A DNA stretch of 64,000 nt, taken from NCBI RefSeq assembly GCF_035084215.1, contig NW_027139217.1, forward strand, positions 1 through 64,000, given 5' to 3'. Positions 1 to 64,000 of this stretch are shown in pieces. The notes under the pieces were generated by a model that saw only the letters and a list, made by a program, of their open reading frames with translations, searched no databases and was not told where the DNA came from. Positions within the stretch are counted from its first letter, which is position 1, and every line of letters begins with the position of its first letter. This DNA comes from Heptranchias perlo (lineage: Eukaryota). The translations under genes were made by a program, and so were the position numbers.

Positions 1-3000
1 TTGAGGAGGTAGAGTGAGGGGATAGAGTGAGGGGATAGTGTGAGGGGATAGAGTGAGGGGATAGAGTGAGGTGATAGTGTGAGGGGATAGAGTGAGGGGA
101 TAGTGTGAGGGGATAGTGTGAGGGGATAGTGTGAGGAGATAGAGTGAGGGGATAGTGTGAGGGGATAGTGTGAGAGGATAGAGTGAGGGGATAGAGTGAG
201 GGGATAGTGTGAGGGGATAGAGTGAGGGGATAGTGTGAGGGGATAGAGTGAGGGGATAGTGTGAGGGGATAGAGTGAGGGGATAGAGTGAGGGGATAGTG
301 TGAGGGGATAGAGTGAGGGGATAGTGTGAGGGGATAGAGTGAGGGGATAGTGTGAGGGGATAGAGTGAGGGGATAGTGTGAGGGGATAGAGTGAGGGGAT
401 AGTGTGAGGGGATAGAGTGAGGGGATAGTGTGAGGAGATAGTGTGAGGGGATAGTGTGAGGGGATAGAGTGAGGGATAGAGTGAGGGGATAGTGTGAGGG
501 GATAGAGTGAGGGGATAGTGTGAGGGGATAGAGTGAGGGGATAGTGTGAGGGGATAGAGTGAGGGGATAGAGTGAGGAGATAGTGTGAGGGGATAGTGTG
601 AGGGGATAGTGTGAGGGGATAGAGTGAGGGGATAGAGTGAGGGGATAGTGTGAGGGGATAGAGTGAGGGGATAGAGTGAGGTGATAGTGTGAGGGGATAG
701 TGTGAGGGGATAGAGTGAGGGGATAGTGTGAGGGGATAGAGTGAGGGGATAGAGTGAGGGGATAGAGTGAGGGGATAGTGTGAGGGGATAGAGTGAGGGG
801 ACAGAGTGACGGGATAGAGTGAGGGGATAGAGTGTGGGGATAGAGTGAGGGGATAGTGTGAGGGGATAGAGTGAGGGGATAGTGTGAGGGGATAGAGTGA
901 GGAGATAGTGTGAGGGGATAGAGTGAGGGGATAGAGTGTGGGGATAGAGTGAGGGATAGTGTGAGGGGATAGTGTGAGGGGATAGAGTGAGGGGATAGTG
1001 TGAGGGGATAGAGTGAGGAGATAGTGTGAGGGGATAGAGTGAGGGGATAGTGTGAGGGGATAGTGTGAGGTGATAGTGTGAGGGGATAGTGTGAGTGGAT
1101 AGTGTGAGGGGATAGAGTGAGGGGATAGTGTGAGGGGATAGTGTGAGGGGATAGAGTGAGGAGGTAGTGTGAGGGGATAGAGTGAGGGGATAGTGTGAGG
1201 TGATAGTGTGAGGGGATAGAGTGAGGGGATAGTGTGAGGGGTGGGAGTGAGGGGATAGTGTGAGGGGATAGAGTGAGGGGATAGTGTGAGGGGATAGAGT
1301 GAGGGGATAGTGTGAGGGGATAGTGTGAGGGGATAGAGTGAGGGGATAGTGTGAGGGGATAGAGTGAGGGATAGAGTGAGGGGATAGAGTGAGGGGATAG
1401 TGTGAGGGGATAGTGTGAGGGGATAGAGTGAGGGGATAGTGTGAGGAGGATAGAGTGAGGGGATAGTGTGAGGGGATTGTGTGGAGGTAGAGTGAGGGGA
1501 TAGTGTGAGGGGATAGTGTGAGGGGATAGGTGAGGATAGTGTGAGGGGATAGTGTGAGGGGATAGTGTGAGGGATAGTGTGAGGGGATAGAGTGAGGGAT
1601 AGAGTGAGGGGATAGTGTGAGGGGATAGAGTGAGGGGATAGAGTGAGGGGATAGAGTGAGGGATAGTGTGAGGGGATAGAGTGAGGGGATAGTGTGAGGG
1701 ATAGAGTGAGGGGATTGTGAGGGATAGTGGAGGGATAGTGTGAGGGGATAGAGTGAGGGGATAGAGTGAGGGGATAGTGTGAGGGGATAGAGTGAGGGGA
1801 TAGTGTGAGGGGATAGAGTGAGGTGATAGAGTGAGGGGATAGAGTGAGGGATAGTGTGAGGGGATAGTGTGAGGGGATAGAGTGAGGGGATAGTGTGAGG
1901 GGATAGAGTGAGGGGATAGTGTGAGGGAGAGTGAGGGAGGTGAGGGGATAGAGTGAGGGGATAGAGTGAGGGGTAGTGTGGGGATAGTGTGAGGGGATAG
2001 AGTGAGGGGATAGAGTGAGGGGATTAGAGTGAGGGGATAGTGTGAGGGGAGTGAGGGGGATAGTGTGAGGGGAGTGGAGGTGAGGGGATAGTGTGAGGGG
2101 ATAGTGTGAGGGGATGAGTGAGGGGATAGGTGGGAGGTGGGAGGTGAGGGGATAGAGTGAGGGGATAGAGTGAGGGGATAGTGTGAGGGATAGTGTGAGG
2201 GGATAGAGTGAGGGGATAGTGTGAGGGGATAGTGTGAGGGGATAGTGTGAGGGGATAGAGTGAGGGGATAGAGTGAGGGGATAGTGTGAGGGGATAGAGT
2301 GAGGGGATAGAGTGAGGTGATAGTGTGAGGGGATAGTGTGAGGGGATAGAGTGAGGGGATAGTGTGAGGGGATAGAGTGAGGGGATAGAGTGAGGGGATA
2401 GTGTGAGGGGATAGAGTGAGGGGACAGAGTGAGGGGATAGAGTGGGGGGATAGAGTGTGGGGATAGTGTGAGGGGATAGTGTGAGGGGATAGAGTGAGGG
2501 GATAGTGTGAGGGGATAGAGTGAGGAGATAGTGTGAGGGGATAGAGTGAGGGGATAGAGTGTGGGGATAGAGTGAGGGGATAGAGTGAGGGGATAGTGTG
2601 AGGGGATAGAGTGAGGAGATAGTGTGAGGGGATAGAGTGAGGAGATAGTGTGAGGGGATAGAGTGAGGGGATAGTGTGAGGGGATAGAGTGAGGAGATAG
2701 TGTGAGGGGATAGAGTGAGGGGATAGAGTGTGGGGATAGAGTGAGGGGATAGAGTGAGGGGATAGTGTGAGGGGATAGAGTGAGGAGATAGTGTGAGGGG
2801 ATAGAGTGAGGAGATAGTGTGAGGGGATAGAGTGAGGGGATAGTGTGAGGGGATAGAGTGAGGAGATAGTGTGAGGGGATAGAGTGAGGGGATAGTGTGA
2901 GGGGATAGTGTGAGGTGATAGTGTGAGGGGATAGAGTGAGGGGATAGTGTGAGGGGTTAGTGTGAGGGGATAGAGTGAGGAGGTAGTGTGAGGGGATAGA

Positions 3001-6000
3001 GTGAGGGGATAGTGTGAGGTGATAGTGTGAGGGGATAGAGTGAGGGGATAGTGTGAGGGGATAGAGTGAGGGGATAATGTGAGGGGATAGAGTGAGGGGA
3101 TAGTGTGAGGGGATAGAGTGAGGGGATAGAGTGAGGGGATAGTGTGAGGGGATAGAGTGAGGGGATAGTGTGAGGGGATAGAGTGAGGGGATAGTGTGAG
3201 GGGATAGTGTGAGGTGATAGTGTGAGGGGATAGAGTGAGGGGATAGTGTGAGGGGTTAGTGTGAGGGGATAGAGTGAGGAGGTAGTGTGAGGGGATAGAG
3301 TGAGGGGATAGTGTGAGGTGATAGTGTGAGGGGATAGAGTGAGGGGATAGTGTGAGGGGATAGAGTGAGGGGATAATGTGAGGGGATAGAGTGAGGGGAT
3401 AGTGTGAGGGGATAGAGTGAGGGGATAGAGTGAGGGGATAGTGTGAGGGGATAGTGTGAGGAGATAGAGTGAGGGGATAGTGTGAGGGGATAGTGTGAGG
3501 GGATAGAGTGAGGGGATAGAGTGAGGGGATAGTGTGAGGGGATAGAGTGAGGGGATCGAGTGAGGGGATAGAGTGAGGGGATAGAGTGTGGGGATAGAGT
3601 GAGGGGATAGTGTGAGGGGATAGTGTGAGGGGATAGTGTGAGGGGATAGAGTGAGGGGATAGTGTGAGGGGATAGAGTGAGGAGATAGTGTGAGGGGATA
3701 GAGTGAGGGGATAGAGTGTGGGGATAGAGTGAGGGGATAGAGTGAGGGGATCGAGTGAGGGGATAGAGTGAGGGGATAGAGTGTGGGGATAGAGTGAGGG
3801 GATAGTGTGAGGGGATAGTGTGAGGGGATAGTGTGAGGGGATAGAGTGAGGGGATAGTGTGAGGGGATAGAGTGAGGAGATAGTGTGAGGGGATAGAGTG
3901 AGGGGATAGAGTGTGGGGATAGAGTGAGGGGATAGTGTGAGGGGATAGTGTGAGGGGATAGAGTGAGGGGATAGTGTGAGGGGATAGAGTGAGGAGATAG
4001 TGTGAGGGGATAGAGTGAGGGGATAGTGTGAGGGGATAGTGTGAGGTGATAGTGTGAGGGGATAGTGTGAGGGGATAGAGTGAGGGGATAGTGTGAGGGG
4101 ATAGAGTGAGGGGATAGTGTGAGGGGATAGAGTGAGGGGATAGTGTGAGGGGATAGTGTGAGGGGATAGAGTGAGGGGATAGTGTGAGGGGATAGAGTGA
4201 GGGGATAGAGTGAGGGGATAGAGTGAGGGGATAGTGTGAGGGGATAGTGTGAGGGGATAGAGTGAGGGGATAGTGTGAGGGGATAGAGTGAGGGGATAGA
4301 GTGAGGGGATAGAGTGAGGGGATAGTGTGAGGGGATAGTGTGAGGGGATAGAGTGAGGGGATAGTGTGAGGGGATAGAGTGAGGGGATAGTGTGAGGGGA
4401 TAGTGTGAGGAGGTAGAGTGAGGGGATAGTGTGAGGGGATAGTGTGAGGGGATAGTGTGAGGAGATAGTGTGGGGGGATAGTGTGAGGGGATAGTGTGAG
4501 GGGATAGAGTGAGGGGATAGAGTGAGGGGATAGAGTGAGGGGATAGTGTGAGGGGATAGATTGAGGGGATAGAGTGAGGGGATAGAGTGAGGGGATAGTG
4601 TGAGGGGATAGTGAGAGGGGATAGAGTGAGGGGATAGAGTGAGGGGATAGAGTGAGGGGATAGTGTGAGGGGATAGTGTGAGGGGATCGTGTGAGGGGAT
4701 AGAGTGAGGGGATCGAGTGAGGGGATAGAGTGAGGGGATAGAGTGTGGGGATAGAGTGAGGGGATAGTGTGAGGGGATAGTGTGAGGGGATAGTGTGAGG
4801 GGATAGAGTGAGGGGATAGTGTGAGGGGATAGAGTGAGGAGATAGTGTGAGGGGATAGAGTGAGGGGATAGAGTGTGGGGATAGAGTGAGGGGATAGAGT
4901 GAGGGGATCGAGTGAGGGGATAGAGTGAGGGGATAGAGTGTGGGGATAGAGTGAGGGGATAGTGTGAGGGGATAGTGTGAGGGGATAGTGTGAGGGGATA
5001 GAGTGAGGGGATAGTGTGAGGGGATAGAGTGAGGAGATAGTGTGAGGGGATAGAGTGAGGGGATAGAGTGTGGGGATAGAGTGAGGGGATAGTGTGAGGG
5101 GATAGTGTGAGGGGATAGAGTGAGGGGATAGTGTGAGGGGATAGAGTGAGGAGATAGTGTGAGGGGATAGAGTGAGGGGATAGTGTGAGGGGATAGTGTG
5201 AGGTGATAGTGTGAGGGGATAGAGTGAGGGAATAGAGTGTGGGGATAGAGTGAGGGGATAGTGTGAGGGGATAGTGTGAGGGGATAGAGTGAGGGGATAG
5301 TGTGAGGGGATAGAGTGAGGAGATAGTGTGAGGGGATAGAGTGAGGGGATAGTGTGAGGGGATAGTGTGAGGAGATAGAGTGAGGGGATAGTGTGAGGGG
5401 ATAGAGTGAGGGGATAGTGTGAGGGGATAGAGTGAGGGGATAGAGTGAGGGGATAGAGTGAGGGGATAGTGTGAGGGGATAGTGTGAGGGGATAGAGTGA
5501 GGGGATAGTGTGAGGGGATAGAGTGAGGGGATAGTGTGAGGGGATAGTGTGAGGAGGTAGAGTGAGGGGATAGTGTGAGGGGATAGTGTGAGGGGATAGT
5601 GTGAGGAGATAGTGTGGGGGGATAGTGTGAGGGGATAGTGTGAGGGGATAGAGTGAGGGGATAGAGTGAGGGGATAGAGTGAGGGGATAGTGTGAGGGGA
5701 TAGATTGAGGGGATAGAGTGAGGGGATAGAGTGAGGGGATAGTGTGAGGGGATAGTGAGAGGGGATAGAGTGAGGGGATAGAGTGAGGGGATAGAGTGAG
5801 GGGATAGTGTGAGGGGATAGTGTGAGGGGATCGTGTGAGGGGATAGAGTGAGGGGATAGAGTGAGGGGATAGTGTGAGGGGATAGTGTGAGGAGATAGAG
5901 TGAGGGGATAGTGTGAGGGGATAGAGTGAGGGGATAGAGTGAGGGGATAGAGTGAGGGGATAGAGTGAGGGGATAGTGTGAGGGGATATTGTGAGGGGAT

Positions 6001-9000
6001 AGAGTGAGGGGATAGAGTGAGGGGATAGAGTGAGGGGATAGTGTGAGGGGATAGTGTGAGGGGATAGTGTGAGGGGATAGTGTGAGGGGATAGAGTGAGG
6101 AGATAGAGTGAGGGGATAGTGTGAGGGGATAGAGTGAGGGGATAGAGTGAGGAGATAGAGTGAGGAGATAGTGTGAGGGGATAGAGTGAGGGGATAGTGT
6201 GAGGGGATAGAGTGAGGGGATAGAGTGAGGGGATAGTGTGAGGGGATAGTGTGAGGGGATAGTGTGAGGGGATAGTGTGAGGGGATAGAGTGAGGGGATA
6301 GAGTGAGGGGATAGAGTGAGGGGATAGTGTGAGGGGATAGAGTGAGGGGATAGTGTGAGGGGATAGAGTGAGGGGATAGAGTGAGGGGATAGAGTGAGGG
6401 GGTAGAGTGAGGGGATAGAGTGAGGGGATAGTGTGAGGGGATAGAGTGAGGGGATAGAGTGAGGTGATAGTGTGAGGGGATAGAGTGAGGGGATAGTGTG
6501 AGGGGATAGAGTGAGGGGATAGTGTGAGGGGATAGAGTGAGGGGATAGAGTGAGGGGATAGAGTGAGGGGATAGTGTGAGGGGATAGAGTGAGGGGATAG
6601 TGTGAGGGGATAGAGTGAGGGGATAGTGTGAGGGGATAGAGTGAGGGGATAGAGTGAGGGGATAGAGTGAGGGGATAGTGTGAGGGGATAGAGTGAGGGG
6701 ATAGTGTGAGGGGATAGAGTGAGGGGATAGTGTGAGGGGATAGAGTGAGGGGATAGTGTGAGGGGATAGAGTGAGGGGATAGTGTGAGGGGATAGAGTGA
6801 GGGGATAGAGTGAGGAGATAGTGTGAGGGGATAGAGTGAGGGGATAGAGTGAGGGGATAGTGTGAGGGGATAGAGTGAGGGGATAGTGTGAGGGGACAGA
6901 GTGAGGGGATAGAGTGAGGGGATAGAGGGAGGAGATAGTGTGAGGGGATAGTGTGAGGGGATAGAGTGAGGGGATAGAGTGAGGGGATAGTGTGAGGGGA
7001 TAGAGTGAGCGGATAGAGTGAGGTGATAGTGTGAGGCGATAGTGTGAGGGGATAGAGTGAGGGGATAGAGTGAGGGGATAGAGTGAGGAGATAGTGTGAG
7101 GGGATAGTGTGAGGGGATAGTGTGAGGGGATAGAGTGAGGGGATAGAGTGAGGGGATAGTGTGAGGGGATAGTGTGAGGGGATAGTGTGAGGGGATAGTG
7201 TGAGGGGATAGAGTGAGGGGATAGAGTGAGGGGATAGAGTGAGGGGATAGAGTGAGGGGATAGTGCGAGGGGATAGAGTGAGGGGATAGTGTGAGGTGAT
7301 AGTGTGAGGGGATAGTGTGAGGGGATAGAGTGAGGGGATAGAGTGAGGGGATAGAGTGAGGGGATAGTTTGAGGGGATAGTGTGAGGGGATAGAGTGAGG
7401 AGGTAGTGTGAGGGGATAGAGTGAGGGGATAGTGTGAGGTGATAGTGTGAGGGGATAGAGTGAGGGGATAGTGTGAGGGGATAGAGTGAGGGGATAGTGT
7501 GAGGGGATAGAGTGAGGGGATAGAGTGAGGGGATAGTGTGAGGGGATAGAGTGAGGGGATAGTGTGAGGGGATAGTGTGAGGGGATAGAGTGAGGGGATA
7601 GTGTGAGGGGATAGAGTGAGGGGATAGAGTGAGGGGATAGTGTGAGGGGATAGAGTGAGGGGATAGTGTGAGGGGATAGTGTGAGGGGATAGTGTGAGGG
7701 GATAGTGTGAGGAGATAGTGTGAGGGGATAGTGTGAGGGGATAGAGTGAGGGGATAGAGTGAGGTGATAGTGTGAGGGGATAGAGTGAGGAGATAGTGTG
7801 AGGGGATAGAGTGAGGGGATAGAGTGAGGGGATAGTGTGAGGGGATAGAGTGAGGGGATAGAGTGAGGGGATAGTGTGAGGGGATAGAGTGAGGGGATAG
7901 AGTGAGGGGATAGTGTGAGGGGATAGTGTGAGGGGATAGAGTGAGGGGATAGAGTGAGGGGATAGTGTGAGGGGATAGAGTGAGGGGATAGTGTGAGGGG
8001 ATAGAGTGAGGGGATAGTGTGAGGGGATAGAGTGAGGAGATAGTGTGAGGGGATAGAGTGAGGGGATAGAGTGAGGGGATAGTGTGAGGGGATAGTGTGA
8101 GGGGATAGAGTGAGGGGATAGAGTGAGGGGATAGAGTGAGGGGATAGAGTGAGGGGATAGAGTGAGGGGATAGAGTGAGGGGATAGTGTGAGGGGATAGT
8201 GTGAGGGGATAGAGTGAGGGGATAGAGTGAGGGGATAGAGTGAGGGGATAGTGTGAGGGGATAGTGTGAGGGGATAGTGTGAGGGGATAGTGTGAGGAGG
8301 TAGAGTGAGGGGATAGTGTGAGGGGATAGAGTGAGGGGATAGAGTGAGGGGATAGTGTGAGGGGATAGTGTGAGGGGATAGTGTGAGGGGACAGAGTGAG
8401 GAGATAGTGTGAGGGGATAGAGTGAGGGGATAGAGTGAGGAGATAGAGTGAGGAGATAGTGTGAGGGGATAGAGTGAGGGGATAGTGTGAGGGGATAGAG
8501 TGAGGGGATAGTGTGAGGGGATAGTGTGAGGGGATAGAGTGAGGGGATAGTGTGAGGGGATAGTGTGAGGGGATAGTGTGAGGGGATAGAGTGAGGAGAT
8601 AGAGTGAGGGGATAGTGTGAGGGGATAGAGTGAGGGGATAGAGTGAGGGGATAGAGTGAGGGGATTGTGTGAGGGGATAGAGTGAGGAGATAGAGTGAGG
8701 AGATAGAGTGAGGAGATAGAGTGAGGGGACAGAGTGAGGGGATAGAGTGAGGGGATAGTGTGAGGGGATAGTGTGAGGGGATAGAGTGAGGGGATAGAGT
8801 GAGGGGATAGAGTGAGGGGATAGTGTGAGGGGATAGTGTGAGGGGATAGAGTGAGGGGATAGTGTGAGGGGATAGAGTGAGGGGATAGTGTGAGGGGATA
8901 GAGTGAGGGGATAGAGTGAGGGGATAGTGTGAGGGGATAGTGTGAGGGGATAGTGTGAGGGGATAGAGTGAGGGGATAGAGTGAGGGGATAGTGTGAGGG

Positions 9001-9120
9001 GATAGTGTGAGGGGATAGTGTGAGGGGATAGTGTGAGGGGATAGTGTGAGGGGATAGAGTGAGGGGATAGAGTGAGGGGATAGTGTGAGGGGATAGAGTG
9101 AGGGGATAGTGTGAGGGGAT
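1..9120. repeat. 13-bp G-rich satellite GAGGGGATAG(A/T)GT, ~700 copies, continues beyond the window
   Basis: Direct reading; the 1959-aa ORF is its stop-free antisense frame. Confidence 0.99.
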
Positions 9121-9194
9121 TGTGTGCAGGGTCAAAGTCTAATGGGCACTGGTTGGAACGTGTAGACTGTATTACAGGGCAATGAAATCTCAGA

Positions 9195-10201
9195 GAGATC
9201 TCCTCTCAGTCCCATTCCCCCCTTTCCCCATTCACCCCATCACCCCCTGTGCCCTCTCTCTGAACGATCTCTCCCCTCAGTCCCATTCCCCCCTTTCCCC
9301 ATTCACCCCATCACCCCCTGTGCCCTCTCTCTGAACGATCTCTCCTCTCAGTCCCATTCCCCCCTTTCCCCATTCACCCCATCACCCCCTGTGCCCTCTC
9401 TCTGAACGATCTCTCCTCTCAGTCCCATTCCCCCTTTCCCCATTCACCCCATCACCCCCTGTGCCCTCTCTCTGAACGATCTCTCCCCTCAGTCCCATTC
9501 CCCCTTTCCCCATTCAACCCATCGCCCCCTGTCCCTCTCTCTGAATGATCTCTCCCCTCAGTCCCATTCCCCCCTTTCCCCATTCACCCCATCGCCCCCT
9601 GTGCCCTCTCTCTGAACGTTCTCTCCCCTCAATCCCATTCCCCCCTTTCCCCATTCACTCCATCACCCCCTGTGCCCTCTCTCTGAACGATCTCTCCCCT
9701 CAGTCCCATTCCCCCCTTTCCCCATTCAACCCATCGCCCCCTGTGCCCTCTCTCTGAACGTTCTCTCCCCTCAGTCCCATTCCCCCCTTTCCCCATTCAC
9801 CCCATCACCCCCTGTGCCCTCTCTCTGAACGATCTCTCCCCTCAGTCCCATTCCCCCTTTCCCCATTCACTCCATCACCCCCTGTGCCCTCTCTCTGAAG
9901 GATCTCTCCCCTCAGTCCCATTCCCCCCTTTCCCCATTCACCCCATCACCCCCTGTGCCCTCTCTCTGAACGATCTCTCCCCTCAGTCCCATTCCCCCTT
10001 TCCCCATTCACCCCATCGCCCCCTGTGCCCTCTCTCTGAACGATCTCTCCCCTCAGTCCCATTCCCCCCTTTCCCCATTCACCCCATCACCCCCTGTGCC
10101 CTCTCTCTGAACGATCTCTCCCCTCAGTCCCATTCCCCCTTTCCCCATTCACCCCATCGCCCCCTGTGCCCTCTCTCTGAACGATCTCTCCCCTCAGTCC
10201 C
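9195..10201. repeat. ~71-bp C/T-rich minisatellite, ~14 copies
   Basis: Unit GATCTCTCCCCTCAGTCCCATTCCCCCCTTTCCCCATTCACCCCATCACCCCCTGTGCCCTCTCTCTGAAC. Confidence 0.97.
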
Positions 10202-10377
10202 CTGGTGAGTTGGGGGTCAGACTCGGCCCAGTTTAATTCCTGAGCCTGATTAGAATTTTCCCGATCTGTCTCCCGCCCGGACCTGGTGGGAATGATGTCG
10301 AGGCTGGTGGGAGCGGGAGTGGGAAGTCTCTCAGGAGCTGGATATCACCAGGGAACTGAGCGTAACAGCAGGCCGGG

Positions 10378-10820
10378 GGGGAGGGAGAGGGGAGGGAGGG
10401 TCTGAGGGGGGCTGGTGGTGGAGGGAGGGAGAGGGGAGGGAGGGTCTGAAGGGGGCTGGTGGTGGAGGGAGGGAGGGTCTGAAGGGGGCTGGTGGTGGAG
10501 GGAGGGAGAGGGGAGGGAGGGTCTGAAGGGGGCTGGTGGTGGAGGGAGGGAGAGGGGAGGGAGGGTCTGAAGGGGGCTGGTGGTGGAGGGAGGGAGAGGG
10601 GAGGGAGGGTCTGAAGGGGGCTGGTGGTGGAGGGAGGGAGGGAGAGGGGAGGGAGGGTCTGAAGGGGGCTGGTGGTGGAGGGAGGGAGGGAGAGGGGAGG
10701 GAGGGTCTGAAGGGGGCTGGTGGTGCAGGGAGGGAGGGAGAGGGGAGGGAGGGTCTGAAGGGGGCTGGTGGTGGAGGGAGGGAGAGGGGAGGGGGGGAGG
10801 GAGGGAGGGAGAGGGGAGGC
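10378..10820. repeat. 37/41-bp G/A-rich minisatellite
   Basis: GGGTCTGAAGGGGGCTGGTGGTGGAGGGAGGGAGAGGGGAGGGA-type units. Confidence 0.95.
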
Positions 10821-10964
10821 CCGGGGAGCGAGAGGCCCAGTGATTCTGTGTGGACCCCGGGGGAACAGTCCTGATCCTCCCGGCCCACAAGGAATCCGCA
10901 CAAAACACACATTACACTCACCTTGGCCTCTGCTGACCCCGTCCCGACCTCCCGGCAGGGCACA

Positions 10965-11196
10965 CCCTCTCCCCCCTGAACTGCTGCACTTTAACCCCAT
11001 TCCCAGCCCCTCTCCCCCCTGACCTGCTGCACTTTAACCCCATTCCCAGCCCCTCTCCCCCCTGACCTGCTGCACTTTAACCCCATTCCCAGCCCCTCTC
11101 CCCCCGACCTGCTGCACTTTAACCCCATTCCCAGCCCCTCTCCCCCCTGACCTGCTGCACTTTAACCCCATTCCCAGCCCCTCTCCCCCTGACCTG
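10965..11196. repeat. 42-43-bp minisatellite, ~5 copies
   Basis: GACCTGCTGCACTTTAACCCCATTCCCAGCCCCTCTCCCCCCT. Confidence 0.95.
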
Positions 11197-12245
11197 TTGA
11201 ACACAGATGTTGGGAAAGACGGAGAGTGAACGTCTCACAGAGTGAACTGTGAACACAGTCAGCACTTTCATTTGGTGAGTGTGGGAATGAGGTGTGGAGA
11301 GGGAAGGAGGTGCTCAGTGATTTAGGGACTAGAAACTAATCTATCAACACTAAAACTTAAATAAAAAATACATAACATTTTTTAAAAAGACTAAGTAATC
11401 GCTAATTATTTTGAAATTAAGCTAAATCCATTTACTCAATATAATCTAGATCTCAAGTGATTCTATTAGTCCTAGAAATAAACTACTGATTAAATAAATA
11501 AAAACTAGAAATGTCAGCGCAGGCCGTGTGTCGGGACTGTAATATGTGGGAGTTTGTGGACGGTGAGACTCTCCCGGATTGCCACATCTGCAGTAAATGT
11601 CTCCGGCTTGAGACACTCCGGCTCAGAGTCTTTGAGCTGGAGCCCGAGTTCGAGACACTCTGACACTTAAGGGAGGGGGAGGTAGAGAAGGAGGTCCCAC
11701 AGACACTGGTCCGATCCAACAGGTACGAGGTACTTGATAACTGTGAGGATAAGGATGAGGCTGCTGGGAGGAAGCCCAGGATGCTGACCAGGGCATCATG
11801 GAGCATGAGGCAGTCCAAGGGGGAGGGAGGATCAGAATGGAATGGTTTTACTCATAGGGAATTCTATCATCAGGGGGATCGATAGACTCCTCTGCTGTCG
11901 CGACCGAGAGTCCAGGAGGGTGTGTTGTTTATCTGGTGCAAGGGTAAAGGACATCTCAGAGCAACTGGAGAGGAACTTGGAAAGGGAGGGGGAGGATCCA
12001 GTTGTTCTGGTCCATGTTGGGACCAATGACATAAGGAAGAACGAGGAGGAGGTCCTGCTAAGGGAATATCAGAAGCTCGGAACTAAATTAAAGAGCAGGA
12101 CCCCACGGGAGGTAATCTCAGGTTTACTACGTGAGCCACGTGCTAATTGGCCCAGGGATAGGCAGATCAGGAAGGTGACTGTGTGGCTGGAAGACTGGTG
12201 TGGGAAGGAGGGGTTCCATTTCATGGGACATGGGCACCAGTACTG

Positions 12246-13112
12246 GGACAGGAAGGAGCTGTACCCCCGGGACGGGAAGGAGCTGTACCCCCGGGACGGG
12301 AAGGAGCTGTACCCCCGGGACGGGAAGGAGCTGTACCCCCGGGACGGGAAGGAGCTGTACCCCCGGGACGGGAAGGAGCTGTACCCCCGGGACGGGAAGG
12401 AGCTGTACCCCCGGGACGGGAAGGAGCTGTACCCCCGGGACGGGAAGGAGCTGTACCCCCGGGACGGGAAGGAGCTGTACCCCCGGGACGGGAAGGAGCT
12501 GTACCCCCGGGACGGGAAGGAGCTGTACCCCCGGGACGGGAAGGAGCTGTACCCCCGGGACGGGAAGGAGCTGTACCCCCGGGACGGGAAGGAGCTGTAC
12601 CCCCGGGACGGGAAGGAGCTGTCTCACTGGGATGGGAAGGAGCTGTACCCCCGGGACGGGAAGGAGCTGTACCCCCGGGACGGGAAGGAGCTTTACCCCC
12701 GGGACGGGAAGGAGCTGTACCCCCGGGACGGGAAGGAGCTGTACCCCCGGGACGGGAAGGAGCTGTCCCACTGGGACGGGAAGGAGCTGTACCCCCGGGA
12801 CGGGAAGGAGCTGTACCCCCGGGACGGGAAGGAGCTGTACCCCCGGGACGGGAAGGAGCTGTACCCCCGGGACGGGAAGGAGCTGTACCCCCGGGACGGG
12901 AAGGAGCTGTACCCCCGGGACGGGAAGGAGCTGTACCCCCGGGACGGGAAGGAGCTGTACCCCCGGGACGGGAAGGAGCTGTACCCCCGGGACGGGAAGG
13001 AGCTGTACCCCCGGGACGGGAAGGAGCTGTACCCCCGGGACGGGAAGGAGCTGTACCCCCGGGACGGGAAGGAGCTGTACCCCCGGGACAGAAAGGAGCT
13101 GTTCCACTGGGA
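12246..13112 (+). repeat. 21-bp in-frame tandem array (KELYPRDG-type, 7-aa period), ~41 copies, inside the CR1 ORF1 esterase domain
   Basis: GGGAAGGAGCTGTACCCCCGGGAC-type units flanked by normal ORF1 sequence (QYWDR ... WDRLHLN). Confidence 0.97.
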
Positions 13113-15950
13113 CAGGCTCCACCTGAACCGGAATGGGATCAGAGTCTGAGCGGAGAGGATAAATGGGGCGGAGGAGAAGGCTTTAAACTAGCAAGATGGG
13201 GGGAGGGTCTGGGACAATAATAAAAGTCTGAAGATAAAAGAAACAGGAGATGAGTGTAAAGGTCGGACCAGGGTCAGGAATAAAGATAACATAAACGGTC
13301 AAGGAACAAATACAGTTATAAACCAGAGTATAAAAGGACTGTTAAAAATAGAGCCAGAGCAGTAACTAATAAAGATGATTTAAACAGTCCATCCAGCAAT
13401 GTACACGGTGCCCAAAATAAAACAGGGGAACTGGAGGCAATAATCCGTAGTGAGGAACCAGGTGTAATGGGAATAACTGAAACACGGCTACAGAAAGGAC
13501 AGGACTGGCAACCAAATATTGCAGGTTATAACATAATCAGAAAGGACAGGGAGGAAGAAGGGAGTGGAGTAGCTGTAATAATTAGAGATAATTAAAAAGG
13601 GACATAACTAACAGAAGGATAGAAACAGAATCCATATGGATTGAAATAAAAGATAAGAAGGGATCGACCCCACTAATAGGGGTTTACTGCAGACCACCTA
13701 ATAGTGGAAAGGAGGTGGAGGAAGAAACCTGTAAACAAATATGTGAAATGAGTGAAGGACATAGAATAATAACCATGGGAGATTTTAACTCTCCCCAAAT
13801 AAACTGACAAGAGGAGACAGGTAAAGGGGTCCAGGGAGTGGGGGTTTTACAGTGTGTTCAGGACTCCTTTCTTACCCAGTATGTGAGAAGCCCAACAAGA
13901 AAGGAAGCAGTGCTGGATCCAGTAATGGGAAATGAACCAGAGCAGATCAGGGAAATAAGTGTCGGGAAACATCAAGGCAATAGCGATCACAACATAATAA
14001 AGTTGAAGATAAATATTGAGAAGGACATCAGTAAGACAAAGTCATAGATTGGAAAAAAGCTGATTTTCACAGGATGAGAATGGAACTTGGGAAAATAAAG
14101 AGGAAATATTTCCTGAAACAAAGAAACAGAAGAGCAGTGGGAAACATTTCAAACGGTGATCAATAGAGTCCAGGAGAAATACATCCCAGTAAAAAGCAAG
14201 AACAAACTAACCAGTAATGATACACCATGGATGAATAAAGAAATAAGGGTAAAATTGTAACTTAAGAAAAAGGCATCGTCTGAATTATAGACAATAAAGG
14301 AGAGGAGGAGAAAAGGGAACACAAAAAGGTTTGGAAAGAAGTCAATCAAATAATTAAGAAAAGCAAAGAGAAATTACAAACATAATTTATCAAGGAATAT
14401 AAAAAGAAATAATAAAATATTCTACAGACACATAAATAACAAAAGAAAAATCAGGATAGGCACAGGGCCATAAGGAGATAAACACGGTAAACTCACAGGT
14501 AATGACAGTGAAATGGCAGAAATATTAAATAATTATTTTGCCTCAGTATTTCCCAGGGAGACTAACACGGTGGGCAGGACATTAGAAGAAGAGATCAAAA
14601 AATATAGAAAGACATTTAAGATCGAAAGGGGGAGATAATTGATAAACTGATCAAACTTAGAGAGGATAAAACCCCTGGTCCGGATGGATTGCATCCACGA
14701 ATATTAAAAGAAGTTAGGGAAGAGATAGCAGAGGCACGATTACATATATATAAACATTCATTAGAAAAGGGAATAGTGCCAGAGGACTGGCGGACAGTTA
14801 ATGTGATTCCTATATTTAAAAAGGGAGATAGAACAAGTCCAGGGAACTCTAGGCCAATTAGCTTAACGTCGGTGGGAGGAAAGATAATGGAATCTTTACT
14901 CAAAGATGTAATAAAAAAAATCTAGAAACTGAAAATATAATAAAGAACAGTCAGGATGGATTTCAGAAGGGAAGGTCATGCTTGACCAAACTTATTGAAT
15001 TCTTTGAAGAAATAACAGAAAGAGTAGACTAGGGTAATGTAGTAGATGTAATATATTTGGATTTTCAAAAGGCCTTTGATAAGGTACCACATTGTAGATT
15101 CATGACTAAGGTCAGAGCATGTGGAGTCAGGGGACAGGTAACAGAATGGATAACAAGCTGGCTACAAAACAGAAAACAGAGAGTAGGGGTTAAAGGTAGT
15201 TACTCAGACTGGCAAAAGGTGGGAAGTGGTGTTCCCCAGGGATCGGTGCTGGGACCACTGTTGTTCACCATTTACATCAACGATTTGGACTCAGGAATCG
15301 GAAGTACAATTTCAAAATTTGTGAACGACACCAAATTGTGGGGTATAGTTAATGCCGAAGAGGACTGTGACAAAATACAGGAAGACATCAAGAAACTTGC
15401 AGAATGGGCGTGTAATTGGCAAATAAATTTCAATATAGATAAGTGTGAGCTGGAACATTTTGTTCGGAAGAATAAGGAGGCCCCATAGTGCTGGGTAGAG
15501 GAGCAGAGGGATCTGGGGGTACAGATACACAAAATCACTACAAGTAGCGACACAGGTTAACAAGGCCATAAAAAAGCAAACCAATCACTGGGGTTCATTT
15601 CTAGAGGGATAGAATTGAAAAGCAGAGAAGTTATGTTAAACTTGTATCAAACCTTGGTTAGACCACACTTGGAGTAATGTGAACAGTTCTGGTCTCCATA
15701 TTATGAAAAGGATATAGAGGCACTGGAGAAGGTGCAAAAAAGATTTACGAGGATGATACCAGAACTGAGAGGTTTACCTATCAGGGAAGATTGAACAGGC
15801 TGGGGTGCTCTCCTTTAGAAAAGAGAAGACTCAGGGGTGACCTGAAAGAGATCTTTAAGATTATGAAAGGGTTTGTTAGAGTCGACGTAGAGATGTTTCC
15901 ACTTGCGGGGGAGACCAGAACTAGGGGCCATAAATATAAGATAGTGACTA

Positions 15951-16747
15951 AGATAGATACAAAAATTGGCCGTGTAGTTGATGGTGAAGAGGATAGCTGT
16001 AGACTCCAAGAAGATATCAATGGGTTGGTGGAGTGGGCGGAAAAGTGGCAAATGGAGCTCAACCCGGAGAAGCTTGAGGTAGTGCACTTAGGGAGGGCAA
16101 ACAGTAAAAGGGAATACGCAGTAAACGGGAATATATTGAGAGGGGCAGAGGAAGTGAGAGACCTTGGAGTGCATGTGCACAGGTCCCTGAAGGTGACAGT
16201 ACAGGTAGATAAGGTTGTGAAGAAGACATACGGAATGCTCTCCATTATTAGCCGAGGTATAGAATACAAAAGCAGGGATGTAATGATGGAACTGTATAAA
16301 ACGCTGGTAAGGCCACAGCTGGAGTATTGTGCGTAGTTCTGGTCACCACATTACAGGAAGGATGTAATTGCTCTGGAGAGAGTGCAGAGAAGATTTACAA
16401 GAATGTTGCCAGGGCTTGAAAATTGCAGCTACGAGGAGAGATTGGATAGGCTGGGGTTGTTTTCCTTGGAGCAGAGGAGGCTGAGGGGAGACTTGATTGA
16501 GGTGTACAAAATTATGAGGGGCCCAGATAGAGTAGACAGGAAGTACCTGATTCCCCTAGCGGAGAGTTCAAGAACTAGAGGACATAGATTTAAGCTGATT
16601 GACGGAAGGATTAGAGGAGACATGAGGAAAAACTTTTTTACCCAGAGGGTGGTGGGTGTATGGAATTCACTGCCCGAATTGGTGGTAGAGGCAGGGACCC
16701 TCAACTCTTTTAAAAGTACCTGGACCTGCACCTAAAGTGCTGTAAGC
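15951..16747 (+). mobile_element. Second CR1 ORF2 3' fragment nested in the first
   Basis: The frame restarts at DTKIGRVVD and repeats the RPQLEYC and RRLRGDLIE motifs already passed upstream. Confidence 0.85.
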
Positions 16748-17761
16748 ACTGTTCACCTACTTCACAAAACCTGCTCCTGATGTAACGCTGGGGTAAACGC
16801 TCTGCTCTACATATTAATGGAGGGGAATTCATGGAGATCTTTACCCAGAGAGTGGTGAGAATGTGGAATTCACTACCGCATGGAGTGGGTGAGATGAATC
16901 ACATCGATGAATTGAAGCTCGATGAGTACATGAGGGAGAAAGGAATAGAAGGATATGCTGATAGGGTGAGATGAAGTCAGGTCGTGTGGAACAGAAACCC
17001 GTTGGGCCGAATGGCCTGTTTCTGTCCCTTCAATGTAATTCTATGTCTGTAATTCATGGGCTGTGTCTGCATGGTTTGAGATCTGCTCACTCTCTGTGTC
17101 CGTTCCTGTTTGTTCTTCCCTCCCTCAAACCTCTTAGTCCCAGTTATTGACATTCTGAAATGTACCCCCCGCAATGGATCTGCAATATTTACTAAAGATG
17201 GAAGGACTTGATTTCCTCATTCTTCCCTCCTCTCTCCCCAGAACCTTTCTGCTTGCTCTGTTATTTACAGGATTCTGAAAGATATTCCTCCCTCCCCTCC
17301 TTCTCACCATGGGTTTCTACTTCCTGTCCAGTCTGCAATGAGCAGCACCCAAACAAGTGGCCATTGGCCGTGCTCCGGACCTGACCGATTATCTCCAGAC
17401 ACAATCCAAGTAGCTCAGAAACACCTCCCTCTGACTGTGGTCCATCAGAGTGACTCCCGAAACCTCATCCCCCTCCCCAGGCAGCTCACAGTTTCAGTTT
17501 CGTGCCGATGTCTCTTTCTCTCTGGAGGATTCCCACAGCCCCCAGGATACGGTAACTGGTGAGTAAAGTTACCCCACAATAGCAGGCACCCATACAGTTC
17601 TGGTCAAAGTTGTATGTTTTACTGGGCATGGAGCTTCTATTAAATGAAGATTACATTGCTGTATATAAATATAGAAATTGGGATGTACGACATTGGCTAA
17701 CCGGTTAAACTAAATTCAAGAATGTAAAGCAGAAATCTTTTTATTTTTGATGTTTGTTCCA

Positions 17762-18387
17762 GTATCATAGTAGTATGTTCCAGCACAGAAGGAGGCCGTT
17801 CGGCCCATCGTGCCTGTGCCGGCTCTTTGAACGATCTATCCAATTAGTCCCACTCCCCCTGCTCTTTCCCCATTGCCCTGTAGCTTTTTTCTCTTCAAAT
17901 ATTTATCCAATTCCACTTTGAAAGTTATTATTGAATCTGCTCCCACCGCCCTTTCAGGCAGTGAATTCCAGATCAGAACAACTCGCTGTGTAAAATAATC
18001 TTTCCTCATCTCCCCCCTGGGTCTTTTGCCGATCACCTTAAATCTGTGTCCTCTGGTTACTGACCCTTCTGCCACTGGAAACAGTTTCTCCTTATTTACT
18101 CCATCAAAACCCTTCATGATTTTGAACACCTCTATTAAATCTCCCCTTAACCTTCTCTGCTCTAAGGAGAACAATCCCAGCTTCTCCAGTCTCTCCACAG
18201 AACTGAAGTCCCTCATCCCTGGCACCATTCTAGTAAATTTCCTCTGCACCCTCTCTAAGGCCTTGACATCCTTCCTAAAGTGCAGTGCTCAGAATTGAAC
18301 ACAATACTCCAGCTGAGGCCTAACCAGTGTTTATAAAGGTTCAACATAACTTCCTTGCTTTTGTACTCTATGCCTCTATTTATAAAT
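17762..18387 (-). mobile_element. CR1 LINE 3' fragment
   Basis: QRKFTRMVPG...RRLRGDLIEVFKI...FTQRVV plus the CR1 3' UTR. Confidence 0.92.
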
Positions 18388-19340
18388 GTAAGGAATCTTA
18401 CAACACCAGGTTATAGTCCAACAGTTTTATTTGAAAATCACAAGCTTTCGGAGGCTTTCTCCTTCGTCAGGTGAGTTTGTGATTCCTTGAAGGTTACCGC
18501 ATATATAGTCAGAGAACAATGCCTGGTGATTACAGATAATCTTTCCAACTGCCCATTGTCAAGGCACTCAGACAGAGAGACAGTACATACAGGACTACTG
18601 AATATACAAACGGTCCGAACCCAAAGACAGAGAGAGAGAGAGAGAGAAACATCCGAAAGGAAGAGAAAGAGAGAGAATGACCAGTTGTATTAAAAACAGA
18701 GAACTCTTTTTTCGCTGGTGGGGTCACGTGTAGCGTGACATGAACCCAAGATCCCGGTTGAAGCCGTCCTCATGGGTGCGGAACTTGGCTATCAATTTCT
18801 GCTCGCCGATTTTGCATTGTCGTGTGTCTCGAAGGCCGCCTTGGAGAACGCTTACCCGAAGATCGGTGGCTGAATCGTTCGCAGCAAATTACCCAGCTTT
18901 CAGGAGAACAGCGTCCACGACACCACACAACCCTGCCACGGTAACCTCTGCAAGACATGCCAGATCATCGACACAGATACCACCATCACACGAGAGGACA
19001 CCACCCACCAGGTACATGGTTCATACTCCTGTGACTCGGCCAACGTTGTCTACCTCATACGTTGCAGGAAACGATGCCCCAGAGCATGGTACATTGACGA
19101 GACCATGCAGACACTGCGACAACGGATGAACGGACACCGCGCAACAATCGCCAGTCAGGAGGGTTCCCTCCCAGTCGGGGAACACTTCAGCAGTCAAGGA
19201 CATTCAGCCACCGATCTTCGGGTCAGCGTTCTCCAAGGCAGCCTTCGAGACACACGACAACGCAAAATCGTCGAGCAGAAATTGATAGCCAAGTTCCGCA
19301 CCCATGAGGACGGCCTCAACCGGGATCTTGGGTTCATGTC
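18388..19340. mobile_element. Penelope-like element remnant: GIY-YIG endonuclease (+, ~18877-19340) preceded by an inverted copy of its 3' end (-, 18388-18875)
   Basis: CKTC...NVVYLIRCRKRC...YIDETMQTLRQRMNGH...VGEHF...GLNRD; 139-bp inverted repeat. Confidence 0.9.
18438..18474 (-). ncRNA. Minimal type I hammerhead ribozyme in the Penelope 3' region
   Basis: UCAC-CUGACGA-A-GGAG-AAAGC-CUCC-GAAA-GC-UU-GUGA: both core boxes, stem I (UCAC/GUGA), stem II (GGAG/CUCC), palindromic AAGCUU stem III. Confidence 0.75.
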
Positions 19341-20256
19341 CCCTCCTATTTCTCATCTCCATGCTGCCCCTTGGTGACATCATCCTAAAACCCAACGTCA
19401 GGTTCCACATGTACACTGATGACACCCAGCTCGACCCCTCCACCACCTCCCTCGACCCCTCCACTCTCTCTCATTTGTCACATTGTTTGTCCGACATCCA
19501 GGACTGGAGGAGCAAAAATTTCCTCCAATTAAATATTGGGGAGACTGAAGTCATTGTCTTCGGTCCCCGCCACAAACTCCGTTCCCCAGACCCCCGACTC
19601 CATCCCTCTCCCTGGCCACTGTCTGAGGCTGAACCAGACCGTTCACAACCTTGGGGTCCTATTTGACCCTGAGATGAGCTTCTGACCCCATATCCGCTCC
19701 ATCACCCAGACCGCCTACTTCCCCCTCAGTAACATCGCCCGTCTCCGCCCCTCCCTCAGCTCATCTGCTGCTGAAACCCTCATCCGTGCCTCTGTTACCT
19801 CCAGACTGGACTATTCCAATGCTCTCCTGGACGGCCTCCCATCTTCCACCCTCCATAAACTTGAGCTCATCCAAAACTCTGCTACCCGTATCCTAACTCT
19901 CACCAAGTCCCGTTCACCCCTCACTGACCTACATTGGCTCCCGTTTTGGGAATGCCTCGATTTTAAAATTCCCATCCTTGTTTACAAATCCCTCCTTGGC
20001 TTCACCCCTCCCTATCTCTGTAACCTCCTCCAGCCCTACAACCCTCCGAGATCTCTGCACTCCTCCAATTCTGGCCTAGGCCCTAAGCTCTGGAATTCCC
20101 TCCCTAAACCTCTCTGCCTCTCTCTCCTCCTTTAAGATGCTCCTTAAAACCTACCTCTTTGACCAAGCTTTTGGTCACCTGTCCTAATATCTCCTCATAT
20201 GGCTCGGTGTCAAATTATATTTCATAACGGTCCTGTGAAACGCCTTGGGCGATTTT
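19341..20256 (+). mobile_element. L2-clade LINE 3' part; its tail resumes at 21799-21847
   Basis: LFLISMLPLGDII...HMYTDDTQL...LQLNIGETE, SRLDYSN, LHWLP; tail ends TAAATGCAAGTTGTTG. Confidence 0.88.
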
Positions 20257-20401
20257 GTCATGGAAGGTGCAGCACAGGAGGAGGCCATTCGGCCCATCGT
20301 GCCTGTGCCGGCTCTTTGAAAGAGCTATCCAATTAGTCCCATTCCCCTGCCCTTTCCCTAAAGCCCTGTAAATGTTTTCCCTTCAAGTGTTTATCCAATT
20401 C
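20257..20401 (-). mobile_element. CR1 3' terminal segment fused to the 3' end of the RXYLT1 retrocopy
   Basis: Aligns by eye with the CR1 3' UTR at 17780-17912. Confidence 0.88.
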
Positions 20402-20459
20402 ATGTAGTTTACAACAGTAAACAGCTGCTAGGATTGTCTTGGGAAGGAGATCCAAGTTG

Positions 20460-21798
20460 TTAAAAAAACCTGTTTTCCAGGAGATCAATAAATTTTTGCC
20501 TCAGTTGAGTTCTGAACTGCTTAAACCACTCGATGACAATTCTCCGTCTCTGATTCTTTACTTGCAGGCTCATCGCCTTCTCCTTCTCTAAAATAGCAGG
20601 CAATTCTTTCCAGTCTTTGATTAAGATAAACGGTGCTCTCATTAACTTCAGGAGTCGTAACGGGGCGTTCTGGAATACCGATGAGTTGCCACATTGTCCC
20701 GGCATCATGATGTCTTCAACAACTGGAACGGAGCCGGAAGAACAGGCTTCATAAATTCTGTAACATTCGGTATTTATTCCCACTGGGCACAACATGAGGT
20801 CACTTTGCAGCAAAGCTTCTTGGTACTTCTTTAAACTTTCACTTCTTTCCTGAGGTAGTCACTGTTCTCTAACCGAGATAAGACACATTGTATTGAGTCT
20901 CTCTCCTCTCAATATGTCCAGCATGATTTCCCTGGAGGAGCCTTTGTAGACAGTTCCGAGGAAGTTACACAAGTATGGCCTTGAAGAATGCAACATTAAA
21001 TTGTTGAGATCCACAATGGGGAAGTTCCTGTAGGTTGCCACTCTCAGCAGCCACTGGTAAACATCCTCTTCATTTACCCAAGGGCTGTCATACACCAGAA
21101 AAATCAAATCAATAAATCCTCCGTGTTTTCTGAGGGAGGGCTCAATCCAGTCATTATTGCACTGCTCACTGCCAAGCAGAACTATAGCGACTTGTCGTAG
21201 TTTGTGTGTCTGAAGGAGTGTCTGTACATAGTGCAGCCACTGGGTGGTAAACTTGATCTTTCCTTCCTCTCTGCCATTCAGCACAAGCACCAGATTCTCA
21301 GTATCGAGCGGGATATGTCCAGGGACCACATCAGGACCAGTGTAGAATCTAAAATATCAATTTCCAGCCTTTAGCTCCCCTTCTCTCCAGTGAGCTGTCA
21401 CATCACCTGGTGGAAGCTGGCCACCAAGAATTTGCTGCCAGAGGTAAAGTCCAATTGCAGCTTTGCTCCAGATCTGCACCTTCTTCTGTTTGGGTGGGTT
21501 TTGTAAAATTTGTTTCTGAAATCCCTGTAGCTGAGCTTTATGCTATAAAGCATCCTCTGTCTTCTCATCCTCTTCCCAGGGATTGCACTCAGTGTCTTGT
21601 TCGGACTGGTGCAAATCCCGTTGTTCTTCTATCTTCTGCCACGCAAGTGGACTGTCCTTTTTACGCTCCCTGGGAGCGGCCACCCTGTGGGCCCTGGAAC
21701 TCTTCTGGCCTCTAAAGAAGACGATGTAAGCCACGTCAATGGAAAAGAAGCAGGAAACAAAAACCAGGAAGCATGCCGCCTGCTTCCACATCAATCAC
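20460..21798 (-). pseudogene. RXYLT1: Processed (intronless) pseudogene of ribitol-5-phosphate xylosyltransferase 1 (TMEM5)
   Basis: One continuous frame with [68 protein letters not shown]. In-frame stops at about 21543, 21357 and 20859; no introns. Confidence 0.93.
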
Positions 21799-21845
21799 TT
21801 TTACTACGTTAAAGAGGATATATAAATGCAAGTTGTTGTTTTTGT

Positions 21846-22098
21846 TGTACAATTGCCCCCTTACTGGTCCCATCCTGTCCCAGGACTGTAGGGGTACAAT
21901 TGCCCCCTTACTGGTCCCATCCTGCCCCAGGACTGTAGGGGTACAATTGCCCCCTTACTGGTCCCATCCTGCCCCAGGACTGTAGGGGTACAATTGCCCC
22001 CTTACTGGTCCCATCCTGCCCCAGGACTGTAGGGGTACAATTGCCCCCTTACTGGTCCCATCCTGCCCCAGGACTGTAGGGGTACAATTGCCCCCTTA
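21846..22098. repeat. 47-bp minisatellite, ~5 copies
   Basis: GGTACAATTGCCCCCTTACTGGTCCCATCCTGCCCCAGGACTGTAGG. Confidence 0.96.
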
Positions 22099-24186
22099 AC
22101 GATGACAAACCGGGGATAACTTGTGACGACCTCAGGGGCTGGATATCTTCACATGAAGAAGGAAAAACAGAACAATTTCCCAATTCTTCCACACGCCATC
22201 TTCAAGGGAATCCAAACCAGGAATGGGTGATCCCTCCATGGTCCCATGGCAGCTGAAGGAAGCAGTTTCCATCAAGGACCAGTCAGCACATCACAGGGAA
22301 AAGGAACAAATCCTCTCAATGACCTCCCCCGACGGTTCGCTCAATTTACCGAGTCGGGAACTCCGAGACTCGATCCCTGGTGTGTGCCGAGTGTCCGCAG
22401 GGACGGTGCAAATGGCATCAAACCTCCCCCCTCTCGGGCCGTGCTTAGGAGGGGGAAATTGTCCCCGGTCCCACTACTCGGGGTTATCCAGTGCCTCTTC
22501 CTGGACATTGAGCTGTGTGTGGATGGAGATTGGGGAGAGGATGGAGAATAACAGTGATGCCCCGATAGTTGAATAACCTGCCGTCATTTATCAAGGCTTA
22601 CACTGGAATAACATCGGATTGGGAAGATGTAGTGGGCGGTGAGCAGCTCTTGTGGAGCTTTACCTGAAGCGAGGAGTCAGCACCTTAGGGTGGGGAGGGC
22701 AATCGGTGGGTGGGGGACGGGGTGCAAAGGCCCCCCGAGCAGAATGGGAGATTTTTGTGAATGAATTGAAATGTGTGTTGAAGCAAGGCTGGCCCGATGA
22801 TTGTGGACTGCAGTCTGCTGTTTCAGGCCTCACCCCACCATGTGGGAAGTGAGCAAGAACTGGAGTCACTCTGAAACTGCTGGAGGGCAAAGCTTGAACT
22901 CGGTTTCAGGTTCCTGCCAAGGTGAAGGGGGATCGATGCTGAGTGAGTGCTGGGGAGTTATACTTCACACACTGAACACACTGAGCACCACAGGTCTCTC
23001 TGAGTTAGCAGCACTACTGGACATGTATGTACACCCCACATGTATGTGCTCGCCTGGGCACCGTGACTCTTGGGGTATCAGAGAGAATCTGAGCAGCTGG
23101 AACCAGACCCGTGATTTTTATTGGGTATCAAGGGAAATGGAACAAAATGGGGTCGAGGGACAGATCAGCCACCATCTAATTGAATGGCAGAACAGGCTCG
23201 AGGGGCTGAATGGCCTGTGTTTCTTCAGTCTCTCCAGTTAATTCAAAGTTATTCCTTTGCTCGTAAAAAAAAATTAGAATTATCCAGTGGTTCAAATTTA
23301 AGTAAATCAAGTGGAATTTGCTTGAAAAAAATTGAATGAATCGATCCCTTGGATGAAGTAACTTTGAATGGCGAGGAGTTAAGTGTGGAGCTCGACCAGC
23401 GTTAGTTAATGCAGCCCACAGGTTAGTATAACTGGAGGCCTGTTTGTCCCACAGGGTTCGGTTCTCGTCTCTGCTGTTGGATGAAAGAGTTGATTTAAAT
23501 TCAGCGATTGAAGTGTAGACTTTATTTAAAAATCATCTCAATTTACAGGAACGTTGGGGAGCTCTGCCCCACACACCATTACAGGGAAACCTTACAGTGT
23601 ATTGTCTTTCAGACATTGGATTGTCACTAAACCCCGATTGCAGCCCTCAATATGGCAGTGAGCTGGATTTGGAGCGAAGGAGTGTGGGGGGAGGGAGCTG
23701 TGTCTTGTGTCCCTGAGCAGCCCACAGAGGGAGTCAGCCTCCCACGTCTCTTTACCAAACCTGGATCAAGGGGTTGATGACGAGTGAAGTCTGGCGCACA
23801 GCACTGGACGTTCATGTCTAAAATATCATCGTGTCTGGCACGCTGCAAGCTATCCTGCAAAGGTCCTTCCACCATGCTGAAAGTGGATGTCAGGCATACT
23901 GCTGATGGGGAAAGTGCTGGGAGGTATTACCTGGAGGCCAGGTATATATCCAGAGCTTGGTACCTACCAGAGAGGTGAACAGCTCCTGCCAAAGCTCCCC
24001 AGCTCCGTCTGATGGGACCACCATTGGAAGGGGTACGGTGTGTGTCCATGCCCTGATCATGAGGATGGTGGGAGTGCAGCATCTTATGGTGTGTTGTGCT
24101 ACTTACCACGATGCTCACGAGGAGCCCCCTCATACCCACTCTCAGTCTGCAAGTTGCCTAATGACCAACTAGTAAGATAAGTGGGT

Positions 24187-24435
24187 TATAGAATTTTACA
24201 GCACAGGAGGCCATTCAGCCCATTGTCCCGATAGTGACTCTCTGAAAAAGTTATCCACTTAGTCCCATTCCCTTTTCCCTTTTCAATTTTTAATTTTCCA
24301 ATATTTCCCACTTCCCTTTTAAAAGTGATTCTGGATTCTGCTCCCCCCACTGGATCTGCTCGGATAGTCCATGTCCCAATAACCTACTGGATAAAAAATA
24401 CATTCTCCCAGCCTCCCCCTTTGTTCTTTTTGGGA
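24187..24435 (-). mobile_element. Old CR1 3' tail fragment
   Basis: ACAGCACAGGAGGCCATTCAGCCC motif shared with other CR1 tails in the window. Confidence 0.7.
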
Positions 24436-25128
24436 TTGAGATGACTCCAAGATGTGATTCCTGGCGATGGATGATTGTAACCAAGTCTATCCTCCATGGC
24501 AGATTTAATGATCCAGTACCTGAGCCAGGCAACAGCAAATTACCTCAGGGCACTTTTGGGAACCAACCTGGCACACGAATGGGATCTGGAGAGGTGGACC
24601 TGTCCCTGGAGACTGGGCTTCCTCCCATTCAGCTCCAGATAACCCTGCACACCACGGTCCGAATGGGGAGGGGTTCCTGGTTGGACAAGCACGGCTCCAC
24701 TGGTAAGCTGCACGGTTTTAACTGGTTAAATTCCACCAGTACCCCTGAGCACACTTGGCTTCTGCCAACCTATGTCTAAGCTCTGTGGACTTAGGACGTG
24801 TGGCGTGTCCTTACAAGAGGACAGTGTGTGTGCACTCAATATCAGGCAAACAGAAACTCTTACCTGTGTGGAATTCTCAGCAGTTTGGTTGGGTTTCCAA
24901 TTAGGTCAGACACCCGGCTGACCAAAAAACAGAATGACTCAGAGTGACAGGGCAGCTGAGCAATTTCTCCAAAGGTCTGCTGGGTATCTGGTCTGCGAGC
25001 TCACACAGTCCTTCAGTCGGTAAGTGCACAATGCAGGGTGTGACTGAGCTCAACAGACCAGCAACACTCCAAGTTCAGTCTCTGTGCTGATCTCGGCTGC
25101 ACCAAGTGTGGTCATTACAGTTTACAGG

Positions 25129-25294
25129 GTCTCCAGGGTTTAACTCGATCAGTACTCTCAGAGTGACAGGGCTCATGTCTCCAGGGTTTAACTCGATCAG
25201 TACTCAGAGTGACAGGGCTCATGTCTCCAGGGTTTAACTCGATCAGTACTCTCAGAGTGACAGGGCTCATGTCTCCAGGGTGTAACTCGATCAG
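25129..25294. repeat. ~47-bp tandem repeat, ~3.5 copies
   Basis: GGGTTTAACTCGATCAGTACTCTCAGAGTGACAGGGCTCATGTCTCCA. Confidence 0.9.
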
Positions 25295-26852
25295 CCCTTG
25301 TGTTCATGAACTCGGTGCTGATATAGCCGCCCTCATCCCTGTTCCCAGGGTTCCCTATCAACCTTCCCTGTCGGTTCAGCCCGAGGAAGCTGCCCGGAGG
25401 CTTCCCACCTTCGGAAGCCCAGTTGGGAGCCTGATTCAGACCACGACCTCCAGTCACTGAGGCTTCTTCATCTCTTCAACAGAAGGGTGACCCAGAGTCT
25501 GAAACTCTCAGTTCCACAAGTCCCTGCACCCGGGGGGGTTGAGTCTTTACTGGGGGTCTTGTAAAGGCCTCTGGCACACCTTTGCTGGATTCGTCCCACC
25601 AATCTCCAGGGCAGTTTGGGCAGACTTGATAAGCAGCCTCCGGTTATGGCCAAGGTGGACAGTGTCCATAGTGCCTCCACCACCCTGCGTCACACCTTGC
25701 AGTTCACTGATCCCCCTGGTGAACTTCAGTCCTGAAAACATCAGAAGGAAGGTCACCGCCCAGGAAACTGGTCCTGTTCCACCCACCACAATCCAAATGG
25801 TGGGACATGTGGGTCTGGTGGACCTTCCTGCAGGGTTTGGTGCATCTCCCGTGTTCCCTGAACCAAATCCACTGGGGCCGGCTTTATTATCAGCAGGTTA
25901 ATGTCTCGCAGGTGAGTTGAGGGAGGAATCCCTGCCACAGAGTGAGGACCACCTTCAGAGAGCATCACTGCAGCAGCAGGCCGTGTGTGTGTCCTCGATG
26001 TAGGAGCAGCGTCCATCGTCCAGTGGATCTTGTATCGCCAATTAGCTTGTCTGTGCACCTTGGGGTTCCTTCAGGAACTGGAGCAGCAACGACTGCAGCT
26101 GCCGTTCGATGCTGAGGACTTCTGTGGTGAGCAAGTGGAGGAGCTGCTGCAGGGCGACAAGCATCTCCAGCAGAACCTTCAGGCATTCCTGGATTGGCAC
26201 CCAAGGGGGCATAGTCTCACTTTGTAGCTTAGCCCACCCCCCATCTAGAGACCCCTTCAGGGACAGCAGCCTTTTCAAGGCTTTAACCGGACCCCATTGT
26301 CCTTTGTTCCAGGCCAGCCCATCATTCCAGATTAGGACCTGGAATACAGGGAGATCACAACAAGTAACCTTCGAGACCCTGTCCAGCTCCACCTCCCCAA
26401 GCAGTGATTCCTGCCTTGATAGCCCACCACAGATCTGGATGGTGGGCCATTTCCAGTCCTTCCATGTGGACGTGGATCACTCTGGACACTTGGGTCCAGG
26501 AGACCAGGAGTAGTGAGAATCCTCGGCATTAGCAGCTTGAGTCTCTGTGTTTTCACAATGTGGTTTGGTTTGACCACCAGAGGAACTATCTACCAGTGGG
26601 TGAACTGATAGGTGAGATCAGGGTCTTCTCCCATCCACACTGAGAGAGTGAGTGAGAGTCACAGTCAGTTTCGTCATCCAGAAGGACCAACTGGTGGGGA
26701 TATTTCTCCAGTTGAGCCTCGCTCCACCAGTAATGTTTCCACAGGTCTCCTTTGTCACAGCATCTGAACTCGAGCTGGTTGTCCTGGGAGCACAGTGTTC
26801 TCCAGGGGTTGGTGCTACAGCCGTCAGGCTCTTCAGATAATGCTTCGATATG

Positions 26853-27790
26853 AATGTAAAAGGTATGATCAGTAAGTTCGCTGATGATACAAAGATTGGT
26901 AGGGTGGTAAATAGCGAGGAGGATAGCCTCAGTCTGCAGGACGATATAGATGGGTTGTTCAGATGGGCGGAACAGTGGCAAATGGAATTTAACCCGGAAA
27001 AGTGCGAGGTGATGCACTTTGGAGGGACTAACAAGGCAAGGGAATACACAATGAATGGGAGGACCCTAGGCAAGACAGAGGGTCAGAGGGATCTTGGTGT
27101 GCAAGTTCACAGATCCCTGAAGGCGGCGGAACAGGTAGATAAGGTGGTAAAGAAGGCATATGGGATACTTGCCTTTATTAGCCGAGGCATAGAATATAAG
27201 AGCAAGGAGGTTATGATGGAGCTGTATAAAACACTGGTTAGGCCACAGCTGGAGTACTGTGTGCAGTTCTGGTCGCCACACTACAGGAAGGATGTGATCG
27301 CTTTGGAGAGGGTGCAGAGGAGATTCACCAGGATGTTACCAGGGCTGGAGCGCTTCAGCTATGAAGAGAGACTGGGAAGATTGGGTTTGTTTTCCTTGGA
27401 GCAGAGGAGGCTGAGGGGGGACATGATTGAGGTGTACAAAATTATGAGGGGCACAGATAGGATGGATACTAAGGAGCTTTTTCCCTTCGTTGAGGGTTCT
27501 ATAACAAGGGGACATAGATTCAAGGTAAAAGGCGGGAGGTTTAGAGGGGATTTGAGAAAGAACTTTTTCACCCAGAGGGTGGTTGGAGTCTGGAACTCAC
27601 TGCCTGAAAGGGTTGTGGAGGCAGGAACCCTCACAACATTCAAGAAGCATTTGGATGAGCACTTGAAATGCCATAGCATACAAGGCTACGGACCAAATGC
27701 TGGAATATGGGATTAGAGTAGACAGGGCTGATGGCCGGCGCGGACACGATGGGCCGAAGGGCCTCTATCCGTGCTGTATAACTCTATGAC
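26853..27790 (+). mobile_element. Young 5'-truncated CR1 with an uninterrupted 288-aa ORF2 C-terminus and complete 3' UTR
   Basis: KFADDTKIG through to the stop at 27716; tail CTCTATGAC; TCGATATG at 26845-26852 and 27791-27798 (candidate TSD). Confidence 0.95.
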
Positions 27791-28489
27791 TCGATATGGG
27801 TGGGAGGCCTCATTCAGGATCAACGGGCTTCTAGACCAGTGGACATGGGTGGGTTCACTTGGCATTTCAACAGGCCCGAGGTGTGAACGGTCCAATAGGA
27901 CATTATCCACTTTCAGACTGGGTGTGGGGTCTCAGTGTGTCTCCAGACAGACAGTATGACAGGAGTCCGGTCTGTCCACAAACAGGGCGGGACTCCCTCC
28001 TGGGTCCCTCTGTCACGGTGACACGTTGCTTCCCATTGGTGGTTGAACCACAGGGTGACGCTCATGGTGCCACATTTGGCCGGGGTGGACAACACTACAG
28101 TCGGCAAACTCAGCTGCTCTGTAACCCACCCTGACCAGTGGGTGACCCACACTCTCCTGCTCTGTAACCCACCCTGACCAGTGGGTGACCCACACTCTCC
28201 TGCTCTGTAACCCACCCTGATTGAGTTCTGGGTTGTGCTAAAAGTGAACACTGTACGGGAGCCGGGGAGTTTGTGGAAAAACATGTGGTCGGCCCTCCAA
28301 ATTTAGGCGGTCTAAAAAATGTCTAAACAAGTTCACGCCTGAGGAGATTCCCAACAAATGGGAAAGATCCCGATGATTAGATTCACATTCTGCCCCATTC
28401 GGCCCGTCAATGGTCAGGAGCTGATGTCCATCCAATCATTGCTGGCTCAGTAACTGAATTCCAATCCACTGAGCACAGCACGGCCGAAA

Positions 28490-29100
28490 GGAATGGGATC
28501 AGATCCCAGTGAATTAAATGAATGGGATCAGATCCCGGTGAAATAATGGAATGGGATCAGATCCCGGTAAATTAATGGAATGGGATCAGATCCCAGTGAA
28601 TTGATGGAATGGGATCAGATCCCAGTGAATTAATGGAATGGGATCAGATACCAGTGAATTGATGGAATGGGATCAGATCCCAGTGAATTAATGGAATGGG
28701 ATCAGATCCCAGTGAAATAATGGAATGGGATCAGATCCCGGTAAATTAATGGAATGGGATCAGATCCCGGTGAATTAAAGGAATGGGATCGGATCCCGGT
28801 GGATTAATGGAATGGGATCAGATCCCAGTGAATTAATGGAACGGGATCAGATCCCAGTGAATTAATGGAACGGGATCAGATCCCGGTGAATTAATGGAAC
28901 GGGATCAGATCCCGGTGAATTAATGGAATGGGATCAGATCCCGTTGATTTAAAGGAATGGGATCAGATCCCGGTGAATTAATGGAATGGGATCAGATCCC
29001 GGTGAATTAATGCAATGGGATCAGATCCCGGTGAATTAATGGAATGGGATCAGATCCTGGTGAATTAATGGAATGGGATCAGATCCCGGTGAATTCAAGG
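28490..29100. repeat. 29-bp minisatellite with internal hairpin GGGATC-A-GATCCC, ~21 copies
   Basis: GGAATGGGATCAGATCCCGGTGAATTAAT. Confidence 0.97.
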
Positions 29101-29832
29101 ATATTACAGTAAACACTTTAAAAGAAAGATTGGGAGAGTTTTTGTTCAAGCTATAACGAGACGGAAGTGGGAACTCTGGACAATCCACCGACTGGTTTCA
29201 ATCATTGCCGAATGTTCAGGGAGTGTCTGCTGGGACAGAGCTGGACTGGAGATGGTCGGAGACCAGGCTCCGAGACCCTGTGTTCAGATGGTGTCCGCAG
29301 AGTAGGAGTGGAAAAGCAATCGCCTTGTAATGCAGGGCCGTATCAGGGCCAGAGTGATCTCCTGGACGAGTTCCCATCGCCTTAGGGGGTCGGAGAGGAA
29401 TTTCCCCGATTTATTTCCCCAAATTGCCTGTGTTTTTAATCTGTTTTTCTGCCTCTCCCAGGAGATCACGTGGTCTTGGGTGGGGTGGGGAGTCGATATA
29501 TTGTGATACACAAGGCTTGGTAGTTGTGGGTCAGGCTTGATGGACCAGAGTGTCTTTTCCTGGCCGTCATTTCTCGTATCTTTGTATGTTTTAAGAGTCA
29601 CGTTATTTCAACGCCTCAAATGTGAGAAGTTTAACATCTGGAAATAAATGTGGAGGAAAACTCAGTAAGTGTGTGTTTTGTGATTAGTGACGGGTGATAG
29701 TGAGGAACAGAAAGGGGAAGAGATGAGTTCTCCGATGGGGGATTGCAGACTGGGGATTGTCCCTGGGCTCAGCTACTGACTGGGTGAACTCTCTGAGTCA
29801 CACACCAGGCAGGGCCCAGAGTCAATCCCCAG

Positions 29833-30322
29833 TGTCGGAGTTTCCCATTAACCCTGTGAGGCTCGGCTTAAACAAGTTACTGAGCAGAGTGATCAACTTA
29901 GATAAACTTAGAGATAAAATTAGATAAAATTAGTCAGACACTAAGAGTACTTCCCTTTTTGTTCACTTTATTAAAACAAAAATAAATACTCAATACACAA
30001 TCCCAATTTCGATTACAGAGTTTAACAAAACTCAGTAACTAAATTTACAATATCTTTCAGTGGCCAAATCCATGCAACCTTTGTTCGGACTGCACTGCAC
30101 CCAGAATCAAGGAGTGATCAGCTCCCTCCATCTCTGGAGGTTCCCCCACACACGTCTGAGCTCTTCTTCCTCGTAGGCGGTTTCTGTCCCACATTAAGTT
30201 TCCACAGGATCGCTCGAAGACAAGGTCACTGTTAAATTTACAAAGAATGTCTCTCGCTCAACACAGTGGAGCACAACATGGTCAAATATCCCATGATGCA
30301 CCAGCACGCTGACCGTCAACAT
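29833..30322 (-). repeat. 3' LTR preceded by a polypurine tract
   Basis: Minus strand AAAAGGACTGAAGGGAAA|TGTTGAC at 30322; ends in CA at 29833 or 29855 (outer end ambiguous). Confidence 0.7.
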
Positions 30323-31427
30323 TTCCCTTCAGTCCTTTTATTCATCAATCTCGACACTCCCTCCTCGAGTGGATCAGATTGATCCAGATCCACTTTTAAT
30401 GAGTGATCTGATCATCGCTGATTGTCGAGTGCTCGTACAGTCCGAACGAACGGATACTCACACTTGTGCAGTATCTAACAGGACATTAGACAAAGGATGA
30501 TCATTGGTGGAAGCCATATCACCGTTCCATTTCCACTTGTTGTAGAGTGGGGACTATTTGTCTCTGTCTGTGTCAGGTCGATTTAAAAATCCCGAGTGCA
30601 ACAATCACCAGTCCAATCTGAATTATCAATAACAACATCGATGTGATCCTGACCCACGGATATTGTCCAATGTTATAAACAATCTCCACCCTTCATGATC
30701 TCCAAACATTTGGGGGGTGTATCAGTTGTGGAGAGTCCCAGTGGGCAGAAGTGGTCTGACTTAGGACGTTGTGTATCCGTAGACCCAGATGGAGATATTG
30801 AGAAGTGTTGATCGTTTCATGTTGAACAGCCACCCCAGGAGACTTGGTCTTTAACAGTCTACACATCAGGAGAAAGAGAAAACACGGGCAGTAATGGCTG
30901 TTCTTTGTTAATCCCTGATCCTCCCTCTCTTTCCCTTCGGAACCTCATAAGGGTTGTCCCCAGGATTGCTTCCCCTTTAATGACATCCTGGGCAGGGAGA
31001 GATAGTCGTCTCCCTCTCAATTGCTGTCGGCCCCTTCTCTCTGGTGAGGACAATGGAGCTCGGGGGAAGGGCTCATCGTCCCAACACCGGGGTCGTTCCC
31101 CCCATGGGATATTGTCCAATGGGATTTCATTTATTGAACCTGCTGGGGGTGGATTCTGGTTGGGAAATGCTTTTCGCTGGTTAACATGGAACCACTTTTC
31201 CTTTTGTCCATCATCACCTTGTACAGCGATGGGCTGGCCTTGTCCACTATGGGTCTGGGCCTTGATAGGTAGCAGAGAATGGGCCGGTCTGGTCATAAGT
31301 CTTGACCAGAACCTGTTGGCCGATCTGTCCTATTCCACAGGCCGCACTTTTCCATCAACGTACATTTTAACCCCCAGCGTGCTGCATCTCCTCCCCGGTG
31401 AAATGACTTCCTTGGTCTGAATCAATG

Positions 31428-31666
31428 GATCACCGGACTGTCAGATCACCAGACTGCCAGATCACCAGACTGCCAGATCACCGGACTGTCAGATCACCAG
31501 ACTGCCAGATCACCGGACTGCCAGATCACCGGACTGCCAGATCACCAGACTGCCAGAACACCAGACTGCCAGATCACCAGACTGCCAGATCACCAGACTG
31601 CCAGAACACCAGACCGGCAGATCACCAGACTGCCAGATCACCAGACTGCCAGATCACCAGACTGCC
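31428..31666. repeat. 16-bp tandem repeat at the site of the missing integrase core
   Basis: GATCACCAGACTGCCA, ~15 copies. Confidence 0.95.
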
Positions 31667-34197
31667 CCTTTAATGAGGTGAGAGTTGTGACTGGACCAGA
31701 ATGTCACACTGTAGGTGCCTGGTGTGCCTGATAAAGGAAGTGATTCCTTAAGCCCTCCAGTCCGACCCATGCTCCGACCCGGAATAATAAACCAGCCTTA
31801 ACTGTTAATCCCTTTCTCCCTTCACCCGGGCTCGGAGGGGAGATTCCCGCCTCCAGTGAATTAATCACTTGCTGGATTTGGATCTCCTCAGCCTGCGTCT
31901 CCTTCAAATCCCCCAGAGTCAGAGGATCTTTCAGGAAGGTCACAATCTCTGCTGGGGAAGCTCTCGTTCGAGGGTCCCACTGAATTCCATTCTCTCCCCC
32001 TTCTTTGACCAACTGCTCTGCCCTCTCATTTCCTTCCCACCCACTCCCGTTCCTGGTGTGAGCTTTAACTTTCTGTGATGTAATTTGCCCTGCGTACGAT
32101 TTAATGTGTGAGGAAACGGACTGAAGTCGTGGGGGGGCCGATGGGAAAAGCTTCCCATCCGCTGATGGAAAACCTCTCTTTTCCCAGATGGGTGAGGATT
32201 CCGTCCGGGAATCTGAATCGATGGCGGCTGGGAGCTGAACCTGGCTCATCTGGGTCATCATCTCGATAATCACTGCTGATTCAGCTGTTTGAGCCCAGAG
32301 GGGGGATGGTCACAGTCGGGAGATCTCCTTTCCCTGTTGTGGAAATATATCCCACAGCCAGTTAGGTGTAACCCCTCTCTTTGCTCGTCAGGAGCCGCCA
32401 ACAAACACTGGAGTAGAGTTGGGAATTTTCTGGGCCTTGAATCGGTCCATTCCCCAGATCGGTGGTTACCTTATAACGGTGGGGCCGACCCTGATACAGC
32501 AGCTTTCCGGGTAAGTTCGGGTCAGTCTCTGGTGTGTTTGTCCACGGTATCTCTACCCTGGAGGAGGAAGGTCCACCTCACTGGTCAGTTATTGAGACTG
32601 ACCCATCTTTCAATCTCCCATCGAACAATAACTCGGTCGGGGAGTGAGATGTGAACAAATGCAGGGGAGCTCGGCCAATGATGTCAGTGAAAAGCTGCAC
32701 CGGTCCAGAATGTGGCCGAGACGTGCCCTTCACCTGCTGAATAATTAACCTGGACCGGCCTTAGGACCCAGGAGACACACGCTACAGGACACAACTTCCC
32801 CGGTGTCTCCTGCAGCAATCCAGCTGGCAGAGCAAACTCGGAAACTGCCACTTGGAGTGAGGAAGGGCCTTCTGGGGTGGCTGTTGTAAGACGGGAGCTG
32901 TGTGAAGAGCAGCTTTTAGTTTCCCCACTGCCTCTGTGCAGGCAGGCGTCCAGTCCCAGGGCGCATCCGTCTTTAGCAAGGCAAATAAGGGAGTGCTGAG
33001 AGTCACAGAGTCTGCTGTCCAGTCCCTCCAATACCCACCCGAACCCAGGAAAGATGGGACCACCTTTACTGAGGGAGCCTGGGGAACTCCTGCAGTGTTT
33101 GTCCTTTCCCTCGGGCTCTGCTTTTCTCATCCTCCCTGACGGTGACTCCACTGGGAGATTTGGGCTTTTTTGGGATTGACTTTCACCCCCGGTCTCTGAG
33201 CAAACTCAGTAACTCATCCAGGAGATGAGTGTTCAGAAGCTTCCTGGGAGAATCAACACGGCTTGAAGAGGTGGGCAAATCCGGGCTGTGTATTCCCACC
33301 ACTCCCTTCACTCTCCGCACTCATGTTCAGACAGTGCGAATGTCTGGGGGTTTCTGTCAACGACCCTCTTTCTATCCTCTGGTGTGGACCTGAAGAGTTC
33401 CTCCAGGTTGGAATTTTTCACTCTTTGTATTAAACACCCCTCCCCTTCTCCTTCTGGAATATCGGTCAGGGGATTCCTGGTTCCCCCTTCAGCTTTCCAG
33501 AGGGACTGAACCAGGTTAATCTCGGGAGACTGACCAGCGATTGGATCCATTCCCAGTATCACTGAGTGTCATCAGAACACCAGACCAATTGAATGGGTGG
33601 GCTCCCAACACCATGGCTCTGGGGTTTGATTCGAATCCTAATTGGATGTCCCAGTAAACCCCCACCCACCCCGGGTCACTGTGACCCCCCCCCCCCCGGG
33701 TCACTGGGGGGTCCAATCCTGCCCGGCCTCTTTCCTCACCAGCCTGATCTCCCTTCCAGTCCTGCCCACAGTCCCGAGCAAGGTGTCCCGTCTCCCTACA
33801 GTTGGAACATTTCATCCCACTGCTCCCTCTCACCCTGACACTTGTATTTATGGGGTTTTCTGTTGGTTTCCCGCTCCCTTTCTTATCCTGACCCTGTTTC
33901 TGAGTCCCAGGTCCCTCATTTTTCCGAGCTGTGACCAGACTTACCCTGGGCTCACCACCCACTTTCCGGTTTTCCCAGGTTCGGGTCATTCTCTGAAGGA
34001 CACACGCCTCACTCTGGTTCGCCTCCTCTGGGATCGAATCCCACAAGGGCAGACGGCAAATAGGGTCGGGCCTGACCGTTCAGGCTTCTAAACCAGTGGC
34101 TCACTGTGGGACGCTGCCCGAAGACCCACCGTTCAATCCTGGACCGTACACCCGATCATAGAGTCGTTATAATCGATTGGCAAACACCTCGCGATAT

Positions 34198-35347
34198 TCA
34201 GTGGGCCCCTGATGGTATTTTTAGACTCTCAGTGGGCACCTGATGGTATTTTTAGACCCTCAGTGGGCCCCTGATGGTATTTTTAGACCCTCAGTGGGCC
34301 CCTGATGGTATTTTTAGACCCTCAGTGGGCCCCTGGTGATATTTTTAGACCCTCACTGGGCCCCTGATGGTATTTTTAGACCCTCAGTGGGCCCCTGATG
34401 GTATTTTTAGACCCTCAGTGGGCCCCTGATGGTATTTTTAGACCCTCACTGGGCCCCTGATGGTATTTTTAGACTCTCAGTGGGCCCCAGATGGTATTTT
34501 TTGATCCTCAGTGGGCCCCTGATGGTATTTTTAGACTCTCAGTGGGCCCCTGATGGTATTTTTAGACCCTCAGTGGGCCCCTGATGGTATTTTTAGACCC
34601 TCAGTGGGCCCCTGATGGTATTTTTAGACCCTCAGTGGGCCCCTGATGGTATTTTTAGACTCTCAGTGGGCCCCTGATGGTATTTTTAGACCCTCAGTGG
34701 GCCCCTGATGGTATTTTTAGACCCTCAGTGGGCCCCTGATGGTATTTTTAGACTCTCAGTGGGCCCCTGATGGTATTTTTAGACCCTCAGTGGGCCCCTG
34801 ATGGTATTTTTTGATCCTCAGTGGGCCCCTGATGGTATTTTTAGACCCTCAGTGGGCCCCTGATGGTATTTTTAGACTCTCAGTGGGCCCCTGATGGTAT
34901 TTTTAGACCCTCAGTGGGCCCCTGATGGTATTTTTAGACCCTCGGTGGGCCCCTGATGGTATTTTTAGACCCTCAGTGGGCCCCTGATGGTATTTTTAGA
35001 CCCTCAGTGGGCCCCTGATGGTATTTTTAGACCCTCAGTGGGCCCCTGATGGTATTTTTAGACCCTCAGTGGGCCCCTGATGGTATTTTTAGACTCTCAG
35101 TGGGCCCCTGATGGTATTTTTAGACCCTCAGTGGGCCCCTGATGGTATTTTTAGACTCTCAGTGGGCCCCTGATGGTATTTTTAGACCCTCAGTGGGCCC
35201 CTGATGGTATTTTTAGACCCTCAGTGGGCCCCTGATGGTATTTTTAGACCCTCAGTGGGCCCCTGATGGTATTTTTAGACCCTCAGTGGGCCCCTGATGG
35301 TATTTTTAGACCCTCAGTGGGCCCCTGATGGTATTTTTAGACCCTCG
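34198..35347. repeat. 31-bp minisatellite inside gag, ~37 copies
   Basis: CTCAGTGGGCCCCTGATGGTATTTTTAGACC. Confidence 0.97.
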
Positions 35348-36586
35348 GTGTGTTCCCCTCTATTAAACCCGATCGCTGTTAATCCAGCTTCCTGTGTTTG
35401 TCGCCAATCCCCGGAACCATTTTTACGGTTTGCTGTCAGCGCTCCAAACAGCCCCCCCAAGGTCCACGGTAACAATCTCACTTCCCCCCATCATCCATGC
35501 CGCTGGGCACAGCCGTTTGTTCCCCTTCTACACAATGTCTCATCACGTCCCCTCTCCTGTCAAACTCGGGGACTTGTTTGGCTCGTTCCTGAAGGACCTG
35601 CTGACTATCCAGTCCTACATAGTGACTCACTACCTCTCCTGGGTCTCTGTCTGCGTCCTCTCTCTTTACCTGAATCACTGGCTCCATAGGTGGGGGCAGC
35701 TCTCTGAGTCTGGGCTCACAATCCCCACTATGGGACTGTGCTGCCTTCCCTGCCAAATCTTCCCAGTCTCCCTCATCCAACTCCCTTCCTTCCCCCTCTT
35801 CACCAGGCGGCACTATCGTTCACACTATCCCCCCTTTTACTCTCAACACCGCCGGGAACTTTAGTGTCTCTCGCTGACAGTGAGTGCGACTCACTTCATC
35901 TCCCTCCCCAACCTGTTTAACCAACTCAAACTGGCTTCTCACTGTTGCTCAGAAATCACCATGTTCTCTTCGCAATTTCAAACACAAGAGTTCCTGATTA
36001 TTATTCAGAGCTTTAAATCTCTCAAGTTCTCTGTTCTCACTGAGAACCTTTGTCTGGAAATACTCAACGTGGTTTTCGAGAGACTGGACTCGTCTCTCCA
36101 CCATCTCTTTATTCTTCCCCTCTTTGTCCAAAGCCTTTTCCTTGTCTCTCTGCTCCTGTTTAAAAATCTCTTCCTTCATTCCCAGTTCTTTTTCAAAACC
36201 CTCTGGGCGCTAAATTGGCCCGTGTATCGCCCGTTGTTTCGGTGCTCCACCTCCCTCCAGTCCGAAAAACAACCTTCTTCTCCTGCCGCTCCGTCCTTGT
36301 TTTGGACTGAATGCCCATCGCGAAGAACCATACGGCTTTCTCTTGTTTCTCTTTAAGTTCCTTGTCCTGAATTAATTGATGAAATCTCCCCTGACACGCC
36401 CTCATCGTGTCTGCCTGGCTTTCCATGCCCTGAAACTCTTCCTCCCACTTCGGAAGTTTCTCAGCTATATGGGCAGATATTTGTCCTTCCATATCGGCCA
36501 TAACAGCACTGAGCTCAGACAGAGCTCACTGTCTGCGGTAGTTTACACTCCTTTTAAACTCAGGATCCACGTCACGCACTGAAACC

Positions 36587-36886
36587 TGAAGCATTTTCTC
36601 ATTAACCCTGTGAGGCTCGGCTTAAACAAGGTACAGAGTGGAGAGAGAAACTTCGATAAACTTCGATAAAATTAGACAAACTTAGTCACAGACACAAAGA
36701 GTACTTCCCTTTTTGTTCCTTTTATTACAACAAAAATAAATACTCAATACACAATCCCAATTTCGATTACAGATGTTAACAATACTCAGTAACTAAATTT
36801 ACTCCATCATTCAGTCGCCAAATACACACAACCTTTGTTCGGACTGCACTGCACCCAGAATCAAGGAGTGATCAGCTCCCTCCATC
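36587..36886 (-). repeat. 5' LTR, partial, truncated by an L2 fragment
   Basis: Matches 29845-30130 (CATTAACCCTGTGAGGCTCGGCTTAAACAAG ... GATCAGCTCCCTCCATC). Confidence 0.8.
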
Positions 36887-37180
36887 CTCCCATCTTCCAC
36901 CCTCCGTAAACTTCAACTCATCCAAAACTCTGCTCCCGTATCCTAACTCTCACCAAGTCCCGTTCTCCCATCACCCCCTGTGCTCACTGACCTACACTGG
37001 CTCCCGGTCCGGGAACGCCTCGATTTTAAAATTCTCATCCTTGTTTTCAAATCCCTCCATGGCCCTCGCCCCCTCCCTATCTCTGTAACCTCCTCCAGCC
37101 CTACAACCCTCCGAGATCTCTGCGTTCCTCCAATTCTGGCCTCTTGTCCACCCCCACTCCCTTCACCCCACCATTGGTGG
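36887..37180 (+). mobile_element. L2-clade LINE fragment
   Basis: [27 protein letters not shown]; similar to 19836-20075. Confidence 0.88.
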
Positions 37181-38176
37181 CCGTTCCAGGTGCCACGGGA
37201 CAGGCCCCCTACAGACACAAGTAAAGATTGCAGCAATGTGAGTGAACACGGCCAGCCCGGCCCAGGACACAATCCTTCCCATCAAACCTCTCCAGGAGCA
37301 CCAGATCTCAGAGAAGACCGAGTGTTCCAGCATAGTGTCACAAGGTACACTGCACAATGGGTCAGTCTAAGGCCCAGGGTCCTAGGTGAGGTATAATCCC
37401 CATCCTCAAATCCTCAGCACAACCAGCTCCCCCTCTCAAGGTGACAGATTCCATCCTCCAGTATATTAAACAGCTGCAGGGTCTCACTGAGCAGCTGACG
37501 GGACCCAGAAGTTTGTTGCTCACCAGTCCTGGTTTCGAAACCTCCAGTTCTCCCTGTTTAAATTAATTCATTCCACTGCTGCCAGGAATATTAACCTCCA
37601 CAACCCAGCCAGACGTCTGGAATTCCCTCCTCACTCCCCCAACATATTCACTTAAAGCCTCGGCCTGACGATGGCCCAGAACGATTGGACCTTCAGTTTG
37701 TTAGCTGAAGGGAAGTGGATGCTGCAGCAGCTCAGGCACCTTTAATAGAACAAGAGGTCACCAGGTGATTCCTGGGGTCAGAGAGAAGCTTTACTCTCTC
37801 CCTGACCTCACCTGGGCCTGATTCACACTGATGATGGGTTCAAAAAAACTCTTCCTTCCCACAAAAAAAGCTCGTATTGCCAGATCTGCGATGTATTAAA
37901 CCCCAGTTGATCAATGGTGGACCGTGACTGTCAAAGGAATTCCACTTCACCCCTGGGGGTTGTGTCTTTTACAGACTGTGTTCTGGAATCAGGGTTTCAC
38001 TCAGTGAGAAATCTCGACAAACATTAAGTGAAAAAGCAGCGTTCCAGTGAGGAGACTCAGTCCAGTCAGATATAAGCAGCTCCCTCCCGACCCCCTGAGC
38101 CCACAGTTACTGCTCTTCACAACCTGGTTTGCTGCTCGTTCAGCTGCTGTTGAACTCAAGTGATTGACTTCGTACC

Positions 38177-38223
38177 TCAGGCTCGGGCTGATGAGTTCGA
38201 GGACGATTCTCCTCTTTCAGCAG
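38177..38223 (-). CDS. MHC-I exon 7, cytoplasmic end (PAERGESSSNSSARA*)
   Basis: Acceptor TTTTCTTTTCACAG|C; Ser-rich class I tail; TGA. Lies across the N gap from exon 6. Confidence 0.82.
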
Positions 38224-41200
38224 CTGTGAAAAGAAAAGATTTCTGACAAACAGACATTGTAGAACACAGNNNNNNNNNNNNNNNNNNNNNNNNNNNNNNN
38301 NNNNNNNNNNNNNNNNNNNNNNNNNNNNNNNNNNNNNNNNNNNNNNNNNNNNNNNNNNNNNNNNNNNNNNNNNNNNNNNNNNNNNNNNNNNNNNNNNNNN
38401 NNNNNNNNNNNNNNNNNNNNNNNNNNNNNNNNNNNNNNNNNNNNNNNNNNNNNNNNNNNNNNNNNNNNNNNNNNNNNNNNNNNNNNNNNNNNNNNNNNNN
38501 NNNNNNNNNNNNNNNNNNNNNNNNNNNNNNNNNNNNNNNNNNNNNNNNNNNNNNNNNNNNNNNNNNNNNNNNNNNNNNNNNNNNNNNNNNNNNNNNNNNN
38601 NNNNNNNNNNNNNNNNNNNNNNNNNNNNNNNNNNNNNNNNNNNNNNNNNNNNNNNNNNNNNNNNNNNNNNNNNNNNNNNNNNNNNNNNNNNNNNNNNAGA
38701 GGCACACAGACAGCCAGAGATACACACACACACACACACACACACAGAGGCACAGAGACAGAGAGAGTGGGTGAGAGACATGGAAAGAGAGAAAGTCAGA
38801 GAGAGAGAGAAAGACATGGGTGGAGACAGAGGGACACAGAGACAGAGAGAGAGACAGAGACAGACACAGAAAGAGACATATGCAGACAGACAGGGACACA
38901 GACAGACCCACCCTTGCACTATTTGCACACTTACGATTTGCTGGGCTGTAACCAGATTTTTTCTCTCCTCCTACAAGAGACAGAAACAGACAGAACTTCA
39001 GTTACAAACAGCTCCTCGATCAGCACAGCCCCTCGCCGACACAAACTTACTCCAGAAACAGGGGCAATGACCAGATTTCCCTGTGGGCACTCACAGGAGG
39101 CTCACTGAGAAACAGGCATCGGACAATATCCTCTCTTCACCCGGTCCCTTCACTCCCCAATCAGGCCCGGTCCCTTCACTCCCCGTACGGGGCCCCGGTC
39201 CCTTCACTCCCCGTACGGGGCCCCGGTCCCTTCACTCCCCGTACGGGGCCCCGGTCCCTTCACTCCCCGTACGGGGCCCCGGTCCCTTCACTCCCCGTAC
39301 GGGGCCCCGGTCCCTTCACTCCCCGTACGGGGCCCCGGTCCCTTCACTCCCCGTACGGGGCCCCGGTCCCTTCACTCCCCGTACGGGGCCCCGGTCCCTT
39401 CACTCCCCGTACGGGGCCCCGGTCCCTTCACTCCCCGTACGGGGCCCCGGTCCCTTCACTCCCCGTACGGGGCCCCGGTCCCTTCACTCCCCGGACGGGG
39501 CCCCGGTCCCTTCACTCCCCGGACGGGGCCCCGGTCCCTTCACTCCCCGTACGGGGCCCCGGTCCCTTCACTCCCCGTACGGGGCCCCGGTCCCTTCACT
39601 CCCCGTACGGGGCCCCGGTCCCTTCACTCCCCGTACGGGGCCCCGGTCCCTTCACTCCCCGTACGGGGCCCCGGTCCCTTCACTCCCTGTACGGGTCCCT
39701 GTCCATCACTGGACTGTGTCGGAGTTTCCCACATGTCTATGGGAAGTCTCTAATGTTCTGCCATTTGTGCTGTAACATTTGAACCTGCTCATCCCCGTGT
39801 GGGACAGATCCTGTCCTCATTTCCTACCTCTCTTCTTCCAGACAACGGCACCAATGACGAGAGCAATCAGGACGACGGCAGCAAGAACAATTCCAACAAT
39901 TAAACCCAGATTCGGTCCCTCTGAAGATCCCGGAGTCACTCGGAACGTCCCATCTGTGGGGGGAATAAGGAGGAGGAGAGAAATGAATAACGACAGTCGC
40001 TGCTGATTAGGAAGTAATGAGACCAAAGCTGTGCCTGAGACTGAGTTCGATTCGAGTCTGCGATGTGATGGGCAGTCTGATCAGAGCAAGTTGGAGGTTA
40101 GAAAGTTCAGCGTGGCTTTGATTCCACTCCTGGGAAGCACTTTGGGACGTTTCTCTCCATTAAAGGCACTTTATAAATACAAGTTGTTGCTTGTCTGCAG
40201 ATATTGGAATTACCCATCAGTCCAAAGTCATTACTAGTCCCCTCCACAAGTGATGAATCCCCAGCACAGTCTCAGAGTCGGCTGGTGGAAGTATAGTGAT
40301 GGGTGATACGGCCTTTCTATGGAAGGTTGAGGAGTTCAATGGACTAACGGCCTCCTTCACCTGACACACAGATCCCAGCCAGTCAATAACTCAGTGTAAC
40401 CCAGATATATGGTGCTGCTCATTATAGACAGGCAGGTTTGGAAATCTCTTGTATTTCTGAATAAAATTTCCCCGTCACCGTGGGCTGAAACTCACAATAT
40501 TCTCACTTTCCTTCATTTCAGACAGAACAGAATCTCTGGTTTAACTGAGCCTCAATCTCCAGCTCTGCAGAATGGGAGTGTTGGTGACTCATTACAATGG
40601 GGGCTCCCACCAGACCCCCTCCTCCCCGAAAATCCAGTCTCACCTCAAGGCCAGAATCAGCAGAGGGGGCGAAGGGGGGATATGAGGGAAGAGACGGCAG
40701 TCGCGACTCCCAGTTCCCAAGGAGGGTGTCGATGGGAACACTCTCCCCTCAGGGAGAGGTCATGGGGCTCGGGCCCACTCCAAGAATCACACTTAATACA
40801 GGCTGAGATTTCAGTGTAGCAGAGTGAGGGCCAGGGTCAGGGGTCAGAGGGAGGGCCGGGGTCAGAGGGAGGGCCGGGGGTTAGAGGGAGGGCCGGGGGT
40901 TAGAGGGAGGGCCGGGGTGAGGGGTCAGAGGGAGGGTCAGGGTAAGAGAGAGGGCCAGGGTCAGGGATCAGAGGGAGGGTCAGGGTCAGAGGGAGGGTCA
41001 GGGTCAGATGGAGGGTTAGAGGGAGGGCCGGGGTGAGGGGTCAGAGGGAGGGTCAGGGTCAGAGAGAGGGCCAGGGTCAGGGATCAGAGGGAGGGTCAGG
41101 GTCAGATGGAGGGTCAGATGGAGGGCCAGGGGTCAGAGGAAGGGTCAGGGGTCAGAGGCAGGGCCAGGGTCAGAGGGAGGGCCAGGGGTCAGATGGAGGG

Positions 41201-44200
41201 TCAGGGGTCAGAGGCAGGGCCAGGGTCAGATGGAGGGCCAGGGGTCAGATGGAAGGCCAGAGGTCAGATGGAAGGCCAGGGGTCAGATGGAAGGCCAGGG
41301 GTCAGAGGGCTGGGGGAAATCCGGCGGGGGCGGGGCCTGAACACCATCACTGCGAGGACCTCACACTGTGATTGACAGGCCGGTCGGCCGCCCATGACTT
41401 TGCCTGATTTGGTGAATGGGGCTTTGAAGGTGCTGCTCGTCTCCCGGAGGTGCCTCTCCTGCTGATCAGTGGGAGCGATGAGCCGCAGCCCCGGGGGACT
41501 GACTGTGGATCTACCGGAGTGGGACATGTTACCCTCTCCCAGGAGCTCAGCACATCTGCTCCCTCATCACCCCCTCAACCAATCCCCACCGTGGGGCCAG
41601 CAAGAAACCTCGAGCACAGAGAGAGGCAACTGAGAAACGGAGAGAAGGCTTTAAAGCAGCAATTTGGTGAGAGTGGGAATTCAGTACAGAGGGGGAGGAG
41701 GTGCTCAGGAATTTAAACCGAGGGACAACAGTAAAAGAGAAAGAGGGAGGGAACGGAGCACTGGGAGTAAAGAGAAAGAGGGAGAGAACGGAGCACTGGA
41801 AGTAAAGAGAGAGAGGGAGGGAACGTAGCACTGGGAGTAAAGAGAAAGAGGGAGAGAACGGAGCACTGGGAGCAAAGAGAGAGAGGGAGGGAACGGAGCA
41901 CTGGGAGTAAAGAGAGAGAGGGAGGGAACGGAGCACTGGGAGTAAAGAGAGAGAGGGAGGGAACGGAGCACTGGAAGTAAAGAGAGAGAGGGAGGGAACG
42001 TAGCACTGGGAGTAAAGAGAAAGAGGGAGAGAACGGAGCACTGGGAGCAAAGAGAGAGAGGGAGGGAACGGAGCACTGGGAGTAAAGAGAGAGAGGGAGG
42101 GAACGGAGCACTGGGAGTAAAGAGAGAGAGGGAGGGAACGTAGCACTGGGAGTAAAGAGAGAGGGGGAGCGAACGGAGCACTGGGAGTAAAGAGAGAGAG
42201 GGAGGGAACGGAGCACTGGGAGTAAAGAGAAAGAGGGAGGGAACGGAGCACTGGGAGTAAAGAGAGAGAGGGAGGGAACGGAGCACTGGGAGTAAAGAGA
42301 GAGAGGGAGGGAACGGAGCACTGGGAGTAAAGAGAAAGAGGGAGGGAACGGAGCACTGGGAGTAAAGAGAGAGAGGGAGGGAACGGAGCACTGGGAGTAA
42401 AGAGAGAGAGTGAGGGAACGGAGCACTGGGAGTAAAGAGAGAGAGGGAGGGAACGGAGCACTGGGAGTAAAGAGAAAGAGGGAGGGAACGGAGCACTGGG
42501 AGTAAAGAGAGAGAGGGAGAGAACGGAGCACTGGGAGTAAAGAGAAAGAGGGAGGGAACGGAGCACTGGGAGTAAAGAGAGAGAGGGGGGGAACGGAGCA
42601 CTGGGAGTAAAGAGAAAGAGGGAGGGAACGGAGCACTGGGAGTAAAGAGAGAGAGGGAGGGAACGGAGCACTGGGAGTAAAGAGAGAGAGGGAGGGAACG
42701 GAGCACTGGGAGTAAAGAGAAAGAGGGAGGGAACGGAGCACTGGGAGTAAAGAGAGAGAGGGGGGGAACGGAGCACTGGGAGTAAAGAGAAAGAGGGAGG
42801 GAACGGAGCACTGGGAGTAAAGAGAAAGAGGGAGGGAACGGAGCACTGGGAGTAAAGAGAGAGAGGGAGGGAACGGAGCACTGGGAGTAAAGAGAGAGAG
42901 GGAGGGAACGGAGCACTGGGAGTAAAGAGAGAGAGGGAGGGAACGGAGCACTGGGAGTAAAGAGAAAGAGGGAGGGAACGGAGCACTGGGAGTAAAGAGA
43001 AAGAGGGAGAGAACGGAGCACTGGGAGTAAAGAGAGAGAGGGTGGGAACGGAGCACTGGGAGTAAAGAGAGAGAGGGAGAGAACGGAGCACTGGGAGTAG
43101 AGAGAGAGAGGGAGGGAACGGAGCACTGGGAGTAAAGAGAGAGAGGGAGGGAACGGAGCACTGGGAGTAAAGAGAAAGAGGGAGGAAACGGAGCACTGGG
43201 AGTAAAGAGAGAGAGGGAGGGAACGGAGCACTGGGAGTAAAGAGAGAGAGGGAGGGAACGGAGCACTGGGAGTAAAGAGAGAGAGGGAGGGAACGGAGCA
43301 CTGGGAGTAAAGAGAAAGAGGGAGGGAACGGAGCACTGGGAGTAAAGAGAGAGAGGGAGGGAACGGAGCACTGGGAGTAAAGAGAGAGAGGGAGGGAACG
43401 GAGCACTGGGAGTAAAGAGAGAGAGGGAGGGAACGGAGCACTGGGAGTAAAGAGAGAGAGGGAGGGAATGGAGCACTGGGAGTAAAGAGAGAGAGGGAGG
43501 GAATGGAGCACTGGGAGTAAAGAGAGAGAGGGAGGGAACGGAGCACTGGGAGTAAAGAGAGAGAGGGAGGGAACGGAGCACTGGGAGTAAAGAGAGAGAG
43601 GGAGGGAACGGAGCACTGGGAGTAAAGAGAGAGAGGGAGGGAACGGAGCACTGGGAGTAAAGAGAGAGAGGGAGGGAACGGAGCACTGGGAGTAAAGAGA
43701 GAGAGGGAGGGAACGGAGCACTGGGAGTAAAGAGAGAGAGGGGGGGAGAGGGGGGGAACGGATATGGGGACGGTGCCAGAGGACTGGAGGATTGTAAATG
43801 TTACACACTGTTCAAAAAAGGGGAGAGGGAGAAACCCGGGAAATCCAGGCCAGTCAGTCTAACGTCAGTGGAGGGGAAACTTTAAGACAATAATCTGGGA
43901 CAAAATTAATTGTCACTTGGAAAAGTCTGGGTTAATAAAAGAAAGTCAGCACGGATTTGTTAAAGGCAAATCGTGTTTGACCAACTTGATTGAGTTCTTT
44001 GATGAAGTAACGGAGAGGGTTGATGAGGGCAGTGAGGTGGATGTTGTGTACATGGACTTTCAAAAGGCATTTGATTAAGTGCCACATAATAGACTGGTCA
44101 GTAAAATTAAAGCCATGGGATTAAAGGGACAGTGGTAAATTGGCTCAGGGACAGAAAGCAGAGAGTAGTGGTGAACGGTTGTTTCTCAGACTGGAGGGAA

Positions 44201-47200
44201 GTTTACAGTGGGGTTCCCCAGGGCTCAGTATTAGGACCACTGCTCTTTTTGAGAGATATTAATGACCTGGACTTGGGTATAGAGGGTATAATTTCAACGT
44301 TTGCAGCTGACATGAAACTCGGAAATGTAGTAAACAATGTGGAGGATAGTAACAGAGTTCAGGAGGACACAGACAGACTGGTGAAATGGGCAGACACATG
44401 GCAGATGAAATTTAACACAGAGAAGTGTGAAGTGATGTATTTTGGAAGGAAGAATGAGGAGAGGCGATAGAAACATCTTTAATCCTCAGCCTCAGACTCT
44501 CCCCCTGCACTCACTGATCCTCTTACCCCAGTCTCGGGTCTCCACTCCTGCTTTGCTGCTGTGATCCACCTGACAGGAGTAGGTGGCTCCGTCCTCGGGC
44601 CCGATCTCAACCCATCTCTTGATCTGGTAGGTGCCATCGTGGTTGGGCAGGATGCCAGTGGAATCAGTGTCTGAGATCGGCCGTCCATTTCTCAGGAGGG
44701 TGAGTTCGATATCTCGAGGGTAAAACCCCGTGACCAGGCAGGAGAGTTGGGCCGGTTTAGTGTCTGAGGCCTTGTCCACAGAAAGAAACACTTGGGGAGT
44801 AACTGAGAGTAAAACAGATCAGAGCCGAGTCAGTGTGAGACAGGGAACGGTGCAAACCCCTTTAAACTGGGGATTAGACCCCAGGCAACGGGACAAACCC
44901 CTTTAAACTGGGGATTAGACCCCAGGGAACGGGACAAACCCCTTTAAACTGGGGATTAGACCCCAGGGAACGGGACAAACCCCTTTAAACTGGGGATTAG
45001 ACCCCAGGGAACGGAACAAACCCCTTTAAACTGGGGATTAGACCCCAGGCAACGGGACAAACCCCTTTAAACTGGGGATGAGACCCCAGGGAACGGGACA
45101 AACCCCTTTAAACTGGGGATTAGACCCCAGGGAACGGAACAAACCCCTTTAAACTGGGGATTAGACCCCAGGCAACGGGACAAACCCCTTTAAACTGGGG
45201 ATTAGACCCCAGTCCCCCCTCACTCACCGAATCTCACTCCCCCCTCACTCACCGAATCTCACTCCCCCCTCACTCACCGACTCTCACTCCCCCCCTCACT
45301 CACCGACTCTCACTCGTCCCATCACTCACCGACTCTCACTCCCCCCCTCACTCACCGACTCTCACTCCACCCCTCACTCACCGTCTCTCACTCCCCCCTC
45401 ACTCACCGACTCTCTGTCCCCCCCTCACTCACCGACTCTCAGTCCCCTCCTCACTCACCGACTCTCACTCCACCCTCACTCACCGACTCTCACTCCCCCC
45501 CTCATTCACCGACTCTCACTCCCCCCCTCACTCACCGACTCTCACTCCACCCTCACTCACCGACTCTCACTCCCCCCCTCATTCACCGACTCTCACTCCC
45601 CCCCTCATTCACCGACTCTCACTCCCCCCCTCACTCACCGACTCTCAGTCCCCCCCCCTCACTCACCGACTCTCAGTCCCCCCCTCACTCACCGACTCTC
45701 AGTCCCCCCCTCACTCACCGACTCTCACTCCCCCCCTCACTCACCGACTCTCACTCCTCCCCTCACTCACCGACTCTTCACTCCCCCCTCACTCACCGAC
45801 TCTTCACTCCCCCTCACTCACCGACTCTCACTCCCCCCCTCACTCACCGACTCTCACTCCCCCCCTCACTCACGACTCCTCACTCCCCCCTCACTCACTG
45901 ACTCTCACTCCCCCCCTCACTCACCGGCCATCAGTTCCCTCTTTCCGTACTCGAGGTATTTCCTCAGCCACTCGATGCAGGTCCCCTCCAGGTATCCCTT
46001 CACCCCTTGTTTCATGGCCTTGTTCTGGTCCCACTTGTTCTTGGTGATCTCTCCCCACTGTACCGGTGTTACCCACACCATCTGATCCTTATCGAAGTTG
46101 ATCAAATCCTCCCCGTCCCAGGCGTACTGAACGAACCCTCTCGTGGTCCCATCATCCCCCAGATCACAGCCGTACATCCGCTGATACGTGTGGATTCCTG
46201 TCAATCAAACACAGGGGGTCAGTCAGACCCACACCCCCCACCCAGGGTCAGGGGTCAGACCCACACCCCCCACCCAGGGTCAGGGGTCAGAGTGAAGGAA
46301 TACTGCGGAGTGATCCTCGACCCCCAGACCCCGCCCCCCCCGGACCACCCTCGCAGCCCCGAGACAACCCCTCCCCCAGAACCCCCCCAAGATCTCGCCT
46401 CCCCACAGATCCCGCTCCCGGACCCCATCGCCCCCCAGACCACCCTCAAAACCCCCCCAAGACACCCCCCTCCCCCGGACCCCCCCCCCCCAGACCCTGC
46501 CTCCCCCAGACCCCACGTCCCCCCAGAGCCCGCCCTCCCCCGGACCACCCTCACACCCTCCCCCCAGACTCCGCCTCCCCCAGACCCCCCTCACCCAGAC
46601 CACCCTCACACCCCCCCAGACCACCCCCTTCACTGGACCCCACCTCTCCCTGACCACCCTCGCCCCTCCCCCGGACCGCCCTCACACCCTCCAGACTCTG
46701 CCTCCCCCCGGACCCCGCCTTCCCCGGAACCTGCCTCCCTCCGGACCCCGCCTCCCCCCAGGCCCCGGCTCCTCCGGACCACCCTCACCCCTTGCCCCAG
46801 ACCACCCACCCCACCACCCGGACCCCGCCCCTGCTCCCCAAACCACCAATGATCCCCAAATCCCCCCCACCCCTGTCTCCACCCCGCATCATTCGGACAG
46901 CCACTGACCCCCGGACCCCCCTCTAATCGATGACATTATCGGACCCTGATCTTTGTACTTAAAGGGACCTCCAACCTCCCATCTATGTATTTAAAGGACC
47001 CCCGGACCCCGAATAGTGTATTTAAAGGATCCCCCGGACCCCGATCAGTGTATTTAAAGGACCCCCCGGACCCCGATCAGTGTATTTAAAGGACCCCCGG
47101 ACCCCGATCAGTGTATTTAAAGGACCCCCGGACCCCGATCAGTGTATTTAAAGGACCCCCGGACCCCGATCAGTGTATTTAAAGGACCCCCGGACCCTGA

Positions 47201-50200
47201 TCAGTGTATTTAAAGGACCCCCAGACACCGATCAGTGTATTTAAAGGACCCCCGGACCCTGAACATTGTATTTAAAGGACCCCAGACCACGATCTGTGTA
47301 TTTAAAGGACCCCCGGACCCCGATCTGTGTATTTAAAGGACCCCCCGGACCCCGATCTGTGTATTTAAAGGACCCCCGGACCCCGATCTGTGTATTTAAA
47401 GGACCCCCGGACCCCGATCTGTGTATTTAAAGGACCCCCGGACCCCGATCAGTGTATTTAAAGGATCCCCCGGACCCCGATCAGTGTATTTAAAGGACCC
47501 CCGGACCCCGATCAGTGTATTTAAAGGACCCCCGGACCCCGATCAGTGTATTTAAAGGACCCCCGGACCCTGATCAGTGTATTTAAAGGACCCCCGGACA
47601 CCGATCAGTGTATTTAAAGGACCCCCGGACCCTGAACATTGTATTTAAAGGACCCCAGACCACGATCTGTGTATTTAAAGGACCCCCGGACCCCGATCTG
47701 TGTATTTAAAGGACCCCCCGGACCCCGATCTGTGTATTTAAAGGACCCCCGGACCCCGATCTGTGTATTTAAAGGACCCCCGGACCCCGATCTGTGTATT
47801 TAAAGGACCCCCGTGCTTCCAGCGAGTGTCCCTCCCGCCTGCTCAGAATAGCGGGTTAAGATGGTGACCCGTGAGGGCAGTGAGATCAGGGAGGGCGAGT
47901 CCCATTGGCCATTTGACCTGCCCGGTTTCCCCCTGGCGGGCAGGTTAGAATCGGCCTGAGGGACTTTCAGGAGGCCTCGGATAAGGTGCCATGTGAGAGA
48001 CTCGTGAGAGGTCAGGGTGCGTGGGGTCAGGGGTCAGAGAGCAGAATGGATTAAAAGATGGCGACAGAACAGAAAACAGAGGGTCAGAGTTAAGGGAAGT
48101 TTCTCAGACTGGCAGAAAGTGGGAAATGGCGTTCACCGGGGATCAGTGCCGGGAACGCTGTGTTCACCGGGGATCAGTGCCGGGAACGCTGTGTTCACCG
48201 GGGATCAGTGCCGGGAACGCCGTGTTCACCGGGGATCAGTGCCGGGAACGCCGTGTTCACCGGGGATCAGTGCCGGGAACGCTGTGTTCACCGGGGATCA
48301 GTGCCGGGAACGCTGTGTTCACCGGGGATCAGTGCCGGGAACGCTGTGTTCACCGGGGATCAGTGCCGGGAACGCTGTGTTCACCGGGGATCAGTGCCGG
48401 GAACGCCGTGCTCACCGGGGATCAGTGCCGGGAACGCCGTGTTCACGGGGGATCAGTGCCGGGAACGCCGTGTTCACTGGGGATCAGTGCCGGGAACGCC
48501 GTGCTCACCGGGGATCAGTGCCGGGAACGCCGTGTTCACTGGGGATCAGTGCCGGGAACGCCGTGCTCACCGGGGATCAGTGCCGGGAACGCTGTGTTCA
48601 CTGGGGATCAGTGCCGGGAACGCCGTGCTCACCGGGGATCAGTGCCGGGAACGCGGTGCTCACCGGGGATCAGTGCCGGGAACGCCGTGTTCACTGGGGA
48701 TCAGTGCCGGGAACGCCGTGCTCACCGGGGATCAGTGCCGGGAACGCTGTGCTCACCGGGGATCAGTGCCGGGAACGCCGTGTTCACCGGGGATCAGTGA
48801 CGGGAACGCTGTGTTCACCGGGGATCAGTGCCGGGAATGCAGTGTTCACCGGGGATCAGTGCCGGGAACGCTGTGCTCACCGGGGATCAGTGCCGGGAAC
48901 GCCGTGTTCACTGGGGATCAGTGCCGGGAACGCTGTGCTCACCGGGGATCAGTGCCGGGAACGCTGTGTTCACCGGGGATCAGTGCCGGGAACGCTGTGT
49001 TCACCGGGGATCAGTGCCGGGAACGCTGTGTTCACCGGGGATCAGTGCCGGGAACGCTGTGTTCACCGGGGATCAGTGCCGGGAACGCCGTGCTCACCGG
49101 GGATCAGTGCCGGGAACGCCGTGTTCACGGGGGATCAGTGCCGGGAACGCCGTGTTCACTGGGGATCAGTGCCGGGAACGCCGTGCTCACCGGGGATCAG
49201 TGCCGGGAACGCCGTGTTCACTGGGGATCAGTGCCGGGAACGCCGTGCTCACCGGGGATCAGTGCCGGGAACGCTGTGTTCACTGGGGATCAGTGCCGGG
49301 AACGCCGTGCTCACCGGGGATCAGTGCCGGGAACGCGGTGCTCACCGGGGATCAGTGCCGGGAACGCCGTGTTCACTGGGGATCAGTGCCGGGAACGCCG
49401 TGCTCACCGGGGATCAGTGCCGGGAACGCTGTGCTCACCGGGGATCAGTGCCGGGAACGCCGTGTTCACCGGGGATCAGTGACGGGAACGCTGTGTTCAC
49501 CGGGGATCAGTGCCGGGAATGCTGTGTTCACCGGTGATCAGTGCCGGGAACGCTGTGCTCACCGGGGATCAGTGCCGGGAACGCCGTGTTCACTGGGGAT
49601 CAGTGCCGGGAACGCTGTGCTCACCGGGGATCAGTGCCGGGAACGCTGTGTTCACCGGGGATCAGTGCCGGGAACGCTGTGTTCACCGGGGATCAGTGCC
49701 GGGAATGCTGTGTTCACCGGGGATCAGTGCCGGGAACGCTGTGTTCACCGGGGATCAGTGCCGGGAACGCTGGGTGCTAAATTGGGCCGAGTAGCGCCCG
49801 TTGTTTCGGCCTCTCCAACATCTTGGATGCACACGCACGTTTCCAGCGTGACGTGCCCCAGACGCCATCTTGGTCTAGGAGTTTGCGTCGGCGCAGATAA
49901 CGAACGCTGGAATCATGTAAAGTCGGGAGAAAATGGCTTCAATCAGTGTCCAACGCTGATTTAAAGTGATAGACACCATTTTGGGACTTAACGCTCAACT
50001 CAACGCACAGTCTTAACCCCGACCATCTGAACGTGTCTTAGAGTGTCTGGAGGACCCCCCACCGGCGCTATTTAAAGGGACCATGCAGGATTTACAGGTT
50101 AGTGGCTGGATTATTGCTTCTGGCTGCTGAGACATTTGTAACTGTTTTTGGAGGTCTCCTAGACTTGAATACTAGGACACGGGGACATAGTCTAACATTT

Positions 50201-53200
50201 AGAGCCAGGACGTGCAGGAGTGAAGTTAGGAAATGCTTCTACACACAAAGGGTGGGAGATGTTTGGAACGCTCTTCTGCAGACAGCAGTTGATGCTAGCT
50301 CACTTGTGAATGTTAAATCTGAGATTGATCGATTTCTGTGAACCAAGGGTATTATGGGATATGGGGCTAAGGCGGGTATATGGAGTGAGGTCACAGGTCC
50401 ACCATGATCTCATTGAATGGCTCGAGGGGCGAAATGCCACGGCCACTTGCTGCCTCTTGATATGCGCCACCTTCTCCTGCAAGAAAGCGGGACGTGTGCC
50501 TGGGTGATGTGCCTGTCATGGTTGAATAGCTCCCAGTGTGTGTGGCCTGTGAGTTGTGGGTGGGCGGCTTGAAACAGTGGTAATGTGTAAGGGTGAGAGG
50601 AAGCATCTGATTGGAAGAGTTGAGTATTGATGGAAAGAGTTTGTTGGTATGTGGGTGATGGGGGGTGTCGTGTGTGGGGCAGTTGGTTGGAGACACCACT
50701 TGACAGTTGACCTCACTCACCTTGACCACTCATGTCAGAGCATTGAACTTCTTCCTGCACTGCATCCATGTTCGTGATGCTGTGGGCCTGGCATTGACTT
50801 CCTCCCCCCGCTGCCTTTTGAGTATATGTCTGGAGGGCCTCTTTCCCCCCCCGCCCCCCGCGGATATAGGATGTCCCTCCTTCTGTCCACCTCTTGCGCC
50901 CAAGGTCTCTCGTGCATCAGCAGAGAACCTTGGTGCATGCACTCTCACAGGCCTGGTACCAACTCAGATCGGCAGATTGGTGAGGTCTGGTGTGCAGATT
51001 GGAGGATGTGGGATTTAGTAGTGTGCAACCTTTATTCAATGTTTTAACATAACTCATCATTGTGTAAACATAGGGATGGGACCTGCATCTGTGTTTTATG
51101 TGTACGATGTCTGATCTCCGTTCAGACTCCGTGCAGACTGCTATTTTCAGCAAATAACAGGTACCAGCTCCCTTTAAGAGATTTCTAAGAAACATCCTCC
51201 CTTTAAGAGATGGCGCTCCCCCTGGTGGTGGAAGGTGTGAATTGCATTGATTCCAGGTGTGAGGCCTGGGATGGAACGCTGATTACAGGCCGAGGACTCA
51301 CCGCCCGATTGGTTGGTCCGGGTCGAGAGGATCTCAATCGCGACTTTCCCGGTCCGCTCCGAGATCTGTGCATTCCGTGTGTTCCCCTCCCAGTACTCGG
51401 GCCCCTCGCTCTCCTCCATCCAGCGCTGCCGCGGGATCATCGTCCTCCGCTCGCTGTTATATTCAACAAACTGGGCCTCGTCCACATAACCGACAACAAC
51501 AAACTCCGGAAAACCAGGGATCGGGGTCATTGAGGTAAAGAAATACCGGAGAGAGTGAGAGCCTGAAACACAGAGAGAGAGAGGTCAGGGCATGAACCCC
51601 AAAACACCAACCCCAGAGAGAGAGAGAGATCAGGGCATGAACCCCAAAACACCAACCCCAGAGAGAGAGAGAGATCAGGGCATGAACCCCAAAACACCAA
51701 CCCCAGAGAGAGAGAGAGATCAGGGTATGAATCCCAAAACACCAACCCCAGAGAGAGAGAGATCAGGGCATGAACCCCAAAACACCAACCCCAGAGAGAG
51801 AGAGATCAGGGCATGAACCCCAAAACACCAACCCCAGAGAGAGAGAGATCAGGGCATGAACCCCAAAACACCAACCCCAGAGAGAGAGAACAGGGCATGA
51901 ACCCCAAAACACCAACCCCAGAGAGAGAGAGAGATCAGGGCATGAACCCCAAAACACCAACCCCAGAGAGAGAGAGATCAGGGCATGAACCCCAAAACAC
52001 CAACCCCAGAGAGAGAGAGATCAGGGCATGAACCCCAAAACACCAACCCCAGAGAGAGAGAGAGAGATCAGGGCATGAACCCCAAAACACCAACCTCAGA
52101 GAGAGAGAGATCAGGGCATGAACCCCAAAACACCAACCCCAGAGAGAGAGAGAGATCAGGGCATGAACCCCAAAACACCAACCCCAGAGAGAGGGAGATC
52201 AGGGCATGAACCCCAAAACACCAACCCCAGAGAGAGAGAGAGATCAGGGCATGAACCCCAAAACACCAACCCCAGAGAGAGAGATCAGGGCATGAACCCC
52301 AAAACACCAACCCCAGAGAGAGAGATCAGGGCATGAACCCCAAAACACCAACCCCAGAGAGAGAGAGAGATCAGGGCATGAACCCCAAAACACCAACCCC
52401 AGAGAGAGAGAGAGAGAGATCAGGGCATGAACCCCAAAACACCAACCCCAGAGAGAGAGAGATCAGGGCATGAACCCCAAAACACCAACCCCAGAGAGAG
52501 AGAGAGATCAGGGCATGAACCCCAAAACACCAACCCCAGAGAGAGAGATCAGGGCATGAACCCCAAAACACCAACCCCAGAGAGAGATCAGGGCATGAAC
52601 CCCAACCACATGCCAAATTCCCAAACAAATCCAACCCAACACAGATCCCCTGTAAATAAACCCCAACACAAGAGGGAGAGGGGCCTGGGTTAACACACCC
52701 ACTGACAGAGGGAGAGGGGCCTGGGGTAACACACCCACTGACAGACTGAGGGAGAGGGGCCTGGGGTAACACACCCACTGACAGACTGAGGGAGAGGGGC
52801 CTGGGGTAACACACCCCCTGACAGACTGTGGGAGAGGGGCCTGGGGTAACACACCCCCTGACAGACTGAGGGAGAGGGGCCGGGGTAACACACCCACTGA
52901 CAGACTGAGGGAGAGGGGCCTGGGGTAACACACCCCCTGACAGACTGAGGGAGAGGGGCCTGGGGTAACACGCCCACTGACAGACTGAGGGAGAGGGGCC
53001 TGGGGTAACACACCCACTGACAGACTGAGGGAGAGGGGCCTGGGGTAACACACCCACTGACAGACTGAGGGAGAGGGGCCTGGGGTAACACACCCACTGA
53101 CAGACTGAGGGAGAGGGGCCTGGGGTAACACACCCACTGACAGACTGAGGGAGAGGGGCCGGGGTAACACACCCACTGACAGACTGAGGGAGAGGGGCCT

Positions 53201-56200
53201 GGGGTAACACACCCACTGAGGGACTGAGGGAGAGGGGCCTGGGGTAACACACCCACTGACAGACTGAGGGAGAGGGGCCTGGGGTATCACACCCCCTGAC
53301 AGACTGAGGGAGAGGGGCCTGGGGTAACACACCCCCTGACAGACTGAGGGAGAGGGGCCTGGGGTAACACACCCACTGACAGACTGAGGGAGAGGGGCCT
53401 GGGGTAACACACCCACTGACAGACTGAGGGAGAGGGGCCTGGGGTAACACACCCACTGAGGGACTGAGGGAGAGGGGCCTGGGGTAACACACCCACTGAC
53501 AGACTGAGGGAGAGGGGCCTGTGGTAACACACTCACTGACAGACTGAGGGAGAGGGGCCTGGGGTAACACACCCACTGACAGACTGAGGGAGAGGGGCCT
53601 GGGGTAACACACCCACTGACAGACTGAGGGAGAGGGGCCTGGGGTAACACACCCACTGAGGGACTGAGGGAGAGGGGCCTGGGGTAACACACACCCTGAC
53701 AGACTGAGGGAGAGGGGCCTGGGGTAACACACCCCCTGACAGACTGAGGGAGAGGGGCCTGGGGTAACACACCCCCTGACAGACTGAGGGAGAGGGGCCT
53801 GGGGTAACACACCCACTGACAGACTGAGGGAGAGGGGCCTGGGGTAACACACCCCCTGACAGACTGAGGGAGAGGGGCCTGGGGTAACACACACACTGAC
53901 AGACTGAGGGAGAGGGGCCTGGGGTAACACACCCACTGAGGGACTGAGGGAGAGGGGCCTGGGGTAACACACCCCCTGACAGGGGTGTATATAGTTGGTT
54001 ATATTTGATTAAGGGACTAATTATCTTAAAATAACACGTACAATACACGGGTAAAAAGCAATCCATCAACTTTAAATCTGTAAATTGACCCAATAGGGTG
54101 AAATTTCTAAGCTGAGTGTCAGAGGAACATTTATGGGGATTCAGGTAGCACTGGAGACAAATAAATATAGACTAGAAATGTCAGCATAGTCAGTGTGTTG
54201 GGACTGCAGTATGTGGGAGTTTGTGGACAGTGAGACTGTCCCGGATTGTCACACTACAGGAAATGTCTCTGCCTTGACTCACTCCGGCTCAGAGTCGTTG
54301 AGCTGGAGTGCGAGTTCGAGACTCTCTGACACATGAGGGAGGGGGAGGAATATCGGGATAGTTTACTCCAGAACTCAGTCCCACCAAGTCGAGAGGTACA
54401 GGTACAGGAAGAGGAGAGTGTGACTGACAGTCAGCAGGGTTGGGGAATCTAGTGGAGGCAGGGAAGGAGGGGCCGCAGAGTCTGGTCCTGTCCAACAGGT
54501 ACGATGTACTTGCTACCTGTGGGGGTAAGGAGAAAGGCTGGGGGAGGGACAGTCACAATGTTCACCAAGGCACCATGGAGCAGGAGGCAGTCCAAGGGGG
54601 GAGGAGCAGAACAGAAAGGCTGGAGTTCGAGGGAGTCAGTTTAACGTTAGTTGTGGGGAAGCAACTCGAATCTGTCATTCGGGACAGAGTGAGTGAGCAC
54701 TTGAACAAGTATGAGCTGATCGGAGAGAGCCATGGATTTGTTAAGGGTGAATTGTCTGAATAATCCAGTTGAATATTTTGAGGAGCTCACTCATAATGTC
54801 GATAAGGGAGTGTCGATGGATGTTATTTCGATGGACTTCCAGAGGCATTCGATGAGGTTCCACACAAGAGACTGTTTGCAAAAATGAGAGCACATGGAAT
54901 TGGAGGCAGTCTTTTAGGAGCATAGGAACAGGAGGAGGCCATTCAGCCCCTCGAGCCTGTTCCATCATTCAATCATGGCTGATCTGTATCTTAACTCCAT
55001 CTCCCGCCTTGGTTCCGTAACCCTTAATACCCGTGTCCAACAAAAATCGATCAATCTCAGTTTTGACATTTTCAATTGACCCCCAGTCTCAACAGCTTTT
55101 TGGGGGACAGAGTTCCAGATTTTAACTCCCCTGGAACTTTCTTCACACAAAGGGTGGTGGGAATCAGGAACTCACTCCCCCAAAAGGCTGAGCATTCTGG
55201 GGGTTCATTGGAGCTTTCAAAACTGAGATTGATCGATTTTTGTTGGGTCAGGACATCAAGGGATATGGAGCAAAGGGGGAAAATGGAGTTGAGGTACAGA
55301 TCAGCCTTGATCCAATTGAATGGAGGAACAGGCTCGAGGGGCTGAATGGCCTGCAATGTTCCTCTCTCCACTCCCACTCTCCAGCCCGGTGCCCCTGTCC
55401 GTCGCTCTGTCCCTCTCCATCTCCCCGCTCCCCCCTCCCCCCACCCCGGTCTCTCAATGCCGCAATACCCAGCCTGGCACTGAGCCCCTCTCAGACTCCA
55501 TTACCCACTGACAGAGGGTTAATGCCCCAATACCCAGCCTGGCACTGAGCCCCTCTCAGACTCCATTACCCACTGACCGAGGGTTAATGCCCCAATACCC
55601 AGCCTGGCACTGAGTCCCTCTCAGACCCCATTACCCACTGACCGAGGGTTAATGCCCCAATACCCAGCCTGGCACTGAGCTCCTCTCAGACCCCATTACC
55701 CACTGACCGAGGGTTAATGCCCCAATACCCAGCCTGGCACTGAGCCCCTCTCAGACCCCATTACCCACTGACCGAGGGTTAATGCCCCAATACCCAGCCT
55801 GGCACTGAGCCCCTCTCAGACCCCATTACCCACTGACCGAGGGTTAATGCCCCAATACCCAGCCTGGCACTGAGTCCCTCTCAGACCCCATTACCCACTG
55901 ACCGAGGGTTAATGCCCCAATACCCAGCCTGGCACTGAGCCCCTCTCAGACCCCATTACCCACTGACCGAGGGTTAATGCCCCAATACCCAGCCTGGCAC
56001 TGAGCCCCTCTCAGACCCCATTACCCACTGACCGAGGGTTAATGCCCCAATACCCAGCCTGGCACTGAGCCCCTCTCAGACCCCATTACCCACTGACCGA
56101 GGGTTAATGCCCCAATACCCAGCCTGGCACTGAGCCCCTCTCAGACCCCATTACCCACTGACCGAGGGTTAATGCACCAATACCCAGCCTGGCACTGAGC

Positions 56201-56272
56201 CCCTCTCAGACCCCATTACTCACCTGCAGAGACCCCTCCACACAGAACGACCAGAACTATCAGTCCAATCAT
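38177..56272 (-). CDS. UAA: MHC class I heavy (alpha) chain gene, classical-type (UAA-like). Exons: 56224-56272, 51302-51562, 45925-46197, 44527-44802, 39828-39953, 38935-38970, 38177-38223 (1068 nt, 355 aa)
   Basis: Hand-spliced exons are all GT-AG, phase 1, and join into one uninterrupted frame: leader, a1, a2, a3, TM, two cytoplasmic exons. Anchors Y7, Y59, R84, T143, K146, W147, Y159, Y171 (HLA numbering), the N86 sequon (NQS) and both disulfide pairs are present. The symbol UAA is inferred from these residues; lineage not tested phylogenetically. Confidence 0.93.
38270..38697. other. Assembly gap (428 N) in MHC-I intron 6
   Basis: Run of N. Confidence 0.99.
38935..38970 (-). CDS. MHC-I exon 6, cytoplasmic (GGEKKSGYSPAN)
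   Basis: Acceptor TTGTAG|G, donor ATC|GTAAGT, 36 nt; carries the conserved cytoplasmic Tyr (GYxxA). Confidence 0.85.
39167..39698. repeat. 28-bp palindromic CpG-rich minisatellite, ~19 copies (intron 5)
   Basis: CCGGTCCCTTCACTCCCCGTACGGGGCC. Confidence 0.97.
39828..39953 (-). CDS. MHC-I exon 5, connecting peptide and transmembrane helix (LGLIVGIVLAAVVLIALVIGAVVWKKR)
   Basis: Acceptor CCACAG|A, donor GAG|GTAGGA; hydrophobic run followed by a basic stop-transfer signal. Confidence 0.92.
40824..41310. repeat. Degenerate GGGTCAGA(G/T)GGA-type G-rich repeat (intron 4)
   Basis: Direct reading. Confidence 0.9.
41730..43742. repeat. 35-bp purine-rich minisatellite, ~57 copies (intron 4)
   Basis: GAGTAAAGAGAGAGAGGGAGGGAACGGAGCACTGG; explains the 648-753 aa ORFs. 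Confidence 0.98.
43760..44473 (+). mobile_element. CR1 ORF2 RT fragment (intron 4)
   Basis: VPEDWR, SQHGFVKGKSCLTNL, GVPQGSVLGP, FAADMKLG. Confidence 0.92.
44527..44802 (-). CDS. MHC-I exon 4, alpha-3 Ig C1 domain (LSCLVTGFYPRDI...PNHDGTYQ...YSCQVDHSS)
   Basis: Acceptor TCTCAG|T, donor GGG|GTAAGA, 276 nt; C1-set motifs. Confidence 0.97.
44843..45212. repeat. 41-bp minisatellite, ~9 copies, with hairpin CTGGGG-ATTAGA-CCCCAG (intron 3)
   Basis: Direct reading. Confidence 0.96.
45213..45924 (-). repeat. ~25-bp minisatellite built from the exon-3 splice donor, ~28 copies
   Basis: Sense unit AGTGAGAGTCG|GTGAGTGAGGGGGG, contiguous with the real donor CCG|GTGAGTGAGGGGGG. Confidence 0.95.
45925..46197 (-). 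CDS. MHC-I exon 3, alpha-2 domain (GIHTYQRMYGCD...ITKNKWD...GYLEGTCIEWLRKYLEYG)
   Basis: Acceptor TGACAG|G, donor CCG|GTGAGT, 273 nt; Cys pair, TxxKW, Y159, Y171. Confidence 0.97.
46985..47812. repeat. 31-bp minisatellite, ~26 copies, with a ~12-unit block duplication (intron 2)
   Basis: GTGTATTTAAAGGACCCCCGGACCCCGATCA; variant CTGAACATTG recurs at ~47259 and ~47632. Confidence 0.95.
47960..48160 (+). mobile_element. CR1 ORF2 fragment that seeds the adjacent array
   Basis: DFQEASDKVP...GVRGQRAEWI...NRKQRVRVKGSFSDWQKVGNGV. Confidence 0.85.
48131..49771. repeat. 31-bp minisatellite, ~53 copies, derived from the CR1 GVPQGSVLG codons
   Basis: GTTCACCGGGGATCAGTGCCGGGAACGCTGT, compared with GTTCCCCAGGGATCGGTGCTGGGACCACTGT at 15231-15261. 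Confidence 0.96.
49772..51230 (-). mobile_element. Probable PIF/Harbinger-derived remnant with frameshifted Myb/SANT-like ORF (~50710-50950); contains a CR1 3' piece at ~50165-50430
   Basis: APRFSADARETL...EVDRRRDILYP...EEVNAR...RTWMQCRKKFNAL; outer boundaries uncertain. Confidence 0.65.
51302..51562 (-). CDS. MHC-I exon 2, alpha-1 domain (GSHSLRYFFTSMTPIPGFPEFVVVGYVD...PEYWEGNT...STRTNQSG)
   Basis: Acceptor TTTCAG|G, donor GCG|GTGAGT, 261 nt; canonical a1 motifs. Confidence 0.97.
51572..52604 (-). repeat. ~41-51-bp minisatellite, ~22 copies, of branch point plus (TC)n tract, directly upstream of the exon-2 acceptor
   Basis: Sense unit GGGGTTGGTGTTTTGGGGTTCATGCCCTGATC(TC)nT. Confidence 0.95.
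52673..53981. repeat. 40-bp minisatellite, ~32 copies (intron 1)
   Basis: GGGAGAGGGGCCTGGGGTAACACACCCACTGACAGACTGA. Confidence 0.97.
54170..54912 (+). mobile_element. Internally deleted CR1: ORF1 N-terminus joined to an RT fragment
   Basis: ACTAGAAATGTCAGC... homologous to 11504-11820; later GESHGFVKG and MDFQ. Confidence 0.82.
54918..55353. mobile_element. Two CR1 3' ends in inverted orientation (54918-55125 on -, 55137-55353 on +)
   Basis: AGGCCATTCAGCCCCTCGAGCCTGTTCC ... GGAACAGGCTCGAGGGGCTGAATGGCCT. Confidence 0.85.
55465..56223 (-). repeat. 59-bp minisatellite, ~13 copies, starting at the exon-1 donor
   Basis: First unit begins GTGAGTAATGGGGTCTG; later copies begin GTGGGTAATGGGGTCTG. 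Confidence 0.96.
56224..56272 (-). CDS. MHC-I exon 1, leader peptide MIGLIVLVVLCGGVSA
   Basis: ATG, hydrophobic signal peptide ending VSA, donor CAG|GTGAGT; phase 1 joins to GSHSLRY. Confidence 0.9.
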
Positions 56273-56337
56273 TGCTGCTTCCCTCGACAGGCTGGGATGA
56301 GCAGTTTGTGGGAAATCCTTTTCCAGGAGACGGTCTC

Positions 56338-58310
56338 CTCTGTCCCTGTGCTAACACTGTACCTCCTGGTCTCTCCCTCTCTCTGTCCCTGTGCTAACAC
56401 TGTACCTCCTGGTCTCTCCCTCTCTTTGTCCCTGTGCTCACACTGTACCTCCTGGTCTCTCCCTCTCTCTGTCCCTGTGCTAACACTGTACCTCCTGGTC
56501 CCTCCCTCTCTCTGTCCCTGTGCTAACACTGTACCTCCTGGTCTCTCTCTCTCTCTGTCCCTGTGCTAACACTGTACCTCCTGGCCTCTCTCCCTCTCTC
56601 TGTCCCTGTGCTCACACTGTACCTCCTGGTCTCTCCCTCTCTCTGTCCCTGTGCTCACACTGTACCTCCTGGTCTCTCCCTCTCTCTGTCCCTGTGCTAA
56701 CACTGTACCTCCTGGTCTCTCTCCCTCTCTCTGTCCCTGTGCTAACACTGTACCTCCTGGTCTCTCCCTCTCTCTGTCCCTGTGCTAACACTGTACCTCC
56801 TGGTCTCTCTCCCTCTCTCTGTCCCTGTGCTCACACTGTACCTCCTGGTCTCTCCCTCTCTCTGTCCCTGTGCTAACACTGTACCTCCTGGTCTCTCTCT
56901 CTCTCTCTGTCCCTGTGCTCACACTGTACCTCCTGGTCTCTCCCTCTCTCTGTCCCTGTGCTAACACTGTACCTCCTGGTCTCTCCCTCTCTCTGTCCCT
57001 GTGCTAACACTGTACCTCCTGGTCTCTCTCTCTCTCTGTCCCTGTGCTAACACTGTACCTCCTGGCCTCTCTCCCTCTCTCTGTCCCTGTGCTCACACTG
57101 TACCTCCTGGTCTCTCCCTCTCTCTGTCCCTGTGCTAACACTGTACCTCCTGGTCTCTCTCTCTCTCTCTGTCCCTGTGCTAACACTGTACCTCCTGGTC
57201 TCTCTCTCTCTCTCTGTCCCTGTGCTCACACTGTACCTCCTGGTCTCTCCCTCTCTCTGTCCCTGTGCTAACACTGTACCTCCTGGTCTCTCCCTCTCCC
57301 TGTCCCTGTGCTAACACTGTACCTCCTGGTCTCTCCCTCTCTCTGTCCCTGTGCTAACACTGTACCTCCTGGTCTCTCTCTCTCTCTGTCCCTGTGCTAA
57401 CACTGTACCTCCTGGTCTCTCGCCCTCCCTCTGTCCCTGTGCTAACACTGTACCTCCTGGTCTCTCCCTCTCTCTGTCCCTGTGCTAACACTGTACCTCC
57501 TGGTCTCTCCCTCTCTCTGTCCCTGTGCTAACACTGTACCTCCTGGTCTCTCCCTCTCTCTGTCCCTGTGCTAACACTGTACCTCCTGGTCTCTCCCTCT
57601 CTCTGTCCCTGTGCTAACACTGTACCTCCTGGTCGCTCCCTCTCTCTGTCCCTGTGCTAACACTGTACCTCCTGGTCTCTCCCTCTCTCTGTCCCTGTGC
57701 TAACACTGTACCTCCTGGTCTCTCCCTCTCTCTGTCCCTGTGCTAACACTGTACCTCCTGGTCTCTCTCTCTCTCACTGTCCCTGTGCTCACACTGTACC
57801 TCCTGGTCTCTCCCTCTCTCTGTCCCTGTGCTAACACTGTACCTCCTGGTCTCTCTCCCTCTCTCTGTCCCTGTGCTCACACTGTACCTCCTGGTCTCTC
57901 CCTCTCTCTGTCCCTGTGCTAACACTGTACCTCCTGGTCTCTCTCTCTCTCTCTGTCCCTGTGCTAACACTGTACCTCCTGGTCTCTCTCTCTCTCTCTG
58001 TCCCTGTGCTCACACTGTACCTCCTGGTCTCTCCCTCTCTCTGTCCCTGTGCTAACACTGTACCTCCTGGTCTCTCCCTCTCTCTGTCCCTGTGCTAACA
58101 CTGTACCTCCTGGTCTCTCGCCCTCCCTCTGTCCCTGTGCTAACACTGTACCTCCTGGTCTCTCCCTCTCTCTGTCCCTGTGCTAACACTGTACCTCCTG
58201 GTCTCTCCCTCTCTCTGTCCCTGTGCTAACACTGTACCTCCTGGTCTCTTCCTCTCTCTGTCCCTGTGCTAACACTGTACCTCCTGGTCTCTCTCCCTCT
58301 CCCTCTCTCT
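56338..58310. repeat. 43-45-bp minisatellite, ~44 copies, between the promoter and the ATG
   Basis: CTGTCCCTGTGCTAACACTGTACCTCCTGGTCTCTCCCTCTCT. Confidence 0.98.
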
Positions 58311-58351
58311 CAGTCACCTCCATATTGTTTGCTTCGACAGTCAGTTTGTGC

Positions 58352-58544
58352 CCAATCAGAATGAAAGCAGCCTGTGAATCAGCAAACTCCAGGCAGAGGA
58401 GTCCCAGAGAGTTTGTGTCGGTGGAAAAATAAACTGTCCAAATATCCTGAACCGTCCAATCAGAGAAATACTGCTCGTTCCATGTTCAGTTGCCAGGGAG
58501 AATGAACTGAACAGGATTTGATCATTAAACAAGGAACTGAAAGT
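58352..58544 (-). promoter_or_regulatory. MHC-I promoter: X1 box, two Y boxes (inverted CCAAT), X2/AP-1-like site, ISRE/EICE-like site
   Basis: Sense strand: CCTGGCAACTGAAC (58484-58497), 20-nt spacer, CTGATTGG (58456-58463). Second CTGATTGG at 58352-58359 with TGATTCA at 58375-58381. GGAACTGAAAGT at 58533-58544 on +. Confidence 0.7.
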
Positions 58545-58569
58545 AGTTTGTTACAGAAAGTGACAGAGG

Positions 58570-59191
58570 GAAGAACATAGGAACAGGAGGAGGCCATTCA
58601 GCCCCTCGAGCCTGCTCCCCCATTCAATCAGGTCATGGCTGATCTGTACCTCATCTCCATTTTCCCGCTTTGCTCCGTGTCCCTTGATCCCGTTACCCAA
58701 CAAAACTCTGATCAATCGCAGTCTTAAAAGCTCCAATTGTCCCGACATCCACAGCCTTTTGGGGGAGAGAGTTCCAGATTTCCACTTCCCTTTGTGTGAA
58801 AATGGGATTCCTGATTTCCCTCCTCAATGACCTCACTCTAATTTTAAGATGATGTCCCCTCGTTCTTGACTCCCCCACCAGAGGAAATAGTTTCTCCGTC
58901 TTACCCTATCGAATCCTGTGAACATTATAAACCCCTCAATCAGATCACCCCTCAACCTTCGATACTCAAGGGAATACAAGACAAGTTTCTCCACCCTCCC
59001 TTTAAACCCCGGGATCATTCTGGTGAATCTGGTCTGCACCCCCTCCAAGGCCAATCTATCCTTCCTGAGGTGCGGTGCCCAGAACTGAACACAGTCTCCA
59101 GATGGGGTCTGACCAGGACTCTGTACAACTGAATCATAACTTCCTCCCCTTTGTAATCCAGCCCCCTCGAGATAAAGGCCAACATTCCATT
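58570..59191 (-). mobile_element. CR1 3' fragment
   Basis: GMLAFISRGL...RPHLE...RRLRGDLIE plus 3' UTR. Confidence 0.9.
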
Positions 59192-59985
59192 AGACAGACT
59201 GGTGAAATGGGCAGACACACGGCAGATCAAATTTAACACAGAGAAGTGTGGAGTGATGTATTTTGGAAGGAAGAATGAGGAGAGGCAATAGAAAGTAAAT
59301 GGTACAATTTTAAAGGGGGTGCAGGAACAGAGAGACCTGGGGGTGTATGTACACAAATCATTGAAGGTGGCAGTTGAGAAGGCTGTTAAAAAAGCACACG
59401 GGATCCTGGGCTTTATAAATAGAGGCATGGAGTACAAAAGCAAGGAACTTATCCTAAACCTTTATAAACACTGGTTAGGCCTCAGCTGGAGTATTGTGTC
59501 CAATTCTGGGCACCGCACTTTAGGAAGGATGTGAAGGCCTCAGAGAGGGTGCAGAGGAGATTTACTGGAATGGTTCCAGGGATGAGGGACTTCAGTTATG
59601 TGGAGAGACTGGAGAAGCTGGGATTGTTCTCCTTAGAGCAGAGAAGGTTAAGGGGAGATTTAATCGAGGTGTTCAAAATCGTGAAGGGTTTTGATAGAGT
59701 AAATAAGGAGAAACTGTTTCCAGTGGCAGGACGGTCAGTAACCAGAGGACACAGATTTAAGGAAATTGGTATTTTTTACAGAGCGAGTTGTTCTGATCTG
59801 GAATGCACTGCCTGATAGGGCGGTGGGAGCAGATTCAATAATAATATTCAAAAGGGAATTGGATAAATACGTGAAGGGGAAAAAATTGCAGGGCTCTGGG
59901 GAAAGAGCATGAGTGGGGCTAATTGGATAGATTGTTCAAAGAGTCAGCACGGGTACAATGGGCCAAATGGCCTCCTTCTGTGCTT
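59192..59985 (+). mobile_element. CR1 3' fragment
   Basis: QEQRDLGVYVH...QRRFTGMVPG...RRLRGDLIEVFK plus 3' UTR. Confidence 0.92.
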
Positions 59986-60245
59986 TCAAAAAAAAATTCA
60001 TTCATGGGATGTGGGCATCGCTGGCGAGGCCGGCATTTAATGCCCATCCTTAATTGCCCTTGAGAAGGTGGTGGTGAGCCGCCTTCTTGAACCGCTGCAG
60101 TCCGTGTGGTGAAGGTTCTCCCACAGTGCTGTTAGGGAGGGAGTTCCAGGATTTTGACCCAGTGACGATGAAGGAACGGTGATATATTTCCAAGTCGGGA
60201 TGGTGTGTGATTTGGAGGGGTACGTGCAGGTGGTGGTGTTCCCAT

Positions 60246-62147
60246 TAAAAGGACCACACCCTTCCTCTTAAAGGGGAGGTCTCCTTAAAAGGGCCACTCC
60301 CTTATTTGGGGATCAGGGCCCTCCCTTACACATCCTCCCCCCATCATAGACCCCTAGGCTCTGGCTGCTCGCTCCGCGAGGCAATACCCCCGGGAGAGGG
60401 CATCGGAGTTACCGTGTGCCACTCCCGCCCGGTGTTCCACCTCGAAACAATCGGGCTGGAGTGACGAAATCCACCGGGTAACCCGGGCATTTTTCTCACT
60501 GTTGGACCACATCCATTTGAGGGGCACGTGATTGGTCACGAGGAGAAGCTGGTACCCCAACAGGTGGTGTTTTAAGGGTTTCTACCGCCCATTTAATTGG
60601 TGGGCACTCCTTCTCTGCCGTAGCGTGTTGCTGCCCCCTGGCCAACAGCTTTCTGTTCAGGTCGAGCACAGGATTTCCTCCCCCTTCACCATTTGAGAGA
60701 GGACGGCCCCCAAACCACCTCGGAGGCAGCGGTTTACAAGACAAATTTTGGACTAAAGTCTGGGACCATGAGCTCAGGATCATTCACAGTGTTTGGTTCA
60801 GGTCCCTGAAAGCAGTCTCCGCCTCAGGGTCCCACCGTACAAGGTTCAGTGCCTCTGCTTTACTCGCTCGGTAAGTGGGGGGCGCGGCTCGGGGAGAAAG
60901 GCAGGAATAAAGCGGCAGGAGTAACCAACGATGCCCAAGAAAGCCCCGACTTGCTTATTCCTCGGTCGGGGCCAGGCTTTTATAGGTTCAACTCTATTTA
61001 CCTGAGACGTCACCACCCCTCCTCCTACAGCCCACCCTCGGTAGTCGGCCTCCGACAACACCAGGTGGCCCTTGGCCGGGTTTGCCGTGAGCCCAATCTT
61101 TCTTAGGCTGTGTAATCCAGCCTCTCCTCCAGGTAAATGGGATCACCAGTCTGTACTATAAATAATGGCATCATCCAGATATGAGGCTGCACCCCGGGTA
61201 TGGGGGTCCCAACACTTGGTCCATGAGCCTTTGGAAGGTGACTGGGCCCCCATGGAATCCAAATGCCATGACGGTGAATGGGAGAGCCCCTCGGGAACCC
61301 CGAAACACGGGTTTCCTTTTGCAGCCTCTGTTAAAGGGATCTGCCAGCACCCCTTGGTCAGATCGAAGGGGGTAAGATCAAAGGGGCCTTCGCCAATCTC
61401 TCAATCAACTCATCCCCCCGGGGCATCGGGAAAGCATCGGATTTCAATCCTCATTCAGTTTCCGAAAGTCATTTCAGAATCGCCAATTCCCATCGGGATT
61501 CAGAACCAACACAATGGGGCTGCTCCGTTCACCGTGATTCTTCAATCACCCCGAAGATCAACACCCTCGGAATCTCCTGGCGAACCTCCCTCCGTTTGGC
61601 TTCTGGGATTCGGTCCGGTCTGACCTTTATTGTCACTCCTGGTGGTGTCACCAGGTGAGAGCAGATGGCCCCCGTCCTCCCAGGCCCAGATGTGAATACA
61701 TTGCAGGTTCCATCTCCCAGGTGCTGAGCCTGCCTGCACTGATCCTCAGGCAGCTCACTAGAGAGGTGAACTGGGCTTTGTACCTTGGAGCCAGGGCCCC
61801 CCTAGTGCTTTCTCCATCACTGCGAGGGCCTCTCTCTCTCCATGGCTTCAGGAGGGGCACATGGTCTTTCTGGTCAGGCTTCCTTCTCTGAGGTTGCCTG
61901 ACCTTATAGTTCACTGGGCCCACAGCCTCTAGAACCTCCTAAAGTCCCTGCCACCCTGCAAAGAGCTTGTTTCAGGTGTGGGAACGAGGACCGTAACTCG
62001 GTCTCCTGGTCGGAACCTCCTGACTGCAGCCTCTCTTACACTGGGCTCTCTGCTCTTCCTGCACCCTCTCGAAATGAGCCCTCACTATGGGGGGAACCGC
62101 CTCAATCCGCGCCCCATCTTCACTCTGTGCTCAATAATATTATTGGA
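60246..62147 (-). mobile_element. Gmr1-like gypsy LTR retrotransposon remnant (IN C-terminus, RT, RNase H, PPT, partial 3' LTR)
   Basis: FRPGDRV..VGPVNYKVRQP..HVPLLKPW lies upstream of WSSPIVL, DLTKGCWQIPL, FHGAQSPSKG (degenerate), YLDD and HRAGVAHGNSDALSR; GGGGGGAGGA|TGTGTAAG at ~60332. Confidence 0.85.
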
Positions 62148-62148
62148 G

Positions 62149-64000
62149 GACCGAGGCCCCTCCCTCCCCGCCCGAGGCCCCTCCCTCCCCGACCGAGGCC
62201 CCTCCCTCCCCGACCGAGGCCCCTCCCTCCCGACCGAGGCCCCTCCCTCCCCGACCGAGGCCCCTCCCTCCCTGACCGAGGCCCCTCCCTCCCCGACCGA
62301 GGCCCCTCCCTCCCCGACCGAGGCCCCTCCCTCCCTGACCGAGGCCCCTCCCTCCCCGACCGAGGCCCCTCCCTCCCCGACCGAGGCCCCTCCCTCCCTG
62401 ACCGAGGCCCCTCCCTCCCCGACCGAGGCCCCTCCCTCCCCGACCGAGGCCCCTCCCTCCCCGACCGAGGCCCCTCCCTCCCCGACCGAGGCCCCTCCCT
62501 CCCTGACCGAGGCCCCTCCCTCCCCGACCGAGGCCCCTCCCTCCCCGACCGAGGCCCCTCCCTCCCCGACCGAGGCCCCTCCCTCCCCGACCGACCGAGG
62601 CCCCTCCCTCCCCGACCGAGGCCCCTCCCTCCCCGACCGAGGCCCCTCCCTCCCTGACTGAGGCCCCTCCCTCCCTGACCGAGGCCCCTCCCTCCCCGAC
62701 CGAGGCCCCTCCCTCCCCGACCGAGGCCCCTCCCTCCCCGACCGAGGCCCCTCCCTCCCTGACCGACCGAGGCCCCTCCCTCCCCGACCGAGGCCCCTCC
62801 CTCCCCGACCGAGGCCCCTCCCTCCCCGCCCGAGGCCCCTCCCTCCTCGACCGAGGCCCCTCCCTCCCCGACCGAGGCCCCTCCCTCCCTGACCGACCGA
62901 GGCCCCTCCCCGACCGACCGAGGCCCCTCCCTCCCCGACCGAGGCCCCTCCCTCCCCGACCGAGGCCCCTCCCTCCCCGACCGACCGAGGCCCCTCCCTC
63001 CCCGACCGAGGCCCCTCCCTCCCTCCCCGACCGAGGCCCCTCCCTCCCTCCCCGACCGAGGCCCCTCCCTCCCCGACCGAGGCCCCTCCCTCCCCGACCG
63101 AGGCCCCTCCCTCCCCGACCGAGGCCCCTCCCTCCCCGACCGACCGAGGCCCCTCCCTCCCCGACCGAGGCCCCTCCCTCCCTGACCGAGGCCCCTCCCT
63201 CCCCGACCGAGGCCCCTCCCTCCCCGCCCGAGGCCCCTCCCTCCCCGACCGAGGCCCCTCCCTCCCCGACCGACCGAGGCCCCTCCCTCCCCGACCGAGG
63301 CCCCTCCCTCCCCGACCGAGGCCCCTCCCTCCCCGACCGACCGAGGCCCCTCCCTCCCCGACCGAGGCCCCTCCCTCCCTCCCCGACCGAGGCCCCTCCC
63401 TCCCTCCCCGACCGAGGCCCCTCCCTCCCCGACCGAGGCCCCTCCCTCCCCGACCGAGGCCCCTCCCTCCCCGCCCGAGGCCCCTCCCTCCCCGACCGAG
63501 GCCCCTCCCTCCCTGACCGAGGCCCCTCCCTCCCCGACCGAGGCCCCTCCCTCCCCGACCGAGGCCCCTCCCTCCCCGCCCGAGGCCCCTCCCTCCCTGA
63601 CCGAGGCCCCTCCCTCCCCGACCGACCGAGGCCCCTCCCTCCCCGACCGAGGCCCCTCCCTCCCCGACCGAGGCCCCTCCCTCCCCGACCGACCGAGGCC
63701 CCGCCCTCCCCGACCGAGGCCCCTCCCTCCCCGACCGACCGAGGCCCCGCCCTCCCCGACCGAGGCCCCTCCCTCCCCGACCGAGGCCCCTCCCTCCCGA
63801 CCGAGGCCCCTCCCTCCCCGACCGAGGCCCCTCCCTCCCCGACCGAGGCCCCTCCCTCCCCGACCGACCGAGGCCCCGCCCTCCCCGACCGAGGCCCCTC
63901 CCTCCCCGACCGATCGAGGCCCCGCCCTCCCCGACCGAGGCCCCTCCCTCCCCGACCGAGGCCCCTCCCTCCCCGACCGAGGCCCCTCCCTCCCCGACCG
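62149..64000. repeat. 21-bp GC-rich minisatellite, runs off the window
   Basis: CCGAGGCCCCTCCCTCCCCGA. Confidence 0.98.

Follow-up and report, generated by a model that had tools for sequence, protein, structure and literature searches.

How did an intronless copy of a protein-coding gene, RXYLT1, come to end in a piece of a CR1 retrotransposon, and how did the two enter the tail of another LINE? The question is raised by the 64-kb stretch at the start of contig C1050 (hereafter the window), and the genome searched for related sequences comprises 3.25 Gb. With a probability of about 0.85, we conclude that the window copy is one of 13 dead RXYLT1 copies that were made by a CR1 reverse transcriptase (RT), which would have bound the CR1 tail of the RXYLT1 mRNA and primed at its terminal repeat.

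The inserted unit and its host element

Features of the inserted unit and of its host LINE are listed in Table 1. The window copy matched both Pfam domains of the protein (RXYLT1_N, E 6.7e-39; RXYLT1_C, E 4.7e-60). Alignment with the spliced parent revealed no gaps over 1541 nt and 53 substitutions (3.4%). The original prediction of a full-length intronless coding sequence holds as to the introns, with five of five exon junctions crossed, but not as to length and integrity: the copy starts at parent nt 3-5 and lacks the initiator ATG and the entire 5′ UTR, and it contains three in-frame stops. The pN/pS ratio is 0.56. The window copy is a dead processed pseudogene, with no function of its own.

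Table 1. Positions of the RXYLT1-CR1 unit and of the surrounding LINE in the window
Feature	Position	Strand	Remarks
Whole inserted unit: RXYLT1 retrocopy and CR1-derived 3′ end	20257..21798	-	1542 nt; 96.6% identity to nt 5-1545 of the spliced parent, no gaps; TTTT duplication at borders
Intronless RXYLT1 CDS from codon 2 to the stop, without initiator ATG	20460..21796	-	PF24786/PF24785; 5 exon junctions crossed
Nonsense codons in RXYLT1 CDS	21543-21545, 21357-21359, 20859-20861	-	Codons 86, 148, 314
RXYLT1 stop codon	20460-20462	-	
Parental 3′ UTR stretch, 59 nt, with, at its end, the ATG that flanks the parental CR1 piece on both sides	20401..20459	-	Same in parent; also in species that lack the CR1 insertion
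CR1 3′ end inherited from parent 3′ UTR: last ORF2 codons, 3′ UTR, start of terminal octamer repeat	20257..20400	-	
Two-part stem-loop of CR1 tail, predicted RT recognition site	20271..20309	-	Fold and both-side changes across 68 unrelated tails
Target-site duplication TTTT, insert 3′ end	20253..20256	+	Single TTTT in 3 intact host tails
Target-site duplication TTTT, insert 5′ end	21799..21802	+	
Host LINE, left part, 5′-truncated, left edge approximate	19345..20252	+	87.6% to second copy at 36886-37142; ORF remnants
Host LINE, right part with terminal GTT repeats	21803..21847	+	Continues intact tails of L005, L007, L012

As predicted, the coding sequence passes about 60 nt beyond its stop directly into a same-strand CR1 3′ end: 59 nt of UTR are followed by a CR1 piece of 144 nt (145 with one shared base), without poly(A). 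The whole lies antisense inside the tail of an older LINE, which has no Pfam match and which we take from its ORF2 motifs to be an L2. Intact tails of this LINE at three other loci (L005, L007 and L012) hold TTTT only once at the insertion point. The TTTT on both sides of the insert is therefore a 4-bp target-site duplication and the unit entered in one event, which supports the proposal of a composite inserted into the LINE tail as a single unit. The unsplit relative of the host tail reported from the window is real and lies at 40130-40192, but it is more diverged and has TTTC at the insertion point.

The window is rich in LINE remnants. A long decayed CR1-like element at 11809-16735 (+) has an ORF1 with an in-frame 24-bp tandem expansion, which is presumably esterase-like from its motif, and a second element is nested in it. 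An ORF without Pfam match at 18874-19377 (+), at whose 3′ end the host LINE begins, resembles what we take to be the end of a Penelope-type GIY-YIG endonuclease. A 39-bp minisatellite (21848-22100) directly follows the terminal repeats of the host LINE. Further ORF remnants at 31400-34100 presumably belong to an LTR retroelement (zinc knuckle, RNase H). Pfam searches also detected MHC class I exons (alpha-3 C1-set and alpha-1 domain) at 44495-44818 and 51177-51584 (-) on this unplaced contig.

The parent gene and the CR1 insertion in its 3′ UTR

A DNA search found the parent gene on contig C21, with six exons bounded by GT-AG edges and an intact 446-aa frame. Its 3′ UTR begins with 59 unique nucleotides after the stop codon, followed by the same CR1 piece as in the window copy. 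The original prediction had offered two sources for the tail, a CR1 end already present in the parental 3′ UTR or a template switch at the window locus. The parental 3′ UTR does contain the piece, 59 nt after the stop, and the tail was thus carried over from the parent; the parental junction is common to 13 of 13 copies.

The origin of the piece in the parent was addressed with public contigs of four runs, of which three show an empty and one a filled site. Contigs of runs X9, X10 and X13 (three organisms, three studies) join L033:2788 to 2939, skipping exactly 150 nt, and three letters (ATG on the gene strand) fit on either side. Because no shift of the cut yields GT..AG, the gap represents an empty site, and the insertion that filled it elsewhere duplicated 3 nt. 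In run X6 (organism B, about 97% identical in exon 6), contigs enter the piece 39 and 31 nt from its two sides.

Runs X1, X2, X5 and X9 were taken as RNA since their contigs skip intron 5, and X6, X10 and X13 by analogy; none is recorded as RNA. Runs X1 and X2 derive from a single sample; their contigs of 1555 and 1539 nt agree at every position with exon 6 and with 72 nt of the piece, leave at the exon edge, and have their depth reappear over exon 5. The CR1 piece is therefore present on spliced parent transcripts. One X1 contig runs from inside the tail to 314 nt past it, so that some transcription passes the tail, and in species without the piece transcription continues for at least 85-126 nt past the insertion site. 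Contig depth falls after the tail (32.5 to 9.2, 52.4 to 4.8 and 43.9 to 16.5), although contigs cannot show RNA ends. In the parental UTR, neither AATAAA nor ATTAAA occurs up to the end of the tail; ATTAAA first appears 482 nt beyond the stop, and an organism B contig that stops near it gives a weak hint that the CR1 tail is internal to the mRNA. Of nine matches to the 309 nt that follow the tail, only that of the parent is full-length; the other eight are repeat matches of 42-75 nt.

CR1 identity of the 150-nt piece

According to the published descriptions, CR1 elements end in a 3′ hairpin followed by an 8-nt microsatellite, with no poly(A) (PMC8665684, PMC4316615, PMC5729268, PMC13343379). 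The piece has at least 1977 candidate relatives in the genome. Among 40 relatives scored, the top 11 were the parent and 10 retrocopies (96-100%) and the rest reached 92-94%; the window piece is 98% identical to that of the parent, against 92-94% for other family copies. Nineteen of the remaining 29 family copies were examined, and in all 19 the terminus is an 8-nt repeat (TATGATAC type) and poly(A) is absent, the three longest extending 1.5 kb upstream in decayed RT-coding frames (ORF2). The repeat is one base off the amniote motif. In a relative at 17839-18288 of the window, the ORF2 end has named matches in turtle and birds, at about 45-53%.

The predicted stem-loop had a folding z-score of -3.1 in the window copy and a modest -1.85 in the parent, where 10 of 200 shuffles were as good. 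In a comparison of 68 unrelated tails, 94-99% pairing was seen in the inner hairpin, and changes of the C-G to A-U type occurred in the outer stem; stem pairing reached 87% against 80.0 ± 0.9% in shuffles (0 of 2000 as high), a contrast that is inflated by relatedness. Judged by its hairpin, its octamer and the RT-coding ORF2 upstream in family copies, the 150-nt piece is a CR1 3′ end, and like the tail of a LINE parasite it has its 3′ end in common with a LINE family of the same genome. Zenon elements are poly(A)-tailed (PMC13343379) and were ruled out as a source, since the family ends without poly(A). No intact young partner CR1 was found among the closest family copies, which are 92-94% identical and of which the three translated were all decayed.

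Thirteen retrocopies with a common 3′ end

Two DNA searches, one with 18 matches and one with 14 (the parent and 13 others), gave 13 retrocopies on 12 contigs. Their 5′ ends are staggered, at parent nt 5, 646, 812, 963, 1043, 1075, 1203, 1210, 1260, 1287, 1307, 1333 and 1349, and the window copy is the longest. The 3′ ends of 12 copies fall within 10 nt of each other (parent nt 1541-1550), inside the CR1 terminal repeat, and that of the thirteenth, copy C6, lies near 1528 and is followed by repeat-like letters. All 13 lack poly(A) and have one UTR-CR1 junction in common. Copies C5 and C12 have extra repeat units, resembling RT slippage. Neither the DNA searches nor the profile search, a method that does detect RPS3A copies of about 80% identity, found an RXYLT1 retrocopy without the tail, and no copy includes parental UTR past the tail.

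Three copies cross exon junctions; the other ten start inside the last exon and so cannot show splicing. The longest flanking repeats measure 3-6 nt, with none of 7 nt or more among the 13 copies; as the search scans many offsets, the matches of 3-5 nt, except for that of the window copy, are mostly indistinguishable from chance and are not taken as evidence. In copy C6 (L010/L013, C6:85398085-85398497), parent nt 949 is followed directly by nt 1127, and the tail has apparently lost a short segment that lay between two direct repeats. Copy C29 lies within the 3′ end of another CR1-type element (L007:1501-2110).

Divergence from the parent ranges from 1.1 to 9.5%. At nine coding sites polarised by other species, ancestral bases were found at 9/9 in C29, 6/6 in C6, 5/9 in C15, 3/9 in the window copy and 1/7 in C12, and the tails of C29, C6 and C3 have kept more family-type bases. 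At site 1412, the parental base is present in all 12 copies that cover it and in none of 19 ordinary family copies. The copies record successive states of the parent, and the retrocopies therefore arose repeatedly; read from these sequence states, copying began soon after the arrival of the tail and recurred.

For some of the short copies a transcribed retrocopy, not the parent, might have served as a secondary source, an addition to the CR1-tail reading rather than a competitor, and one that we consider rather unlikely. C15, C4a and C4b have in common a base at 1408 that is neither parental nor family-type, as do C35, C1 and C5 at 1459. However, C4a differs from C15 and C4b at 1318, a private tail change of C15 is absent from the others, lost parental alleles account for the pattern equally well, and no contig with retrocopy bases was found among those listed.

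Control genes and alternative routes of copying

In the profile search, RXYLT1 gave seven retrocopy loci (11 matches), GAPDH none (4 matches), RPL21 none (1 match of 15 candidates), EEF1A one (9 matches) and RPS3A four old ones of 73-87% identity (11 matches). The GAPDH locus L047 was judged to contain an intron from the 560-nt gap to L049. A DNA search with the last exon of EEF1A1, like for like with that of RXYLT1, detected six young 5′-truncated copies (88-97%) among 11 matches. They have no poly(A) and short duplications, and five of the six end within 11 nt of each other; no LINE tail was seen in the last exon of the parent (L099/L091). These copies are L100-L104 and L107 (contigs C49, C26, C15, C2, C49 and C6), and the five ends lie around TAATGATT, at a distance of 14-24 nt from the preceding AATAAA. 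TAATGATT is similar to the CR1 terminal repeat; a CR1-type enzyme with relaxed priming is a possible explanation of these copies.

The EEF1A1 copies are the main support for copying of RXYLT1 independently of its tail, in which either termination of the main mRNA at the tail or priming at any ATGA-like motif would make the 3′ ends coincide; the drop in contig depth past the tail also fits. Against it, the parental UTR has its first poly(A) signal well beyond the tail and the empty-site species transcribe past the site. In addition, no RXYLT1 copy predates the tail, the oldest copies already having a more family-like one, and the profile counts set RXYLT1 apart from GAPDH, RPL21 and EEF1A. We regard this explanation as improbable. 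As EEF1A1 was copied without a CR1 tail, the tail would raise the rate of copying rather than be the only route. EEF1A1 mRNA is among the most abundant and that of RXYLT1 is not, and 13 copies against 6 likely represent a strong enrichment per transcript, although four control genes are a small sample. The link between tail and mobilisation is correlative, with 13 RXYLT1 copies bearing the tail and none without it.

Three of the old RPS3A copies (L036, L039 and L043 on contigs C34, C2 and C35) are about 70% identical to each other and have some 80 nt in common beyond a poly(A) signal and a short A-run; a single ancestor that was amplified, a common tail and RNA that read through the signal are possible sources. 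Neither the 10 kb examined nor a DNA search yielded the last exon of the RPS3A parent.

An L1- or Tx1-type enzyme primed internally, as for the tailless retropseudogenes of mammals, appears very improbable. The window duplication reads AAAA on the insert strand, and tailless copies with preferred end points have been described; these, however, have duplications of 8-30 nt and A-rich priming (PMC5322556), whereas none of the 13 RXYLT1 copies has a duplication of 7 nt or more, their end point is the CR1 octamer and not A-rich, and no poly(A)-primed RXYLT1 copy occurs alongside. The L1 ORF1 profile PF02994 had no matches in the genome, nor in its own controls, so that its silence does not speak for a scarcity of L1.

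A template switch from CR1 RNA to RXYLT1 mRNA at the window locus has precedents in chimeras with U6 and tRNA heads (PMC5729268); alternatively, CR1 might have entered the retrocopy later, in an independent event. Both were rejected: the intron-containing parent gene already has the identical junction, which recurs in all 13 copies, the parent and 10 retrocopies lead the 40 genome matches scored against the tail, and the parental base at 1412 separates the copies from the family. DNA-level duplication of the last exon or of one retrocopy, with which the ten copies uninformative on splicing would be compatible, was likewise rejected on the unrelated flanks, the staggered 5′ and fixed 3′ ends, the three spliced copies and the ancestral states that differ among copies.

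A proposed model for CR1-tail-mediated mobilisation

The CR1-tail reading can be arranged in four steps. Firstly, as the empty sites show, a 5′-truncated CR1 end of 150 nt inserted in sense orientation 59 nt past the RXYLT1 stop, with a 3-nt duplication, in an ancestor common to organism B but not to the empty-site organisms C, D and E. Secondly, the spliced mRNA carries the piece, as seen for its first 72 nt and presumed for the whole molecule, some transcripts extending beyond it. Thirdly, CR1 ORF2 protein encoded elsewhere may bind the stem-loop in trans and nick the target, and cDNA synthesis may start inside the mRNA at the octamer repeat; such a start omits the remaining UTR and the poly(A). 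Fourthly, synthesis broke off at different positions on many occasions, so that the 5′ ends range between nt 5 and nt 1349. The window copy inserted antisense into the older LINE tail and then decayed.

That the CR1 enzyme was the copier is inferred from these hallmarks. For the fish L2 elements UnaL2 and ZfL2, recognition of the tail by its stem-loop has been shown experimentally (PMC1636434, PMC4176376), and in UnaL2 template slippage adds repeat units (PMC1636434). The data suggest that CR1 can prime inside an mRNA and that 150 nt are enough in trans.

Implications

Reviews state that CR1-type elements make few retrocopies because they need their own tail (PMC5470649, PMC3136929, PMC3747384), and they leave the source of retrocopies in non-mammalian vertebrates with large genomes unexplained (PMC5470649, PMC3136929). 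RXYLT1 provides a natural before-and-after test: all 13 copies have the tail and none lacks it, the insertion can be dated, and there are species with an empty site. Its copies chronicle the history of the parent. A tail-bearing mobile host gene is an expected consequence of tail recognition, unusually well documented here. If the CR1 route is true, a copier that normally serves only itself could duplicate host genes, and the tail model predicts which genes get copied. Most such copies would escape retrocopy screens that depend on exon junctions and filter out repeats, since 10 of the 13 are confined to the last exon.

More tentatively, where CR1 dominates a genome, a sense CR1 3′ end acquired by the last exon might turn any gene into a long-lived, pol II-driven source of retroposons; retrocopy numbers per gene might be set more by the tail content of the 3′ UTR than by expression, and near-complete coding copies might give rise to retrogenes without L1. 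This broader view is less probable than not. In a literature search, with subscription papers and supplements outside its scope and a prior mention therefore possible, no published protein-coding gene mobilised by a CR1 end in its 3′ UTR was found, and the excerpts of PMC5131818, PMC7245038, PMC13320880, PMC3287187, PMC5322556 and PMC4350176 describe no such tail-bearing gene.

Comparison with known systems

Chimeras formed by template switching, such as those of U6 and LINE sequences (PMC4476161), have the same anatomy at a single locus, with a host RNA head and a LINE tail joined in one insertion; they are one-off fusions made during reverse transcription, whereas the RXYLT1 fusion pre-exists in the gene, its junction being present in the parent, and is reused. 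Processed pseudogenes made by L1 resemble the RXYLT1 copies in being intronless, 5′-truncated and decaying (PMC5470649, PMC3747384). The RXYLT1 copies differ from them in having no poly(A) (0/13), duplications of at most 6 nt (4 nt in the window copy versus about 8-30 nt), no distal 3′ UTR and ends set by a LINE tail.

In 5′ transduction, as in SVA_F1 with its spliced MAST2 sequence, a transcript from a host promoter likewise moves spliced exons, and one source gives a dozen or more copies (PMC3287187). SVA depends on L1, which mobilises it by way of poly(A) and leaves duplications of 4-20 bp (PMC3287187), whereas the element part of RXYLT1 is a 150-nt scrap of CR1, its cargo is a whole coding sequence and its source is a working gene.

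The tails of UnaL2 and ZfL2 (PMC1636434, PMC4176376) resemble the RXYLT1 tail in their two-part stem-loop followed by short repeats, with units added by slippage as in copies C5 and C12; the start of cDNA synthesis at the tail repeats is experimental for the fish L2 elements and inferred for the CR1 family of RXYLT1. Similar in principle are the SINEs mobilised by CR1, namely TguSINE1 and PittSINE (PMC5729268) and the HE1/HER1 pair of sharks (PMC3747384). In these, too, a non-autonomous RNA gains the use of the CR1 enzyme through a CR1 3′ end that is non-coding and bears a hairpin and an 8-nt repeat, and the copies end in the repeat without poly(A) (PMC5729268). Their head is a tRNA with a pol III promoter and their tail was gained by template switch, whereas the RXYLT1 head is the spliced protein-coding mRNA of an intact single-copy gene, not a small RNA with an internal pol III promoter, and its tail was gained by insertion into the gene and lies inside the transcript. 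It is accordingly not a SINE. In addition, the RXYLT1 copies are promoterless and number 13, against thousands of CR1-tailed SINEs.

What the first reader, a model, noticed from the sequence alone, without database searches (positions are those of the whole stretch)
56273..58544. 2-kb VNTR sits between the X-Y/ISRE promoter and the MHC-I start codon
Seen: an X1-like box and a perfect Y box with 20-nt spacing, a second Y box with a TGATTCA site, and GGAACTGAAA all lie just beyond a ~44-copy array. The array ends ~65 nt from the ATG and its sense unit has no ATG. Known: SXY modules (RFX/CREB/NF-Y with NLRC5 or CIITA) usually lie within a few hundred bp of the ATG. Inference: this gives either an unusually long ATG-free purine-rich 5' UTR, a new 5'-UTR intron, or a promoter pushed to enhancer distance. 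Array length may set allele expression.
Basis: partly seen in the sequence, partly recalled or inferred. Interest (0 to 1): 0.7.

Follow-up and report, generated by a model that had tools for sequence, protein, structure and literature searches.

The report
Repeat-inflated leader of shark MHC-I
A shark immune (MHC class I) gene has 45 tandem copies of a 43-base piece between its control sites and its start codon, sister copies of the gene have from none to about 80, and RNA of the gene family contains the tandem repeats, so the array is likely an inflated untranslated front end of the message, probably a by-product of a repeat-rich region, with an untested effect on gene output.

Summary
Observation confirmed, with corrections. 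A 45-unit, 43/45-nt array (56338-58301) separates a real X1-20-Y module, a second Y box and an ISRE-like site from the ATG (56272) of an intact, NCBI-annotated shark class I gene, probably non-classical (UBA-like). The X2 slot is degenerate, and an ATG lies just before the array (58323). Eleven cassettes in the genome share this promoter and exon 1: eight carry about 23-80 units, three carry 0, 0 and 1. The one-unit copy shows the likely origin: the unit follows a CCAAT / TATA-like / initiator-like run that the window gene lacks. Horn shark gene models show a different 54-nt repeat (2-5 copies) between the same anchors. Contigs of four runs (one sample, spliced RNA) run from the ATG into the array and across unit junctions, with no listed splice joint. 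So the array is at least partly exonic in the family and an intron is unlikely; the start site and the source gene are unresolved. 58% of this gene is tandem repeat, so passive expansion is plausible. Length-dependent expression is untested. My look-ups found no earlier scan note on this locus; promoter repeats were noted at other genes of this genome.

The parts
58571..58589 (-). 3' end of a high-copy interspersed repeat (SINE-like; label inferred) that bounds the promoter upstream
   Evidence: Short genome-wide hits to the first 30-50 nt of the promoter query; very many unrelated contigs on this stretch; place
58533..58544 (-). ISRE/IRF-like site, one base from the form in copy L041
   Evidence: binding untested
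58513..58519 (-). S-box-like heptamer 15 nt before X1 (likeness to the S box is recalled)
   Evidence: S-X distance 'within 16' in PMC4374748
58484..58497 (-). X1-like box
   Evidence: 12 of 14 bases kept in divergent copy L042
58456..58463 (-). Y box 1, 20 nt after X1
   Evidence: 8 of 8 kept in L042
58375..58381 (-). TGATTCA in the X2 position of a second, X1-degenerate module
   Evidence: the same heptamer sits between X1 and Y in two modules on C1161; 6 of 7 kept in L042
58352..58359 (-). Y box 2
   Evidence: 8 of 8 kept in L042
58321..58323 (-). upstream ATG opening 46 codons into the array; present at this offset in 8 of 12 cassettes
56338..58301 (-). 43/45-nt minisatellite, 45 units, amplified piece of the likely ancestral 5' UTR
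   Evidence: tandem units in RNA contigs
56273..56337 (-). unique 5' UTR, recognisable in horn shark and catshark gene models
56224..56272 (-). coding part of exon 1 (leader peptide), GT donor follows
   Evidence: spliced to exon 2 in RNA contigs
51302..51562 (-). exon 2, alpha-1 domain
45925..46197 (-). exon 3, alpha-2 domain
44527..44802 (-). exon 4, alpha-3 domain
39828..39953 (-). exon 5, transmembrane
   Evidence: read against P0007
38935..38970 (-). exon 6, cytoplasmic
38177..38223 (-). coding part of exon 7 with stop codon
   Evidence: read against P0007

Best explanation
The 2-kb array is a tandem amplification of one 43-base piece that occurs once in a sister copy of this shark MHC class I gene, and RNA of the gene family contains the tandem units, so it is likely an inflated, unspliced 5' untranslated leader that probably grew passively in a repeat-rich region. 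Shown: the unit's single-copy state, 0 to about 80 copies across cassettes, shared variant patterns between arrays, tandem units in RNA contigs. Inferred: slippage or unequal exchange between short direct repeats at the unit ends made the array once, and gene duplication or conversion spread it; the window gene lacks a 39-nt piece with the TATA-like and initiator-like sites, so the SXY/ISRE enhanceosome would start transcription loosely at the upstream edge of the array or inside it; ribosomes would scan the ATG-free, purine-rich leader to the normal ATG. Any effect on protein output would be a side effect of leader length.
For: Single-unit copy L041: second Y box, CCAATC at +27, TTTAAT at +53, CTCACAG at +79, then one unit, ATG at +191. 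This order matches the class I core promoter (CCAAT, TATA, Inr) described in PMC7281430 (passage). 8 of 11 cassettes have arrays, with Y2-to-ATG distances of 1107-3741 nt; 3 of 11 have 163, 191, 213 nt. Variant units recur in the same order in several arrays. All 183 exact matches to a 45-nt junction word in the assembly are accounted for by these 8 arrays (127 forward + 56 reverse); exon 1-exon 2 spliced loose ends in X1 and X2; X4 record 26 (56272-56354) and X1 record 2 (56286-56365) bridge the candidate acceptor at 56318/56317 with at least 31 letters on each side; records in all four runs reach 56402-56420, past the point (about 56388) where the one-unit copy departs; one X3 contig goes back 83 nt, i.e. 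at least three units in a row; all four runs show the 56376 variant, whose exact unit type occurs in 4 of 8 arrays and no nearer than 246 nt to the ATG. Horn shark models carry 2, 3 or 5 copies of an 18-residue (54-nt) unit between two anchors that match L041's translation (8 of 10 residues at the first anchor). Background: 44% of the window and 58% of the gene are tandem repeat.
Against: Contigs cannot show a start, a level or a strand, and the four runs are one sample of one study, flagged only as 'RNA?'. The RNA cannot be assigned to the window's gene: the leader type with most summed depth differs from the window at 56324-56325 and matches L041 there, and the exon 1 of the UAA-like gene on C1438 is missing from the assembly, so it could be a source of tandem units. 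The second candidate acceptor (56292/56291) is not bridged by any listed record with 31 letters on both sides; 14 of 16 loose-end rows and 32 of about 1180 pieces were shown. One X4 contig (depth 29.7) covers the promoter itself, so some molecules come from further upstream or from DNA. The 56376 variant could also come from a related unit type in L040 or from error. The last 331 nt of the leader fold better than all 100 shuffles (z -3.2), which does not fit a fully unstructured leader, though repeats bias this test. The horn shark evidence is predicted protein only, and 7 of 15 listed members start at the normal Met. L041 as the ancestral state is an inference.
Confidence: 0.62

Rival explanations
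1. Transcription starts in the last few units or just after the array; the SXY/ISRE cluster works from 2 kb away as a proximal enhancer, and the leader is short.
For: The window gene lacks the CCAATC, TTTAAT and CTCACA sites that L041 has, so the start need not be tied to the boxes. Every unit offers the same sequence context as the last. RNA evidence reaches only about 3-6 units from the ATG.
Against: In mouse all NLRC5-bound SXY modules lie just upstream of the start site (PMC4374748, passages). Tandem units are in the RNA, so starts confined to 56273-56340 do not describe the family.
Confidence: 0.17
2. The window's gene is weakly transcribed or silent because it lost its core promoter; the array RNA comes from other cassettes or from the unassembled UAA-like gene.
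For: The leader type with most summed depth is not the window's. X2 slot degenerate, ISRE one base off, core elements absent. The family is multicopy with an identical alpha-3, so 3' words do not identify the gene.
Against: The reading frame is intact. X4 record 26 has the window-type letters at 56324-56325 and runs into the unit, which fits 7 array-bearing cassettes including this one. NCBI lists two transcript accessions for this exact protein.
Confidence: 0.13
3. The array lies in a new 5'-UTR intron, with a donor at 58318/58317 and an acceptor at 56318 or 56292.
For: A donor-like GAG|GTGACT follows the upstream ATG, and two AG sites precede the ATG, one after a pyrimidine-rich run (sequence). 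Splicing to 56317 would put the upstream ATG in frame. Two NCBI transcripts give the same protein, so a UTR variant may exist.
Against: No such joint or loose end is listed; two records bridge the 56318 site; the stretch around both AGs is read through in array-free copies and is recognisable in horn shark and catshark leaders.
Confidence: 0.08

Closest known systems
Human expression-linked VNTRs near start sites, e.g. the AS3MT 5' UTR VNTR and the CSTB upstream 12-mer (PMC8024321; passages read)
   Same: Tandem array of variable length at or just after the transcription start; that paper finds VNTRs within 100 bp of a start site twice as likely to be linked to expression.
   Different: Those alleles are short (median 48 bp); here arrays are 1-3.6 kb, vary between paralogous cassettes, and no link to expression has been measured.
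MHC SXY module with ISRE (RFX, CREB/ATF1, NF-Y; NLRC5 or CIITA) (PMC4374748 and PMC7281430; passages read)
   Same: S-like, X1 and Y boxes at 15 and 20 nt spacing, ISRE upstream, and in the one-unit copy a CCAAT / TATA-like / Inr-like run downstream.
   Different: Two Y-containing modules 104 nt apart, one with a degenerate X2 and one with a degenerate X1; core elements absent in the window gene; 2.1 kb to the ATG; no binding data in sharks here.
Shark non-classical class I UBA family (PMC12562908 and PMC10751288; passages read)
   Same: Multicopy and UAA-like in alpha-1/alpha-2, as described for UBA ('derived from the UAA family').
   Different: Assignment is inferred: no sequence named UBA was compared, and linkage to C4/RXRB was not tested.
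Horn shark (Heterodontus francisci) class I models P0016, P0061-63, P0065-66, P0068
   Same: Same alpha-3 clade (99/96 support) and a variable repeat between the same two leader anchors.
   Different: 54-nt unit, 2-5 copies, stop-free and in frame, so the models give an N-terminal extension; DNA not seen.

Membership tests
MHC SXY promoter module | X1 box (consensus recalled) | tested here: met
MHC SXY promoter module | Y box 20-22 nt after X | tested here: met
   20 nt; range from PMC4374748
MHC SXY promoter module | CRE-like X2 box next to X1 | tested here: not met
   slot reads ACATGGA in module 1; TGATGCA in L042; TGATTCA only in module 2, whose X1 is degenerate
MHC SXY promoter module | S box within 16 nt before X | tested here: inconclusive
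   S-like heptamer 15 nt upstream, 6 of 7 kept in L042; no matrix test
MHC SXY promoter module | lies just upstream of the transcription start | tested here: inconclusive
   contigs cannot show a start
MHC SXY promoter module | bound by RFX/NF-Y and NLRC5 or CIITA | not testable with these tools
   needs ChIP or reporter work
ISRE / IRF element | GAAA-N2-GAAA core (recalled) | tested here: inconclusive
   window has one mismatch; L041 has the full form
Expression-linked 5' VNTR (eVNTR) | copy number varies between alleles of one locus | tested here: inconclusive
   0 to about 80 units between 11 cassettes of one assembly; which are alleles and which paralogues is not known
Expression-linked 5' VNTR (eVNTR) | lies in the 5' UTR or at the start site | tested here: inconclusive
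   tandem units in family RNA; not assigned to this gene
Expression-linked 5' VNTR (eVNTR) | length correlates with expression | not testable with these tools
   contig depth cannot rank genes
Classical shark class I (UAA) | single dominant locus (recalled) | tested here: not met
   11 cassettes, 7 on one contig
Classical shark class I (UAA) | alpha-3 of the classical type | tested here: not met
   39/88 identity to the nurse shark PDB 6LUP chain, 34/88 to Triakis O46821; separate starred clade with horn shark and catshark rows (28 rows chosen by me from those fetched)
Classical shark class I (UAA) | peptide-anchoring Y7, Y59, R84, T143, K146, W147, Y159, Y171 (list recalled) | tested here: met
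   matching motifs present in P0007, judged by eye
Classical shark class I (UAA) | next to TAP and immunoproteasome genes | tested here: inconclusive
   0 of 26 proteasome-family matches lie on C1050, C1057, C1161, C1654, C736 or C1438; search is a lower bound, assembly fragmented, TAP not searched
Shark non-classical UBA | multicopy, UAA-derived | tested here: met
   definition from PMC12562908
Shark non-classical UBA | clusters with named UBA sequences; flanked by C4 and RXRB | not tested
   no sequence labelled UBA came up; linkage from PMC10751288 not checked

The most novel reading that the evidence does not exclude
The start of the shark UBA-like class I transcript is a long-lived expansion hotspot, used in both great shark lineages and with four different units (43, 50 and 24 nt here, 54 nt in horn shark), that works as a dial: kilobase leaders or multiplied CCAAT boxes set the protein level of each paralogue, giving a multigene MHC family graded expression without changing its SXY module.
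Probability: 0.2. Interest if true: 0.7.

Novelty: new variant of a known kind. Interest (0 to 1): 0.4.

Why it matters
MHC class I level matters for immunity, and a family of near-identical promoters that differ mainly in a 0-3.6 kb insert is a ready natural series for asking whether leader length or promoter distance tunes expression. The locus also gives a concrete shark class I promoter with S-X-Y, ISRE and core elements in the mammalian order; my searches listed no paper describing one, but the library lacks most subscription papers, including the older shark class I literature. If the array is neutral, it is one more minisatellite in a region that is nearly half minisatellite.

Tried and rejected
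No listed run is on record as RNA; this blank is no evidence. On array-free copy L038 the promoter stretch (970-1189) has no cover in 3 of 4 runs and one contig in the fourth, and the intron-1 side has none in 3 of 4 runs; lack of cover is not used as evidence. Summed contig depth is far higher on the array than on exon 1, but fragmented contigs inflate it, so no units-per-transcript figure is drawn. No DNA run or silent control stretch was laid. An assembly artefact is rejected: eight arrays have distinct variant strings and tandem units occur in independent short-read contigs. Independent origin of each 43-nt array is rejected because variant order is shared. Selection against ATG is not supported (chance is about even). 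An in-frame N-terminal extension is rejected for this gene: the 43-nt unit shifts frame and the upstream ATG stops after 46 codons. First translations of exons 2-4 were in the wrong frame and were redone. The proteasome search did not place the family relative to the class Ia region. The paper on the UEA lineage (PMC8454915) is not held, so I saw only its citation. Searches for VNTRs in shark microchromosomes or MHC and for HLA core-promoter spacing listed nothing usable. Sequence and place look-ups of earlier notes were empty. No supplements were opened; those of PMC10751288 (class I query sets) could settle the lineage name.

Full report
Gene. The minus strand holds a seven-exon MHC class I gene from ATG 56272 to a stop at 38177. 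Its alpha-2 exon is 100% identical to P0007, a 355-residue NCBI model labelled Heptranchias perlo on a contig of the same length as the window's. Alpha-3 is identical (92/92) in six proteins of this species while alpha-1 and alpha-2 differ (52-76 of 87, 68-83 of 91), and it groups with horn shark and catshark rows (99/96) apart from the nurse shark, Triakis and horn shark rows that I take as classical. A multicopy family with UAA-like peptide domains fits the description of UBA in PMC12562908 (passage); the name is my inference.

Observation. The array spans 56338-58301 with 45 units of 43 or 45 nt, ends 65 nt before the ATG and has no sense ATG. The X1-20-Y module is not chance: 1 match in the window, 0 in 100 shuffles; 16 matches of a tighter pattern in the genome, 12 of them this family, 0 for the control. 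The spacing agrees with PMC4374748 (passages). Three corrections: the X2 slot is degenerate, the ISRE is one base off the form in copy L041, and an ATG at 58323 precedes the array.

Sister copies. Of 30 hits to the promoter, 12 are long (11 at 95-100%, one at 81%) and 18 are short hits to a repeat tail. The exon-1 region gives 11 of 11 hits, each paired with a promoter. The second Y box lies 163, 191 and 213 nt from the ATG in three cassettes and 1107-3741 nt in eight, which carry about 23-80 units. Variant units recur in the same order in several arrays, so the arrays share one origin and spread with the gene. Copy L041 has one unit, preceded by CCAATC, TTTAAT and CTCACAG at +27, +53 and +79. 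That is the CCAAT / TATA / initiator order of the class I core promoter in PMC7281430 (passage); that the spacings resemble HLA is recalled, not checked. The window gene lacks the 39 nt holding the last two sites, and its CCAAT is changed. So the unit is most simply the first stretch of the old leader. Other units grew at the same place: a 50-mer containing CCAATC in L039 and L040 (2 and 9 CCAATC), and a 24-mer in the divergent L042.

Another shark. Eight of 15 listed members of a horn shark cluster of 39 begin with MQSALGTAHR, then 2, 3 or 5 copies of an 18-residue unit, then a stretch ending EKDSPQTVHPRLLREATM; seven start at the normal Met. L041 translates to IQSALGKAHR before its unit and EKDFPQTAHPSLSTM after it. 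A different, variable repeat thus lies between the same anchors in a distant shark. This rests on predicted proteins; I did not see the DNA.

RNA. Four runs of one sample hold 87-93% of the 3' words. They are flagged only as probable RNA, but two show exon 1 joined to exon 2. Contigs run from the ATG into the last unit, two bridge the candidate acceptor at 56318, contigs in all four runs pass the point where the one-unit copy departs, one holds at least three units in a row, and a unit variant found no nearer than 246 nt to the ATG is read in all four. No joint from the promoter side to either acceptor is listed (tables were cut). Every exact junction word in the assembly lies in the eight class I arrays. 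Against a firm reading: contigs show no start; the leader type with most depth is L041-like, not the window's; the exon 1 of the UAA-like gene on C1438 is not in the assembly and could supply tandem units; one low-depth contig covers the promoter; no DNA control was laid.

Background. Tandem arrays make up 44% of the window, 58% of the gene and 55-97% of introns 1-5, and their lengths also differ between copies (intron-1 43-mer: 23, 51 and 93 copies). One more array at the 5' end needs no special cause. Earlier scan notes report promoter repeats at other genes of this genome (unchecked leads).

Mechanism. Shown: single-unit state, copy range, shared variants, tandem units in family RNA. Inferred: amplification between short direct repeats, loss of the core piece, loose initiation at the upstream edge of or within the array, scanning to the normal ATG (0.62). 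Rivals: start near the ATG with the boxes as an enhancer (0.17), a weak or silent copy (0.13), an intron (0.08). That length tunes expression is possible, by analogy with human VNTRs near start sites (PMC8024321, passages), but nothing here tests it.

Verdict. A real feature and a new variant of a known kind: a kilobase VNTR at the front of an MHC class I transcript, at a site that expands repeatedly in sharks. Searches listed no description of it (listings seen; one review read by passages). Interest 0.4.

Noticed in passing
L046 (G000:C1057:292000-298300), with L038 and L032: Two promoter-plus-exon-1 cassettes lie 7 kb apart, the upstream one array-free and the downstream one with about 35 units, with no exon 2 between them: an orphan duplicate or an alternative first exon of one gene.
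   Followed up: partly
L040 (G000:C1050:384000-387600) and L039: A 50-nt unit that contains CCAATCAG, a perfect Y box on the other strand, is repeated after the second Y box: 9 CCAATC in L040, 2 in L039. This multiplies a candidate NF-Y site.
   Followed up: partly
L042 (end of G000:C736) and L043 (start of G000:C1438): C736 ends in a 24-mer array right after a class I promoter with a better X2 box; C1438 starts inside the intron-1 array of a UAA-like gene lacking exon 1. They may be two halves of the classical gene; not shown.
   Followed up: partly
G000:C1161:144158-144199 and 145762-145803: Two near-identical X1-TGATTCA-Y modules 1.6 kb apart, of an unidentified gene or genes.
   Followed up: no
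window 44527-44802 and paralogues: Alpha-3 is 100% identical in six proteins of this species while alpha-1/alpha-2 differ by 9-40%, and the window's alpha-2 is 88% identical to the UAA-like gene: suggests exon exchange or conversion.
   Followed up: partly
window 56317-56330 and each array unit: CCAGGAG in every unit is complementary to CTCCTGG just after the array, so the last unit could fold into a stem in the leader; the L041-type leader breaks it.
   Followed up: no
window 31000-36500 and 60400-62100: Decayed retroelement-like sequence flanks the gene on both sides (impression from reading; not tested).
   Followed up: no
window 2-9120 and 62149-64000: Large satellites: a 13-mer in about 704 copies and an 81% GC 21-mer in at least 85 copies.
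   Followed up: no
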